Below are positions 1 through 50,535 of a stretch of 50,535 bases of DNA, one piece after another. The translations under genes and the position numbers were made by a program. Within the stretch, counting starts at the first letter, position 1. Each line of letters starts with the position of its first letter. The notes under the pieces are model-generated. The model worked only from the letters and a program-made list of their open reading frames with translations, searched no databases and was not told the DNA's origin. The DNA comes from Candidatus Latescibacterota bacterium. GTDB lineage: Bacteria > Latescibacterota > MWCZ01. The stretch covers positions 1 to 50,535 of the forward strand of contig JAKPPK010000170.1 of the NCBI GenBank assembly GCA_029547385.1. The letters run 5' to 3'.

Positions 1-732
1 CCTGCGAGCGACGGACGCTATCTGATGGGCCGCCAGACCTGGTCCGAATTGCGGCAGGAACTGGAAAATGCTCGGCGTGATTACTGCGTTTTCGCCAAAA
101 CAGGGGGCCCGTTCCTGCGCACAACGCTTCTGCGCGGGGAAAAACAGTTCCTGATGGACATCGCGACTGATGAAGTTCTTGCTCGGAACCTGGCGGAGAA
201 GGTGGGATCACACCTCTGCGATGTAGGTGTGGAAAGCATCACCAGATGGGGGCTGACGAACACGGGGATCTGGATTTACGACGACGTGGCGTTCAACGAG
301 GCTCCCCTTTTCAGTCCGTCCGCCTTTGAACGCGTTTTTCTGCCTGTGTACAGCCAGATGATTTCGCGGTACAAAGCTGCCGGCGCAAAGTACGTCTTTT
401 TCCATTCGGACGGAAACATAAACCCGTTCGTGGACATGCTTGTTGATGCGGGTATCAGCGGCCTGCATCCGTTGGAGCGACGGGCCGGCGTGGATCCTTT
501 TCTGCTCCGGGAACGCTACCCAAAACTTGTCCTGGCAGGGGGAATGTGCAATACGGATATCCTGATCAACGGGCCGGTGGATCGAATTGAGGTGGAAGCG
601 CGAAAACTGATCGAGCTTGCGCGGGACGGTGGACTGATCATCGGAACTCATTCTGTGAGCCCGGAGGTTCCTCTGGAGCATTTCCGTGCCTACGACCGTA
701 TCTGCCGGCGTTACGGAGTATTCACGGAGTGA
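1..732 (+). CDS. Uroporphyrinogen decarboxylase (URO-D)-like family protein, 5'-truncated by window edge
   Basis: Frame 1 is open from nt 1 (no stop before the ATG at 25), so the gene probably starts upstream of the window. By eye it is the C-terminal part of a URO-D/MtaA-type barrel (FFHSDGNINPFVDMLVDAGISGLHPLE, LAGGMCNTDIL, GGLIIGTHSV). It has the same architecture as the complete CDS at 31438-32601. Confidence 0.6.
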   Translation, partial: PASDGRYLMGRQTWSELRQELENARRDYCVFAKTGGPFLRTTLLRGEKQFLMDIATDEVLARNLAEKVGSHLCDVGVESITRWGLTNTGIWIYDDVAFNEAPLFSPSAFERVFLPVYSQMISRYKAAGAKYVFFHSDGNINPFVDMLVDAGISGLHPLERRAGVDPFLLRERYPKLVLAGGMCNTDILINGPVDRIEVEARKLIELARDGGLIIGTHSVSPEVPLEHFRAYDRICRRYGVFTE

Positions 733-743
733 TGGTGCATCTA

Positions 744-1367
744 TTACAAAGGGCGTTCTTTGATCACCCGCGCCGGCACGCCGCCCACAATCGCGTAAGG
801 CGGCACGTCCCTGGTGACTACACAACCGGCGGCAAGAATCGCGCCCTTCCCAACCCTCACGCCGTCCAGAACCACAACATTCGACCCCACCCAGACGTCG
901 TCTTCAAAAACCACCCCTTTGAACTCGCAAGGTTGTTCATAGATGTATTTCGCGCGGGTGGCGAATGTGTGGTTTTCCGGGATTATGAGCGAGTGAGCGC
1001 CGATACGCACGCCGCGCCCGAGAACCAGGTTATCGTACAGCATGGTGTAATCGTTGACCGAGCAGTTCGGTCCGATAATCATGTGGAAATCCTTCGGTCG
1101 AAGAACAGCCATGGGACCAATGGAACTTCCGTCGCCTATCGTGAGCCTGCTTCGGCTGCCCAGTTCAATGCGCGCGGCAGGATGAATCCGTACGTCCTTC
1201 CCGATAGTAACGCCGGGATGGTCCTCCCAGCGGTATCCGAACGGGATTTTGAACACGTCCGCCGCAAGGGACCGGAAAAAACCGGGCTCATTGCGGGCAA
1301 TCTCAGCCAGCAACGCTTTCAATTCGGCGGCGTGAGGGTTCTCAGGCACAGGCGGATCATCGGGCAT
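744..1367 (-). CDS. Hexapeptide-repeat (left-handed beta-helix) acetyl/acyltransferase
   Basis: 207-aa ORF with imperfect hexapeptide repeats, e.g. [10 protein letters not shown] and [45 protein letters not shown]. These are typical of maltose/galactoside-type O-acetyltransferases. Confidence 0.75.
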
Positions 1368-1620
1368 CGGTTCAACTCCGCGTGAGAAAGTCTGGGACGA
1401 GGGTTCGCATATCGGAAATTACAGGAACGAGCCAACGCCATCGAAGCGCAACCCCCCGTGCTGACTTGTTCCCCTCCTTGACTCGCCACTCAATCGCTAT
1501 TTGCGTACATTAGGCATTATACGGAGCCACGTCAGCGACCCGTCCGCAGCTGGTGCCGGGCGGTTCGCTTGTGGATGCGCCAGCCGGAGCACGATGTTAA
1601 CGGCTCAGGGGAGGTTCTCA

Positions 1621-3057
1621 ATGAACGAAAAACCGAGTGCCGAAGTTGCCGCCGGAGTGATCGGTTCGCGCCTTGTTCAGGCGTTGGAGGAGTTTCTGGA
1701 CTCCACATCGAGGCGTGATGAACACCTCGTGAAACTGCTTACCGTCATGGCCAAACTCGCGGCATCGGCGCAGACCCCTTTGCCCGGGGGCGCGGCGCAT
1801 CTGGAAGCCGCCGATGTCTCTGGAGTCGTCGCCGCACTCGAGAAGATCGCAGAACGATCCGTCCCTGCGGGCTCGACCGCGGTGCAAGCTCCCGTTCCCG
1901 ACATTACCGCCGTCCTGGAGAAACAGAACCAGACGAATGAACTTTTGGTCCGGTTGATCACTGAACAGGCGCGGCGCGTGTCCGAAGCCGAGATGAAACA
2001 GATACCCGAGTTGAGCGATCAGGAACGGTGGGCCGACCTTCAAATCGGTTCCTTCGATGACAAAGATATCGCGTTCATGAAGGAATCAGAAGTTTTCGGT
2101 GCTCTGTCAGACGAAACGTTGAAGGTCATTCGTGCGAACGCAACGCTGGAGAAATATGAACCGGGCAAGATGATTTTCGTAATCGGGGATCCGGTCTCCC
2201 AGGTCTACATCATCAAGTCAGGAATCGTGGAAATCTGCCGCCCGACCGACGACCCGGACAAACTGAATGTCGTGGCGTATCTAACCGCGGGTGATTCCAT
2301 CGGGGAGATGTCCATTCTCATCTCCGGGGATTCCCGCAGCTCAATCGCGCGGGTGCCGCAAGGCGCGGAAGTCTTGATGATTCCGCATGACGTGTTTATG
2401 AAGCTTTTCAAGGCGTTGCCAGAGCTCGCTCTCCGCCTCGCGACAGTGTTTGCGCGCCGGCTGAAAACGTCAATCAAGAAGGAGCGCATTCAAACCCATC
2501 ACCGCGAACTTCAGGGATCGCTGGAATATTTCGATCTGGCGACCATCATCCAGACGCTGTTGTCCTCCGACGAAAGGACGGGCGTCCTTACGGTTACCGA
2601 CGAGCAGCAAGAACCTTTGGCCGACCTCTATTTCGAGGCGGGGACCATGCGGTATGCCCGTTACCGCCAGCTCCTTGGCGAAGAAGCCTTCTATCAGCTT
2701 TTCCAGACGGAGAACAAAAAAGGGAGCTTCTCGTTCAAAGAAGGCAAATTCCCGGAAGGTTTCGACCAGCGAGCGGAAGTATCGGTGCCAGGCATGTCCC
2801 TGTTGTTCGAAGCGGCGCGACTTTCGGATGAGCTCAAGCTCCTCAAGGAACAGATACCCGACCCTGACAAAGTCTTCAAACCGAAGGTTGACGCGCTGGA
2901 ATGGACCGATGACGACAACCGGACCTTGGCGAACGGTATCTGGAACATGCTGCGCAGAGGCGCGTCGGTGACGGAATTGACGGAGAATCTTCCGCGGTCG
3001 GAATACGCGATCTACGCAGTGCTCGCCGAAATGCTGAAATCCGGTCAGATTGAATAG
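1621..3057 (+). CDS. Cyclic-nucleotide-binding domain protein with C-terminal DUF4388 (PatA-N-like) domain
   Basis: ATG 1621 is preceded by GGGGAGG (1608-1614); the longer 1501 start has no support. It has a cNMP-binding barrel signature (GKMIFVIGDPVSQVYIIKSGIVEI, GDSIGEMSIL, RSSIARV). A DUF4388-like segment follows (LQGSLEYFDLATIIQTLLSSDERTGVLTV). Confidence 0.7.
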   Translation: MNEKPSAEVAAGVIGSRLVQALEEFLDSTSRRDEHLVKLLTVMAKLAASAQTPLPGGAAHLEAADVSGVVAALEKIAERSVPAGSTAVQAPVPDITAVLEKQNQTNELLVRLITEQARRVSEAEMKQIPELSDQERWADLQIGSFDDKDIAFMKESEVFGALSDETLKVIRANATLEKYEPGKMIFVIGDPVSQVYIIKSGIVEICRPTDDPDKLNVVAYLTAGDSIGEMSILISGDSRSSIARVPQGAEVLMIPHDVFMKLFKALPELALRLATVFARRLKTSIKKERIQTHHRELQGSLEYFDLATIIQTLLSSDERTGVLTVTDEQQEPLADLYFEAGTMRYARYRQLLGEEAFYQLFQTENKKGSFSFKEGKFPEGFDQRAEVSVPGMSLLFEAARLSDELKLLKEQIPDPDKVFKPKVDALEWTDDDNRTLANGIWNMLRRGASVTELTENLPRSEYAIYAVLAEMLKSGQIE

Positions 3058-3114
3058 GGTGAGCATCACACAGCGGCGGCAGCCGCATGCTCTCAGAGAA
3101 AAGAAGGTTGGCGC

Positions 3115-3900
3115 GTGCGAATCATCATAGAAAAGGACTATGCCGGTGTCTCGCGCCGTGCGGCCGATTTCGTTGAGGCACTGCTGCGGCGCAAGCCGAA
3201 CGCGGTCCTCGGACTGGCGACCGGCTCAACTCCTCTGGGTCTGTACCGGGAACTCATCCGACGGCACAAAGACGAGGGTCTGGATTTTTCCGGTGTGACG
3301 ACGTTCAATCTCGACGAGTATTACGGGCTCGCACCCGATCATCCCCAGAGTTACCACCATTTCATGCGCGTAAACCTGTTCGACCACATTAACGTGCCCG
3401 GCGATAACATCAACATACCTTCCGGAACCGCGAAGAACATCGCAAAATCATGCGATGATTACGAGCGAAAAATCCGGGAATTTGGTGGTATTGATCTGCA
3501 GATACTCGGCATTGGAAGTGATGGCCACATCGCCTTCAACGAACCGGGATCGAGCCTCGCCTCTCGCACACGGCCCAAAACACTTGCGCCGGAGACGATC
3601 CGCGACAACGCCCGCTTTTTTGGAGAAGGAGAAGAGGTACCGAAATTCGCCATCACGATGGGTGTCGGCACCATACTCGAGTCCGCCGCCTGCCTGCTCC
3701 TTGCAACCGGCAAGGGCAAGGCCCGAATACTGGCGGAAGCAGTGGAAGGCCCTGTGACCTCGCAGGTTACCGCGAGCGCATTGCAGCTTCATCCGCACGC
3801 AATCGTCATCGCGGATGACGAAGCGGCCAGTTGCCTCAAGCGCAGGGCATATTACGAGCATGTAGAGCGGGTTTCAAGCGGATTCGGGGGGGAAAGCTGA
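3115..3900 (+). CDS. nagB: Glucosamine-6-phosphate deaminase
   Basis: GTG 3115 lies downstream of AAGAAGG. The 261-aa product carries LGLATGSTPLGLY, FNLDEYYGL and GIGSDGHIAFNEPGSS, motifs characteristic of NagB-type deaminase/isomerases. Confidence 0.85.
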   Translation: MRIIIEKDYAGVSRRAADFVEALLRRKPNAVLGLATGSTPLGLYRELIRRHKDEGLDFSGVTTFNLDEYYGLAPDHPQSYHHFMRVNLFDHINVPGDNINIPSGTAKNIAKSCDDYERKIREFGGIDLQILGIGSDGHIAFNEPGSSLASRTRPKTLAPETIRDNARFFGEGEEVPKFAITMGVGTILESAACLLLATGKGKARILAEAVEGPVTSQVTASALQLHPHAIVIADDEAASCLKRRAYYEHVERVSSGFGGES

Positions 3901-4423
3901 TACTCGTCCGTGGAGCCGCTGACGTTTCCGGGTTATCCTTCGCGTGATGAAGCGGCGTGTTCCGCCGGTTCCCACGTGGCAATTACCGGCGTTTGGAGCG
4001 AATTAGAGCGCCGCGGCCGCTTTCGGCGGGAGCGGCTGTTGTGAAGAATCACCCCTGCTTTTTTTGAACGAAATCTCCCGCCCGCATTTCGCCCTGGTTT
4101 CCACCCGAATTGACAGTGCGGATTTCCCGCTCAACAAAGTGAGACGAGCGTAGACACCCGGTTGGAGTCTTTTCGGATCGGGAGTTCGCGTTCTGCGATG
4201 TCCATTTTACGCCGGGCGGCTTCGATGTGATGGCCGCTGCTCGCCAGGTGGGTCCTCTGAGCACACTGATCCCGTTCGCCGGCAACTACGCCTGATTCCA
4301 CGTGCAGTTGGCGTGTTCCGGCCCTCGGCGGTACATTTTGTTTAACCCTCCCGAGTGTTCATGGGTATCTAACGTTTCACGTTGCAGTCCGTGACTCCTG
4401 TCTGGGATTCCGGGGAGGATTCC

Positions 4424-5935
4424 GTGGAATACGTGCAGTTGTTGATCGAGCAGCGCAAAGCGAAAATCGAGGCGATCCGCGCGTTGGGGGTGGATCCGTA
4501 CCCCTACCGGTTCGATCCTGCCAACACGACCAGGGAAATTGTTGCTGATCCCGAACGGTTTTCCGAACAACCGGTATCAATCGCAGGACGGCTGATGTCC
4601 ATTCGGGGAAAGGGGAAAACGGCGTTCGCGCATATTCAGGATGCCGAGGGAAGGATACAGATCTACGTGCGCAGAGATGCCGTAGGGGAAACCCCGTATT
4701 CGATCTGGAACCTGCTGGACATCGGTGACATCATCGGGGTAAAGGGGCCGGTTTTTGTTACCCATACGGGCGAAACCACCGTCCAGGTGACCGAGTTCGT
4801 TGTCCTCTGCAAAAGCATTCGTCCGCTTCCCGTGGTGAAGGAACAAATGGTTGAGGGGGAGCGGCGGGTGTATGATGACATTCGTTCGAATGTCGAACTC
4901 CGCTATCGTCACCGCTCCATCGACCTGATTATCAACCCCGAAGTGCGCGAAGTGTTCCGCAAAAGGTCGCAGATCCTGCAGAGCGTAAGGCGCGTTCTCG
5001 AGGATCGCGGTTTTATCGAGGTCGAAACCCCTGCGCTCCAGCGGGTGTACGGTGGGGCGAACGCACGGCCGTTCAAAACGCATCACAACGCTCTGGACAT
5101 AGACCTCTATCTCAAAATCAGCCCTGAGCTCTACCTTAAGCGATTGGTCGTAGGCGGCTTGGAACGCGTGTACGACTTGTCGAAGAACTTCCGCAACGAA
5201 GGAATCGACCGCACGCACAACCCTGAGTTCACCATGCTTGAGGCGTACCAGGCATACGCGGATTTCAACGACATGATGGCTCTCACGGAAGCCGTGTACG
5301 TGGAATCGTGCCTCAAAGTGAACGGAACAACAACAATCTCCCTTCAGGGACGCGAGATCAATCTCGAACCTCCGTGGGAACGGGTCGAGATGGTCGAGGC
5401 TATCGGAAAACATGCCGGCATTTCAGTTGAAAACCTATCGGATGAGGAACTGCTCAGCATGGTCCGAGTTCACGATCCGGATGCGCCGGCCGTTCTTTCG
5501 CGGGGTATGCTGATCGCTGACCTGTTCGAATACCGAGTGGAAAAAGAACTTACCGGCCCTGTTTTCGTGACAAACCATCCGGAGGAGACTTCGCCGTTGT
5601 GCAAAGCCTCCCGAACGAGGCCGGGGTTCATTGAACGATTTGAGCCGTACATACTGGGGTACGAAATCGGGAACGCGTACTCCGAGATGAACGACCCCGT
5701 TCGTCAACGGCAGCTTCTTGAGGCACAGGCGGCGCACCGCGAAGTGGACGGCGAGGTACCCCCTGTCGACGAGGATTTCCTCCGCGCAATGGAGATCGGG
5801 ATGCCTCCGACCGGAGGGTTGGGCATAGGCATAGACCGAATGGTCATGGTGCTCACCGACCAGGCGTCAATCCGCGACGTCATCGCGTTCCCCACGTTGC
5901 GCCCTGCGGACGCCAGAGATGCCGACACACCCTGA
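4424..5935 (+). CDS. lysS: Lysine--tRNA ligase (class II)
   Basis: OB-fold anticodon-binding region (VSIAGRLMSIRGKGKTAFAHIQDAEGRIQIY) and class II catalytic segments (FRNEGIDRTHNPEFTMLEAY, GGLGIGIDRMVMVL). GTG 4424, with GGGGAGG 5 nt upstream, is preferred over the TTG at 4382. Confidence 0.9.
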   Translation: MEYVQLLIEQRKAKIEAIRALGVDPYPYRFDPANTTREIVADPERFSEQPVSIAGRLMSIRGKGKTAFAHIQDAEGRIQIYVRRDAVGETPYSIWNLLDIGDIIGVKGPVFVTHTGETTVQVTEFVVLCKSIRPLPVVKEQMVEGERRVYDDIRSNVELRYRHRSIDLIINPEVREVFRKRSQILQSVRRVLEDRGFIEVETPALQRVYGGANARPFKTHHNALDIDLYLKISPELYLKRLVVGGLERVYDLSKNFRNEGIDRTHNPEFTMLEAYQAYADFNDMMALTEAVYVESCLKVNGTTTISLQGREINLEPPWERVEMVEAIGKHAGISVENLSDEELLSMVRVHDPDAPAVLSRGMLIADLFEYRVEKELTGPVFVTNHPEETSPLCKASRTRPGFIERFEPYILGYEIGNAYSEMNDPVRQRQLLEAQAAHREVDGEVPPVDEDFLRAMEIGMPPTGGLGIGIDRMVMVLTDQASIRDVIAFPTLRPADARDADTP

Positions 5936-5954
5936 CGCAGAAACGGAGCGACCA

Positions 5955-7487
5955 ATGGTGAAAACACCGGAAGCAGCGTATGAGGAACTCGTCCAGCGGG
6001 TGAAGAACATCGCTCTGCTGGGGAATACGGCAAGCGTTTTGCACTGGGATATGGAAACGTACATGCCCTCGGCAGGGGCGGAATACCGTTCGCAGCAGCT
6101 ATCCTTGCTCTCGGGAATGCTGCATGAGCAATTCACGGCGCCGGAAATCGGTGATCTGCTCACATGTGTCGAACAGAGTGATCTCGTGAAGGACCCCTTG
6201 TCCGATTACGCGGTTAACGTAAGGGAAATCCGTCGCGAATATGACCGTGAAGTGAAGGTGCCCAAAAGCCTTGTGGAAGAACTTGCACGGGTAACCTCGC
6301 TCGCGCACGTGGTATGGCGCGAGGCGAGAAAGAAATCCGATTTCAAGGCCTTTCAACCTACGCTTGAGAATGTGGTTCGGCTGACGCTTGAAAAGGCCGA
6401 TGCCATCGCCACCGGGCCCACCAGGTACGATACTCTTCTGGATGGATACGAGCCTGGGATGACCACGGATCGCATGAAAGCAGTGTTCACTGCCTTGGGC
6501 AACGAGTTGAACCCCTTCGTCGAGGAGATCCTTTCCTCCGGAAAGGAACCCGACCGGACGATCCTCACCCGGAAATACCCGACAGACAGACAGGCGGTCC
6601 TCGGGCAGATACTGGTGGGCGCAATTGGTTTTGATCTGGCAGGAGGACGGATTGATGTGACAACCCATCCCTTCTGCGCGCAGGTCGGTCTGGGTGACGT
6701 CAGAGTCACCACGCGATATAACGAACGCGATCTGGGAGACGCCATGTTCGGGCTTCTCCACGAAGCGGGCCACGGTTTGTATGATCAGGGGACAGACCCG
6801 GCGCATTTCGGGCTTCCGCGGGGTGGCTTCGTGTCGCTCGGTATTCACGAATCGCAGTCGCGGATGTGGGAGAATTTCGTCGGAAGGAGCCGTGGTTTCT
6901 GGCATTTCGCATTGCCGATTGCGAGGAGCGTTTTCCCGGAGGCGCTTTCGGATGTGTCGCTCGATGCCTTTTACTGGGCCGTGAATGATGTCCAGCGGTC
7001 GTACATCCGGGTAGAAGCGGACGAAGCAACGTACAACCTGCACGTCCTTCTGCGTTTCGAAATCGAACAGGCCATCGTCTCAGGCGACCTCGCGGTAGCG
7101 GACATTCCCGGCGCGTGGAACGAAAAGATGCAGCAACTGCTGCACATCACCCCGCGGAATGATGCGGAGGGGTGCCTGCAGGACACGCACTGGAGCGGAG
7201 GTGGTTTCGGGTATTTCCCCACGTATACGCTGGGAAACCTTTACGCGGCGCAGTTTTTCGAGCAGGCGCGGGCGGATCTCGGTGATCTCGACACGCAATT
7301 CCGCAGGGGAGATTTCCTGCCACTGAGAGAATGGCTCAAAGAAAAGATCCACCGGCAGGGAATGCGGTATCGGGCGAATGAACTTGTCGAGAAAGTTACG
7401 GGAAAGCCGCTCAGTCATGAACCGCTGATGCGCCACCTGAAGAACAAGCTGGCTCCCCTTTACGGCGCCGCGCGGGAGACCAGATGA
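5955..7487 (+). CDS. Carboxypeptidase Taq-like metallopeptidase (M32)
   Basis: Motifs HEAGHGLY (HExxH), HESQSR, TTHPFC, DVRVTTRY, IRVEADEATY and LQDTHWSGGGFGYFPTY. ATG 5955 follows GGAG; the longer 5919 start would overlap lysS. Confidence 0.85.
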   Translation: MVKTPEAAYEELVQRVKNIALLGNTASVLHWDMETYMPSAGAEYRSQQLSLLSGMLHEQFTAPEIGDLLTCVEQSDLVKDPLSDYAVNVREIRREYDREVKVPKSLVEELARVTSLAHVVWREARKKSDFKAFQPTLENVVRLTLEKADAIATGPTRYDTLLDGYEPGMTTDRMKAVFTALGNELNPFVEEILSSGKEPDRTILTRKYPTDRQAVLGQILVGAIGFDLAGGRIDVTTHPFCAQVGLGDVRVTTRYNERDLGDAMFGLLHEAGHGLYDQGTDPAHFGLPRGGFVSLGIHESQSRMWENFVGRSRGFWHFALPIARSVFPEALSDVSLDAFYWAVNDVQRSYIRVEADEATYNLHVLLRFEIEQAIVSGDLAVADIPGAWNEKMQQLLHITPRNDAEGCLQDTHWSGGGFGYFPTYTLGNLYAAQFFEQARADLGDLDTQFRRGDFLPLREWLKEKIHRQGMRYRANELVEKVTGKPLSHEPLMRHLKNKLAPLYGAARETR

Positions 7488-8740
7488 ATTACGAGTTTTT
7501 CGTCGCCCGGCGCTACCTTCGACCAAAAAGATCGGAGCTTTTCGTAAGCCTCACGACGATGCTTACCACGCTGGGAGTCACGCTGGGCGTCGCGGCGCTC
7601 ATCATCGTCCTGTCGGGCATGAATGGTTTCGCCGGTGAGATACTTCGCCACCTGATCGGGATGAACGCACACCTCTGGGTCCAGTCGCAGACGGGGAGCC
7701 TCGCCGACAGCCGCGGAATCGAAGCAAAAATAAAGCAGATCCCCGGCGTTGTCGGAGTGTCGCCCACGATCTATGAGGAAACGCTCATTGCGAATCCCTC
7801 GGTTGCTCAGACAGGCGCCCAGATCAAGGGTGTCGACACGCTGACTATCGGCGATGTCTCGAACATCGTGCGCCTGTTCAAAGAAGATTCTGTCAACTGC
7901 ACAGGGCGCTTCTTTCTCGGTCGAGATTCAGCGAACGCAGAGCCGGGGATCGTGCTGGGCTGGCAACTCGCGGGTAAGCTCCAAGTGTTCGTCGGGGATC
8001 GGGTCTACGTGGTGATTCCCCCGAAAGGCCCGGTGAACCCGATGATGATCGTTCAACCGAGGTTCGCACCTTTTCGCGTAACCGGTGTTTTCGACTCGGG
8101 TTTCTACGAATTTGACGCAACGCTTGCGGTAATGGACATCCATGAGGCACAACGTCTGTTTGACTACGGGACTTCCGTAGGCGCTGTCGAGGTGAAGTTG
8201 CGCGATGCCTTCATGGCAGACGGAGTGGATAGCCTGGTTTCGCAGAAACTTGGCGGTTACCCCTACACTACGACGACATGGGTCGAGCTGAACGGCGGGT
8301 TGTACAAATGGCTCATGATCGAGAAATGGTTCGCATTCATCGTACTGAGCCTCATCATCCTTGTGGCTGCATTTAACATTGTTAGTACGTTGACGATGGT
8401 GGTGCGAGACAAAACGAAAGAGATCGGTATCCTGAAAGCAATGGGGACAACTGCGTCCGAGATATCGCGTATTTTTCTGGTGCAGGGACTCATTGTGGGA
8501 TTTGTTGGAAGTATTTCCGGAGGTATTCTGGGATACACGCTTTGCTGGATTCAGGACAAGTACCACGTCGTTCGTTTGCCTGCGGAGCTCTACCAGGTGA
8601 ATGCATTCCCTGTTGAAATGCGCGTTCTGGATTTCGTCGCGATTGGTTCCGCGGCGATTGTGATATGCGTGCTGTCGGCGCTTTACCCCGCGCGGCGCGC
8701 GGCCAATATGGACCCGGTGGAGGCGATTCGCAATGAGTGA
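7484..8740 (+). CDS. Lipoprotein-releasing system permease, LolC/LolE family (FtsX-like)
   Basis: ATGA overlap with the upstream stop codon. N-terminus is FVARRYLRPKR followed by a TM segment. A large extracytoplasmic loop is followed by a C-terminal FtsX-type bundle (KEIGILKAMG...). Confidence 0.85.
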   Translation: MNYEFFVARRYLRPKRSELFVSLTTMLTTLGVTLGVAALIIVLSGMNGFAGEILRHLIGMNAHLWVQSQTGSLADSRGIEAKIKQIPGVVGVSPTIYEETLIANPSVAQTGAQIKGVDTLTIGDVSNIVRLFKEDSVNCTGRFFLGRDSANAEPGIVLGWQLAGKLQVFVGDRVYVVIPPKGPVNPMMIVQPRFAPFRVTGVFDSGFYEFDATLAVMDIHEAQRLFDYGTSVGAVEVKLRDAFMADGVDSLVSQKLGGYPYTTTTWVELNGGLYKWLMIEKWFAFIVLSLIILVAAFNIVSTLTMVVRDKTKEIGILKAMGTTASEISRIFLVQGLIVGFVGSISGGILGYTLCWIQDKYHVVRLPAELYQVNAFPVEMRVLDFVAIGSAAIVICVLSALYPARRAANMDPVEAIRNE

Positions 8741-9497
8741 CGATCTGCCGGTTGCGTCCGAAGTGGCCGTCCTGGCCGAAAACCTGCACAAAAGCTATCC
8801 GACACCGGAGGGCGATTTGCCGATTCTTGTCGGTGTTGACCTGCGCGTCCGCAAAGGGGAAATCGTCGCGATCACCGGTGAATCGGGGGCAGGCAAGAGC
8901 ACATTGCTGCACCTTCTTGGCGGGCTCGACAGGCCGACTTCCGGGCAGATTATTGTTGATGGCGTACGCATCGACAATACCGACGAGGGAGCGAGATCGC
9001 GGTTCCGGAATGAACGGGTCGGCTTCGTGTTCCAGTTTCATCACCTGCTGCCGGATTTCACGGCCCTGGAAAATGTGATGATGCCGTGTCTGATCGCCGG
9101 GACCGATGTTGCCGCCGCAAAGACGGTTGCCCTGGAGATGCTCACTTCAGTTGGTCTGGAGAACCGTCTGGGACACCGTCCGAATGAGCTTTCAGGGGGC
9201 GAACAGCAAAGGGTTGCGGTGGCGCGCGCGCTGGCAAACAAGCCCGCGATAGTGTTCGCGGATGAGCCATCAGGGAACCTCGACTATCGGCACAGCAGGC
9301 AGTTGAACGACCTGTTGTGGAGTCTTGCGCGCGCGAAAGAAGTTACATTCGTTATCGCCACACACGACCGCGCGCTCGCACTCAGGGCAGACCGCGAAAT
9401 CCGCCTTGAAAACGGTGTCGCGCGGGAACTGACAAAAGCCGAAACGGCGTCCTATTCTGAAGAGATCGGTAATGTTGCGTCAGCTTGTCGGGGCTGA
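8733..9497 (+). CDS. lolD: Lipoprotein-releasing system ATP-binding protein
   Basis: Walker A GESGAGKST, ABC signature LSGGEQQRVAVARAL, Walker B IVFADEPSGNLD. It overlaps the permease gene by 8 nt. Confidence 0.85.
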   Translation: MSDDLPVASEVAVLAENLHKSYPTPEGDLPILVGVDLRVRKGEIVAITGESGAGKSTLLHLLGGLDRPTSGQIIVDGVRIDNTDEGARSRFRNERVGFVFQFHHLLPDFTALENVMMPCLIAGTDVAAAKTVALEMLTSVGLENRLGHRPNELSGGEQQRVAVARALANKPAIVFADEPSGNLDYRHSRQLNDLLWSLARAKEVTFVIATHDRALALRADREIRLENGVARELTKAETASYSEEIGNVASACRG

Positions 9498-9505
9498 AAG
9501 GTTCC

Positions 9506-10045
9506 ATGGGCAAACGCGTATGTGAGCGGTGCAAAGCAGATGACGCGATTGTGCGTCTGATCTCGGTGAAAGAGAACACGGAAACGGTTGAATACCTCTG
9601 CGCGAATTGCGCCCGTGCAGAAGGAGTGGAGATTGTTGTGGGCGGCAAGGAGGCAGTTCAGGTGTCAGGCTCCGGAGAAACTGAGGAAGTAGAACAGGGT
9701 TCCCGGGAGGATTCGGTGATGTGTCCCGGTTGCCGGCTTACGTATGCGCGGTTCAAGGAGCGGTACCGACTCGGGTGCGCAGAGTGTTTCGATGCGTTCC
9801 GGCCTCTGCTTATGCCCCTTCTCAAAAAGGTCCACGGCGCGGAAAGACACCGGGGGAAACGTTTCGCCCGCCTGGCTGACGAAGACATTACCTCGGGTAC
9901 GCCGCGGGGAACGTGGATGCTTGAGCTTCTCAAAAGACGCCTGCAGGCAGCGGTTGAGAGGGAGGAATTTGAAGAAGCTGCCAGGTTGCGGGACCGGATA
10001 GAGGCGATTTCGAAGGAATCGAATGTGGAGCGAACTGCGCAATGA
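9506..10045 (+). CDS. mcsA: Protein-arginine kinase activator McsA-like (zinc-finger plus UVR motif)
   Basis: Two Cys4 clusters (CERC...CANC and CPGC...CAEC) and a UVR-type helix (EEFEEAARLRDRIEAI). ATG 9506 lies 8 nt after the lolD stop, and the stop overlaps the mcsB start (ATGA). Confidence 0.75.
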   Translation: MGKRVCERCKADDAIVRLISVKENTETVEYLCANCARAEGVEIVVGGKEAVQVSGSGETEEVEQGSREDSVMCPGCRLTYARFKERYRLGCAECFDAFRPLLMPLLKKVHGAERHRGKRFARLADEDITSGTPRGTWMLELLKRRLQAAVEREEFEEAARLRDRIEAISKESNVERTAQ

Positions 10046-11121
10046 CACTCGATGCGCTGGTTCGGCAGACGCCGATGTGGCTTGATGCGTCAGGCGCGTA
10101 TGCGGACGTGATCGTGTCGAGCAGAGTGCGTCTCGCACGAAATCTGCGGCACATACCTTTCTCGTCCCAGAACAAAACCGCGGACGAGGAACGCGTGGTA
10201 GATGAAGTGCTTTCTGCCGCCCAGCACGTTCGCGACCTGAACCAGAGCACCTATTTTGACATGAAACAGCTCGAGGAACACGATCGCCAACTGCTGGTGG
10301 AACGGCATCTGATAAGCCCTGCACTGGCCCTCCGCGGAGGTAATGGCGGTGTGATGGTGGACCAGGACGAGCGCCTCAGCATCATGGTTAACGAAGAGGA
10401 CCACCTGAGGCTTCAGGCCCTTACGGCTGGATTTGAACCGCAGGCCGCCTGGCAGATGCTCGACAAGGTTGATACCGAGCTCTGCGGGAGGCTTGATATC
10501 GCGTATGATGCGGATCTGGGGTATCTCACCGCGTGTCCGACGAACGTGGGGACCGGGTTGCGCGCTTCGATTCTCATTCACCTGCCGGGGCTCGTGCTCG
10601 TGCAGACGGTCGATCAGGTCCTGAACGGCATCGCGCAAGTAGGGTTGACCGTTCGTGGCTTTTACGGGGAAGGAACCGAAGTTGTCGGCAGTCTGTTTCA
10701 AATATCAAATCAGATCACGCTGGGGAAATCGGAACACGAGATCCTCGAGACGCTGGAACGCGTCGTCAGGCAGATTATCGACTTTGAGTACAGCGCGCGA
10801 CAGACCCTGCTGCGGGATGCTCGCGCGCAGATAGAAGACAAGATATGGCGTTCCTGGGGCATCCTCGCGAACGCGCGGGTTCTGAGCGGTCAGGAATTCA
10901 TGAATCTCGCATCTGCCGTGAGACTGGGAGTAAGCACCGGGGTTCTCAAAGAACCGTCGCTGGTCCTTTTGAATGAATTGCTTGTGCGGGTACAGCCTTC
11001 CCATATCCAGCGCATGGCCGGAAGCAGACTCGACAGTGACCAGCGTGACCAGAACCGTGCCGAATATGTGCGAGAACGGTTCGCGAGCACGACGACTTCC
11101 AGCAGGCAAACACGAGATTGA
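10042..11121 (+). CDS. mcsB: Protein-arginine kinase (ATP:guanido phosphotransferase)
   Basis: Guanidino-kinase active-site signature CPTNVGTGLRAS. The 359-aa length and position between mcsA-like and clpC genes also fit. Confidence 0.9.
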   Translation: MTLDALVRQTPMWLDASGAYADVIVSSRVRLARNLRHIPFSSQNKTADEERVVDEVLSAAQHVRDLNQSTYFDMKQLEEHDRQLLVERHLISPALALRGGNGGVMVDQDERLSIMVNEEDHLRLQALTAGFEPQAAWQMLDKVDTELCGRLDIAYDADLGYLTACPTNVGTGLRASILIHLPGLVLVQTVDQVLNGIAQVGLTVRGFYGEGTEVVGSLFQISNQITLGKSEHEILETLERVVRQIIDFEYSARQTLLRDARAQIEDKIWRSWGILANARVLSGQEFMNLASAVRLGVSTGVLKEPSLVLLNELLVRVQPSHIQRMAGSRLDSDQRDQNRAEYVRERFASTTTSSRQTRD

Positions 11122-11169
11122 GAAACACTGAAAATCGATAACACCGGAATGGAAGGTGGAGGCAACGCA

Positions 11170-13683
11170 ATGGATCACCAGATGTTTACGGAGCGGGTGA
11201 AGAAGGTCATGGCGCTCGCCCGGGAGGAGTCCCAACGCCTGGGTCATGACTACGTGGGGACTGAGCACCTCCTCCTGGGACTTATCAAGGAAGGTGAAGG
11301 TCTGGCCATTGCCGCGCTGACGAGCCTGGGGCTGGACCCGGAGACTATAAAGCAGTCTGTTGAAGACGCGGTCGCCCAAACCGGCGGTCAGATGCTTATG
11401 GGACAGGCTCCGTTCACCCCCAAGGCCAAGGAAATTCTGGAAAGGGCAATGGCGGAAGCGAAGGAAATGAAAGTGCAGTATGTTGGCACTGAACACCTGC
11501 TGCTTGCCCTCGTCAAAGACCGGGAAAATGTCGCCGCACAGATTCTTTCCGCTCTGGGAGCGGACTACAAGACGATCAAGGAAGAGGTTATTGCTCTCAT
11601 TACCGGTGGAAGCAAGGCCGGACAGCCGAAGGAGAAGAAAAGCAAGACGCCTTTTCTGGATCATTTCGGGCGGGATTTGACCAAACTGGCACGTGAAAAT
11701 GCCCTCGATCCGGTCATAGGGCGCGAAAAAGAAATTGAACGGGTAAGTCAGGTTCTCAGCCGGAGGAAGAAGAATAATCCGGTCCTGATCGGTGAACCCG
11801 GTGTTGGAAAAACCGCGATCGCGGAGGGCCTCGCACAGAAAATTGTGGCGAAGGAAGTGCCGCACGTGCTGGAAAACAAACGGATTGTGACGCTGGATAT
11901 GGGTGGCATCGTTGCCGGAACGAAGTACCGCGGGCAGTTTGAAGAGCGCATCAAAGCGATCATGAACGAACTTGTCCAAAACCGTGAGGTCGTGATTTTC
12001 ATTGACGAGTTGCACACGATCGTCGGGGCAGGTTCGGCGGAAGGAACGCTTGACGCATCCAACCTGTTCAAACCGGCGCTTTCCCGGGGTGAGCTCCAGT
12101 GTATCGGCGCCACCACTCTGGACGAGTACCGCAAGCACATAGAAAAAGATGGCGCCCTTGAACGGCGTTTTCAGACGATCATGGTGGATCCTCCTTCGGT
12201 CGAAGACACGGTGAAGATTCTCAAGGGCCTCCGTCCGAAATACGAGGAACACCACCGCGTGAAATTCCCCGACGCTACGATTGAAGCCGCCGTGATGATG
12301 GCGGAGCGATATCTCCACGACCGATACCAGCCGGACAAATCGCTCGACGTTATCGACGAAGCAGGCTCCAGGGTGAGGCTGTCGAAGGTCAGTGTTCCAA
12401 ACGAAATCAAAGCGCTCGAAGCGCAGATCGCCGAGATCGAGACGAAGAAGGAATCGGCAGTTAACGAGCAGAATTTCGAAGAGGCTGCCAACCTGCGCGA
12501 CGAGGAAAAAGCACTGCGAGACAAACTGGCACTTGAACGCAGGAAATGGGAAGAAGCGCGCGAAAACGACGTCATAGAGGTGACAGAAGAAGACATTGCC
12601 TACGTTGTGAGCAGCATGACAGGTATTCCAGTTTTCCGGCTCGCGAAAAACGAATCCGAAAAACTCATGCACATGGAAGAGGAACTGGGCAAACGCGTCG
12701 TCGGGCAGCGGGAGGCAATTGCGGCAGTGTCTCGCGCAATTCGGCGTTCGCGCAGCGGACTGAAAGACCCTGATCGGCCGATCGGTTCGTTTGTGTTTCT
12801 CGGGCCAACGGGCGTGGGAAAGACTGAACTGGGGAAGGCATTGGCGGCGTACCTGTTCGAAGATGAAGACGCCGCGATCATCATCGACATGTCGGAGTTC
12901 ATGGAGAAGTTCGCGGTCAGCAGGCTGGTCGGTGCTCCTCCCGGTTATGTGGGGTACGAAGAAGGCGGTCAGCTCACCGAAAAGGTTCGCCGCAAGCCGT
13001 ATTCCGTCATTCTGCTGGATGAAATAGAAAAGGCCCACCCCGACGTGTTCAACATTCTGCTCCAGGTACTTGACGACGGGCGGCTTACGGACAGCTATGG
13101 CAGGAAAATAGACTTCCGCAACACAATCCTCATCATGACGTCGAACCTTGGCAGCCGGGATATCGGCAGCATGGGGACCTTCGGGTTCGGAAGCAAGGAC
13201 TCCCTTCCCTCACGTTCGGAGATGGAGTCGGCAATCAACCGGGAACTGAAGCGCGCGTTCAACCCCGAATTCCTCAACCGCCTCGACGAAGTGGTGATTT
13301 TCAATACCCTTTCCCATGACGATATGCTCACCATCGTTCACATTCTGATGTCGGACGTGAAGAAACGGGTAAAAGACCGCCATCTGGACCTGGAGATAAC
13401 CCCCGCCGCAACCGTGTTTCTCGCGGAAAAGGGGTACGATCCTGCCCTTGGCGCGCGTCCGTTGAAGCGAACGATTCAGAAATACCTCGAAGACCCGCTC
13501 TCGGAAGAGATATTGACGGGGAAATTCGACGGTGGTGGAACCGTGCTGATCGATCGGGACGGAGATCGCCTGGTCTTCTCGCTGAAGGATGTCTTGCCTG
13601 CGCCGGCGCAGAACCCGAACGAGCCGGGTATTGAGGATCACGGGACGGCGGACCCCCTTGTGGGAAACACGCAGACGCGGTGA
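11170..13683 (+). CDS. clpC: ATP-dependent Clp protease ATP-binding subunit ClpC
   Basis: Double Clp-N repeat ([10 protein letters not shown] and [10 protein letters not shown]), two AAA+ modules ([16 protein letters not shown]) and a UVR-like middle motif ([19 protein letters not shown]). ATG 11170 lies 7 nt after GGTGGAGG. Alternative starts are 11149 and 11182. Confidence 0.9.
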
Positions 13684-13702
13684 CGCGCCGCACTTGGAGT
13701 AT

Positions 13703-13743
13703 GAGAAACGGGCGGACCCTGAAGGGCCCGCCCGTTCTCTTTT
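13703..13743 (+). terminator. Rho-independent terminator after clpC
   Basis: GC-rich hairpin: AACGGGCGG(a)CCC, loop TGAA, GGG(c)CCGCCCGTT, with 8 + 3 bp and further outer pairs. It is followed by a T run at 13740-13743, 20 nt after the clpC stop. Confidence 0.7.
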
Positions 13744-13880
13744 CCCCTCGGGGCTTGTGCAGTGGGGAATGCGCGGAGTATTGTTTCGGTTGTTCTTCGG
13801 GCGCTGGACGCGGCGTTTCTGGCGCAACATAGCCGATCGCAAGTGCCCCTGTGGGTCTCAGTCTCACCAAGGAGAAAACG

Positions 13881-14906
13881 ATGCCAAAGAAAGTGCGCGT
13901 GGCGATGATGAGCATGGCACACGCTCACGCCGATGGGTACGCGAGGCAGGTCGGGCAGATACCGGATGCCCAGTTGATGTGCATCTGGGATGATATGCCG
14001 GAGCGCGGCAAACCTATGGCCGAGAAGTACGGAGTGCCATTCTTCGGTAACGCGATGGAAGAGGTACTCGACCGCAAAGATGTGGATGCGATTGTCGTCA
14101 ACGCGCCTACTGCGCAGCACACGGAGATCTACCTGAAGGCAATTGAGCGTGGAAAACACGTGCTCACGGAAAAGGCATTGACGATCTCGACAAAAGAGGC
14201 CGATGTCGTCGTTGACGCGGTGAAGAAGCATCCCGGGATCAAGTTCACCGTAAGTTTGCCGAGCCGCACGCGCGGCGAGAACCTTTTGATCAAGGAACTG
14301 GTGGAGGATGGCGTTCTCGGTCGGATCACCATGATTCGGGGCCGGGTTGCGCACCAGGCTGCCATTGATAAGTGGTTCTCAGGCGGCCAGTTGTGGTTTG
14401 TTGACAAGAAAGCCGCGGGCGGGGGAGCCATGTTCGATCTCGGATGCCACACGACTGATATGATCCGATGGATCATGGGCCCACCCAGGTACGCCGTTGC
14501 GCAGATGAACAACTTCTCGCGCGTTTACAAGATCGACGACAACGGGGTTGCCGTTGTCGAATTCGCCAACCGCGGCCTGGGGATTCTCGACACGAGTTTC
14601 TGCCACAGGTCCGGCCCGAATCTTTTTGAAGTGTTCGGTACGGAAGGCTATGTGGGGCGCGGTTTCCCTGGAATGCCGCTGATGATCCAGAGCAGAAAGC
14701 TCAAAGGCGGGAACAAAATCGACGGCATGATCATTCCTTCGAAACTTCCGGAGAACAAACCAAGCATCATGGAAGCCTGGATTTCGGCGATTCTCAAGGA
14801 CACGCCCCTGATCACGACAGTCGAAGACGGGCGCAATCTGACGGAAATGCTCGAGGGATGTTATACCGCCTGGCGGACGGGGAAACGTTACACGTTTGCG
14901 AAATGA
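13881..14906 (+). CDS. Gfo/Idh/MocA family oxidoreductase
   Basis: ATG 13881 follows AAGGAGAA. It has an N-terminal Rossmann-type segment (VRVAMMSMAHAHADGYA) and a TEKAL motif at the position of the family EKP motif. The C-terminal alpha/beta domain has the typical length. Confidence 0.8.
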   Translation: MPKKVRVAMMSMAHAHADGYARQVGQIPDAQLMCIWDDMPERGKPMAEKYGVPFFGNAMEEVLDRKDVDAIVVNAPTAQHTEIYLKAIERGKHVLTEKALTISTKEADVVVDAVKKHPGIKFTVSLPSRTRGENLLIKELVEDGVLGRITMIRGRVAHQAAIDKWFSGGQLWFVDKKAAGGGAMFDLGCHTTDMIRWIMGPPRYAVAQMNNFSRVYKIDDNGVAVVEFANRGLGILDTSFCHRSGPNLFEVFGTEGYVGRGFPGMPLMIQSRKLKGGNKIDGMIIPSKLPENKPSIMEAWISAILKDTPLITTVEDGRNLTEMLEGCYTAWRTGKRYTFAK

Positions 14907-14942
14907 GGTGTTGGTTCTCAAAGTCCGGGAGAGGAAGCTCCT

Positions 14943-15545
14943 TCACGTCCCCTCCCGGATTCCCTTTCCTGTGAGCACGTTGCGGGTTGCCCGGTGGAGC
15001 CAGAACACAACCGCGCCGGCCCAGAGCCACGCCGCGAGGATTTCCATCGGCCAGCTTCTTTTCGCGATCAATGCCGACGCACCAGACAGGAGAACAACAA
15101 GAACGGCCCCTGTCAGCGCCGCCTTCCGCCATCGGGTCATTCTGCCCGTCCGCGCAACAACAAGAGCTACGCTTCCAGCCCAGGCTGAGGCGAGTAACAC
15201 GGCGCTTGAGGGCACGTCCGGTACCGATGCGCCTGTGCTGCTGAACATGATCCCTTTCAGGAGGCGATCCAGTACGGCGGCGCCTCCGAGGGCGGCCAAC
15301 GGAATCACGCTTTCCTTCGTCGGCAGGAACACGTAGAGCAGCAACGTCGTCAACGCGATCGCGGCAGAGGACACGAAATCATCCGACAGTGCGCCGCCGA
15401 CGAAAAGCCAGAACGGCGACTGCGCCGCGGAATGAACTATCCCTTCCGCCACCGACCGCTCCATTTCGCTCGGAGGCAAATTGACGGCCGCGGCAGTGAC
15501 GGCCGCCGCTATCACGGCGTACGGAAGCCAACTCGTCCACCTCAT
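14943..15545 (-). CDS. Integral membrane protein, function unknown (possibly a degenerate PAP2-like fold)
   Basis: ATGA overlap with the upstream M16 gene. It has about six hydrophobic segments. LDRLLKGIMF...VPDVPSSAV loosely recalls the PAP2 KxxxxxxRP/PSGH motifs, but without the catalytic His. Confidence 0.5.
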   Translation of the reverse strand: MRWTSWLPYAVIAAAVTAAAVNLPPSEMERSVAEGIVHSAAQSPFWLFVGGALSDDFVSSAAIALTTLLLYVFLPTKESVIPLAALGGAAVLDRLLKGIMFSSTGASVPDVPSSAVLLASAWAGSVALVVARTGRMTRWRKAALTGAVLVVLLSGASALIAKRSWPMEILAAWLWAGAVVFWLHRATRNVLTGKGIREGT

Positions 15546-16828
15546 CCGGGCACCTCGGGTCCTGACCCTGCCAGAATTGCCTGGTCGGGTTCAAAATACG
15601 CGCGAACTACCCTGTTTGTGTCCTCAGCCGTCACCGAGTTCACGAGGTCAGCAAATCGGTGGAGGTAATCCCAGCCGAGACGGTATATCTCGATCTCCGA
15701 CATGATGCTTGCCACTCCCTCGTTCGACTCCAGCTTCAAGGGAAGTGATCCAATGAGATGCGATTTGCAGTCCTCCAGTTCGTCTTGCGGAACGGGTATC
15801 TCCCGCAGCTTGGCGACTTCCTGTTCTATGGCCGACACAGCTTTTTTGTAATGTTCGGGTGCAACCCCCGCAACGCACACCCAAGGCCCGGCGCCCAGAC
15901 CAGCGTTGACGCGGCTCGCCGCGTAATACGCAAGGCCGAGTTCCTCTCGCACCTTTTGACCGAGCCGACCCATAAGTCCGAAACCACCGAGGATGAGATT
16001 CGCCACACTTGCCGGAACGAAATCAGGATGGTTTCGCGGGGGGCCTATCGTGCCCCAGGCCAGGTCGATCTGCACTTTACCGGGGATTACCGTGTACGTT
16101 TCCCGCCGCCCGTCACGACGCGTGCAATCCGGCAAGGGCGCGGGATTTGCAGTTCTCGCATTCGTGCTCCAGAGTGGCGCGAAGAGCTTTTCTACGTCGT
16201 CCTGTCGCAGATTGCCGACTACGCTGATGATTGCCGGTCGCCGCCGAACCAGGCTGTCGAAAAAGTGCTGCACATCGTCCCGCGTGAACCCGGCCACGGT
16301 TTCTCTCTCACCGTCGGCGGGGCGTGAATAGGGATGGTCTTGCGGATAGGCGAGTTTGCGAAACGCGAGGTCCGTAACTGATCTGGTGTCATTATCGCGT
16401 TCCTCAAGCTCCGTGAGGACCTCCCCTCGTACCTTCTCAATTTCCGCTGCGGGAAAGGACGGGCTGTGAAGGACCTCGGAAAGCAGCTCAACGATCATCT
16501 GGAGATCGTCTGAAAGGCACTTTGCGCCAAGTCGAATTGTGTGCAGGCCCGCCCCGACGCCCAACGAACCTCCAACGGATTCCACCAGTTCGAAAAGCTC
16601 CGCCGCGGACCGGCGCTGTGTGCCCCGTGTCAAACATTCGGCGGTGAACCGACACAATCCCGGGCGGTCCAGGGGGTCATCCACGGCGCCCGTAAGAATC
16701 GCGCCCTGAACCACCACCGCAGGGCTGGCGGGGTTCTCGCGGACGAGGAGGATGGCTCCATCCGGCAACACAGTCCGCGAAACGCTTTCGGAATCCGGGA
16801 AACCGGTCGACGCTGCAGAGGTACTCAC
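15542..16828 (-). CDS. M16 (pitrilysin) family peptidase, non-catalytic-type subunit
   Basis: Insulinase-like two-domain protein. The position of HxxEH reads RFTAE, so there is no zinc site. GTG 16828 forms a GTGA overlap with the upstream gene stop. The Arg-rich extension to 16903 is unlikely to be translated. Confidence 0.75.
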   Translation of the reverse strand: MSTSAASTGFPDSESVSRTVLPDGAILLVRENPASPAVVVQGAILTGAVDDPLDRPGLCRFTAECLTRGTQRRSAAELFELVESVGGSLGVGAGLHTIRLGAKCLSDDLQMIVELLSEVLHSPSFPAAEIEKVRGEVLTELEERDNDTRSVTDLAFRKLAYPQDHPYSRPADGERETVAGFTRDDVQHFFDSLVRRRPAIISVVGNLRQDDVEKLFAPLWSTNARTANPAPLPDCTRRDGRRETYTVIPGKVQIDLAWGTIGPPRNHPDFVPASVANLILGGFGLMGRLGQKVREELGLAYYAASRVNAGLGAGPWVCVAGVAPEHYKKAVSAIEQEVAKLREIPVPQDELEDCKSHLIGSLPLKLESNEGVASIMSEIEIYRLGWDYLHRFADLVNSVTAEDTNRVVRAYFEPDQAILAGSGPEVPG

Positions 16829-18156
16829 TGGATACCTTCTTCCGTTTCCGTTTCTTCGTCCGCGTCTTCCAGCTCGTCTTCGCCGCCGAGGGGTTGATAC
16901 CACCCGACAACGCGATTTCGTCTGGCAAACAAGCTTTCTGCGGCTGCTCTGACGTCTTCCGCCGTAACATCGCTGATGCGCTGCTCAAACTCGTCCAGAA
17001 ACTGCACAGGAAATACGGTGAATCCGAGAGTCAACACCATGGCGCGATGGGTGATACGCTCATTTGTGAAGGCGAACAGCGCGCGCAGCTGTTTGCGTGC
17101 TTTCGCCATTTCCGCAGCGTCCGGTGGTGAGGCCGCGATCGCTTCCAGCTCCCGCAGAATCGCTCCCTCCACCTCGCCGTGAGTCCTGCCGTCTCTCACA
17201 ACGGCCGTGATGTCAAAAAGGAACGGGTCGATACTTGCTTCCAGGTTGCAGTCGACATCGATTGCCAGTTCCTTTTCGACCAACGCGCGGTACAAGCGGG
17301 AACTGCGACTCTCAGCTCCGCTACCGAAGCCGAGGGAGATCGGGCTTCCAAGGATGGAGCCGAGAACAAGCGACGGCACAAAACGGGGATCAGTTGCTTT
17401 TGGCGCAAGAAACGCCATTTCGAGGTAGCCCGTCGCACCCGGGCCCTCAAGCAGAACGCGGCGCTCCGCGACCGGGGCTGGTTCAATGGCGCGAGGTGCA
17501 GGAGGCGTCGCACCGGGGGGAATTTCCGAGAAAAGCTCTTCGAGACGCCCTAGGAGAACCCGCGTTTCGAAATCTCCGACTACAACACACACGGCGTTGT
17601 TCGGAATGTAATACGTCCGAAAATACGCGAGCAGGTCCTCGCGCGAGAGATTTCGGATATCCTCGGCGATGCCGATCACCTCGTGCCCGTAGGGGTGCGC
17701 GTGAAATGCAGCAGCCGTAACCTGCTCGGCAAGTCGCCATTCCGGTTGGTTTTCATACGCATCGCGCTCCGCGAGTATGACAGAGCGTTCCGTTTCAAAA
17801 ACATCCGGAGCGAACAACGGACCTGAAAGACGGTCTGCCTCGATCTGCAGGACAATGTCCAACTTGGAGGACGGGATCGTCGTGTAGTATGCGGTGCAGT
17901 CTATCCATGTGAAGGCATTGGTGGTTCCTCCTTCGCGTGCGATCAAGCGATCACGCTCAATACCCGGGAATCGCTGGGAAGGTTTGAACAGCATATGCTC
18001 GATCCAATGAGATACCCCGGTCTGCCCGGGGAGCTCATTCCGGCTCCCCACGCGGTACCCCATCCAGAAACTGGTTACCGGCGCATGATGCCGCTCCTCC
18101 GTTACCACGGTCAGACCGTTCGTCAGCACAGACACTTGATACGGCGGGTTCGCCAT
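16825..18156 (-). CDS. M16 (pitrilysin) family zinc peptidase, catalytic-type subunit
   Basis: Inverted zinc motif HWIEH (HxxEH) within GVSHWIEHMLFKPS. The N-terminus LTNGLTVVTEE is typical of the family. Confidence 0.85.
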   Translation of the reverse strand: MANPPYQVSVLTNGLTVVTEERHHAPVTSFWMGYRVGSRNELPGQTGVSHWIEHMLFKPSQRFPGIERDRLIAREGGTTNAFTWIDCTAYYTTIPSSKLDIVLQIEADRLSGPLFAPDVFETERSVILAERDAYENQPEWRLAEQVTAAAFHAHPYGHEVIGIAEDIRNLSREDLLAYFRTYYIPNNAVCVVVGDFETRVLLGRLEELFSEIPPGATPPAPRAIEPAPVAERRVLLEGPGATGYLEMAFLAPKATDPRFVPSLVLGSILGSPISLGFGSGAESRSSRLYRALVEKELAIDVDCNLEASIDPFLFDITAVVRDGRTHGEVEGAILRELEAIAASPPDAAEMAKARKQLRALFAFTNERITHRAMVLTLGFTVFPVQFLDEFEQRISDVTAEDVRAAAESLFARRNRVVGWYQPLGGEDELEDADEETETEEGIQ

Positions 18157-18174
18157 TCGGTTCTCCGTTCCGCG

Positions 18175-18660
18175 TCAGGGACGAACGTGAGGGCCGAACA
18201 CGCGGCGCAGATAAATACGATTGCACGCGCGTCCCTGATCGAACCGCAGGTCCACGATGTCGAAATCCTCGGTGATACAGAGGGTCAACATCCCGCGATA
18301 CCGATTCAGCGTATTGATGTCAACGGAGCGGTACCCTCGCCTGCGTATCTCCTCCAGGGTGAAGCGGAAAAGCCCCCTCCCGATGCCTTTGCCGCGGATT
18401 TCGGGAAGGCCTCCCATGAGAGCGATGAAGAAGACGCCGGGCTCCTGTGCGTCATGACCCAGCACGTACGTGACGATTCTGCCGTCCAGCCTCGCTACGG
18501 TCAGCAAGGCTCCCGGTTTTTCCGTGAGAGTCTGCCTCCACGAGGCAGCGCCCTTTTGCAGGTCCTTCGCGCCGTCCCATTCGTAAAATGCGGCTTCGTG
18601 GACCTTCACCGCCTCATCAACCGCCTCGACACCCGCTATCTCGTATACCGGTTCGCTCAC
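18175..18660 (-). CDS. GNAT family N-acetyltransferase
   Basis: Acetyl-CoA binding motif RGKGIGRGLF. GTG 18660 is preceded by GGGGGA; the longer ATG 18750 start is possible. The gene lies 18 nt upstream of the M16 gene. Confidence 0.7.
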   Translation of the reverse strand: MSEPVYEIAGVEAVDEAVKVHEAAFYEWDGAKDLQKGAASWRQTLTEKPGALLTVARLDGRIVTYVLGHDAQEPGVFFIALMGGLPEIRGKGIGRGLFRFTLEEIRRRGYRSVDINTLNRYRGMLTLCITEDFDIVDLRFDQGRACNRIYLRRVFGPHVRP

Positions 18661-18824
18661 GTCTGTTTCCCCCGTCCGTTGTGTGGATAACGACTTGAGA
18701 AAAAATACGCTAACCCACCTGCGCCCCAAAGGGCGGCCTGTGCTTGACATGCGTAGGATGGATGGTGCACTCTTGATAACGTGGGTATAGATACTTCCCC
18801 GATTAGTCGGGGGTTCGCAGAACG

Positions 18825-19634
18825 ATGGACAAGGGACAAGAGCAGCTCATGTGCGATAACACGGATATCATGGAGTCGGTGAAGGAAATAGCCGAGGAGG
18901 CTGGCCGGATCGCGCTTTCGCAATTCGGCGCCAGCCGGCCTCACGTGAAAACTGATCGGAGCTTCGTCACTGCAACGGACCGGGAAGTGGAGCAGTTCAT
19001 ACACCGGAAACTTCACGAGCTCTTCCCGGACGACGCCATCATCGGGGAGGAATTCGGTGGGTCCCCTGGCACCATACGGGAATACGTCTGGTTACTGGAT
19101 CCCATAGACGGAACCACCAACTTTGTTGCGGGCTTGCCCCATTGGGCAGTCTGTGTTGCACGGCTGCGGTTTGGCGTTCCCGTGCTGGGAGTGGTCGTCC
19201 TCCCCGTCCTGCGCGAGACCTACGCCGCTGCAACGGGAATCGGCGCAACGTTGAACGGCTCCCCGTTCAAAATGCTCGAACGTGACGATCCTCCAAACGA
19301 ACAACTGATAGCCGTATGGTCAACGTGGTACCGGGAAGTGGACCTCAAGTTTTCGGGGAAGGTCCGAACTCTCGGGAGTACGGTCGTCAAGTGCCTTTAC
19401 GCCGCCAAAGGCAGTTTCGTTGGCGCTTTGACACCGGAGGTTCACGCATGGGATATCGCCGCCGGGCTTCCCGTCCTCTGGGAATCCGGTGGTCAGGCGT
19501 ACGCGAGGGATGGTAAGGTCTACGAGGTGATGGATCTCGATCCTGCGAACGGATACCTCGTTCCGCCGCTCATTCTCAGCGCCCCTTCGCGGAGGGATTT
19601 TATGCGGCAGATGATCACTGCCAGGCGAACGTGA
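18825..19634 (+). CDS. Inositol monophosphatase family protein (SuhB-like)
   Basis: Motifs WLLDPIDGTTNF and WDIAAG characteristic of the IMPase/FBPase superfamily. Confidence 0.8.
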   Translation: MDKGQEQLMCDNTDIMESVKEIAEEAGRIALSQFGASRPHVKTDRSFVTATDREVEQFIHRKLHELFPDDAIIGEEFGGSPGTIREYVWLLDPIDGTTNFVAGLPHWAVCVARLRFGVPVLGVVVLPVLRETYAAATGIGATLNGSPFKMLERDDPPNEQLIAVWSTWYREVDLKFSGKVRTLGSTVVKCLYAAKGSFVGALTPEVHAWDIAAGLPVLWESGGQAYARDGKVYEVMDLDPANGYLVPPLILSAPSRRDFMRQMITARRT

Positions 19635-19656
19635 TGCATCGGGTGGGACGATAGGA

Positions 19657-21753
19657 ATGAGGCTCTCGCGCGGCAGCAGGATCCCGCTGATCGTCTTCGT
19701 GGCGGTTCACAGTTTCGCCGGGTGTGCGTACTATAACACGTTCTACAATGCGGAACGTGCGTTCGAAAAAGGTGAACGCGCCCGACAAAGCCGTGAAGCA
19801 CTGCAGCGGGCCGGGTCCCCCGCGACCCGGCGCCCTTCCCAGCAATCATCGTCGACGAGAGGGGCGGCAGTCGGCGATGAGCAATCGTACCGCACCGCAA
19901 TCGAAAAATCGGCAAAGGTGCTTGTCTATCATCCGCGAAGTCGGTATGTAGACGACGCGCTGCTGCTCATGGCGAAATCGTATTACCGTCTGGGGGAGTA
20001 CGCACCTTCGCTGCGAAAGTGCACCGAATTGTTGACCACGTTCCCGCAGAGTCCGCTGGCCCCGGAGGCGCGGTACTGGGAGGGAATGGCTCTGTGGCAG
20101 CTTGGAAGATACGAAGAGGCCACGGGTGTGCTCTCCCGCATCGCCGCCGATGACGGATCTCGGTTTCAGGGTGACGCAGCATTTGCTCTGGCGAAGCTGA
20201 AAAGGGAGCGGGGGTCTTCGGAGGAAGCGATTCCGCTGTACCGCGTCGCAGTACGTCGATCCACCGAACGGGAATTCCGCTACCGGGCCAGGATTGAACT
20301 GGCGGAATGCCTGATTGAGGCGGGGGGGATGTCGGAAGCTGTGGAGGTGTACCGCGAACTGAGCCGCCTCCCGCAGACTGCAGCAGAACGATATGAGAAC
20401 CTGCTTCGGATTGCGAGAACGCAACGTGCCATGGGAAATGCAGAAGCCGCGCTCGCAACCCTCGAACCGCTGATTCGGGATCAGCGTTTCACCGATCAGG
20501 TGCCGCGTACGAGACTGGAGATCGCAAGGACGAAAGAAGCGGCGGGCGAAATCGAAGCTGCTGTTCTTCTGTACCAGAAAGTCCTCGAAGATGCGGAACG
20601 TCTCAGTCCTCCGACAGTAACTCAAGCCGGTCCGCCCGGCAGCGGACCGGCCGGCGGGGCGGCACCGACGGGTGTGAGAACGCGGGAAACGGCGGAGGCA
20701 AATTTCCATCTGGGGCGTTTGCAGGAGCAGAGATTCCGCAATTTCGCGAACGCTGCAAGGCACTATGCCCTTGCGGCGCAGAGTCCGGATCAGGAAGTTG
20801 CCCTGCCCGCCAAACGGCGAATGGACGACATATCTCTCTGGACGCAGTTACACGCAACACTTGCTGATACCACTGATTCTGTGAGCGTCTCCAGGAAAGA
20901 CCGGGCGAGGTACTCCCTTGCGGAACATCACCTGCTGGCGATGGACGAACCGGATTCCGCGCTGTTTTACTTCGACGCGGTTGCCGAGCGAACGAGTGAT
21001 TCGGATCTCCGGATGCGCGCGCAGTACGCCTCCGGGTGGATCTGGCGGGAGGTGAAACGGGATACCGCCCGTTCAGATTCGATCTGGCAGAAATTGATTG
21101 CCGATACATCGCGGACGAGAAGCACGATGGAAATCAAAAGGGCCATTCACTCAGTTCAGGGCCGCCCCGAGCAGGAACCTGGGATCGACCTGTATCAGGA
21201 AGCCGAAGGGCGCTGGTTCGATTCCCTGGTCCGTTGCCCGCCGTACCCGCCGGATTCGGTAACGAAAGATTCTCTGTCCTCCGCAACATGGTGGGATGAG
21301 TGGCGAGCGTGCGAGAAACGAGAGTGTGAATCGGCGATCAAGGACTTCAATCGCCTTCTGGAGCTGTATCCGCAGGGAAATCTGGCGACTCGCGCACGGT
21401 TCATCCTCGGTTGGTACGCGGAAAATGTCCTTGAGGACACTGCTTCCGCGTACCGTTGGTACGATGCTGCGCGCGAAGATTCCGTGTTCGCGCCGGAAGT
21501 CGGGCGTGTTGCTGACCTCCTTTTGAAATCACGCGTAACCGGTGGAACGGGGCGTTCAGCAGAGACCGCAGGAATTCGAGATGCGGCAGCCGCTGACACA
21601 ACAGCCGAACTCGGACAACCCTTGGAGCCGCGTACACCCCGGGAACCGGGGCCAGAAGCTCCTCCACAACCGGAGGAGCGTTCTCTGGAGCGGCCGGAAC
21701 GAGTGGAACGCGTGCCGGTTCCACGGAGGGAGCCCCGCCGCCATGCTGAATAG
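19657..21753 (+). CDS. Large TPR-repeat lipoprotein, BamD/YfiO-like N-terminus
   Basis: Signal peptide with lipobox (VHSFAGC). Multiple TPR-like repeats (e.g. ALLLMAKSYYRLGEYAPSL, ARYWEGMALWQLGRYEEA). The C-terminal tail is rich in Pro/Arg/Glu. Confidence 0.7.
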   Translation: MRLSRGSRIPLIVFVAVHSFAGCAYYNTFYNAERAFEKGERARQSREALQRAGSPATRRPSQQSSSTRGAAVGDEQSYRTAIEKSAKVLVYHPRSRYVDDALLLMAKSYYRLGEYAPSLRKCTELLTTFPQSPLAPEARYWEGMALWQLGRYEEATGVLSRIAADDGSRFQGDAAFALAKLKRERGSSEEAIPLYRVAVRRSTEREFRYRARIELAECLIEAGGMSEAVEVYRELSRLPQTAAERYENLLRIARTQRAMGNAEAALATLEPLIRDQRFTDQVPRTRLEIARTKEAAGEIEAAVLLYQKVLEDAERLSPPTVTQAGPPGSGPAGGAAPTGVRTRETAEANFHLGRLQEQRFRNFANAARHYALAAQSPDQEVALPAKRRMDDISLWTQLHATLADTTDSVSVSRKDRARYSLAEHHLLAMDEPDSALFYFDAVAERTSDSDLRMRAQYASGWIWREVKRDTARSDSIWQKLIADTSRTRSTMEIKRAIHSVQGRPEQEPGIDLYQEAEGRWFDSLVRCPPYPPDSVTKDSLSSATWWDEWRACEKRECESAIKDFNRLLELYPQGNLATRARFILGWYAENVLEDTASAYRWYDAAREDSVFAPEVGRVADLLLKSRVTGGTGRSAETAGIRDAAAADTTAELGQPLEPRTPREPGPEAPPQPEERSLERPERVERVPVPRREPRRHAE

Positions 21754-22576
21754 CCCATTGCCTGCAACCGTGCCTGTGGACGAAGCTGCGCGCGTAACCG
21801 AACAGGCAGCCGTCGCTCCCGGCTTTTTCCGGTTGCGTTTCCACGCACCGCACATTGCGAGACACGCCGTTCCAGGGCAGTTCGTTCAGGTTCGAGTAAC
21901 GGATGACCTCGAGCCCTTTCTCCGCCGTCCGTTCAGTATTGGGGACGCTGACCCCTCACGCGGCTTGATCGAAATCGTGTATCACGTTGTGGGAAAGGGG
22001 AGTAGGCGACTCTCCGAACGGAAGGCGGGCGAAACGATCCCGCTGCTTGGTCCGCTGGGGAATGGATTCAGGCTGCCGGGCTGCGGCACCGTTGTTCTGG
22101 TGGGCGGCGGCGTTGGCATGCCGCCGGTATATTTCGCTGCGAAGTCAATCCGCGGATGCCACGTGTGCGTCATTCAAGGGGCGCGGTGCGCGGAGCGATT
22201 GCTGTACCGGGAGGAACTCTCGTCTCTCGGTATCCCGCACCGCGAGACAACGGAGGATGGGTCGGCAGGGTCACAGGGCCTTGTCACCGCAGCGTTGATC
22301 GAAACGCTCTCCGATTTTACGCCCGACGAACGCAAAGGGCCTGTCGAGATACTCGCGTGCGGACCACCTCCAATGCTGGCCGCGGTAGCCGAAATTGCGC
22401 GCGCGCACGGGGTGAGGTGCCAGGTATCGGTGGAAGAACGCATGGCGTGCGGGTTCGGCATCTGCATGGGATGTGCCGTGCAGAAGCGCACGGCAGGCAG
22501 CAAAGAATACGCGCTTGTGTGTGTTGATGGTCCGGTGTTCGACGCAACAGAGATCGCATTGGCTCCTTCGTCATGA
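21743..22576 (+). CDS. pyrK: Dihydroorotate dehydrogenase electron-transfer subunit-like flavoprotein (PyrK family)
   Basis: FAD-binding RRPFSI, NAD-binding GGGVGMPPVY, and a C-terminal Cys cluster (CGFGICMGCAV...CVDGPVF). ATG 21743 lies after GGAGGGAG and overlaps the upstream gene by 11 nt. The 21542 extension is the alternative frame of the TPR gene. Confidence 0.75.
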   Translation: MLNSPLPATVPVDEAARVTEQAAVAPGFFRLRFHAPHIARHAVPGQFVQVRVTDDLEPFLRRPFSIGDADPSRGLIEIVYHVVGKGSRRLSERKAGETIPLLGPLGNGFRLPGCGTVVLVGGGVGMPPVYFAAKSIRGCHVCVIQGARCAERLLYREELSSLGIPHRETTEDGSAGSQGLVTAALIETLSDFTPDERKGPVEILACGPPPMLAAVAEIARAHGVRCQVSVEERMACGFGICMGCAVQKRTAGSKEYALVCVDGPVFDATEIALAPSS

Positions 22577-23655
22577 ATCGAACAGGTCCCGCGAAAAAGA
22601 AGCCTCGTGTTCCGATTCCTCTCCCGGCAGAAAAGCCCTCCGAAGCCCTGTATCGCCTTTGTTCGAGCACAGGTGTAGCCCGGTTCGTTGAGTGGAAAAG
22701 GCGCAATGCCGGCGTGTTGTTTTTGAGGATCCGCCTCTGTCCATCAATTCGGAATGTGGAGCCAGACCGATGGGATTACGACTCTCTCCGGGATGCTCTA
22801 CGTCTCATAGGACGCTGGTACCGTTTCGTCTCAATGGACGAGGCAGTGTCGGCACTAGCAGGCAGGTCCCCACTCTTCAAAAGCAGCATTGCGGTTACCG
22901 TTTCGATCGGGAGCAGCCTGCCGGAAATAGATCTGGGGCGGCTCGCCATTGAATGTGACGTACCTCTCACCGTGTTTTTCTGTCCCGGCGCAGTGGAAGC
23001 GGGCGTCCACCCATGGTACTGTGTGCTGGCGTTCGCCCTGAATGGGCTTGACGGCCAGACGGTTACGGTCGGTGGCAGGAGGTGGCTTCTTTCCAACTAC
23101 GATTACCGACAGCTCGCCTTCGCGGACATCGCGCGACAGATTGCGAGTTTGCCGTTGACGGACCGCTACCGGTACACGGAAGAGCTGGTTTCCGGCTGGC
23201 GCGCAAAGCCCGCAGGTAGCGAGGTAATTACGTTTCGTGAGATGATGAGAATGATGCGTAGCAAAAGAATTACCTTCGGGGTTTCGGGGTATTCTGGAGA
23301 TTCGCTTATGCGTCTGCCTGTAGAACGCGCGCTGTACGAGATACGCGAAGGGTTTGCTCTTTACCGGAGGGTTTTCGGGGAGGAACCAGCCCATTTTGAG
23401 TACCCATGGGGAGACAGAAGCGTCTACCTGGAGGAATTCGTAAGGAATTCCGGGTACCGCTCGGGTACTCTGGGGCTTAATGCCATGGACGGGCTGAACC
23501 GTATTGGAGCGGATCCGTTCCGGCTGGCGGCACAAAATCTGAGGCCGCGAACGCCTGCTCGCATACGTGCGGACCTCGCGGGGGTGAGCAAGCAGTTACG
23601 CCCGTTGGAAAGATTCCTCGACGTTCGAACGCGAAGAGCGGATCGCGACTTCTGA
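22573..23655 (+). CDS. Polysaccharide deacetylase (NodB-homology)-like protein, canonical metal/catalytic motifs not evident
   Basis: ATGA overlap with pyrK. Overall layout and FEYPWGD / GVSGYSGDS segments resemble the NodB fold. The TFDDG and HxxxH positions appear substituted (TVSIGSS, GYSGD). This is a weak call. Confidence 0.45.
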   Translation: MNRTGPAKKKPRVPIPLPAEKPSEALYRLCSSTGVARFVEWKRRNAGVLFLRIRLCPSIRNVEPDRWDYDSLRDALRLIGRWYRFVSMDEAVSALAGRSPLFKSSIAVTVSIGSSLPEIDLGRLAIECDVPLTVFFCPGAVEAGVHPWYCVLAFALNGLDGQTVTVGGRRWLLSNYDYRQLAFADIARQIASLPLTDRYRYTEELVSGWRAKPAGSEVITFREMMRMMRSKRITFGVSGYSGDSLMRLPVERALYEIREGFALYRRVFGEEPAHFEYPWGDRSVYLEEFVRNSGYRSGTLGLNAMDGLNRIGADPFRLAAQNLRPRTPARIRADLAGVSKQLRPLERFLDVRTRRADRDF

Positions 23656-23665
23656 ACAATCCTGG

Positions 23666-24421
23666 TCATTGATGATGGAAACGCTGGTGTTCCCAGCAGC
23701 GTTCGTGCAACAACCGATTACGTTTCCGCGGCCACGGTCTGCTTCTCAATGGAGCCCCGCTGCGGTCGAACATCTCCCTCCTTGTGATTGCGACCAGAGC
23801 CGATTGCTCCTCGTTCAGGTCAAACAGCTTCTGAAGTACGAGAGCGGGAGAGGCCGTGTGCCCCTCTTCGTGCGCGATCGCCAGCCGAAGATAGACGGTT
23901 GTGATGCTGGCGGAACTTTCGGACCGCCAGTTGGTAACAGCTTTCTTAAGATCGCTTTCCCGGACGTGCCCTTTGGGACTGACCCTTTCTGCGAGCCATT
24001 CTCCTTGCTCATCGAACAGCTCGCGCAAAGCCTTCACGTCGCACTCGCGAAGCAGGGAGTGTGGGATCTCGAACGAGTATTCCGCGTAGAACGCGATCCG
24101 GTCCACAGGTTCGGCTTTCCTGTCTATCCGGTCGCACTGGACACACTGCAGGCCGTCAGCGAGACGGGAATTGATTCGCGATAACACGTCGTCCAGAGTG
24201 CTGTCGAGTTCTGCGTCGCAGTATTCCTGCATGCTGGAACAACCGGCGGGAAGCGGCGGGCCGAACCGCAGTTTTGGCGTGGTTCCGTCGGGGTTTCGTG
24301 CAAGCAGGCCGGCATCGGCGAGCGCCGACTGTATGAGCGGCATGATCTCCCGATATCCGAGAGCTGCGGCCGCGTATCCGACCGAGTAATGGAGTCGGCA
24401 AAACGCCGCGGTTCCGCGCAC
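23666..24421 (-). CDS. DUF2344 / TIGR03936-like 'radical SAM-linked' protein
   Basis: The N-terminal pattern matches my recollection of this family: R..F.......GYREIMPLIQSALADAGL....P.PKLRFGPPLPAGCSSMQEYCDAEL. No radical SAM gene is adjacent. Confidence 0.5.
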   Translation of the reverse strand: MRGTAAFCRLHYSVGYAAAALGYREIMPLIQSALADAGLLARNPDGTTPKLRFGPPLPAGCSSMQEYCDAELDSTLDDVLSRINSRLADGLQCVQCDRIDRKAEPVDRIAFYAEYSFEIPHSLLRECDVKALRELFDEQGEWLAERVSPKGHVRESDLKKAVTNWRSESSASITTVYLRLAIAHEEGHTASPALVLQKLFDLNEEQSALVAITRREMFDRSGAPLRSRPWPRKRNRLLHERCWEHQRFHHQ

Positions 24422-24494
24422 CCGCGGCGTGCAGCCGTTGAGGAGTCGGGTGGGTTCCAGTTCGAAGTGTCCTTCGGGGCGCGTCGCTCGGTGG

Positions 24495-25121
24495 TCAACG
24501 TTGTTCGCGCAGGCTCATTTCCCGCTGTTTCGCGGCCCTTCGCACGTGCACGATGCGTTCGCATGTGGTGAGGTTCGTGAGTATCGCCATTACCCATACC
24601 GCGGCGGCAACGTGCTGATAGGGAGTATTGAGAAACACGCCGAAGATCGATGCGGCGGCAAGAAAAATCACACGTTCCGGTCTCTGCATCAAACCGACTT
24701 TGCATTCGTAGTTCAGCCCTTCCGCGCGCGCCCGAACGTAGCTGACGAGAAGAGAACCGGTCAGCGCCGCCGCGCTCAGCACCGAGGTTATCATCCAGCC
24801 GATTCGTGCGTAATGGAAGGACAACGCGATTAGGACCACGGCCTCGCTGTATCTGTCGAGAACAGAATCGAGCAACGCTCCACCGTCGGATACTCCGCCA
24901 GTTTTGCGGGCAATCTGCCCGTCAATCATGTCCGTGGAGCTACCGAACAGCATCACAAGAGCGCCTTCGAAGAACATCCCTAAGGCATAGAACCCGGCCG
25001 CGATCGTGTTGAACACCAGACCCATGATTGTGAAGGTATCCGGGTGATACCCCCGACGAATGAAATGGTTCACGAGGGGATCGACGAAAACTTGAAACCC
25101 GAGCTTCAGGTCACTGAACAT
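24495..25121 (-). CDS. CDP-alcohol phosphatidyltransferase family protein
   Basis: The signature D(x)2DG(x)2AR(x)8G(x)3D(x)3D is present as DMIDGQIARKTGGVSDGGALLDSVLDRYSE. The protein has multiple TM segments. ATG 25121 is preferred over 25190 and overlaps the rsmI end by 11 nt. Confidence 0.8.
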   Translation of the reverse strand: MFSDLKLGFQVFVDPLVNHFIRRGYHPDTFTIMGLVFNTIAAGFYALGMFFEGALVMLFGSSTDMIDGQIARKTGGVSDGGALLDSVLDRYSEAVVLIALSFHYARIGWMITSVLSAAALTGSLLVSYVRARAEGLNYECKVGLMQRPERVIFLAAASIFGVFLNTPYQHVAAAVWVMAILTNLTTCERIVHVRRAAKQREMSLREQR

Positions 25122-25836
25122 GTTCTGATCCGCATTCCGCACGGGGCGTGCGTGTCTCCACACTCTCCGTGCCCGACACCACCAGTACAAACTCGCCGCG
25201 CAACACCTTATCGTCGCAGGATGAAAGAAGCGTTGAAAGAGTACCTCGCCGCGTCTCTTCGAATTTCTTGGTCAATTCCCTCGACAATGACGCTTTCCTG
25301 TCTCCAAGCACTTCAAGGGCATCGCGAAGAGTGCTGCGGACGGAATGGGGCGTCTCGTAAAAGATCATCGTCCTCGGTTCCGCCGCCAGCTCCTCGAGTT
25401 TTCGGCGGCGCGCACTCGATTTTTTGGGAAGATACCCTTCAAACGCGAAACGGTGGACGGGAAGACCTGAGACTACCAGTGCAAGGACGAATGCGGTTGG
25501 CCCGGGTACCGGGATGATTTCAATTCCCCGTTGAATGGCTGCCTGAATGATATGCCATCCCGGGTCCGCGATAACCGGCATCCCCGCATCGCTGACCACG
25601 GCGACGTCCTTACCTTCTTCCAGCGCCGAAAGGAGTTCTGGGAATTTGGTTCGTTCGTTGTGGTCGTGATAGCTCGTGAGAGGGCACGAAACGCCCAGTT
25701 CTTTGAGCAGAATACGCGTTCGGCGGGTGTCTTCCGCAGCGATAAGGGAAACGCTCGCAAGAACCGCGCGAACCCGGTCACTCACATCCCCGAGGTTCCC
25801 GATCGGTGTTCCCACAAGGTAAAGCCGACCGGTCAT
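25111..25836 (-). CDS. rsmI: 16S rRNA (cytidine1402-2'-O)-methyltransferase
   Basis: N-terminus GRLYLVGTPIGNLGDVSDRVRAVLASVSLIAAEDTRRT and tetrapyrrole-methylase-fold length are typical of RsmI. Confidence 0.9.
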   Translation of the reverse strand: MTGRLYLVGTPIGNLGDVSDRVRAVLASVSLIAAEDTRRTRILLKELGVSCPLTSYHDHNERTKFPELLSALEEGKDVAVVSDAGMPVIADPGWHIIQAAIQRGIEIIPVPGPTAFVLALVVSGLPVHRFAFEGYLPKKSSARRRKLEELAAEPRTMIFYETPHSVRSTLRDALEVLGDRKASLSRELTKKFEETRRGTLSTLLSSCDDKVLRGEFVLVVSGTESVETRTPRAECGSEHVQ

Positions 25837-25932
25837 AACCGGATCACCTTCTCACAGCGAAGAATAAGCAGAAAAAACGCCCCCGCGCACTCTGAAAAAG
25901 ATACTCATCCGGCGCGTACGCTGGCAACCCGA

Positions 25933-26601
25933 TTACTCTCGAGGGCTCAGAACGTGGGCATTTTCGGCAGGACGTACCGCTATCCTGGCATTGAGGAGGG
26001 ACTCACGGTCTGACCACGATGCGATTTGCCACGTGGAATCGCTCTTCGCGGTATCGAGTCTGAATGCGATGTCGAACCGCTGACGAACCTGGTAGCCCGT
26101 CTGAACTGCGTTGTTATCAGTGTTGGTGAAAATCAGGTCCCCGAGAACGCGCAATACGACCCAGTTTTCAGTAGCGTGCGCGCTGGAAATCTGGTAAAGC
26201 GCAGTTCCCGGCGGGTATGGCATGTCGGCTCCATACTCGATCCAACGGTTTTCAATTGCGAAATGCGCAGATATGTAGTCAAAGCTTCTGAAAAGGTTTC
26301 GGTAGACCTGTATTTCGCTCGCCCGGTCGAGTTCGAGATCGTTTTTGTCGGTCGGATCGTCGTACCGGTACACGTACCCGGCAAAAAGGAGATCAGCGTA
26401 CTCCTGAACAGATTCCGGGGTGTGACGATCGAAGATGTACGTCAGCATTTTGAGGACGCTGTCCGGGCGGGACAGCGTGACAGGTCGACTGACTCCGCCG
26501 GTGGCGATGGTATCATCAATGACGGCCGTCTGGTTCAGAAGGTCGCACCCGGCGAGGAGGCTCACGAAGAGCGCGCTCACAAAGAGGATTCCTCTGGACA
26601 C
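25933..26601 (-). CDS. Lipoprotein of unknown function (paralogue of 26623-27237)
   Basis: Signal peptide plus lipobox (LLAGC). I recognise no family. It shares segment order with the neighbouring lipoprotein (DSVLKML.. / DNVLAIL.., and C-terminal W-x-I/V-x-x-W-x-D). Confidence 0.6.
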   Translation of the reverse strand: MSRGILFVSALFVSLLAGCDLLNQTAVIDDTIATGGVSRPVTLSRPDSVLKMLTYIFDRHTPESVQEYADLLFAGYVYRYDDPTDKNDLELDRASEIQVYRNLFRSFDYISAHFAIENRWIEYGADMPYPPGTALYQISSAHATENWVVLRVLGDLIFTNTDNNAVQTGYQVRQRFDIAFRLDTAKSDSTWQIASWSDRESLLNARIAVRPAENAHVLSPRE

Positions 26602-26622
26602 CGGTTGCTCCTCAGCCCAACT

Positions 26623-27237
26623 TCATCCCGAACCGAGCAATCGGGCTCGTAACAGCCCCCAGGTATTGGACTCACCGGACACGACATAATCTCGCCATTC
26701 GCGCACGGCCCACGAACCTGCTTCCTGCGTCATTACGATCTCGACTCGACCGGTGTAGGATGCGGTGAGAGACGTGCGGGAGAACACATTGACCCGGTAC
26801 GTCGCGCCCACTGAGGCCCCTTCCACACGATGCTGTGTGAAGACGGAACTCCAATCGACGGTGACGCTGTCGCTGTTACTGAAAAGCACCGCCAACGCCA
26901 TTTCCTCCTGGACGGTGCCCCATTCAGCGGGAAACGTTCTGAAATCGGGACCCTGTATCTGAACCGGATCTGGCAGGAAACGGAAATCCGCGGTCAACCG
27001 GTCGAGGAATGCGCGACTGTCTTTTGCGCGCATGGAAAGTGACAGGATTGCTAGGACGTTGTCAGTGGTTGAGGGTGAGGGGTACTGAATCAGAGCACCG
27101 GTCGGGGATTCCGGTTCGCCCGTTTGGAACGGGTTGCATCCGCACATCGATCCCAGCACACCGACGACGCAACAACGCCGGGCAATGCCGAGAATTCGCT
27201 GGATTGTGGTGTTTCGCGCGTGGGATGCTGCTGTCAT
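26623..27237 (-). CDS. Lipoprotein of unknown function (paralogue of 25933-26601)
   Basis: Signal peptide plus lipobox (SMCGC). The gene lies 21 nt upstream of its paralogue on the same strand. Confidence 0.6.
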   Translation of the reverse strand: MTAASHARNTTIQRILGIARRCCVVGVLGSMCGCNPFQTGEPESPTGALIQYPSPSTTDNVLAILSLSMRAKDSRAFLDRLTADFRFLPDPVQIQGPDFRTFPAEWGTVQEEMALAVLFSNSDSVTVDWSSVFTQHRVEGASVGATYRVNVFSRTSLTASYTGRVEIVMTQEAGSWAVREWRDYVVSGESNTWGLLRARLLGSG

Positions 27238-27583
27238 TGCCGGCGACCACTTTCAGAACGTGGGAAACCGAAATCCCGGGCCCACTCTGCGGCGCGTCAG
27301 GTTTGAGGCTTCTTCTACGGAAGATAGTTCGTCTGACGGGAGTCATAAACCCCTCTCGCAGCGTCCCGAACCCATCGGTTATGCCGGGGAATACCTCTTC
27401 AACCCACCGCCGCAGGGTGTCCGGGCACCAAACCGCGTTTCCCGGTCGCGAAGAAATCGGTGGATTCTTGGGAAAAGCATTATTCCGACGTCGGCCTCCC
27501 CACGTTCAGGCGAGGATTGTCGGGGGCTGATCGGAATGTGAGCGTTACGGCTATTGTTTCGCCGAAGGGGGAACGGCGTTTCC

Positions 27584-28321
27584 TCAATCCGGGGCTGAGG
27601 CGGACTCTCTATCGGCCAGAACGCGGTGCAGTCGGGAGTAGCGTTCGGCCAGTTCAGGAGGAATCAGAAAAACTTCGACCGGGCGAGCGTGAAGAATGCG
27701 TTGCGAAGTGGTGAACGGGTTTTCCGTATGGCTGCTAAGCCCGACGAAGAAGTCCATTTTTCGGCCGCGTACCGCGCCACCAACGTCATCTGCGAAGAAC
27801 ACTCCGTCGTGAACAGACCCATCGGGCAGAACAAGTCCCTCAACGGCGGGTATGTAAAGGACGGACCCAAGCCTGACCTGTCTCCGGTCCACGGCGACGG
27901 ATCGGTACGGAATCAACGGAGTGGCCCGGCACGTCAGGCCGTACTGCGAACTGGTGACCCGGAAACGCGGTTCTCCGCCATGCCGACGGGAAAAAGTAAC
28001 AACGCGGCCATCCAGCAATCTGCCGCTTCCCTCAACGCAGAGCCGGCGGTAGAACCTCGGTGAAACCCGTGCAAGCACTTCACCGTGAACTCCCCTGACC
28101 GCTCTAGATTTCGCGGTTGCCGAAAACACGCTGTCGCGTTCGTCTACGGTCTGGAAAAAGGATGGGCTGAAGCGCCCCAGGGAGCGCACGTGTTTCTGAA
28201 GAACAATCCCGGTGGTTGCAGAACTGTCCGGAGGAGTTCCGGGGCCGGTGCATGCCGGATTGGCCCCCGACGTCTGTTCGGGAGCCCGTGCGGTCGAAAT
28301 CAGCACGAAGGCAGAAACCAC
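27584..28321 (-). CDS. 3D-domain (MltA-like) protein
   Basis: The C-terminal part (PYRSVAVDRRQVRLGSVLYIPAVEG...DGVFFADDVGGAVRGRKMDFFVG) matches the conserved-Asp pattern of the 3D domain found in MltA-type lytic transglycosylases. There is a short N-terminal hydrophobic segment. Confidence 0.6.
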   Translation of the reverse strand: MVSAFVLISTARAPEQTSGANPACTGPGTPPDSSATTGIVLQKHVRSLGRFSPSFFQTVDERDSVFSATAKSRAVRGVHGEVLARVSPRFYRRLCVEGSGRLLDGRVVTFSRRHGGEPRFRVTSSQYGLTCRATPLIPYRSVAVDRRQVRLGSVLYIPAVEGLVLPDGSVHDGVFFADDVGGAVRGRKMDFFVGLSSHTENPFTTSQRILHARPVEVFLIPPELAERYSRLHRVLADRESASAPD

Positions 28322-28511
28322 CCACGCGCAGAACCCGAACCGTCCGTCCAGCCGGCGTAGCGGGGACCTGAGCGATCTTCGGACAAAATCCCCCCGAAAA
28401 GACTCCCGCAGGGAGATAAGGCGTGTCAGCTTCGCATCTCCATTATGTGACCGATCCGTGCGCGCCGCGAGACAGGCCGGCGGTACCGAAAAAGTGCTGG
28501 TCGCCTGCGTG

Positions 28512-29624
28512 TCAACCCGATAGCTGTTGGCGCAGACTCTCCGGAATCTCGACGGTGTAAATCTGGCCGATCCCCGTGCGGTCCGAATTGAATACGATGT
28601 GCCGTCCGTCAGGCGTGAACATCGGGTGCGGGTGTGTCCACTGAGGATGCCCCTCTGACGCCTCCGCTTTGCACAGCGGCGCCCAGAGGCCGGTTTCCGT
28701 ATTAATCAGGATCAACCCGATGTCCGGCCAGTTTGTGTCCGAGACCACCCATTTGCCGTCCTGTGACCCGGCCGCATGCCAGAAGTGTCCTCCCTTGGCA
28801 ATCAACTGCGGCTCGTCCTCGCCCTCAGCAATCGAAACGATGGAGCCGAACGGGTCGTTAACGGTGGAAAGCAGGCGCCCTGTTTTTCCGAACCAGACGA
28901 AGTGGCCGGTGCTATGCCGAAGGTTCAATGTGCGCGGGTTTCCCCCATCACAATCGGTCACCCACATCGCGCGCCCTTTTTCGTCGGGAGGTGCGACGTA
29001 AAGGATGCGTCCGGCGTCGGACTGATCCACCTGTACGTGAACGAGGTATTCTGCAACTTTGAGAACCCGCGCTTCGCTTCCGTCTGTGGCGTATCGAACG
29101 AGCGCGGTACTTCCGTCCGTAAGAAACGCGGTCGATATGTACCATTTTCCATCGGCCGTAATGCTTCCGAGCAGAGTAGCGCCGATAACCACGTCCGGGA
29201 TGCTGGCAACTTCATACGCAATGTTGCCAGTCGGGGAGTTCTCCATCGGAGCGGCAAGAAGAGTTCCTCCCTGCTGGCAATAGACCATCTTCCCATCCGG
29301 CGAGATCACAAATCCCGCAAGACCTTCGCGATTCGTCACCGGACGGATTTCCGTTCCATCGAGGTTTACTCTCCACGCGTCAGGCGTGGAAAATCTCCCC
29401 GCTCGATTGTACGTCATGAAGACGAGCGTCTTCGAGTCTGGCGTTATGGAAGGGCAATGATAGTATAGGGTGTGGCTGAGGACGGGATAGGACGTCAGTT
29501 GAAGTATCCGAACGCCTGTAAGAGGGTCTGTTCGCGGAATCCGTTCCATGCTGTATGCGCTGGCGGCCTGGATTGCGCCACCCACGGAACGGTAGACGCC
29601 TATCAATCGCGAGTCGATTTCCAT
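28512..29624 (-). CDS. Beta-propeller protein, oligogalacturonide lyase (PL22)-like / TolB-like
   Basis: N-terminal DPLTGVRILQLT followed by repeated SPDG/TPDG blades. This resembles PL22 Ogl-type proteins. The start may be the internal ATG at 29549 (MERIPRTDP). Confidence 0.55.
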   Translation of the reverse strand: MEIDSRLIGVYRSVGGAIQAASAYSMERIPRTDPLTGVRILQLTSYPVLSHTLYYHCPSITPDSKTLVFMTYNRAGRFSTPDAWRVNLDGTEIRPVTNREGLAGFVISPDGKMVYCQQGGTLLAAPMENSPTGNIAYEVASIPDVVIGATLLGSITADGKWYISTAFLTDGSTALVRYATDGSEARVLKVAEYLVHVQVDQSDAGRILYVAPPDEKGRAMWVTDCDGGNPRTLNLRHSTGHFVWFGKTGRLLSTVNDPFGSIVSIAEGEDEPQLIAKGGHFWHAAGSQDGKWVVSDTNWPDIGLILINTETGLWAPLCKAEASEGHPQWTHPHPMFTPDGRHIVFNSDRTGIGQIYTVEIPESLRQQLSG

Positions 29625-29926
29625 TGCTTTCCCTTTTCTGGGGTGTGCGGATGCGGTGAAGGACGGAAAGAACGGGACGGAGAGCCCGTCCCATTTGCAT
29701 CAGAACGAAACAGAATGAACGATTGATAGAATACGGATTTTTCTTTCTTCGTCAAAACTGGCGGAGAGAGGGAGAGATTGACGGGGGCCGCCACGAACCG
29801 ATATTTCGGTGTACAACTCGGCACACCCGCGAATAATGCTTGAGCAACCGCGTGTGCCGCTGCAAAACACCGGTAGGCCCACAGTGTGATGTACAACAGA
29901 TTCATCAACGGGAAGGGAGGCGTGCC

Positions 29927-30367
29927 ATGGTGAACCTGAAGGTGATACTCCACCCGACCGATTTCAGCCCATTATCCGGAAACGCGCTTCGCTACGGAGT
30001 CGAATTCGCCAGGAGGTTCGGGGCCAGACTGATCGTGTTGCACGTTCTGGAGTATGCATATTCGGCGATTTCGCTCGCCGAAGAGGCCGTGGCAGACGCG
30101 GAGAATGAGTTGCAGAAGGTGCTCTCCCCGTCTCAGAAGGAGGGTCTGGACGTTGAGATGTTGCTTGTCCGCGGAAAGCCTTGCGAAGAAATCCTCCGCC
30201 TGGCGCGCGAACGGGAGGTCGACCTCATAGTCATGGGCACCCACAATCGGGGTACTCTTGAACATGCGTTGCTGGGAAGCACAACGGAGAAAGTCATCAG
30301 AAAAGCTCCCTGCCCGGTTTTGACAATCCGTCACCCGGAGCACGAGTTCATCCAACAGGGTACTTGA
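29927..30367 (+). CDS. Universal stress protein (UspA family)
   Basis: ATG 29927 lies 7 nt after GGGAGG. ILHPTDFSPLSGNAL...LIVLHV and GTHNRGTLEHALLGSTTEKVIRKAPCPVLTI are classic USP segments. Confidence 0.85.
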   Translation: MVNLKVILHPTDFSPLSGNALRYGVEFARRFGARLIVLHVLEYAYSAISLAEEAVADAENELQKVLSPSQKEGLDVEMLLVRGKPCEEILRLAREREVDLIVMGTHNRGTLEHALLGSTTEKVIRKAPCPVLTIRHPEHEFIQQGT

Positions 30368-30378
30368 AGGGCAACACC

Positions 30379-31374
30379 ATGCGCGTCGTTGTACTTGGGG
30401 CAACGGGGCTCCTGGGCTCAGGAATCACGAGGGTTCTTGCGTCGCGCGGACACACGGTTTGCGCGGTTGCGCGGGGCAACAGGCAAGTCGTGCTACCGGA
30501 GGGAGTGCAATTCACTCCCACCGACAGGCGCGATCGAGCCGCGATGGAACACCTCGTCAAATCCTTCCGACCAGATGCCGTCGTTGATTGCGTAGCATAC
30601 ACGCGAGAGGACGGGATCATTGACCGTGATGTGTTCGCGGGAAAAGTCGCGCACCTGATCATGGTGAGTACGGACTTCGTGTACAAGCCTTCCTTCCAGG
30701 TTCTTCCAATCACTGAAGACGCACCGGTTCGCGCTGGAACGGCGTACAGCGAGGGAAAGGTGGATTGCGAGGAGGTACTCTTACGCGCGCAAGAACTTCA
30801 GGTTACCGTGATACGCCCTCCTCACATAATGGGACCAGGTGGAAAACTCGGCAGCGGCTCGATTCAGGGCAGAGATTCTTCACTCATAGACCGTGTGCGG
30901 AAAGGTGTGCCCATCGTCCTAATTGACGCAGGCATCCACCTGCTCCAACCTCTTCACGTGGACGACGCGGGAGACGCGGTGAATGCGATCCTCTGCAACA
31001 CTGCCTGTTTTGGGAAAGTCTACAACGTGTGTGGCCCGGTTGCGGACTTGACCCGGCGGTACTACGAAGTCATTGCGGAGACGCTCGGAGTTCCCCTCCA
31101 GACTCTGTCAATCGCCGGTGATATCTGGGTTGCCGTGCGACCTGATCAGGTCAGCTTCGTTCGGCACCGGGTGTACAGTCTGGAAAGGATACACACGGAC
31201 ACGGGTTGGTTCCCGGCGATTACTATGGAGACCTCCGTGCGTCGGACGGTGGCAGACATCCTTGCGCGTGGGGAAGACGTGCCGTACGTACCATCGCAGG
31301 CTGAAGAGCGGCTCCTTGCGGCGCTTGCAAGGCACTCGACGAAGATCAGAGGGATACTCGCCTCGTTGGGATAG
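30379..31374 (+). CDS. NAD-dependent epimerase/dehydratase (extended SDR)
   Basis: Rossmann motif VLGATGLLGSGI and catalytic YxxxK (YSEGK). ATG 30379. Confidence 0.8.
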   Translation: MRVVVLGATGLLGSGITRVLASRGHTVCAVARGNRQVVLPEGVQFTPTDRRDRAAMEHLVKSFRPDAVVDCVAYTREDGIIDRDVFAGKVAHLIMVSTDFVYKPSFQVLPITEDAPVRAGTAYSEGKVDCEEVLLRAQELQVTVIRPPHIMGPGGKLGSGSIQGRDSSLIDRVRKGVPIVLIDAGIHLLQPLHVDDAGDAVNAILCNTACFGKVYNVCGPVADLTRRYYEVIAETLGVPLQTLSIAGDIWVAVRPDQVSFVRHRVYSLERIHTDTGWFPAITMETSVRRTVADILARGEDVPYVPSQAEERLLAALARHSTKIRGILASLG

Positions 31375-31437
31375 ACGGATACCCGAGGGCTCGTACCGCA
31401 CCCTGAGAATGTGTCCAGACAACATCGGTCGCTGAAC

Positions 31438-32601
31438 TCAGATGGTGCACGCGTTTTTTCTCGGTGGCAAACCGAAATACTCGCGATACCGGTCGATTGC
31501 GGCGAGGTAGAGCTCCGGGCGAACGTCCTCATGCACCACATTGCTCGTCATGATGATGTGGCCGCCGTTTCCCCATCCCTGGACAATGCACCGCTCCATC
31601 TCCGCTCGTGCTTCCTCGAGCGTCCCCTCACAGAGAACCCACCGAATATCCAGATTGCCGAGAAACGTAAAACGCTCCCCCCATTCCTTTTTGAGACGGG
31701 CGAGGTCCATTCCGGCCGCCACGTCGATTTCGCCGTAGCCATCCACATGTGATCTTTCGAGAAAATCGGGCAGGACGTCCCACAGGTATCCGTCGGTGGT
31801 GTTGGTGGTCCAGTATCCCATTTCGTGCAAGCCATCAGATTGCCGCTGGATATGCGGGACTACTCGTTCCCGGTACGCACGCGGCGAGATTACGGGACCG
31901 GTGTCGCCTGCGAAATCGCCGCCGAGACCCGCTATTTCGGCGCCTTCCATTCGGAAAAGGCGTGCCGTGTCAATGATCCACTGCGACTGTTTCTCATAGT
32001 AGCGGTCCAAGAGTTCCGGTGCGGTTACGAACCATTCCAGCGCAAAGGGCGGCAGCGCGGCTACAGGGATGGCGTAGAGCGAGACGTAGATCGCGACATC
32101 CAGCCCGGCGTCAGCGATGTGCCTGCGGATTCGCCGCCAGACGAACAATTGGTCGTCGCTCAGACTCGGAGGCACGTATTCCTTCTCCACGTTCGCACGG
32201 AAATCGTTCTCCCAGCGATCCAGATCACGTGTCCTCGCGTTGACGTCCTCGACGACGCCGGAAGCCGGGTGGTAGCGGAGAACCGAATCTCCCTGTTGGA
32301 AGGTGAAAGTGTCGAGCTCCACCGGCCTCGGCGCAGAAGAGGGAGGATTCGGGACGAGGCGGATCATGTCGAATTCAAGCAGCCGGAGTATCTCGAACTC
32401 ATCGTCCGCATAACGCTCCATTGCAACGCGCCACCCCTCGCGCGCCCAGACGCGCATGAACTCCGGCCAGTTGTACGGGTGTATGGCAGGCCTTCCCAGG
32501 ATCGCGTTATCTGTCGGGTGTTTGATTTCGCGTTCGAAGATGGGAGTTCTGTCCGGTTGTCTGTGCTGGAACGCTGCGCGAACACGCTCTCGTGAAGTCA
32601 T
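31438..32601 (-). CDS. Uroporphyrinogen decarboxylase (URO-D)-like family protein
   Basis: N-terminus MTSRERVRAAFQHRQPDRTPIFE and overall 387-aa barrel layout are typical of URO-D/MtaA-like proteins. It is a paralogue of the truncated CDS at 1-732. Confidence 0.7.
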   Translation of the reverse strand: MTSRERVRAAFQHRQPDRTPIFEREIKHPTDNAILGRPAIHPYNWPEFMRVWAREGWRVAMERYADDEFEILRLLEFDMIRLVPNPPSSAPRPVELDTFTFQQGDSVLRYHPASGVVEDVNARTRDLDRWENDFRANVEKEYVPPSLSDDQLFVWRRIRRHIADAGLDVAIYVSLYAIPVAALPPFALEWFVTAPELLDRYYEKQSQWIIDTARLFRMEGAEIAGLGGDFAGDTGPVISPRAYRERVVPHIQRQSDGLHEMGYWTTNTTDGYLWDVLPDFLERSHVDGYGEIDVAAGMDLARLKKEWGERFTFLGNLDIRWVLCEGTLEEARAEMERCIVQGWGNGGHIIMTSNVVHEDVRPELYLAAIDRYREYFGLPPRKNACTI

Positions 32602-32801
32602 AAGGGAGACCTTGTGTCGTGAAGCAAGCCTAGCGTCGCGAGGTCTGGCTCACGACGTACCGGTGGGTTTTGTCCATAGTAAGTTACGGGCGATTTTGAA
32701 ACGGTCAAGGCCGTCTCGCCGGACTCGTTTGTTCCCAATCTGCGTTCGCGGCTTGCTCTGTGTTCACACCCCACAGGATTACTGCAATCGGAGGATCTCC
32801 C

Positions 32802-35225
32802 GTGTCGAAAAAGACATCCCATTCGGAGAACATGGAACCGCTCCTGCTTCTGGACATACACCATTCCGGGTATTTCGGCTGGGGTGTATGGGTTTCACCC
32901 GACGCGATTGAACATTGGACAGCCGAAACAGTGGAAAGAATGATGCGGAACCCCCGTTACAAGATGGGGCTGAATCTCGGTGCGCACACGTATGAGAACA
33001 GCCCGGAATTGGCACCGAGGATTCGCAGTTGGATGACGTCATTTCCCGACCGGCTTTTCGTCACCGGCGGCGACTACGCGCAACCAACCGCGTGCGTTCG
33101 TTCGGGAGAATCGAATCTGCGTCACCTTCTTGTCGGTTGGGAGGAAATTCGCCGCCAGCTTGGAGTCAGAGTAGATATCTGGACAGTCAGCGAACCGGGG
33201 AACTTCGCGCAGCTACCTCAGATATTAAAAAACCTTGGATACCGCGGTGCGTTGCTGCGTATCCACGGGCCCGGCCAATTGGGCAGTCCGGTGCCGACTT
33301 CGGATTCCGCTTCTGTATGGTGGACTGGGCCCGACTCCACGAAGATTCTGGCAGTTCCCGAATACTCAGGCGACCGGCTCCAAAAAGGCGACGCTTGCAC
33401 GTACTCCATGTGGATCATGACGCGGTACAGGAATACGAGGGCCACACGAGGCAATTATACGCTGGACGACCTGTGGAACTGGAAGATCGCGCAGGAACGA
33501 AAGGGAATCTCGCCGGTTGTCATGTCGAAGGACGACGACCACAACAACCAGTACACCAACAACAATCTTTGTATGGATTCCGGCCACGCGCTCGCCGCGG
33601 ACACGGAAAACGACCCTCGTTTTCGGTGGGTCACGGCGGAGGAACTGTTCGAAGCCGTTCCGACTCCCACGTGTTCGTTGGCCGCTGATCCGAACCTTTT
33701 CGAAACGCGCGTGAGTTCGTTCTGCGATTACGGGTTCATGGGAAACCGCGACTGGGTGGTCGACCACAGGGCGGAAGCAGAGCTTCGGATGGGTGATTTT
33801 TCCCGGGCGCTTGCGGCCACGCTTCTCGGTGATGTGCCTGGTGAGAAAGAAATGCGTGAGGCGTGGAAGCTTCACCTCGGTGCGCAGAACCATGACGTAT
33901 CCCTCAAAAGTCTGAGCACAGTGATGTACCACCTCCAACACGAGGCCTCGCGGATCGCACGAGGTGTGTCTGGTCGGGTTTTGAGAACGATTGCGGGCGA
34001 GATTGAGACGGGGGACGGGTTTGGCGCCGTAGTCGTATGGAATCCACTGGCGTTCCAGCGGAGAGAGTACGCCACCGTTACTCTGCCGAAAGAGATGGCA
34101 AGCAAGGCAGCGCTGCACCTTGGTGAGACGCCAATTCAGTGGGAGGTGGTGTCCGAGGAAGCGGAAAACGTCGAAATGGGGTTCGTTGCGGACGTGCCAT
34201 CCCTTGGCTACCAGACGTACGCCGTCCGCCCCGGTGCGCAGGCGGAGACACGTTGCGCCGCGCGCGTCGAGGGACGGACAATCACGACTCCGCATTTCTC
34301 GGTGACATTTGGTGAACGAGGCGGCATCGACGGATTGGTGCTGAAAGGAAGCGAACAGTCGGTGGTGGTTCCCGGTACGGTCGGGCTTTCGGGTGACATT
34401 GCGGGGGAACGTGTTCGCTCCGGAGGAAACCTTGAAATCGAGGTTGGTCGGGTCTCCGCGGTGGCCCGGGAATCAGGGTGGCTGGGCAAATTCCATCGGT
34501 TCGAAATCACCTACCGCGTTGTTCCGGATGTCCCCTACATAACGGTTCACGTTCACATCTGGCCGGAGTTTGCCGAAGGTACTCCTGGCGCACCCGGAAG
34601 GGCAGGGGACCCCGGCGAGAAGGTCCGTTTCGTCGCAACGCTGAATCCGGATTTGGGGCGGATCAGATGCGTAAGGCAACAACCGCTGCTCATCTGGGAG
34701 TACGACCCGTCGCTTTCTCCCGTTTTCGCCGCGCTTGAATGGGTGGACTATCAAGGCACCGATCTTGGGTTGGCGTTGCTCAACGATGGTGCGATCGGCC
34801 AGAGCGTGGATGGGACGGCTTCTGAAGTCGGGGCGATTCTTCTGAACGGCGGAATCTCCGACTACCACGGTGATCTCGCGTTCATGCCGCACCGGAGTGA
34901 TTGGCGAGGAGGGACCGTGCACGAGGCTGGCCAATGCTTCGGGAGTCCTCTGAATGGCGTTTTCGAGGTGTCTCACCCGGGTCGGTTACCGAAACGATTC
35001 AGTCTTGCATCGGTTACGCCCCGAAACGTGACAGTGAGCAGTGTGTTCCGGGAACGGGGGAAGACCTACGCCCGCGTGTGGGAGCATTCAGGAGAGCGGG
35101 CCCGCGTTCAATTTTCGCGAGAAGGGGTTTTGTTGCAAGCCGAACGGGTGAACCTGAGATTGCGGAAGTGCGCGGGAGGCAGCAACCTCGAGCCGCGAAG
35201 AATCGCCGTCTTCCGGATAGGCTGA
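32802..35225 (+). CDS. Glycoside hydrolase family 38-like protein (divergent)
   Basis: About 800 aa. Recognisable segments are an N-terminal barrel region (WTVSEPGNFAQLPQILKNLGYRG), a central LGAQNHDVSLKS segment and a C-terminal beta-rich region. GTG 32802 lies 6 nt after GGAGGA; ATG 32832 is the alternative start. Confidence 0.55.
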   Translation: MSKKTSHSENMEPLLLLDIHHSGYFGWGVWVSPDAIEHWTAETVERMMRNPRYKMGLNLGAHTYENSPELAPRIRSWMTSFPDRLFVTGGDYAQPTACVRSGESNLRHLLVGWEEIRRQLGVRVDIWTVSEPGNFAQLPQILKNLGYRGALLRIHGPGQLGSPVPTSDSASVWWTGPDSTKILAVPEYSGDRLQKGDACTYSMWIMTRYRNTRATRGNYTLDDLWNWKIAQERKGISPVVMSKDDDHNNQYTNNNLCMDSGHALAADTENDPRFRWVTAEELFEAVPTPTCSLAADPNLFETRVSSFCDYGFMGNRDWVVDHRAEAELRMGDFSRALAATLLGDVPGEKEMREAWKLHLGAQNHDVSLKSLSTVMYHLQHEASRIARGVSGRVLRTIAGEIETGDGFGAVVVWNPLAFQRREYATVTLPKEMASKAALHLGETPIQWEVVSEEAENVEMGFVADVPSLGYQTYAVRPGAQAETRCAARVEGRTITTPHFSVTFGERGGIDGLVLKGSEQSVVVPGTVGLSGDIAGERVRSGGNLEIEVGRVSAVARESGWLGKFHRFEITYRVVPDVPYITVHVHIWPEFAEGTPGAPGRAGDPGEKVRFVATLNPDLGRIRCVRQQPLLIWEYDPSLSPVFAALEWVDYQGTDLGLALLNDGAIGQSVDGTASEVGAILLNGGISDYHGDLAFMPHRSDWRGGTVHEAGQCFGSPLNGVFEVSHPGRLPKRFSLASVTPRNVTVSSVFRERGKTYARVWEHSGERARVQFSREGVLLQAERVNLRLRKCAGGSNLEPRRIAVFRIG

Positions 35226-35287
35226 CGGAAACCGGCGATCTGGTGTGCGGTGGGAAAGAAAAGGCGTTCAGTCGCTACCTGCGGCGT

Positions 35288-36724
35288 TCATGCGACATTT
35301 GTTCGTATTCTGCCGCTCACACCGAGCGCTACGGAGATGGAATTCAGCTCCAGAACGAGGGATCGCTGCTCTGCCAGCGCCGTCTCAATCCGTTCGCACG
35401 CGTGAATCACCGTCGCATGGTCGCGCCCACCAAACGCGGCCCCTATGGCCCTGAGGCTCTCCGTCGTCAGCAATTTGCACAGGTACATCGCAAGCTGGCG
35501 TTTGCTGACGACGTCCGAACGCCGGCTTTTTCCGGTCAGGAGATCAACAGAAATACCGTAGTGGGAGGCGACAGCTTCCTGGATGCGCTTCACGGTGACG
35601 GTCTCCGGCGCCGCAAGGCGCATGGTGCGAACCGCACTTTCCACGATGTCCAGCGTCAACTTCGCATCGTGGTTCTGCACAAGGAAAAGCAACCGTTTGA
35701 TGATCCCTTCAAGCTCCCGGATGTTGCTTTTCACCTGTGAGGCGATGAATTCCGCGGCGCTGTCATCGAGATGCAGGCCCGTCGCCTCGGCCTTCATCTC
35801 GCAGATCGCGATTTTTGTTTCGAGATCAGGAGGCTGTATGTCGGCCACCAATCCCCATTGGAATCGCGAAAGCAGGCGGTCCTGAAGGCCTCCAAGGGCT
35901 TCAGGCGGACGATCGGACGACAGGACTATTTGCTTGCCTTGCCCGTGAAGCGTGTTGAATGTGTGGAAAAACTCCTCCTGCATGCGCTCTTTGCCCTGAA
36001 AGAACTGAATATCGTCCACCAGCATTACATCGGCCTGACGGTACCTGCGTGCGAACTGGAGGGTCCGGTTCTCTTTCAAGGACGTCACAAACTCGCGCAC
36101 AAATTGTTCGCTCGTGAGGTAAATGACGTTCTTTGCGTTGCCCGCGAGCGCGCATTCATTGGCGACTGCGTGCAGAAGGTGTGTTTTACCAAGTCCCACT
36201 CCACCGTATATCAGGAGGGGGTTGAAAGGAGTTCGGCCCGGGTTGCGCGCGACCGTTTTCGCAGCGCTCTGCGCAACTTCGTTGTTTGAGCCTATGACGA
36301 AGGACCCGAAGGTGTAATCCTTATTCACCAGCGAGAGCGTCTCGGTTTCCGCAGGCTCTTTGTCCGTGCGCGGCGCTGATTTTCTGGACGTCGCCGCGTG
36401 ACGGTCCGATGTGCCGGGTCCGATCTGCACGTGCGGTTCGCCGGAGAGCAGCCGCGTCTCTTCGTCCGACGAACCGGGGAGGAGTTCGAATTCAACTCTC
36501 GGACTGATATTGAACAGCTTTCGTATCGTGCGCTCGATGTCCCTGAGGTAATGCTCTCGAATCCACGATACGGAGAAGCTGTACGGCGCTTCCAGCACGA
36601 CAAGTTCGGAGTCGAACCGGGTGCACACGAGGGGTTTGATCCAGGTATCGTAGCTCTGGGAGAACAACTTCCCCTTCAAAGCAACGAGACACTGAGTCCA
36701 GGCTTCTGCCGGTGAGCAGGTCAT
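35288..36724 (-). CDS. dnaA: Chromosomal replication initiator protein DnaA
   Basis: Domain I (SYDTWIKPL), AAA+ Walker A (LLIYGGVGLGKTHLLHAV), Walker B (VMLVDDIQF) and a C-terminal DNA-binding domain (SRRSDVVSKRQLAMYLCKLLT..SLRAIGAAFGGRDHATVIHA). Confidence 0.95.
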   Translation of the reverse strand: MTCSPAEAWTQCLVALKGKLFSQSYDTWIKPLVCTRFDSELVVLEAPYSFSVSWIREHYLRDIERTIRKLFNISPRVEFELLPGSSDEETRLLSGEPHVQIGPGTSDRHAATSRKSAPRTDKEPAETETLSLVNKDYTFGSFVIGSNNEVAQSAAKTVARNPGRTPFNPLLIYGGVGLGKTHLLHAVANECALAGNAKNVIYLTSEQFVREFVTSLKENRTLQFARRYRQADVMLVDDIQFFQGKERMQEEFFHTFNTLHGQGKQIVLSSDRPPEALGGLQDRLLSRFQWGLVADIQPPDLETKIAICEMKAEATGLHLDDSAAEFIASQVKSNIRELEGIIKRLLFLVQNHDAKLTLDIVESAVRTMRLAAPETVTVKRIQEAVASHYGISVDLLTGKSRRSDVVSKRQLAMYLCKLLTTESLRAIGAAFGGRDHATVIHACERIETALAEQRSLVLELNSISVALGVSGRIRTNVA

Positions 36725-37197
36725 TTCGCGCGTATCTTTATCAAAAAAGGGTTAAGTTCTTAATAAACAAATTCTTGACCAAGTTGCGTTTTTCGCCGTG
36801 TTGTGATCAACGAAAAATACGTATCCCTCGGCGTCGAAATCCCTTTTGAAGGGCGCTGATGCCGTTCATGGCACGGGCTGAATCACACGCTGAGATACTC
36901 GGTTAGTGTAAGGTTAAGCTAAGGGGTCAATCCCGAAGGAAACAATGCATTTTTGAACAGTGGTTTTTCTTTTTTTGGGTTTCCTTGGTGTTCAAAAATT
37001 CACACCCACTACCTGTGGTGGAAAACGGTGGAATCGCATTGATCGCATGCCGTACCCGCATTGCATGCGCCAAAATGGCAAGTTCGTCATTTGAACCTGC
37101 GGAAACCGGGTGACCCCGTGTCAGCGTTGTCTTGTTTGAAAGGCGACCGATACATTTAGAGCGTGACCCGGAACGGTATTCTGCAGGGACGATCACG
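36725..37197. promoter_or_regulatory. Low-GC divergent intergenic region upstream of dnaA: dnaA promoter and candidate oriC
   Basis: This is the longest clearly AT-enriched stretch in the window (e.g. 36736-36780 CTTTATCAAAAAAGGGTTAAGTTCTTAATAAACAAATTCTTGACC). Only degenerate DnaA-box-like 9-mers are present: TTATCAAAA at 36738 and TTTTCCACC on the minus strand at 37017-37025, each with 2 mismatches to TTATCCACA. The oriC assignment is not proven. Confidence 0.3.
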
Positions 37198-38931
37198 ATG
37201 CGTAATCATCTCAGCGCTGACGACTTCAAAACTCGCATACAATGGCATCCAGAGGATGCCGTCATCCGCGTGGACGGACGGCGAAAGATACTCGTCGACG
37301 TAGATGCCATGCATGCTCTGCGCGAGACCATCGTCAACACCGTTGGGCAGGAACGGGCGAGAGGCATCTACAGGCGTTTTGGGTACGGATGCGGGAAAGC
37401 CGACTTCGAGCAGGCCGCGGCAACCAATCCGGAAGCGTCTCCCGATGATCTTCTGGCGTTGGGGTTGCAGGCGCACATGTTCATGGGTCACGTGCATGCA
37501 GAACTGACAGAGACACGTCTGGACATGGAGAAAAAGGACCTTCGCGCGGAAGGCGTGTGGCGACACTCCTTCGAGACCGACTGCGGCGTGCCTCTGGGGC
37601 CTTCTTCGTGCTGGATGCTTCAAGGGTATGCATCAGGCTGGGCAAGTGCCCTTGTGGGAAAACCTGTGGTTGCTCTGGAACGTCAGTGTACCGGAGCAGG
37701 CGCGCCGTTCTGCATCTTCGAACTGCGAACTCCGGAAAAGCCTTTCGGACCGGAACAGGTTTTTCTGGACGACCTCGGGCAGGTCAACCTGGAGGACCAC
37801 ATCGGTCTTTTGGAGCAACTGGCGGCGGATCTTCGCACGGCACAGACGAGACTGATGGGTTCCGAGGCGAAATACCGCGCGCTGTTTGAGAACGCGCCCG
37901 ACATGATGATGCTGTGTGACCCGGTGACGGGTCGTATTCTCGACGTGAATCGTGCCGTGGTGGAACGCCTCGGGTACGAACGTGACGCCGTGCTCCGCAT
38001 GACGTTGCGTGATCTCCATCCTCAAAAAGACCACGCCACACTGAGTAAGGTAATCGGGCCTTCCATTACAGACCCGGTTGGCTCTTCGCCGATGCAATTG
38101 GTTGGTTCGGGAAAACAGGTTTGTTCCGTGGAGGCTGCGTTTTCGCTGGTTCCATTCGCGGGATCCACCGTTCTTCAAGCCATTTACCACGACGTAACTG
38201 GTTTTCAGACGGCCCAACTGGCTCTGCGCGAGGCGGAAGAGCTGGCGCGCATTGGCCGTATGGCCTCTGCCGTTGCCCACGAGATTCGCAATCCGCTGAG
38301 TGCCATCGTGAGCGGAATCCGCCTGCTCACGTCCTCCAAACGTTCTGAGGAAGAACGGTCGCTGATTTTCGACACGATTCTCGTCGAAAGTGAACGATTG
38401 GACAGCACGTTGAATGATTTCCTCCAGTTCGCACGCCCGCGGAACCCACGGAGAAAACCGGAAAACCTCGAGGAAATGCTGCAGGACCTCGTGAGAATCA
38501 TCTGGAGCGACAAAGACGCCGTCGGTTCGGTTGTGCCCAGAATAACGGTCTCTCCTGATCTGCCTCTTGTGAATTGCGACGGTGACCAGATCAGACAGGT
38601 GTTCTGGAACGTCATTCTGAACGCAATCCAGGCAATGGCAGGCCAGGGAGAGCTTGCCATCGATGTGACTTACGAGAACGGTCTGGTCCGTGTTTCGATT
38701 GCCGACACAGGCCCCGGAATTCCTCCGGAGGAACTCGAACGCGTGTTCGAGCCGTTTCACACTACAAAACCTCGGGGAACCGGTCTTGGCCTTCCCATCG
38801 CACGGCGAATTATCCAGGCCCACGGTGGAGCGATAGCTTTGGAAAGCCAACCGGGCGCGGGTACGCGGGTGACATTCACGTTGACCTCGGAAGGGATTGA
38901 TGGCAACTCCCAGAGTTCTGCTCGTAGATGA
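37198..38931 (+). CDS. Sensor histidine kinase with XylR-N/V4R sensor domain and PAS domain
   Basis: The N-terminal ~190 aa resemble the A domain of XylR/DmpR activators (VDAMHALRETIVNTVGQERARGIYRRFGYGCGKADF ... CWMLQGYASGWASALVGKPVVALERQCTGAGAPFCIFEL). A PAS domain follows, then an H-box (SAVAHEIRNPLSAI) and HATPase motifs (DTGPGI, GTGLGL). Confidence 0.85.
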   Translation: MRNHLSADDFKTRIQWHPEDAVIRVDGRRKILVDVDAMHALRETIVNTVGQERARGIYRRFGYGCGKADFEQAAATNPEASPDDLLALGLQAHMFMGHVHAELTETRLDMEKKDLRAEGVWRHSFETDCGVPLGPSSCWMLQGYASGWASALVGKPVVALERQCTGAGAPFCIFELRTPEKPFGPEQVFLDDLGQVNLEDHIGLLEQLAADLRTAQTRLMGSEAKYRALFENAPDMMMLCDPVTGRILDVNRAVVERLGYERDAVLRMTLRDLHPQKDHATLSKVIGPSITDPVGSSPMQLVGSGKQVCSVEAAFSLVPFAGSTVLQAIYHDVTGFQTAQLALREAEELARIGRMASAVAHEIRNPLSAIVSGIRLLTSSKRSEEERSLIFDTILVESERLDSTLNDFLQFARPRNPRRKPENLEEMLQDLVRIIWSDKDAVGSVVPRITVSPDLPLVNCDGDQIRQVFWNVILNAIQAMAGQGELAIDVTYENGLVRVSIADTGPGIPPEELERVFEPFHTTKPRGTGLGLPIARRIIQAHGGAIALESQPGAGTRVTFTLTSEGIDGNSQSSARR

Positions 38932-40279
38932 TGAACGCGCCGTTGTTGGTCTTCTGGCGCTGGCGCTGAAAGATGCCGGGTACCACGCCGATGTAGAACA
39001 CACGGGGACGGCAGCGGTGGGTCGCCTTTCAGACGAGGTGTACGACGCAGTTATCACAGACCTGCGTCTGGACGATATGACCGGGATCGACATTCTCAGA
39101 ATCGCGTGCAAACGCTACCCAAGCCCGGCGGTTCTGATAATGACGGGGTACGGTAGCGTGGATTCGGCAGTCGAAGCGATGAAACTCGGTGCAGCGGACT
39201 ACCTCACCAAACCCGTGTACCCGCAGGAGTTGCTGCTCACGCTTGAGCGTGCCCTCCAACACCGCCAGTTGCTCTCCGAACTGGATGCGTTGCGTCAACG
39301 CGTCGGTCAATTGCAGTTGGACGACCTTATCGGCATAAGCCCCGCGATGCAGACGGTGTTCCGCACAATTCAACGCATTGCGCGCACCGACGTGACAGTT
39401 CTCATCACCGGCGAAAGCGGCACGGGGAAGGAGCTGGTCGCTCGCGCTATCCACAACCATTCCTCGCGCGCAGCGCATCCGTTTCTTACGGTGAACTGCA
39501 GCGCGTTAACAGAGACCCTCCTCGAAAGTGAACTCTTTGGCCACGCAAAGGGAGCATTCACCGGGGCCATCGTTGCAAAAAAAGGCCTGTTTGAGGATGC
39601 CGACGGTGGGACCCTTCTCCTCGACGAAATCGGGGACATGGAGCTTGGAGCGCAGGCAGCGCTTCTGCGGGTCCTTGAATCGGGAGAGGTCAGGAGGGTG
39701 GGCGAAACAAGGCCGGTAGGAGTGGATGTGCGGATTGTGGCTTCCACGAACCGCGATCTCGAAAATGCGATTCGTGAAGGGAAATTCCGGGAAGACCTCT
39801 ATTACCGACTTCGGGTTGTCCCCGTGGATATCCCACCTCTCAGAAAACGACTGGACGATGTACTCCCCCTTGCGCAGCATTTTCTGGCTCGGTACGCCCC
39901 CAAATTCAATCGGGGACACGTCCGGCTTGCGAAAGAAACAGGTGAGGCTCTCCTTCGGTACACATGGCCGGGAAATGTGCGCGAACTGGAACATGCAATC
40001 GAACGCGCGCTGCTGTTGTCTGATGGCGACGTGCTCCTCCCGGAAGACCTTCCGCCCGAGGTGTCCAGCCCTCCCGCGAGCAGGGCCAACACGACGCAAT
40101 TGACGCTTGCGGAAATGGAACGGCAACACATCCTCGAACGCCTCGACCAGTGCTCCGGCAATCGAAGCGAAGCCGCGCGACAGCTTGGCATCAGCCGGAA
40201 TACGCTCGCGCGGAAATTGAAGAGTTACGGATTTTCGGACGAAGAAACGAACGAAGCGAGCGACGAAGCCTTTCCATAA
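38900..40279 (+). CDS. Sigma54-dependent response regulator (NtrC/AtoC family)
   Basis: Receiver domain (VLLVDDE, ITDLRLDDMTG, YLTKP), AAA+ sigma54-interaction domain (GESGTGKELVARAIH, GAFTGA, ESELFGH) and a C-terminal Fis-type HTH (AARQLGISRNTLARKL). It overlaps the kinase gene end by 32 nt. Confidence 0.9.
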   Translation: MATPRVLLVDDERAVVGLLALALKDAGYHADVEHTGTAAVGRLSDEVYDAVITDLRLDDMTGIDILRIACKRYPSPAVLIMTGYGSVDSAVEAMKLGAADYLTKPVYPQELLLTLERALQHRQLLSELDALRQRVGQLQLDDLIGISPAMQTVFRTIQRIARTDVTVLITGESGTGKELVARAIHNHSSRAAHPFLTVNCSALTETLLESELFGHAKGAFTGAIVAKKGLFEDADGGTLLLDEIGDMELGAQAALLRVLESGEVRRVGETRPVGVDVRIVASTNRDLENAIREGKFREDLYYRLRVVPVDIPPLRKRLDDVLPLAQHFLARYAPKFNRGHVRLAKETGEALLRYTWPGNVRELEHAIERALLLSDGDVLLPEDLPPEVSSPPASRANTTQLTLAEMERQHILERLDQCSGNRSEAARQLGISRNTLARKLKSYGFSDEETNEASDEAFP

Positions 40280-40433
40280 CCTGGCGCGAAGAAACGAACC
40301 AAAGGGGCAACGAAATGTAGCAACGGGCCCGGTTGAATCAGGATCTGCCAGCCCCCGGGTCTCCAAGAGAAACCCCGTTGATGGCGTCTTTCCCGCTTCT
40401 CTTCACCTTCGCTGCGACACCCGACCGCACTTC

Positions 40434-40449
40434 TGGCACGGAATGTGGA
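40434..40449 (+). promoter_or_regulatory. Weak candidate sigma54 (-24/-12) promoter upstream of the receiver gene
   Basis: TGGCACGGAATGTGGA compared with consensus TGGCACG-N4-TTGCW. The -24 element is perfect. The -12 element reads GTGG, so the conserved GC is GG. It lies about 40 nt upstream of ATG 40490. Confidence 0.2.
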
Positions 40450-40489
40450 GTAATCGTTGGCCGCAGGGTTCATCGAGAAGGGTTGCGGA

Positions 40490-40870
40490 ATGCTTTCGGT
40501 TTTGGTTGTGGACGACGAAACGGGTGCGCGCACCATGCTGGCAATGGCATTGCGGGGCGCGGATATCCACGTCGACATGGCCGCAGACGGCCCGACTGCG
40601 CTCGAACTGATCGGGAAAAACCCGTACGACTGGGTGGTTTCGGACGTAAAACTGCCGGGCATGGACGGCGTGACGCTCATCAAACAGATCGGTCGCCTGA
40701 GTCCGAAAACCCGAATGCTCCTCATAAGCGCCGTACTGCATGAGGATGACGTACGGGCGCTTCCCATAGACGGCTTCTGGCGCAAACCTTTCGACCCGTT
40801 TGCCATCCAGAGATTCATCGTGGAAAACGCGAATGCTGCCGATTCCAGGAAGGCCTATGGACTCCGCTGA
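40490..40870 (+). CDS. Single-domain response regulator (CheY-like receiver)
   Basis: VLVVDDE, phospho-acceptor context WVVSDVKLPGMDG, LLISA and FWRKPF, which is the complete receiver residue set. There is no output domain. Confidence 0.8.
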   Translation: MLSVLVVDDETGARTMLAMALRGADIHVDMAADGPTALELIGKNPYDWVVSDVKLPGMDGVTLIKQIGRLSPKTRMLLISAVLHEDDVRALPIDGFWRKPFDPFAIQRFIVENANAADSRKAYGLR

Positions 40871-41718
40871 AATGCAGAACCCGCTCGTGCTATCTCTTCC
40901 TTGAGACCGGCAGCCACGCCGCCCGCTGCTTCGGCAAAATCCTCTCCATTCGAAGCGTAGAGAACCGCCCGCGATGCGTTGATGAGAGCGCCGCCTCCGG
41001 TTTTCCACGAACCAAGTCTGACGCTCAGCTCCAGGTCTCCTCCCTGTGCTCCAATCCCGGGTATCAGAAACGGTGATTCCGGACAGATCTCCCGGACAAT
41101 CCCGATCTGCTCGGGCCGGGTGCCACCGACCACCAGCCCGGTGGATGGGTTCTGGGATTGCACCAGTCTGGCCACCTTCACGTACAACGGTTCCCCCTCG
41201 CAGGGCAGCATCTGAATCTGCGCCGCGGACGGGTTCGAAGTCAGACAAAGCACGAAACCGGCTTTGCCCGGGTACCCGAGGAATGGCTCGATTGCGTCCC
41301 ATCCGAGGTAGGGGCTCAACGTGACCGCATCTACGCCGAGTTTCTCGAAATAGGATCTCGCGTACAGGTGCGCGGTCGAACCGATATCACCCCGCTTGGC
41401 ATCCAGGATTACTGGTATGTCCTCCGGAACGCTGCTGATGACATCCTCCAGAATAGAGAAGGCATCGCGGCCCAGAGCCTCGAAAAAGGCGATGTTCGGT
41501 TTGAACGCGCACGCGTGCGGAGCGGTCGATTCGATGATGCGCCGGCAGAAAGCCGTGACGCCGGTGCTCGAACGGGGTAGACACGCCGGGAGCTTCTCCA
41601 CAATCGGATCCAGCCCGACGCAGAGCCAGGAACCGCGTGTCCGGGCTGCAGCTTTCAACTTCGCGAGAAAATCCACGTTACTTCTCCGGGGAATGGGCAC
41701 GTTGTGCGGATACGGCAT
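40855..41718 (-). CDS. pyrF: Orotidine 5'-phosphate decarboxylase (type 2)
   Basis: LCVGLDP and DAKRGDIGST motifs. The start is either ATG 41718 (overlapping the recD2 end) or GTG 41676, which lies 1 nt after the recD2 TAA with GGAG upstream. The 41850 start is unlikely. Confidence 0.8.
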   Translation of the reverse strand: MPYPHNVPIPRRSNVDFLAKLKAAARTRGSWLCVGLDPIVEKLPACLPRSSTGVTAFCRRIIESTAPHACAFKPNIAFFEALGRDAFSILEDVISSVPEDIPVILDAKRGDIGSTAHLYARSYFEKLGVDAVTLSPYLGWDAIEPFLGYPGKAGFVLCLTSNPSAAQIQMLPCEGEPLYVKVARLVQSQNPSTGLVVGGTRPEQIGIVREICPESPFLIPGIGAQGGDLELSVRLGSWKTGGGALINASRAVLYASNGEDFAEAAGGVAAGLKEEIARAGSAFQRSP

Positions 41719-43888
41719 CCCGTATTTCCTGTGCCAGCATGGTGTAACGTCCGGTCGCTGAACCATTCCGAATGGCAATCGCGAGCGCCTTCTTCGAACC
41801 GACAAGGACAAGCAGTCTCTTCGCCCGCGTGACCGCGGTGTACAATACATTGCGCTGGAGCATCATATAGTGCTGCGTCGTGATCGGCATCACCACGGCG
41901 GGGAATTCAGATCCCTGGCTCCGGTGAACGCTGATCGCGTACGCCAGGCTCAGTTCGTCGAGCTCGTCAAACTCGTACGTGACGCGAACGGTATCCGCCG
42001 CGGAAAGGTTCAGTTCGACGCTGACCTTGGCGTTCTCGGCGTCCACGCCCACGATCCTGCCGATATCTCCATTGAAAACCATCTTGGAGTAATTGTTGCG
42101 CGTCACAATAACCTTGTCACCCACGCGGAACTCCGTAGTCCCGCGTGGCACGGAGGCACCTCCGGGGTTAAGTTTCTCCTGAAGCAGTTTGTTCAGCGCA
42201 TTAGCCCCGGTCTCCCCGCGGTACATGGGTGTCAGCACCTGGATTTCCGTGAACCGGTTGAGCTTGTACCGGAAGGGAAGGCGGCGTGTCACGAGGTCGG
42301 CGATCGTAGCGGCTATTTCCTCGGGATCTTCCCGGTAGACAAAGAAAAAATCGCCTTCGCGTGTGTTCGGAAGCTGCGGGAAAACACCCTGATTGATGGC
42401 ATGGGCGTTTGTCACGATCATACTCGCCTGTGCCTGCCTGAACACCGTGCGCAGCGCCACCGTCGCAACAACCTGAGAAGCGATGATGTCGCGGAGCACC
42501 TGACCCGGTCCCACCGACGGCAACTGGTCCGCATCGCCGACAAGGATCAATCTGCATCCGGAAGGAAGCGCCCGCACCAAATGGAGGAAGAGCTCCGTGT
42601 CCACCATTGAGGCTTCGTCCACAAGAACCACATCCGCGGGAAGTGGATGCCGCTCGTCGTGCTGGAATTCATGCCCGCCGGGAACAAAACCAAGGAGACG
42701 GTGAATCGTCTTTGCCTCGTGCCCGGTCACTTCGGCGAGTCGTTTGGCGGCCCGGCCCGTAGGCGCACAGAGGAGAAGTCTCTTTCGTTCCGCGACCAGC
42801 TCACTCACGATCCCTTGGGTGGTTGTGGTTTTGCCGGTTCCCGGTCCCCCCGTGATGACGAGGACTCCCTCTTGCAACGATGCCATGATCGCCGCAGCCT
42901 GTTCAGGCGCATACTGCACACCGGTGCGCGATTCGACGCGGGCTATCACCGACGCCTGAATTTCATTGTTGCGGGGTGAAGGATGGTGCGTGATCAGATC
43001 AGCAAGGCACTGTGCGATCTGGCGTTCGCAGAACACATACCGCGGGAGTGAGACACGATTGGCCTCAAAAAGGATTTCACCGGCTCGCGCCGCGCGCTCC
43101 ATTATCGGCAAAATCGCCGAAACGGGAACCGAAAGCTGCTGCGCTGTTTCCTGCGTCAATTCGTCTGCCGGAAGGTATGTGTGGCCTTGTTCGGTGGAGC
43201 GGTTCAGGACGTATTTGATTCCGGCTTCGATGCGGCGGGGATCGTCCTGCCCTATGCCGACGTGTTCCGCGATCTTGTCAGCGGTCTTGAACCCGATACC
43301 GGAAATTTCGTCCGCGAGGCGGTACGGGTCAGCCTTGATCACTGCGACTGATTCAGCGCCGTACTTGCGGTAAATGCGATGTGCGACTCCAGTGGGGATT
43401 TCGTGATGTTGCAGGAAAAGCATCAGTTCGCGGATATCTGCCTGTTCTCTCCATGCCGCCTGAATCTGTCTTACGCGGGTGGGGCCGATTCCTTCTATTT
43501 CGCGGAGCCGGTCCGGGTGTTTCGTGATTACGTCCAGAGTCTCCGCGCCGAATTTCCGTACGATCTTCTCTGCAAACGCAGGCCCGATTCCCTTGATCAG
43601 GCCACTGCCCAGGTAACGTTTCAGTCCTTCCGAAGACGAAGGCAGAATTGTACGATAGCTGGTGAGGCGCAACTGCTCGCCGTATGACGGGTGTGATTTC
43701 CATTCGCCGGAGACTTCAACCGTTTCCCCGATTGTGCAGGCGGGGATAGTGCCCACTATCGTTACCGGCACCTTGTCAGGCTCACGCACGAGCCGTGCGA
43801 TCGTAAAGCCGGTATCATCGTTGCGGAAGGTGACATGATCGAGGACGCCTCGCAGTGTGTCGTTCGAAGAAATAGGTGTTTCGGGCAC
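41678..43888 (-). CDS. recD2: RecD2-like SF1 DNA helicase (ATP-dependent RecD-like)
   Basis: N-terminal OB-like region, three HhH-like GIGP/GIGF motifs, Walker A VITGGPGTGKTT, LILVGDADQLPSVGPG, and a C-terminal SH3-like and 2B region (AYAISVHRSQGSEF). GTG 43888 lies 5 nt after GGGAGG. The longer starts 43945 and 44131 lack an SD. Confidence 0.85.
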   Translation of the reverse strand: MPETPISSNDTLRGVLDHVTFRNDDTGFTIARLVREPDKVPVTIVGTIPACTIGETVEVSGEWKSHPSYGEQLRLTSYRTILPSSSEGLKRYLGSGLIKGIGPAFAEKIVRKFGAETLDVITKHPDRLREIEGIGPTRVRQIQAAWREQADIRELMLFLQHHEIPTGVAHRIYRKYGAESVAVIKADPYRLADEISGIGFKTADKIAEHVGIGQDDPRRIEAGIKYVLNRSTEQGHTYLPADELTQETAQQLSVPVSAILPIMERAARAGEILFEANRVSLPRYVFCERQIAQCLADLITHHPSPRNNEIQASVIARVESRTGVQYAPEQAAAIMASLQEGVLVITGGPGTGKTTTTQGIVSELVAERKRLLLCAPTGRAAKRLAEVTGHEAKTIHRLLGFVPGGHEFQHDERHPLPADVVLVDEASMVDTELFLHLVRALPSGCRLILVGDADQLPSVGPGQVLRDIIASQVVATVALRTVFRQAQASMIVTNAHAINQGVFPQLPNTREGDFFFVYREDPEEIAATIADLVTRRLPFRYKLNRFTEIQVLTPMYRGETGANALNKLLQEKLNPGGASVPRGTTEFRVGDKVIVTRNNYSKMVFNGDIGRIVGVDAENAKVSVELNLSAADTVRVTYEFDELDELSLAYAISVHRSQGSEFPAVVMPITTQHYMMLQRNVLYTAVTRAKRLLVLVGSKKALAIAIRNGSATGRYTMLAQEIRDAVSAQRAHSPEK

Positions 43889-44013
43889 GAACGCCTCCCA
43901 TTTTGCAACAAAAAAATACTCGGGATTGCCGGGCGCGGGCAACATCGGTTGACAGTGGTCGGAGGAGCGGTTATCTACTGAGAAGGAAGGTATACCAGGA
44001 AAGGGAGGCGGCG

Positions 44014-44403
44014 TTGGCCTACGAGGTTGTTGTTGCGAAGACGGAAGAATGGCAGGACGGCAGCCTCGGAATCGTAGAGGTGGACGGGCACCGGGTCGCG
44101 TTGTGTCGAGTTGGTGACGCATTCTTCGCATTTGACGACCGATGCCCGCACGCCGGCAGCACGCTGGGATTGGGGACGCTTCACGCCAATGCGGTGGAAT
44201 GCCCGCGGCATCAATATCTCTGGCGTGTGACTGACGGGGCCCCGCTGACGACAGCGGGCCCGCTTACGTTGTTTCAGGTGCGCGTGGAAGGCGACAGTGT
44301 ATTACTCACTGTGCCTGACCGATGGCCCGAGCCCGCCCACTGGGCACGCCACCCCAAACGGGAGGAACTCAGACGCCGCCACGGATTCGAGGAAGGCGAA
44401 TGA
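44014..44403 (+). CDS. Small Rieske [2Fe-2S] domain protein (NirD-like ferredoxin)
   Basis: Rieske motif CPH-x16-CPRH (CPHAGSTLGLGTLHANAVECPRH). TTG 44014 lies 5 nt after GGGAGG. The upstream part of the 43876 ORF overlaps the recD2 start and is not considered coding. Confidence 0.75.
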   Translation: MAYEVVVAKTEEWQDGSLGIVEVDGHRVALCRVGDAFFAFDDRCPHAGSTLGLGTLHANAVECPRHQYLWRVTDGAPLTTAGPLTLFQVRVEGDSVLLTVPDRWPEPAHWARHPKREELRRRHGFEEGE

Positions 44404-44437
44404 TGGTGCGAGTTCTTTTGCCGGAAAAGGAGCGTTC

Positions 44438-45175
44438 GTGAAAGCGCTGGTTCTGGCCGGTGGCTACGCCACCCGCCTCCACCCGGTTACACTGGAGGCC
44501 TCCAAGCCGCTCCTCAAGGTCAACGGCCGACCGATCGTCGATTACGTCCTCGACGGCATCGAAACACTGGGAGATGTCGACACGACGTACGTCGTGACGA
44601 ATGCGAAGTTTTTCCAGGATTACGTGGAGTGGGCAAAAACCCAGCAGCGGCCATTCGATGTGGTGCCGTTGAGCGACGGGACGACGTCAAACGCAGACCG
44701 TTTGGGGGCAATCGGAGATATTCAATTCGCCATCGAAACGCAGTCAGTTGACGACGACCTGCTTATCGTTGGCGGTGACAATCTTTTCGACTTTTCGCTG
44801 CGCCCTTTGAGAGATCTCCAGCGCGCGGCGGGGCGTTCAGTTCTGGGGTGCTACGACGTGGGCTCTCTGGATCTCGTATCGCTCTACAGCGAAGTGCACA
44901 TCGAGAAGGGGTTGGTTTCTTCGTTCGTTGAGAAACCGGAAACGCCGACGAGCCCTCTGATAGGCATCCTTTGCTACGCTCTTCGCAGACAGGACGTTCC
45001 CCTTGTCCGCCGTTACCTCGAAGAGGGCCGCGGTCCGGACAAAGCGGGCCACCTCATTCAGTGGATGCGTACGGTCACCGAGGTTGCGGCATACGTTTTT
45101 GAAGGCAGGTGGATTGACATAGGTACCAGAGCGGAACTCGACAAAGCGGAGAAACAGTGGTCGTGCCCTGCCTAA
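44438..45175 (+). CDS. Sugar-phosphate nucleotidyltransferase (NTP_transferase family)
   Basis: GTG 44438 lies 5 nt after AAAAGGAG. The N-terminal signature is LVLAGGYATRLHPVTLEASKPLLKV (GxGTRL-type). Confidence 0.8.
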   Translation: MKALVLAGGYATRLHPVTLEASKPLLKVNGRPIVDYVLDGIETLGDVDTTYVVTNAKFFQDYVEWAKTQQRPFDVVPLSDGTTSNADRLGAIGDIQFAIETQSVDDDLLIVGGDNLFDFSLRPLRDLQRAAGRSVLGCYDVGSLDLVSLYSEVHIEKGLVSSFVEKPETPTSPLIGILCYALRRQDVPLVRRYLEEGRGPDKAGHLIQWMRTVTEVAAYVFEGRWIDIGTRAELDKAEKQWSCPA

Positions 45176-45177
45176 GG

Positions 45178-45621
45178 TTACCCCGCGCGTGATAGATGGC
45201 CTTCCCGTTCGCTGCCGGTCCGAACACTGGAAAACTGGTAATACACAAGGTCGTGGTCCGCATATAACGTGTGTTCAAATCCCCGAACGCACGCTACCAT
45301 ATCCGGTGGCTGGAGAATCTCTTCCACCATCCTGCCGTCCTTGCCGCGCATCGTAACGGTCGGGTGTCCTTCCACAAACCACCAGTATTCGTCGAAATCG
45401 TGGAAGTGCAGTTCCACCGGAGTTCTGGCCGGCAAGCGGTACTGGTGGAAGGTCGCTGGGTCTACGGGGTTCAGCAGGTCCGCCAGTTGTCCGCAAATCC
45501 TGGCGCCCTGACTGAAACGGACGATGCAGATGCCCGGGTCTGTTCCCTGCGTTATTTCCACCATGGTTTCGCCTTCTTTCGGATTTCCCAGTTCGCTGGC
45601 ATAAGCCTGCGCTTCCGTCAT
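45178..45621 (-). CDS. Cupin domain protein
   Basis: Cupin motif 1 is present as HFHDFDEYWWFVEG (HxH...E...G), with a later H in FEHTLYA. The start is uncertain (ATG 45621 or ATG 45564). Confidence 0.65.
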   Translation of the reverse strand: MTEAQAYASELGNPKEGETMVEITQGTDPGICIVRFSQGARICGQLADLLNPVDPATFHQYRLPARTPVELHFHDFDEYWWFVEGHPTVTMRGKDGRMVEEILQPPDMVACVRGFEHTLYADHDLVYYQFSSVRTGSEREGHLSRAG

Positions 45622-45715
45622 AACTTGCCCTGTGTCCGCCTCTGAGTGTGGAGTATATTGGATACGCGGGATAACGGCAAACCCCGCGATTCACGCCCGG
45701 GACAGGGAGGTTTTT

Positions 45716-46978
45716 ATGAGTGACCGTTTGGCGATTGATGGAGGCACGCCTGTTCGTACCGCACCTCTTCCGCCCTCGTGGTTGGGCGCATACGAGATGG
45801 GAGTGGAAGAAGAAGAAGCGGTGCTCAAAGTGCTGCGGGAAAAGAGGGTTTTTCGGTACATCGCGAAAGAGGAGTCGGAAACTGCGAGACTCGAAAAGGC
45901 CGTTGCCGAGTTCACGGGACGGGATTACGCCCTCGCCGTCAACAGCGGGACTGCGGCGCTGATCTGTGCTCTGGTCGGGCTTGATATCGGACCGGGCGAC
46001 GAGGTCATCGTGCCGGGTTATACGTATATCGCCACCGCCGCCGCAGTGGTTACGGTGGGAGCGGTTCCGGTGATCGCGGAAGTGGACAATTCTTTGACGC
46101 TGGATCCGGAGGATCTTGAGCGAAAGATTACCGGGCTTACCAAAGCTGTGATTCCTGTCCACATGCGCGGAACACCGTGTCGCATGGACGAGATCTGCGC
46201 GATTGCGAAGAAACATGGAATCAAAGTCATCGAAGACACGGCACAGGCGAACGGCGGCAAGTACAAGGGCAAAACTCTGGGCGGTATCGGGGACGTCGGG
46301 TGCTACAGCTATCAGATGTCGAAAACCATAACCGCAGGCGAAGGCGGCATGGTGGTTACCGGCGACCGTCTGGTGTTCGAGAGAATTCTCATGGCGCACG
46401 ATTCCGCTTTCGGGTTCTGGAAGCCGGAAGAGACGGCCATAAGGCCGATTCCTGGAGAAGGATTCCGCATCAGCGAAGTGAGCGGAGCGATCGCGCTGGT
46501 TCAAATGGGGAGGCTCCGAGGCATTGTCGAACGCCTGCACAACGCCAAGTACCGAATCGTGAACCAGATTCGCGGGCTTGCCGGGATTACTCTTCAGGAC
46601 GTGCCCGACGAATCGGGTGACGCGTCGGTCTGCCTGATGTTTTTTGCGCCGGATGCGGAAATCGCTAATACATACGCAAAGGCACTGAATGCGGAAGGGA
46701 TACCGTGCGGAACAATGTTCAGCAAGGAGATTCCGGACCGGCACATTTATCCAAACTGGACGTACGTTCTGGAAAAGCGCGGACGATCCTCCAACTGGAG
46801 TCCGTGGCATCCTTCCGTTTACAAGGGGAGCGTGGAGTACAGCAAGGATATGTGTCCCAAAACGCTGGACTATCTCGGGCGAACGATCCACATCGGTTTG
46901 AGTCCCAGACTCACCGCGGCGGACAGCGATGACATTGCCCGCGCAATCAGAAAGGTGGTGACCGCGCTCGCGCGGTGA
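45716..46978 (+). CDS. DegT/DnrJ/EryC1/StrS family sugar aminotransferase (PLP-dependent)
   Basis: ATG 45716 lies 5 nt after AGGGAGG. NSGTAAL, DEVIVPGYTYIATA and the PLP-lysine context SYQMSKTITAGEGG are present. Confidence 0.85.
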   Translation: MSDRLAIDGGTPVRTAPLPPSWLGAYEMGVEEEEAVLKVLREKRVFRYIAKEESETARLEKAVAEFTGRDYALAVNSGTAALICALVGLDIGPGDEVIVPGYTYIATAAAVVTVGAVPVIAEVDNSLTLDPEDLERKITGLTKAVIPVHMRGTPCRMDEICAIAKKHGIKVIEDTAQANGGKYKGKTLGGIGDVGCYSYQMSKTITAGEGGMVVTGDRLVFERILMAHDSAFGFWKPEETAIRPIPGEGFRISEVSGAIALVQMGRLRGIVERLHNAKYRIVNQIRGLAGITLQDVPDESGDASVCLMFFAPDAEIANTYAKALNAEGIPCGTMFSKEIPDRHIYPNWTYVLEKRGRSSNWSPWHPSVYKGSVEYSKDMCPKTLDYLGRTIHIGLSPRLTAADSDDIARAIRKVVTALAR

Positions 46979-46993
46979 TTACCGTGAAAGCGT

Positions 46994-47025
46994 GGCGGAG
47001 GCACATGCAGGAACGTGCCTCCGCC
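46994..47025. other. Perfect 11-bp GC-rich hairpin without U-tract
   Basis: GGCGGAGGCAC (46994-47004), a 10-nt loop, then GTGCCTCCGCC (47015-47025). It lies between the aminotransferase stop and the CydA-like gene start and is not followed by a T run on either strand. Confidence 0.6.
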
Positions 47026-47067
47026 GCGAAGCCGTTCCGGTCATGAACGAGGGAGGGGAGCTGGCTT

Positions 47068-48645
47068 ATGAATTACCCGTTCTGGGACGTCCCGCTGCTC
47101 GGCGGGGGACTCGTCATCGCATTGATCGCTATTCCCCACGTGTTCGTTTCGCATTTTGCCATTGGAGGCGGGATTTTTCTTGCCTGGACCGAGCGGATCG
47201 GAATTCGGAAGGGGAAACCCGAATACATTGCATTTGCGAAACGGAACACGCTGTTTTTCGTCCTGATGACACTGGTGTTCGGAGCAGTGACGGGTGTCGG
47301 CATCTGGTTTTCCATCGGTCTTGTCCACCCTGACGCCACCTCCGCGTTGATCCACAATTTCGTGTTCGGCTGGGCAATGGAGTGGGTGCTGTTCCTCGTG
47401 GAGATTGCCGCAGCACTGCTGTACTACTACGGCTGGGATCGCGTGGACCAGAAAACGCATCAGTTCATCGGCTGGGCGTACGCCGGGGCGGCGTGGGGCA
47501 GCCTCGTCGTTATCAATGGCATTCTGGCTTTCATGCTGACCCCGGGAAGATGGGTGGAAACGGGAGGCTTCTGGACAGGTTTCTTCAACCCGTCGTATTT
47601 CCCGAGCGTGCTCATCCGGACCTGCGTGTGCCTTGCTCTTGCCGGGTTGTATGCTCTCCTGATGGCGTCCAGAGAACCTGCCGGCGAGACTCATGACAAA
47701 CTCGTCCGATACGCCTCCACGTGGTTGCTTCCTGCGTTCATTGGCCTGCCGATATTCGCGGCGTGGTTTGTTTTTACGTTGCCTTCGCTCGCGCAGGACA
47801 TGTTCATGGGGCGTGCCGTGGTGCTCACGATTTTCGCGGCGTTGAGCCTGGGCATTTCGGCGATCATTTTCGCGTTCGCGTACCTGATTGCCTACCGAAA
47901 TCCGCAAAGCGTTTCCACGCCGGTTGCGCTTCTGTTTCTCGTGCTGGGCCTTGCGGTTACCGGTGTGACCGAGTTTGGGCGGGAAGCAGCGCGCAAGCCG
48001 TACATCATCTACGACTACATGTATTCAAACGCGGTGTTGAAACGGGACGTTGCCAGGCTTCAGCAGGAGGGCGTGCTGCGGAACGCGAAATGGGCGCTGG
48101 TGAGCAAGGCGACTCCTCAGAACGCGTTGATTGCTGGCCGGGAGATATTCACGCTCGCGTGCGCCCATTGCCACACCGTGGACGGGTACAACGGCGTGCG
48201 GCTGCTCGTGAAAGGCTGGCCGGAACCCTTCATCGAGCACCAGTTGACGTATCTGGACCAGCTCAAAGGGTTCATGCCTCCGTTTGTGGGGAATCCTGAG
48301 GAACGGCGGGCGCTGGCGAAGTGGCTCGCTTCGCTGAACCCAAGCGCTCTGCCGGCGCGAACCGCCGCCGCAGCAACGGACAGCCTGAGTGCGGATCCTC
48401 TGGCCCGCGGCGAAGCGGCGTACTCGGTTCACTGCGCCAATTGCCATACGATTGACGGGCGCAACGCCATCCGCCAGCATGTGAAAGGGTGGACCCAGTC
48501 CATTGCGTACGAACGGCTGGGCAGGCTGGAGAGTCTGCGCGGGTACATGCCACCTTACGAAGGACCGGAAGCAGAACGGCAGGCTCTTGCAGCGTGGCTT
48601 GCCTCAATCGGAAACGACGCTCCTGCGGCGGGAGGTGCGCGATGA
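47068..48645 (+). CDS. Cytochrome bd subunit I (CydA)-like membrane protein fused to two c-type haem-binding modules
   Basis: RBS GGGAGGGGAG upstream. CydA-like motifs are SHFAIGGG, WAMEW..LVEIAAALLYYYGWDRV and TEFGREAARKPY. There are about 8 hydrophobic segments and no long Q-loop. The C-terminal 170 aa carry CAHCH and CANCH, each followed by G(F/Y)MPP(F/Y). Confidence 0.75.
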   Translation: MNYPFWDVPLLGGGLVIALIAIPHVFVSHFAIGGGIFLAWTERIGIRKGKPEYIAFAKRNTLFFVLMTLVFGAVTGVGIWFSIGLVHPDATSALIHNFVFGWAMEWVLFLVEIAAALLYYYGWDRVDQKTHQFIGWAYAGAAWGSLVVINGILAFMLTPGRWVETGGFWTGFFNPSYFPSVLIRTCVCLALAGLYALLMASREPAGETHDKLVRYASTWLLPAFIGLPIFAAWFVFTLPSLAQDMFMGRAVVLTIFAALSLGISAIIFAFAYLIAYRNPQSVSTPVALLFLVLGLAVTGVTEFGREAARKPYIIYDYMYSNAVLKRDVARLQQEGVLRNAKWALVSKATPQNALIAGREIFTLACAHCHTVDGYNGVRLLVKGWPEPFIEHQLTYLDQLKGFMPPFVGNPEERRALAKWLASLNPSALPARTAAAATDSLSADPLARGEAAYSVHCANCHTIDGRNAIRQHVKGWTQSIAYERLGRLESLRGYMPPYEGPEAERQALAAWLASIGNDAPAAGGAR

Positions 48646-49754
48646 ACGAAGCGATCATCCCTTCAATCGATCCCATTGCTCTGCCGGCACCGGTGTGGTT
48701 GATGCAGTTCCTCAGCGGGCTGACTTTCATTTTTCACGTCATCCCCATGAACGTCGTGCTGGGAGGCGGCGTGGTGGCGCTGTTCCTGGCGGTTTGGGGA
48801 AAGCGCGGGTCTCGAAAGAACCACGTTCGGCTCGCCAGACGAATGACGTCGGTCCTCCCTGCGGCCATCGCAATGACGATAACTCTGGGCGTGCCGCCTC
48901 TGCTTTTCCTTCAGGCGATGTACGGCCCGCTGTTTTACACATCGTCGGTTCTCATGGCGTGGCCCTGGCTCAGTGTGATTGCGATTCTGCTTGTCGGGTA
49001 CTACGGGCATTACTACTTCTCGCTTTCGAACGATTTCGCAAATCCGCGGGCGCTGGTCGTCGGCGCGGTCGCCGTCGTGGCGTTTCTGGTGATTGCGTTT
49101 CTGTATGTGAGCAATATGACATTGATGGTTATGCCCGAGCGTTTCCTGGGGATCCAACGTTCGTGGACGAGCGGTTTTCTCCCGTTCACGGGCGATTCGA
49201 TTTTCGCGCCGCGTTTTCTCCACTTCATTACCGGCGCGGTTTCGGTCGGTGGTCTTCTTGCGGTGTTTGTCGGATTGCTGGAACGGTCGGATGCTGAATT
49301 CAAAGCGGTCGCGGTACGGGCGGGCGGGTTCACGTTTGTCGGCGCCACGATTGTTCAGATCGCGACAGGCATCTGGTTCCTGATTGCGCTCCGCCCGCGC
49401 GTGATGATGCTGTTCATGGGACAGGACCACGTGGCCACAGCCCTCTTCGGTGTTGCCGTCCTGCTCGCGCTTGTGGCGGTTGCCCTGATTCTGGTTGCCG
49501 TTATTGGCAAAAAACGACCGTGGATGACGATCGCTGGAACAGCGTGCATCGGCCTGACGATCATTATCATGACGGTGATGCGCTCCATCGTTCGCGAGGC
49601 GTACGTTGGCACGCGCTTCGTCGTGGCCGAACAACCCGTGAACCCGGCATGGGATGTGGTGGTTCTTTTTCTTGTGCTGCTGGTTGCCGGAACCGCGCTT
49701 GTGGGCTGGATGATTCACGCGGTGGTTACGCGAAGAGGTCTCGCGGCGTCCTGA
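48642..49754 (+). CDS. Polytopic membrane protein, distant CydA-like paralogue (partner subunit)
   Basis: ATGA overlap with the upstream stop; GGGAGG lies 6 nt upstream. There are about 9 hydrophobic segments. FHVIPMNVVLGGG and PRFLHFITGAVSVGG echo CydA N-terminal and His186-region motifs. The longer ORF from 48489 is an out-of-frame overlap. Confidence 0.55.
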   Translation: MNEAIIPSIDPIALPAPVWLMQFLSGLTFIFHVIPMNVVLGGGVVALFLAVWGKRGSRKNHVRLARRMTSVLPAAIAMTITLGVPPLLFLQAMYGPLFYTSSVLMAWPWLSVIAILLVGYYGHYYFSLSNDFANPRALVVGAVAVVAFLVIAFLYVSNMTLMVMPERFLGIQRSWTSGFLPFTGDSIFAPRFLHFITGAVSVGGLLAVFVGLLERSDAEFKAVAVRAGGFTFVGATIVQIATGIWFLIALRPRVMMLFMGQDHVATALFGVAVLLALVAVALILVAVIGKKRPWMTIAGTACIGLTIIIMTVMRSIVREAYVGTRFVVAEQPVNPAWDVVVLFLVLLVAGTALVGWMIHAVVTRRGLAAS

Positions 49755-49777
49755 CGAACTTCTATTCTGCGGAAAAG

Positions 49778-49815
49778 GAAGGCGAACACGGAGGTCGTGT
49801 TCGCCTTCTCGTTTT
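49778..49815. terminator. Bidirectional rho-independent terminator
   Basis: Perfect 12-bp stem GAAGGCGAACAC / GTGTTCGCCTTC with a 7-nt loop. It is followed by TCGTTTTG on the plus strand and CTTTTCC on the minus strand. It sits between convergent genes. Confidence 0.7.
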
Positions 49816-49830
49816 GTGGCGATTGCTCGA

Positions 49831-50535
49831 TCAAACCGGGCACATGGTACTGAATGTTTCACGTGCCTCGGTGAGGGTGGTCGCTTTGATCGTGAAACGT
49901 GGCGCCAACGTCCGCAGGAACGCCAGGGTATCGCGCAGGGTCTGACTCTGCGGGATGGACGCGTCATCATACGCGAAGGTGTTGTGCGTGATGAAACACA
50001 GCGATTTGAACGCGACGCGGTTGGTTTCCATGTCGGCGAGGACCGCCTCGATGATCGGCTGCTGCCAGTCTTTCAATGGCCCCCATTCGATGCGCAGTTC
50101 GTGCGCAAGGCCGTCGGGACTGCGCTCCGTCGGATGAGTGCTCATGGGCACTTCGAAAAAGGGAAGATCGCCCGGAACAAGGCGGTTCGAGCGGTGCGCC
50201 CAATGCGCATATCGGTATGCTGTTTCCCACCGGGCCGCGTATTTGGGAACCTCCCGCCCGGGACAGGAGACTGAGCCCGCAAGAAACCTCAACTCCGACA
50301 GAACCCGGAAAGTGTCATCGGTTGCAGAGTCATTGCCCGCACGAAACGAACGGGGCGCCCATCCGATAGCATCAGCGAACACGGTCATCGCTTCGCTGAT
50401 GATTTTCCTCTGCATATCGGCGTCGTACTCGCCGAGGTATCTGCCGTATTTGTGGTCCCCGAAACTCTGGGGATGCACGTGGAGACCCAGTTCGACCCCC
50501 TCCTCCGCGTAGTCCCGGAACATCGCGGCGTGGCG
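49831..50535 (-). CDS. Polysaccharide deacetylase / glycoside hydrolase-deacetylase superfamily-like protein, 5'-truncated by window edge
   Basis: The frame stays open from ATG 50523 to the window end. LGLHVHPQ and RSFRAGN segments resemble the His and Arg motifs of deacetylase-type (beta/alpha)7 barrels. This is a weak call. Confidence 0.45.
   Translation of the reverse strand, partial: RHAAMFRDYAEEGVELGLHVHPQSFGDHKYGRYLGEYDADMQRKIISEAMTVFADAIGWAPRSFRAGNDSATDDTFRVLSELRFLAGSVSCPGREVPKYAARWETAYRYAHWAHRSNRLVPGDLPFFEVPMSTHPTERSPDGLAHELRIEWGPLKDWQQPIIEAVLADMETNRVAFKSLCFITHNTFAYDDASIPQSQTLRDTLAFLRTLAPRFTIKATTLTEARETFSTMCPV

Follow-up and report, generated by a model that had tools for sequence, protein, structure and literature searches.

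A gene pair of OR-C1 type in Candidatus Latescibacterota: a CydA homologue fused to two haem c modules and a divergent CydA-like protein as its predicted partner subunit

The window considered here spans positions 1-50,535 of a contig from Candidatus Latescibacterota (JAKPPK010000170.1, assembly GCA_029547385.1) and carries at positions 47068-49754 of the forward strand two overlapping genes for membrane proteins, denoted CDS1 and CDS2. The pair and the elements that surround it are as follows:

47050..47059, forward strand: GGGAGGGGAG, a purine-rich putative ribosome-binding site before the ATG of CDS1, from reading of the sequence
47068..48645, forward strand: CDS1, 525 aa, a CydA homologue of OR-C1a type: eight TM helices, then two cytochrome c modules at the C-terminus
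48630..48645, forward strand: GGGAGG, a putative ribosome-binding site within the last part of CDS1, with the stop and start codons overlapping as ATGA, from reading of the sequence
48642..49754, forward strand: CDS2, 370 aa, an OR-C1b-type divergent CydA paralogue with nine TM helices and no Pfam match
49777..49809, forward strand: GC-rich hairpin of 15 bp followed by a T-run, starting 23 nt past the CDS2 stop

The start codon of CDS2, at 48642, overlaps the TGA of CDS1 in the sequence ATGA, downstream of the GGGAGG, so that the two genes are predicted to be translationally coupled; the same 4-nt stop/start overlap is shared by relatives, among them L082 (9581/9578) and many other loci. The hairpin and T-run that follow CDS2 are likely to be an intrinsic terminator closing a two-gene operon. 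Neither cytochrome c maturation genes nor genes for candidate electron donors were found within the window. The motifs quoted in the original prediction for this locus, together with their coordinates and the ATGA overlap, are all present in the sequence, and its count of about eight hydrophobic segments in CDS1 and about nine in CDS2 agrees with the eight and nine given by both hydropathy and AlphaFold2 (AF2) helices.

The eight helices of CDS1 lie at residues 13-47, 51-86, 88-121, 128-154, 177-201, 207-237, 240-276 and 284-309 of an AF2 model with a pLDDT of 84. The Pfam model Cyt_bd_oxida_I (PF01654) matches residues 17-196, i.e. TM1-4, with 52.3 bits against a cut-off of 26.2. The best sequence match in the PDB is Geobacillus CydA (E 4e-9), and when the model was searched with Foldseek the first ten ranks were all CydA chains. 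The motifs SHFAIGGG (28-35), WAMEW (102-106), LVEIAAALLYYYGWDRV (110-126), LIRTC (182-186) and TEFGREAARKPY (301-312) mark this domain, in which the following features were compared over 78 species:

47068..47994, forward strand: CDS1 membrane domain, aa 1-309, from AF2 helices and the positive-inside count
47137..47139, forward strand: His24 codon, aligned with E. coli CydA His19 and Geobacillus His21; invariant, 78/78
47380..47403, forward strand: Glu105-Glu112, aligned with E. coli Glu99 and Glu107 of the proton channel/active site; invariant, 78/78
47617..47619, forward strand: Arg184 codon, at the position of the haem b558 ligand His186 in the alignment to 5doq_A; Arg in 78/78
47971..48003, forward strand: E302-F-G-R305-E306-A-A-R309-K-P311-Y312, periplasmic end of TM8

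His24 is, by alignment, the predicted counterpart of the axial ligand of an active-site haem, and in this respect the original prediction, which singled out His29, has to be amended; position 29 is His in 73 of the species and Gln in five. Glu105 and Glu112 have six residues between them, like the spacing produced by the deletion in qOR2/3/4a, and near them lie the tyrosines Y119 (77/78) and Y121 (73/78). His131 and Ser145, the equivalents of the E. coli proton-channel residues H126 and S140, are likewise retained, the former invariantly and the latter as Ser in 76 species and Thr in two. At the end of TM8, residues E306, R309, P311 and Y312 have the spacing of E. coli E445, R448, P450 and W451 (AEYGRQPW), and a weak second HMMER domain also falls there, from which we infer that the positions are equivalent; E302, R305, E306, R309 and P311 are invariant in all 78 species. 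TM1-4 would carry a putative di-haem oxygen-reducing site with its proton-channel residues, and the invariance or near-invariance of the catalytic and channel positions points to a haem site that is functional and consumes protons. The loop between TM6 and TM7 is 11 aa long, so the Q-loop is absent, and CDS1 has no equivalent of Met393. With Arg184 in place of His186, this bears out the earlier description of CDS1 as a CydA homologue that has neither a Q-loop nor the b558 ligands.

The membrane domain is followed by two cytochrome c modules:

48085..48342, forward strand: cytochrome c module 1, about aa 340-425, with CAHCH at 48160-48174 (aa 365); Pfam Cytochrome_CBB3 at residues 356-420
48355..48612, forward strand: cytochrome c module 2, about aa 430-515, with CANCH at 48433-48447 (aa 456); Pfam Cytochrom_C at residues 446-487

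Pfam reports Cytochrome_CBB3 in two stretches of CDS1 (E 1.7e-17) and Cytochrom_C with E 3.8e-9. The modules are tandem duplicates (40% identical, E 3e-25), each with a methionine-containing motif 36 aa after its CxxCH, GFMPPF in module 1 and GYMPPY in module 2. C365, C368, H369 and M403 of module 1 are invariant in the 78 species, and Met403, in GFMPPF, is its likely sixth ligand; Met494 sits in GYMPPY of module 2. The N-terminus of CydA is on the periplasmic side. Because CDS1 has eight TM helices with its N-terminus outside, and its K+R residues number eight in the 'in' loops against one in the 'out' loops, the modules are placed in the periplasm, as had been proposed on the even helix count. 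Both are accordingly predicted to be periplasmic class I cytochrome c domains with putative covalent haem attachment. They resemble the CcoP-type and cytochrome c6/c553-type class I domains, which also combine CxxCH with a distal Met in MPP; in the present pair their fusion partner is a bd-family membrane subunit in place of a haem-copper oxidase. The two-CxxCH architecture occurs in 18 of the 78 relatives, a single haem c motif in 37, and the remainder have three, four or eight.

CDS2 is modelled by AF2 with a pLDDT of 91.5 and a pTM of 0.90, and its loop between TM6 and TM7 measures 13 aa. No Pfam or NCBIfam model matched it, and neither Cyt_bd_oxida_I nor Cyt_bd_oxida_II matched CDS2 or any of 53 family members. 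The Pfam outcome expected by the original prediction was thus obtained for CDS1, with Cyt_bd_oxida_I and two cytochrome c stretches, and for the lack of a CydB match, but not for the Cyt_bd_oxida_I match anticipated on CDS2. It takes profile-profile or fold comparison to make its homology to CydA visible. The CDS2 and CDS1 families align in hhalign with a probability of 98.2% (E 4e-14) over 274 columns, collinear over TM1-8, and an HMM of the CDS2 family picks up OR-C1a ORFs at 21-31 bits. In the PDB profile search of CDS2 Geobacillus CydA ranks first, its H21 and H186 pairing in the alignment with H32 and H194, and Foldseek places CydA chains at ranks 1-10 and CydB first at ranks 11-12. These comparisons support the earlier proposal that CDS2 is a second CydA-type subunit and not CydB. 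Its motifs FHVIPMNVVLGGG (31-43) and PRFLHFITGAVSVGG (190-204) contain the two histidines, and conservation was counted over 70 sequences:

48735..48737, forward strand: CDS2 His32 codon, counterpart of CydA His19/His21 by alignment; invariant, 70/70
49221..49223, forward strand: CDS2 His194 codon (PRFLHF), counterpart by alignment of CydA His186, the haem b558 ligand; 69/70
49569..49571, forward strand: CDS2 Met310 codon, TM8; near-invariant, 66/70

R191 is conserved in all 70 sequences and R314 and R318 in 68 each, and Met36, Trp109, Tyr120 and Tyr124 are also near-invariant. Equivalents of E99, E107 and E445 are missing from CDS2, the proton-channel glutamate positions being occupied by Ser111 and Val118.

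On these sequence and fold comparisons the pair is identified as the OR-C1a/OR-C1b enzyme defined by phylogenomics by Murali, Gennis and Hemp (2021, bioRxiv 10.1101/2021.01.16.426971; ISME J), who proposed cytochrome c as the donor of the OR-C enzymes. The original prediction had stated that haem-c-fused bd homologues were known from comparative genomics, and this is the family in question. The numbering of CDS1 coincides with the OR-C1a row of Table S6 of Murali et al. (H24, E105, E112, S145, H131, Y119, Y121, V77 and W80, with eight TM helices), and the locus shares with OR-C1 an 8-TM CydA homologue with the same key residues, the missing quinol site, a C-terminal periplasmic CxxCH and an adjacent gene for a CydA paralogue in an otherwise unconserved operon. 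The differences are not essential: the present copy has two haem c motifs, OR-C1b has eight TM helices in the paper and nine are predicted for CDS2, and the Latescibacterota are not among the main carrier phyla named in the supplement.

The family is widespread: GTDB species genomes contain at least 593 candidate stretches, CDS1-family members have between one and eight CxxCH motifs, and the partner subunit forms 2751 clusters at 50% identity. In about 71-72 of the best 80 species loci a CDS2 homologue adjoins the CDS1 homologue, immediately downstream in about 66 and upstream in five, and no other conserved neighbour was seen among the compared loci. One in-frame a-c-b fusion protein (P0299) is known among the relatives and is topologically consistent, and in three Armatimonadota loci OR-C1b is not adjacent to OR-C1a. 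Geobacter, Desulfuromonadales, Desulfobulbaceae and Calditrichia have relatives in abundance, and the family is also common in Chthonomonas and in Acidobacteriota of aerobic or microaerobic soils; the host cluster consists of Candidatus Latescibacterota MAGs, one of them an anaerobic-digester bin. No relative closer than canonical CydA, at 13-18% identity, was found in the PDB, and in the literature no purified or structurally solved OR-C enzyme was found, papers of 2024 and 2026 citing the phylogenetic class only.

Considering the better known relatives of this pair, the canonical CydAB(X) oxidases (E. coli bd-I, 6RKO/6RX4; Geobacillus thermodenitrificans, 5DOQ) have a fold common to both subunits here (Foldseek E 4e-7 and 1e-5) and the same active-site and proton-channel residues as CDS1. 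They differ, beyond the low identity of 13-18%, in having the Q-loop and the b558 His/Met pair that CDS1 lacks, TM9 where CDS1 has its haem c modules, CydB where the present pair has a CydA-like partner, and quinol as donor where the pair presumably uses cytochrome c. The archaeal CydAA' enzymes (qOR4a/qOR4b, Caldivirga maquilingensis) also have as second subunit a duplicated CydA which has lost the proton-channel glutamates, but their subunit I retains the quinol site and b558 ligands and carries no haem c, and A' has Ala at the H186 position where CDS2 has His194. OR-N, found in Nitrospirota, Nitrospinota and Chloroflexota, shares the missing quinol site, the a/b paralogue pairs and the proposal of cytochrome c as donor; it differs in its 10-14 TM helices, in having H186 in both the a and b subunits, in the absence of a C-terminal haem c fusion and in its operons, which are usually larger and include cytochromes c as separate genes, or PetABD-like genes.

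Taken together, the homology, topology, residue conservation and gene pairing lead us to regard CDS1 and CDS2, with moderate confidence, as both membrane subunits of a reductase of the cytochrome bd family and OR-C1 type, most likely a cytochrome c:O2 oxidoreductase. Catalysis would fall to CDS1, in which TM1-4 and the end of TM8 retain the residues for two active-site haems, presumed to be bound; the quinol-oxidising apparatus of CDS1 has been lost, and two class I haem c modules, predicted to be periplasmic, stand in place of TM9. A periplasmic carrier, probably a soluble cytochrome c, would reduce the distal haem c, from which electrons would pass to the proximal haem c above TM8 and on to the di-haem site, where O2, the presumed substrate, would be reduced to water with cytoplasmic protons delivered through the Glu105/Glu112 channel. 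Membrane potential would arise from charge separation and not from pumping, as in canonical bd oxidases, and CDS2 would assemble with CDS1 as a pseudo-symmetric partner in the place of CydB, without the proton-channel acids. Several points count against this scheme: a direct feed from haem c to the active site leaves the b558-type histidine of CDS2 unexplained, the three Armatimonadota loci have OR-C1a with no OR-C1b beside it, and the window yielded neither cytochrome c maturation genes nor candidate donors.

Many of the hosts are strict or nominal anaerobes (digester Latescibacterota, Geobacter, Desulfobulbaceae), so that O2 may not be the principal substrate, or may be one of several. The same complex, with the same electron entry from the periplasm, could instead scavenge O2, H2O2 or NO in anaerobes, for detoxification and not for energy conservation, or reduce some other small oxidant at the di-haem site; the Latescibacterota MAG host with its digester bin and the relatives in Geobacter, Desulfuromonadales, Desulfobulbaceae and Calditrichia fit such a role, and canonical bd oxidases have peroxidase- or catalase-like activity and NO tolerance. 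We nevertheless consider it unlikely, as the cytoplasm-facing channel residues E105, E112, H131 and S145 are as strictly conserved as in the energy-conserving bd oxidases and the family is common in Chthonomonas and in aerobic or microaerobic soil Acidobacteriota, although detoxification and respiration may coexist. Far less probable is a reversed flow, in which the pair would act as a quinol:cytochrome c oxidoreductase passing electrons from menaquinol through membrane haems (b558-like in CDS2) and haem c to periplasmic or extracellular acceptors. Such an architecture would resemble the quinol oxidases of the inner membrane that serve extracellular electron transfer, metal- and sulfate-reducing Desulfobacterota relatives have three to eight haem c motifs, and CDS2 retains the equivalent of His186, which adjoins the quinol site in CydA. 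Yet the Q-loop and quinol-site residues are absent from both subunits, as the short TM6-7 loops illustrate, the Glu/His/Ser channel of CDS1 and its E445/R448 equivalents fit proton-consuming reduction and not an electron conduit, and a single haem c is the commonest state in the family (37 of 78 members). That the pair is simply a quinol-oxidising CydAB to which cytochrome c happens to be fused is scarcely credible: the Cyt_bd_oxida_I match on CDS1 would favour it, but is limited to positions 6-192 of a profile of 418, and canonical identity was rejected because CDS1 has eight TM helices and not nine, lacks the Q-loop, His186 and Met393, and has a partner that no CydB model (Cyt_bd_oxida_II) matches; nor was a cydX-like ORF noted.

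Within the preferred reading, that of a cytochrome c:O2 oxidoreductase, the role of the partner subunit is a separate matter. CDS2 retains both CydA haem histidines and therefore probably binds haem itself; we tentatively propose that His32 and His194, the latter possibly paired with Met310, bind one or two b-type haems, giving a b558-type site on the non-catalytic subunit, with Met310 a candidate second axial ligand. CDS2 may alternatively be a haem-free structural scaffold, its conserved histidines serving no haem, which is a possibility we take seriously if with some doubt. CydB has the same fold and no haem, CydB chains are among the Foldseek matches of CDS2, and the E99, E107 and E445 equivalents are missing. 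Against this stand the alignment of H32 and H194 with both CydA haem histidines, the near-invariant Met36, Met310, Arg191, Arg314, Arg318, Trp109, Tyr120 and Tyr124, which together are typical of haem pockets, and the ranking of CydA above CydB in both fold and sequence searches. Were the haem reading true, the catalytic subunit would have exchanged its own b558 for fused haem c, and the heterodimer would have two separate redox chains, the further one letting electrons in at another point, storing them or wiring the two subunits together. Such an arrangement is not known to have been described for any bd-family enzyme and is absent from the tables of the family-defining paper.

The original observation of the locus is confirmed overall and its interpretation supported. 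To our knowledge, the understanding of cytochrome bd oxidases is confined to their role as quinol oxidases. If OR-C is a bd-type cytochrome c oxidase, it would, alongside the aa3 and cbb3 haem-copper oxidases, be a third means of connecting O2 with the periplasmic pool of cytochrome c, and a copper-free one. Public databases give the family no annotation beyond 'c-type cytochrome' or 'hypothetical protein', so that a capacity for O2 reduction or scavenging is probably overlooked when the metabolism of anaerobic and soil lineages is reconstructed, in this case that of the Latescibacterota. The compact, self-contained two-gene unit with its clear terminator is suited to heterologous expression, and the His/Met set of the partner subunit poses a specific, testable question. 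Nothing at this locus falls outside the categories of the 2021 description, in whose Table S6 the E445 position of OR-C1a is a dash and the OR-C1b residues are not given; we propose that E306 and R309 of CDS1 and H32, H194 and M310 of CDS2 fill these blank positions.

The CydA homologue CDS1 and its partner CDS2 form a translationally coupled two-gene operon, given that they share a strand, overlap in an ATGA, end in a hairpin with a T-run and are followed by a gene convergent with the unit. The features are:

47068–48645, forward strand: CDS1, 525 aa, with the ribosome-binding site GGGAGGGGAG ahead of its start
48642–49754, forward strand: CDS2, 370 aa, its ATG overlapping the CDS1 stop (ATGA), with GGGAGG upstream
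49777–49809, 3' of CDS2: 15-bp GC-rich hairpin followed by a T-run

A relative of 68% identity encodes a pair of 526 and 370 aa that also overlaps by 4 nt and has wholly different neighbours. The open reading frames flanking the operon at 49831–50523 (230 aa) and 45178–45621 (147 aa), both on the reverse strand and hence opposite to it, have no Pfam match.

The membrane domain of CDS1 matches Pfam Cyt_bd_oxida_I at 52.3 bits (cut-off 26.2) over residues 17–196 only, i.e. profile positions 6–192 of 418, and its top PDB sequence match is CydA of Geobacillus thermodenitrificans (5doq_A, E 4e-9, residues 10–163). In the AlphaFold2 model (pLDDT 84), two small helical domains (325–422 and 430–515) come after eight TM helices, and Foldseek ranked CydA chains of the PDB at 1–10 with CydB chains next; the profile of the CDS1 family (A1) reached a probability of only 52% against the single E. 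coli CydA sequence in hhalign. Aligned with CydA of Geobacillus and of E. coli, CDS1 shows these equivalences:

Residues of CDS1 and their E. coli CydA equivalents by alignment
His24: His19
Glu105 and Glu112: Glu99 and Glu107 (spacing one residue shorter in CDS1)
His131: His126
Ser145: Ser140
GWDR: GWDR

The original prediction, whose quoted motifs were all found where it placed them, including CAHCH at nt 48160, took His29 as a haem ligand; the residue aligned with E. coli His19 is instead His24, and position 29 is His in 73 and Gln in 5 of 78 species. This correction apart, its observation was confirmed and its interpretation supported. Invariant across 78 species are H24, E105, E112, H131, R184, E302, R305, E306, R309, P311, C365, C368, H369 and M403. 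The stretch REAARKPY (306–312) has the same E-x-x-R-x-P-aromatic spacing as AEYGRQPW (Glu445/Arg448) of E. coli CydA, and this motif, together with a weak HMMER domain, points to the equivalence of the two. E302 and R305 were rejected as counterparts of E445 and R448, since the spacing fits E306, R309, P311 and Y312. At the position of the b558 ligand (CydA His186) CDS1 has Arg184, and TM6 and TM7 are joined by a loop of 11 residues where CydA has its Q-loop, in keeping with the earlier remark that no long Q-loop is present.

The C-terminal part of CDS1 matches Pfam Cytochrome_CBB3 (E 1.7e-17, in two stretches) and Cytochrom_C. The two haem c modules share 40% identity (E 3e-25) and are therefore a tandem duplication. 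The N-terminus of CydA lies outside, and with the same orientation for the eight helices of CDS1 the short loops hold eight Lys and Arg residues on the predicted cytoplasmic side and one on the periplasmic side; the modules are therefore predicted to be periplasmic, as had been proposed from the even number of helices. To our knowledge, haem attachment to CxxCH occurs in the periplasm and in no other compartment.

CDS2 had been read as a second CydA-type subunit in place of CydB, and profile and structural comparisons support this. No match was found for it in Pfam or NCBIfam, to CydA, CydB or a transporter family, and among 53 members of its family searched with hmmscan none matched Cyt_bd_oxida_I, Cyt_bd_oxida_II or a transporter family. 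The hmmscan forecast of the original prediction thus held for CDS1 (Cyt_bd_oxida_I and two cytochrome c stretches) and for the lack of a CydB match on CDS2, but failed in expecting Cyt_bd_oxida_I on CDS2. Four lines of evidence identify CDS2 as a CydA paralogue at the level of family profiles and predicted structure. The profile of the CDS2 family (A2) aligns with A1 in hhalign (probability 98.2%, E 4e-14, 274 collinear columns), matching CDS2 27–326 to CDS1 19–313, i.e. TM1–TM8; the A2 HMM directly matches ORFs of the CDS1 type (OR-C1a, see below) at 21–31 bits; the sole PDB chain that A2 approaches is Geobacillus CydA (E 0.031), with His32 aligned to His21 and His194 to His186; and Foldseek with the nine-helix AlphaFold2 model (pLDDT 91.5, pTM 0.90) ranked CydA chains 1–10 (query-normalised TM-score, TMq, up to 0.73) and CydB at 11–12. 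A2 gave probabilities below 1% when compared with CydA and with CydB of E. coli as single sequences. The relationship is hence beyond the reach of hmmscan, single sequences are uninformative, and family profiles or structures are needed to detect it.

Murali, Gennis & Hemp (2021; bioRxiv 10.1101/2021.01.16.426971) split the bd superfamily three ways, into qOR, OR-C and OR-N, and described OR-C as missing the quinol site while conserving H19, E99 and E107, with cytochrome c as the likely donor, OR-C1b as an adjacent paralogue arising by gene duplication, and up to eight CxxCH motifs in Desulfovibrionia. The OR-C1a row of their Table S6, which omits OR-C1b, lists 8 TM, H24, E105, E112, S145, H131, Y119, Y121, V77 and W80. 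These residue numbers are identical in CDS1, and on this coincidence the CDS1–CDS2 pair almost certainly belongs to OR-C1. The family is already defined by comparative genomics, and this pair is a further member. It is biochemically uncharacterised, judging by the 2021 paper, two later citing papers and the PDB: papers of 2024 and 2026 cite OR-C solely as a phylogenetic class, and sequence and Foldseek searches of a 2026 PDB copy found no OR-C chain.

The most interesting point at this locus is the candidate haem site of CDS2 and its role. The channel-glutamate positions are Ser and Val in CDS2, and the Glu445 position holds no conserved residue. Across 70 species, H32 is kept in all and H194 in 69, M36 in 67 and M310 in 66; R191, W109 and Y120 are each invariant, Y124 is found in 69, and R314 and R318 in 68 each. 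Taken together, these residues resemble a haem pocket. M259, in an FMG motif, was rejected as the Met393 equivalent, being Met in only 30 of 53 sequences and Leu in 19. As the catalytic subunit has an invariant Arg in place of the b558 His, and the partner retains that His along with the His19 equivalent, the only b558-type site of OR-C1 appears to be on the ‘b’ subunit. In Table S6, both histidines are retained by the sampled ‘b’ subunits of OR-N as well as by their ‘a’ partners, and the equivalent of His186 is missing from the archaeal A' subunit. That CDS2 itself binds haem and plays a separate redox part we regard as a tentative suggestion, with somewhat less than an even chance.

Building on the homology, topology, conservation and gene coupling of the pair, we infer its electron path, donor, O2 reduction and the position of CDS2. 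A periplasmic carrier would pass electrons to the distal haem c (module 2) and thence to module 1, which directly follows the invariant motif at the end of TM8 and would feed a di-haem site held by His24 and Glu306. There O2 would be reduced with cytoplasmic protons delivered via Glu105, Glu112, His131 and Ser145, the charge separation would generate membrane potential as in CydAB, and CDS2 would take the position of CydB. We consider this route from carrier to O2, as a whole, rather probable. It is unlikely that the enzyme serves chiefly for detoxification or acts on some other substrate than O2. Electrons might also flow outward, from quinol to haem c; the proton channel is conserved, however, and the quinol site is wholly absent, making this direction very improbable. 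A canonical quinol oxidase is contradicted and has next to no chance of being correct.

To find relatives, a single genome from each GTDB species was scanned with a pattern and the candidate stretches were checked by tblastn; at least 593 were confirmed among the 600 stretches listed. Carriers among the matches listed include Acidobacteriota, Eisenbacteria, Kryptonia, Ignavibacteriales, Methylomirabilota, Armatimonadota, Chloroflexota, Bacillota, Calditrichia, Desulfuromonadales/Geobacter and Desulfobulbaceae, and clustering at 50% identity gives 2751 representatives of the CDS2 family in a library of 1.84 billion proteins. In about 66 of the 80 best loci the gene immediately downstream is a CDS2 homologue; in five, among them each of the three eight-haem Desulfobacterota-type loci, the homologue is upstream; in the remaining nine the partner is more than 1 kb downstream (two loci) or undetected, owing to a contig end or to true absence nearby in three Armatimonadota loci. 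The CDS1 homologues of the best loci carry one CxxCH in 37 cases, two in 18, three in 18, four in one and eight in three. The Armatimonadota loci (L022:5980–8349, L025 and L038, from Candidatus Fervidibacter and others) have an OR-C1a gene followed by one for a soluble product unrelated to CDS2 (hhalign probability 0.6%), so that pairing with an adjacent OR-C1b is not universal.

One of the CDS2-family representatives, P0299 (L084:3001–5397), seen on a single Logan contig, is an uninterrupted 798-aa ORF joining OR-C1a, one cytochrome c module and OR-C1b in frame; it is topologically consistent, looks genuine and is a possible Rosetta-stone fusion in support of a complex. Two further apparent fusions, P0351 and P0345, were rejected, as their Arg-rich low-complexity linkers look like frameshift artefacts. 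Some CDS2 relatives carry C-terminal extensions, Tll0287-like in P0261 and P0231 and with CusF and SCO1/SenC copper-chaperone-type domains in P0327, which hints that in certain lineages further periplasmic partners or cofactors are involved. In public databases, CDS1 clusters at 90% identity with proteins from Candidatus Latescibacterota MAGs (P0386–P0399) whose names are just ‘c-type cytochrome’, ‘cytochrome c’ or ‘Cytochrome c6’, with the CydA-like domain absent from them, and the CDS2-type partner is a ‘hypothetical protein’.

No conserved neighbours besides the two genes were found around the pair in 80 loci. In the window, the operon's neighbours (RecD2, a small Rieske protein, a nucleotidyltransferase, an ORF without Pfam match and a DegT aminotransferase) are unrelated and not conserved, and no respiratory or haem c maturation genes were found elsewhere in it, the remaining content being housekeeping. 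The Rieske [2Fe-2S] ORF (43876–44403, forward strand; Pfam E 3e-11) lies about 2.7 kb upstream of the operon, with unrelated genes between, one on the opposite strand, and is not beside the pair in other loci. The window also contains, at dispersed positions (25–732, forward; 31438–32601, reverse; 25111–25836, reverse), two ORFs of the URO-D family (uroporphyrinogen decarboxylase or methyltransferase-like) and a tetrapyrrole methylase, with no established link to the operon's haem proteins. A two-component pair at 37132–40279 (forward strand) consists of a histidine kinase with XylR_N, V4R and PAS sensor domains and an activator of the NtrC type acting with sigma-54; of the 80 related loci, about 15 likewise have sigma-54 response regulators upstream of the pair (two BLAST clusters, of eight and seven loci), a weak link. 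Finally, three consecutive genes at 9485–13683 (forward strand), encoding a UVR-motif protein, an ATP:guanido phosphotransferase and a ClpC-type double AAA+ ATPase (Clp_N, UVR), resemble the McsA/McsB/ClpC protein-arginine-kinase quality-control module, which is best known in Bacillota.
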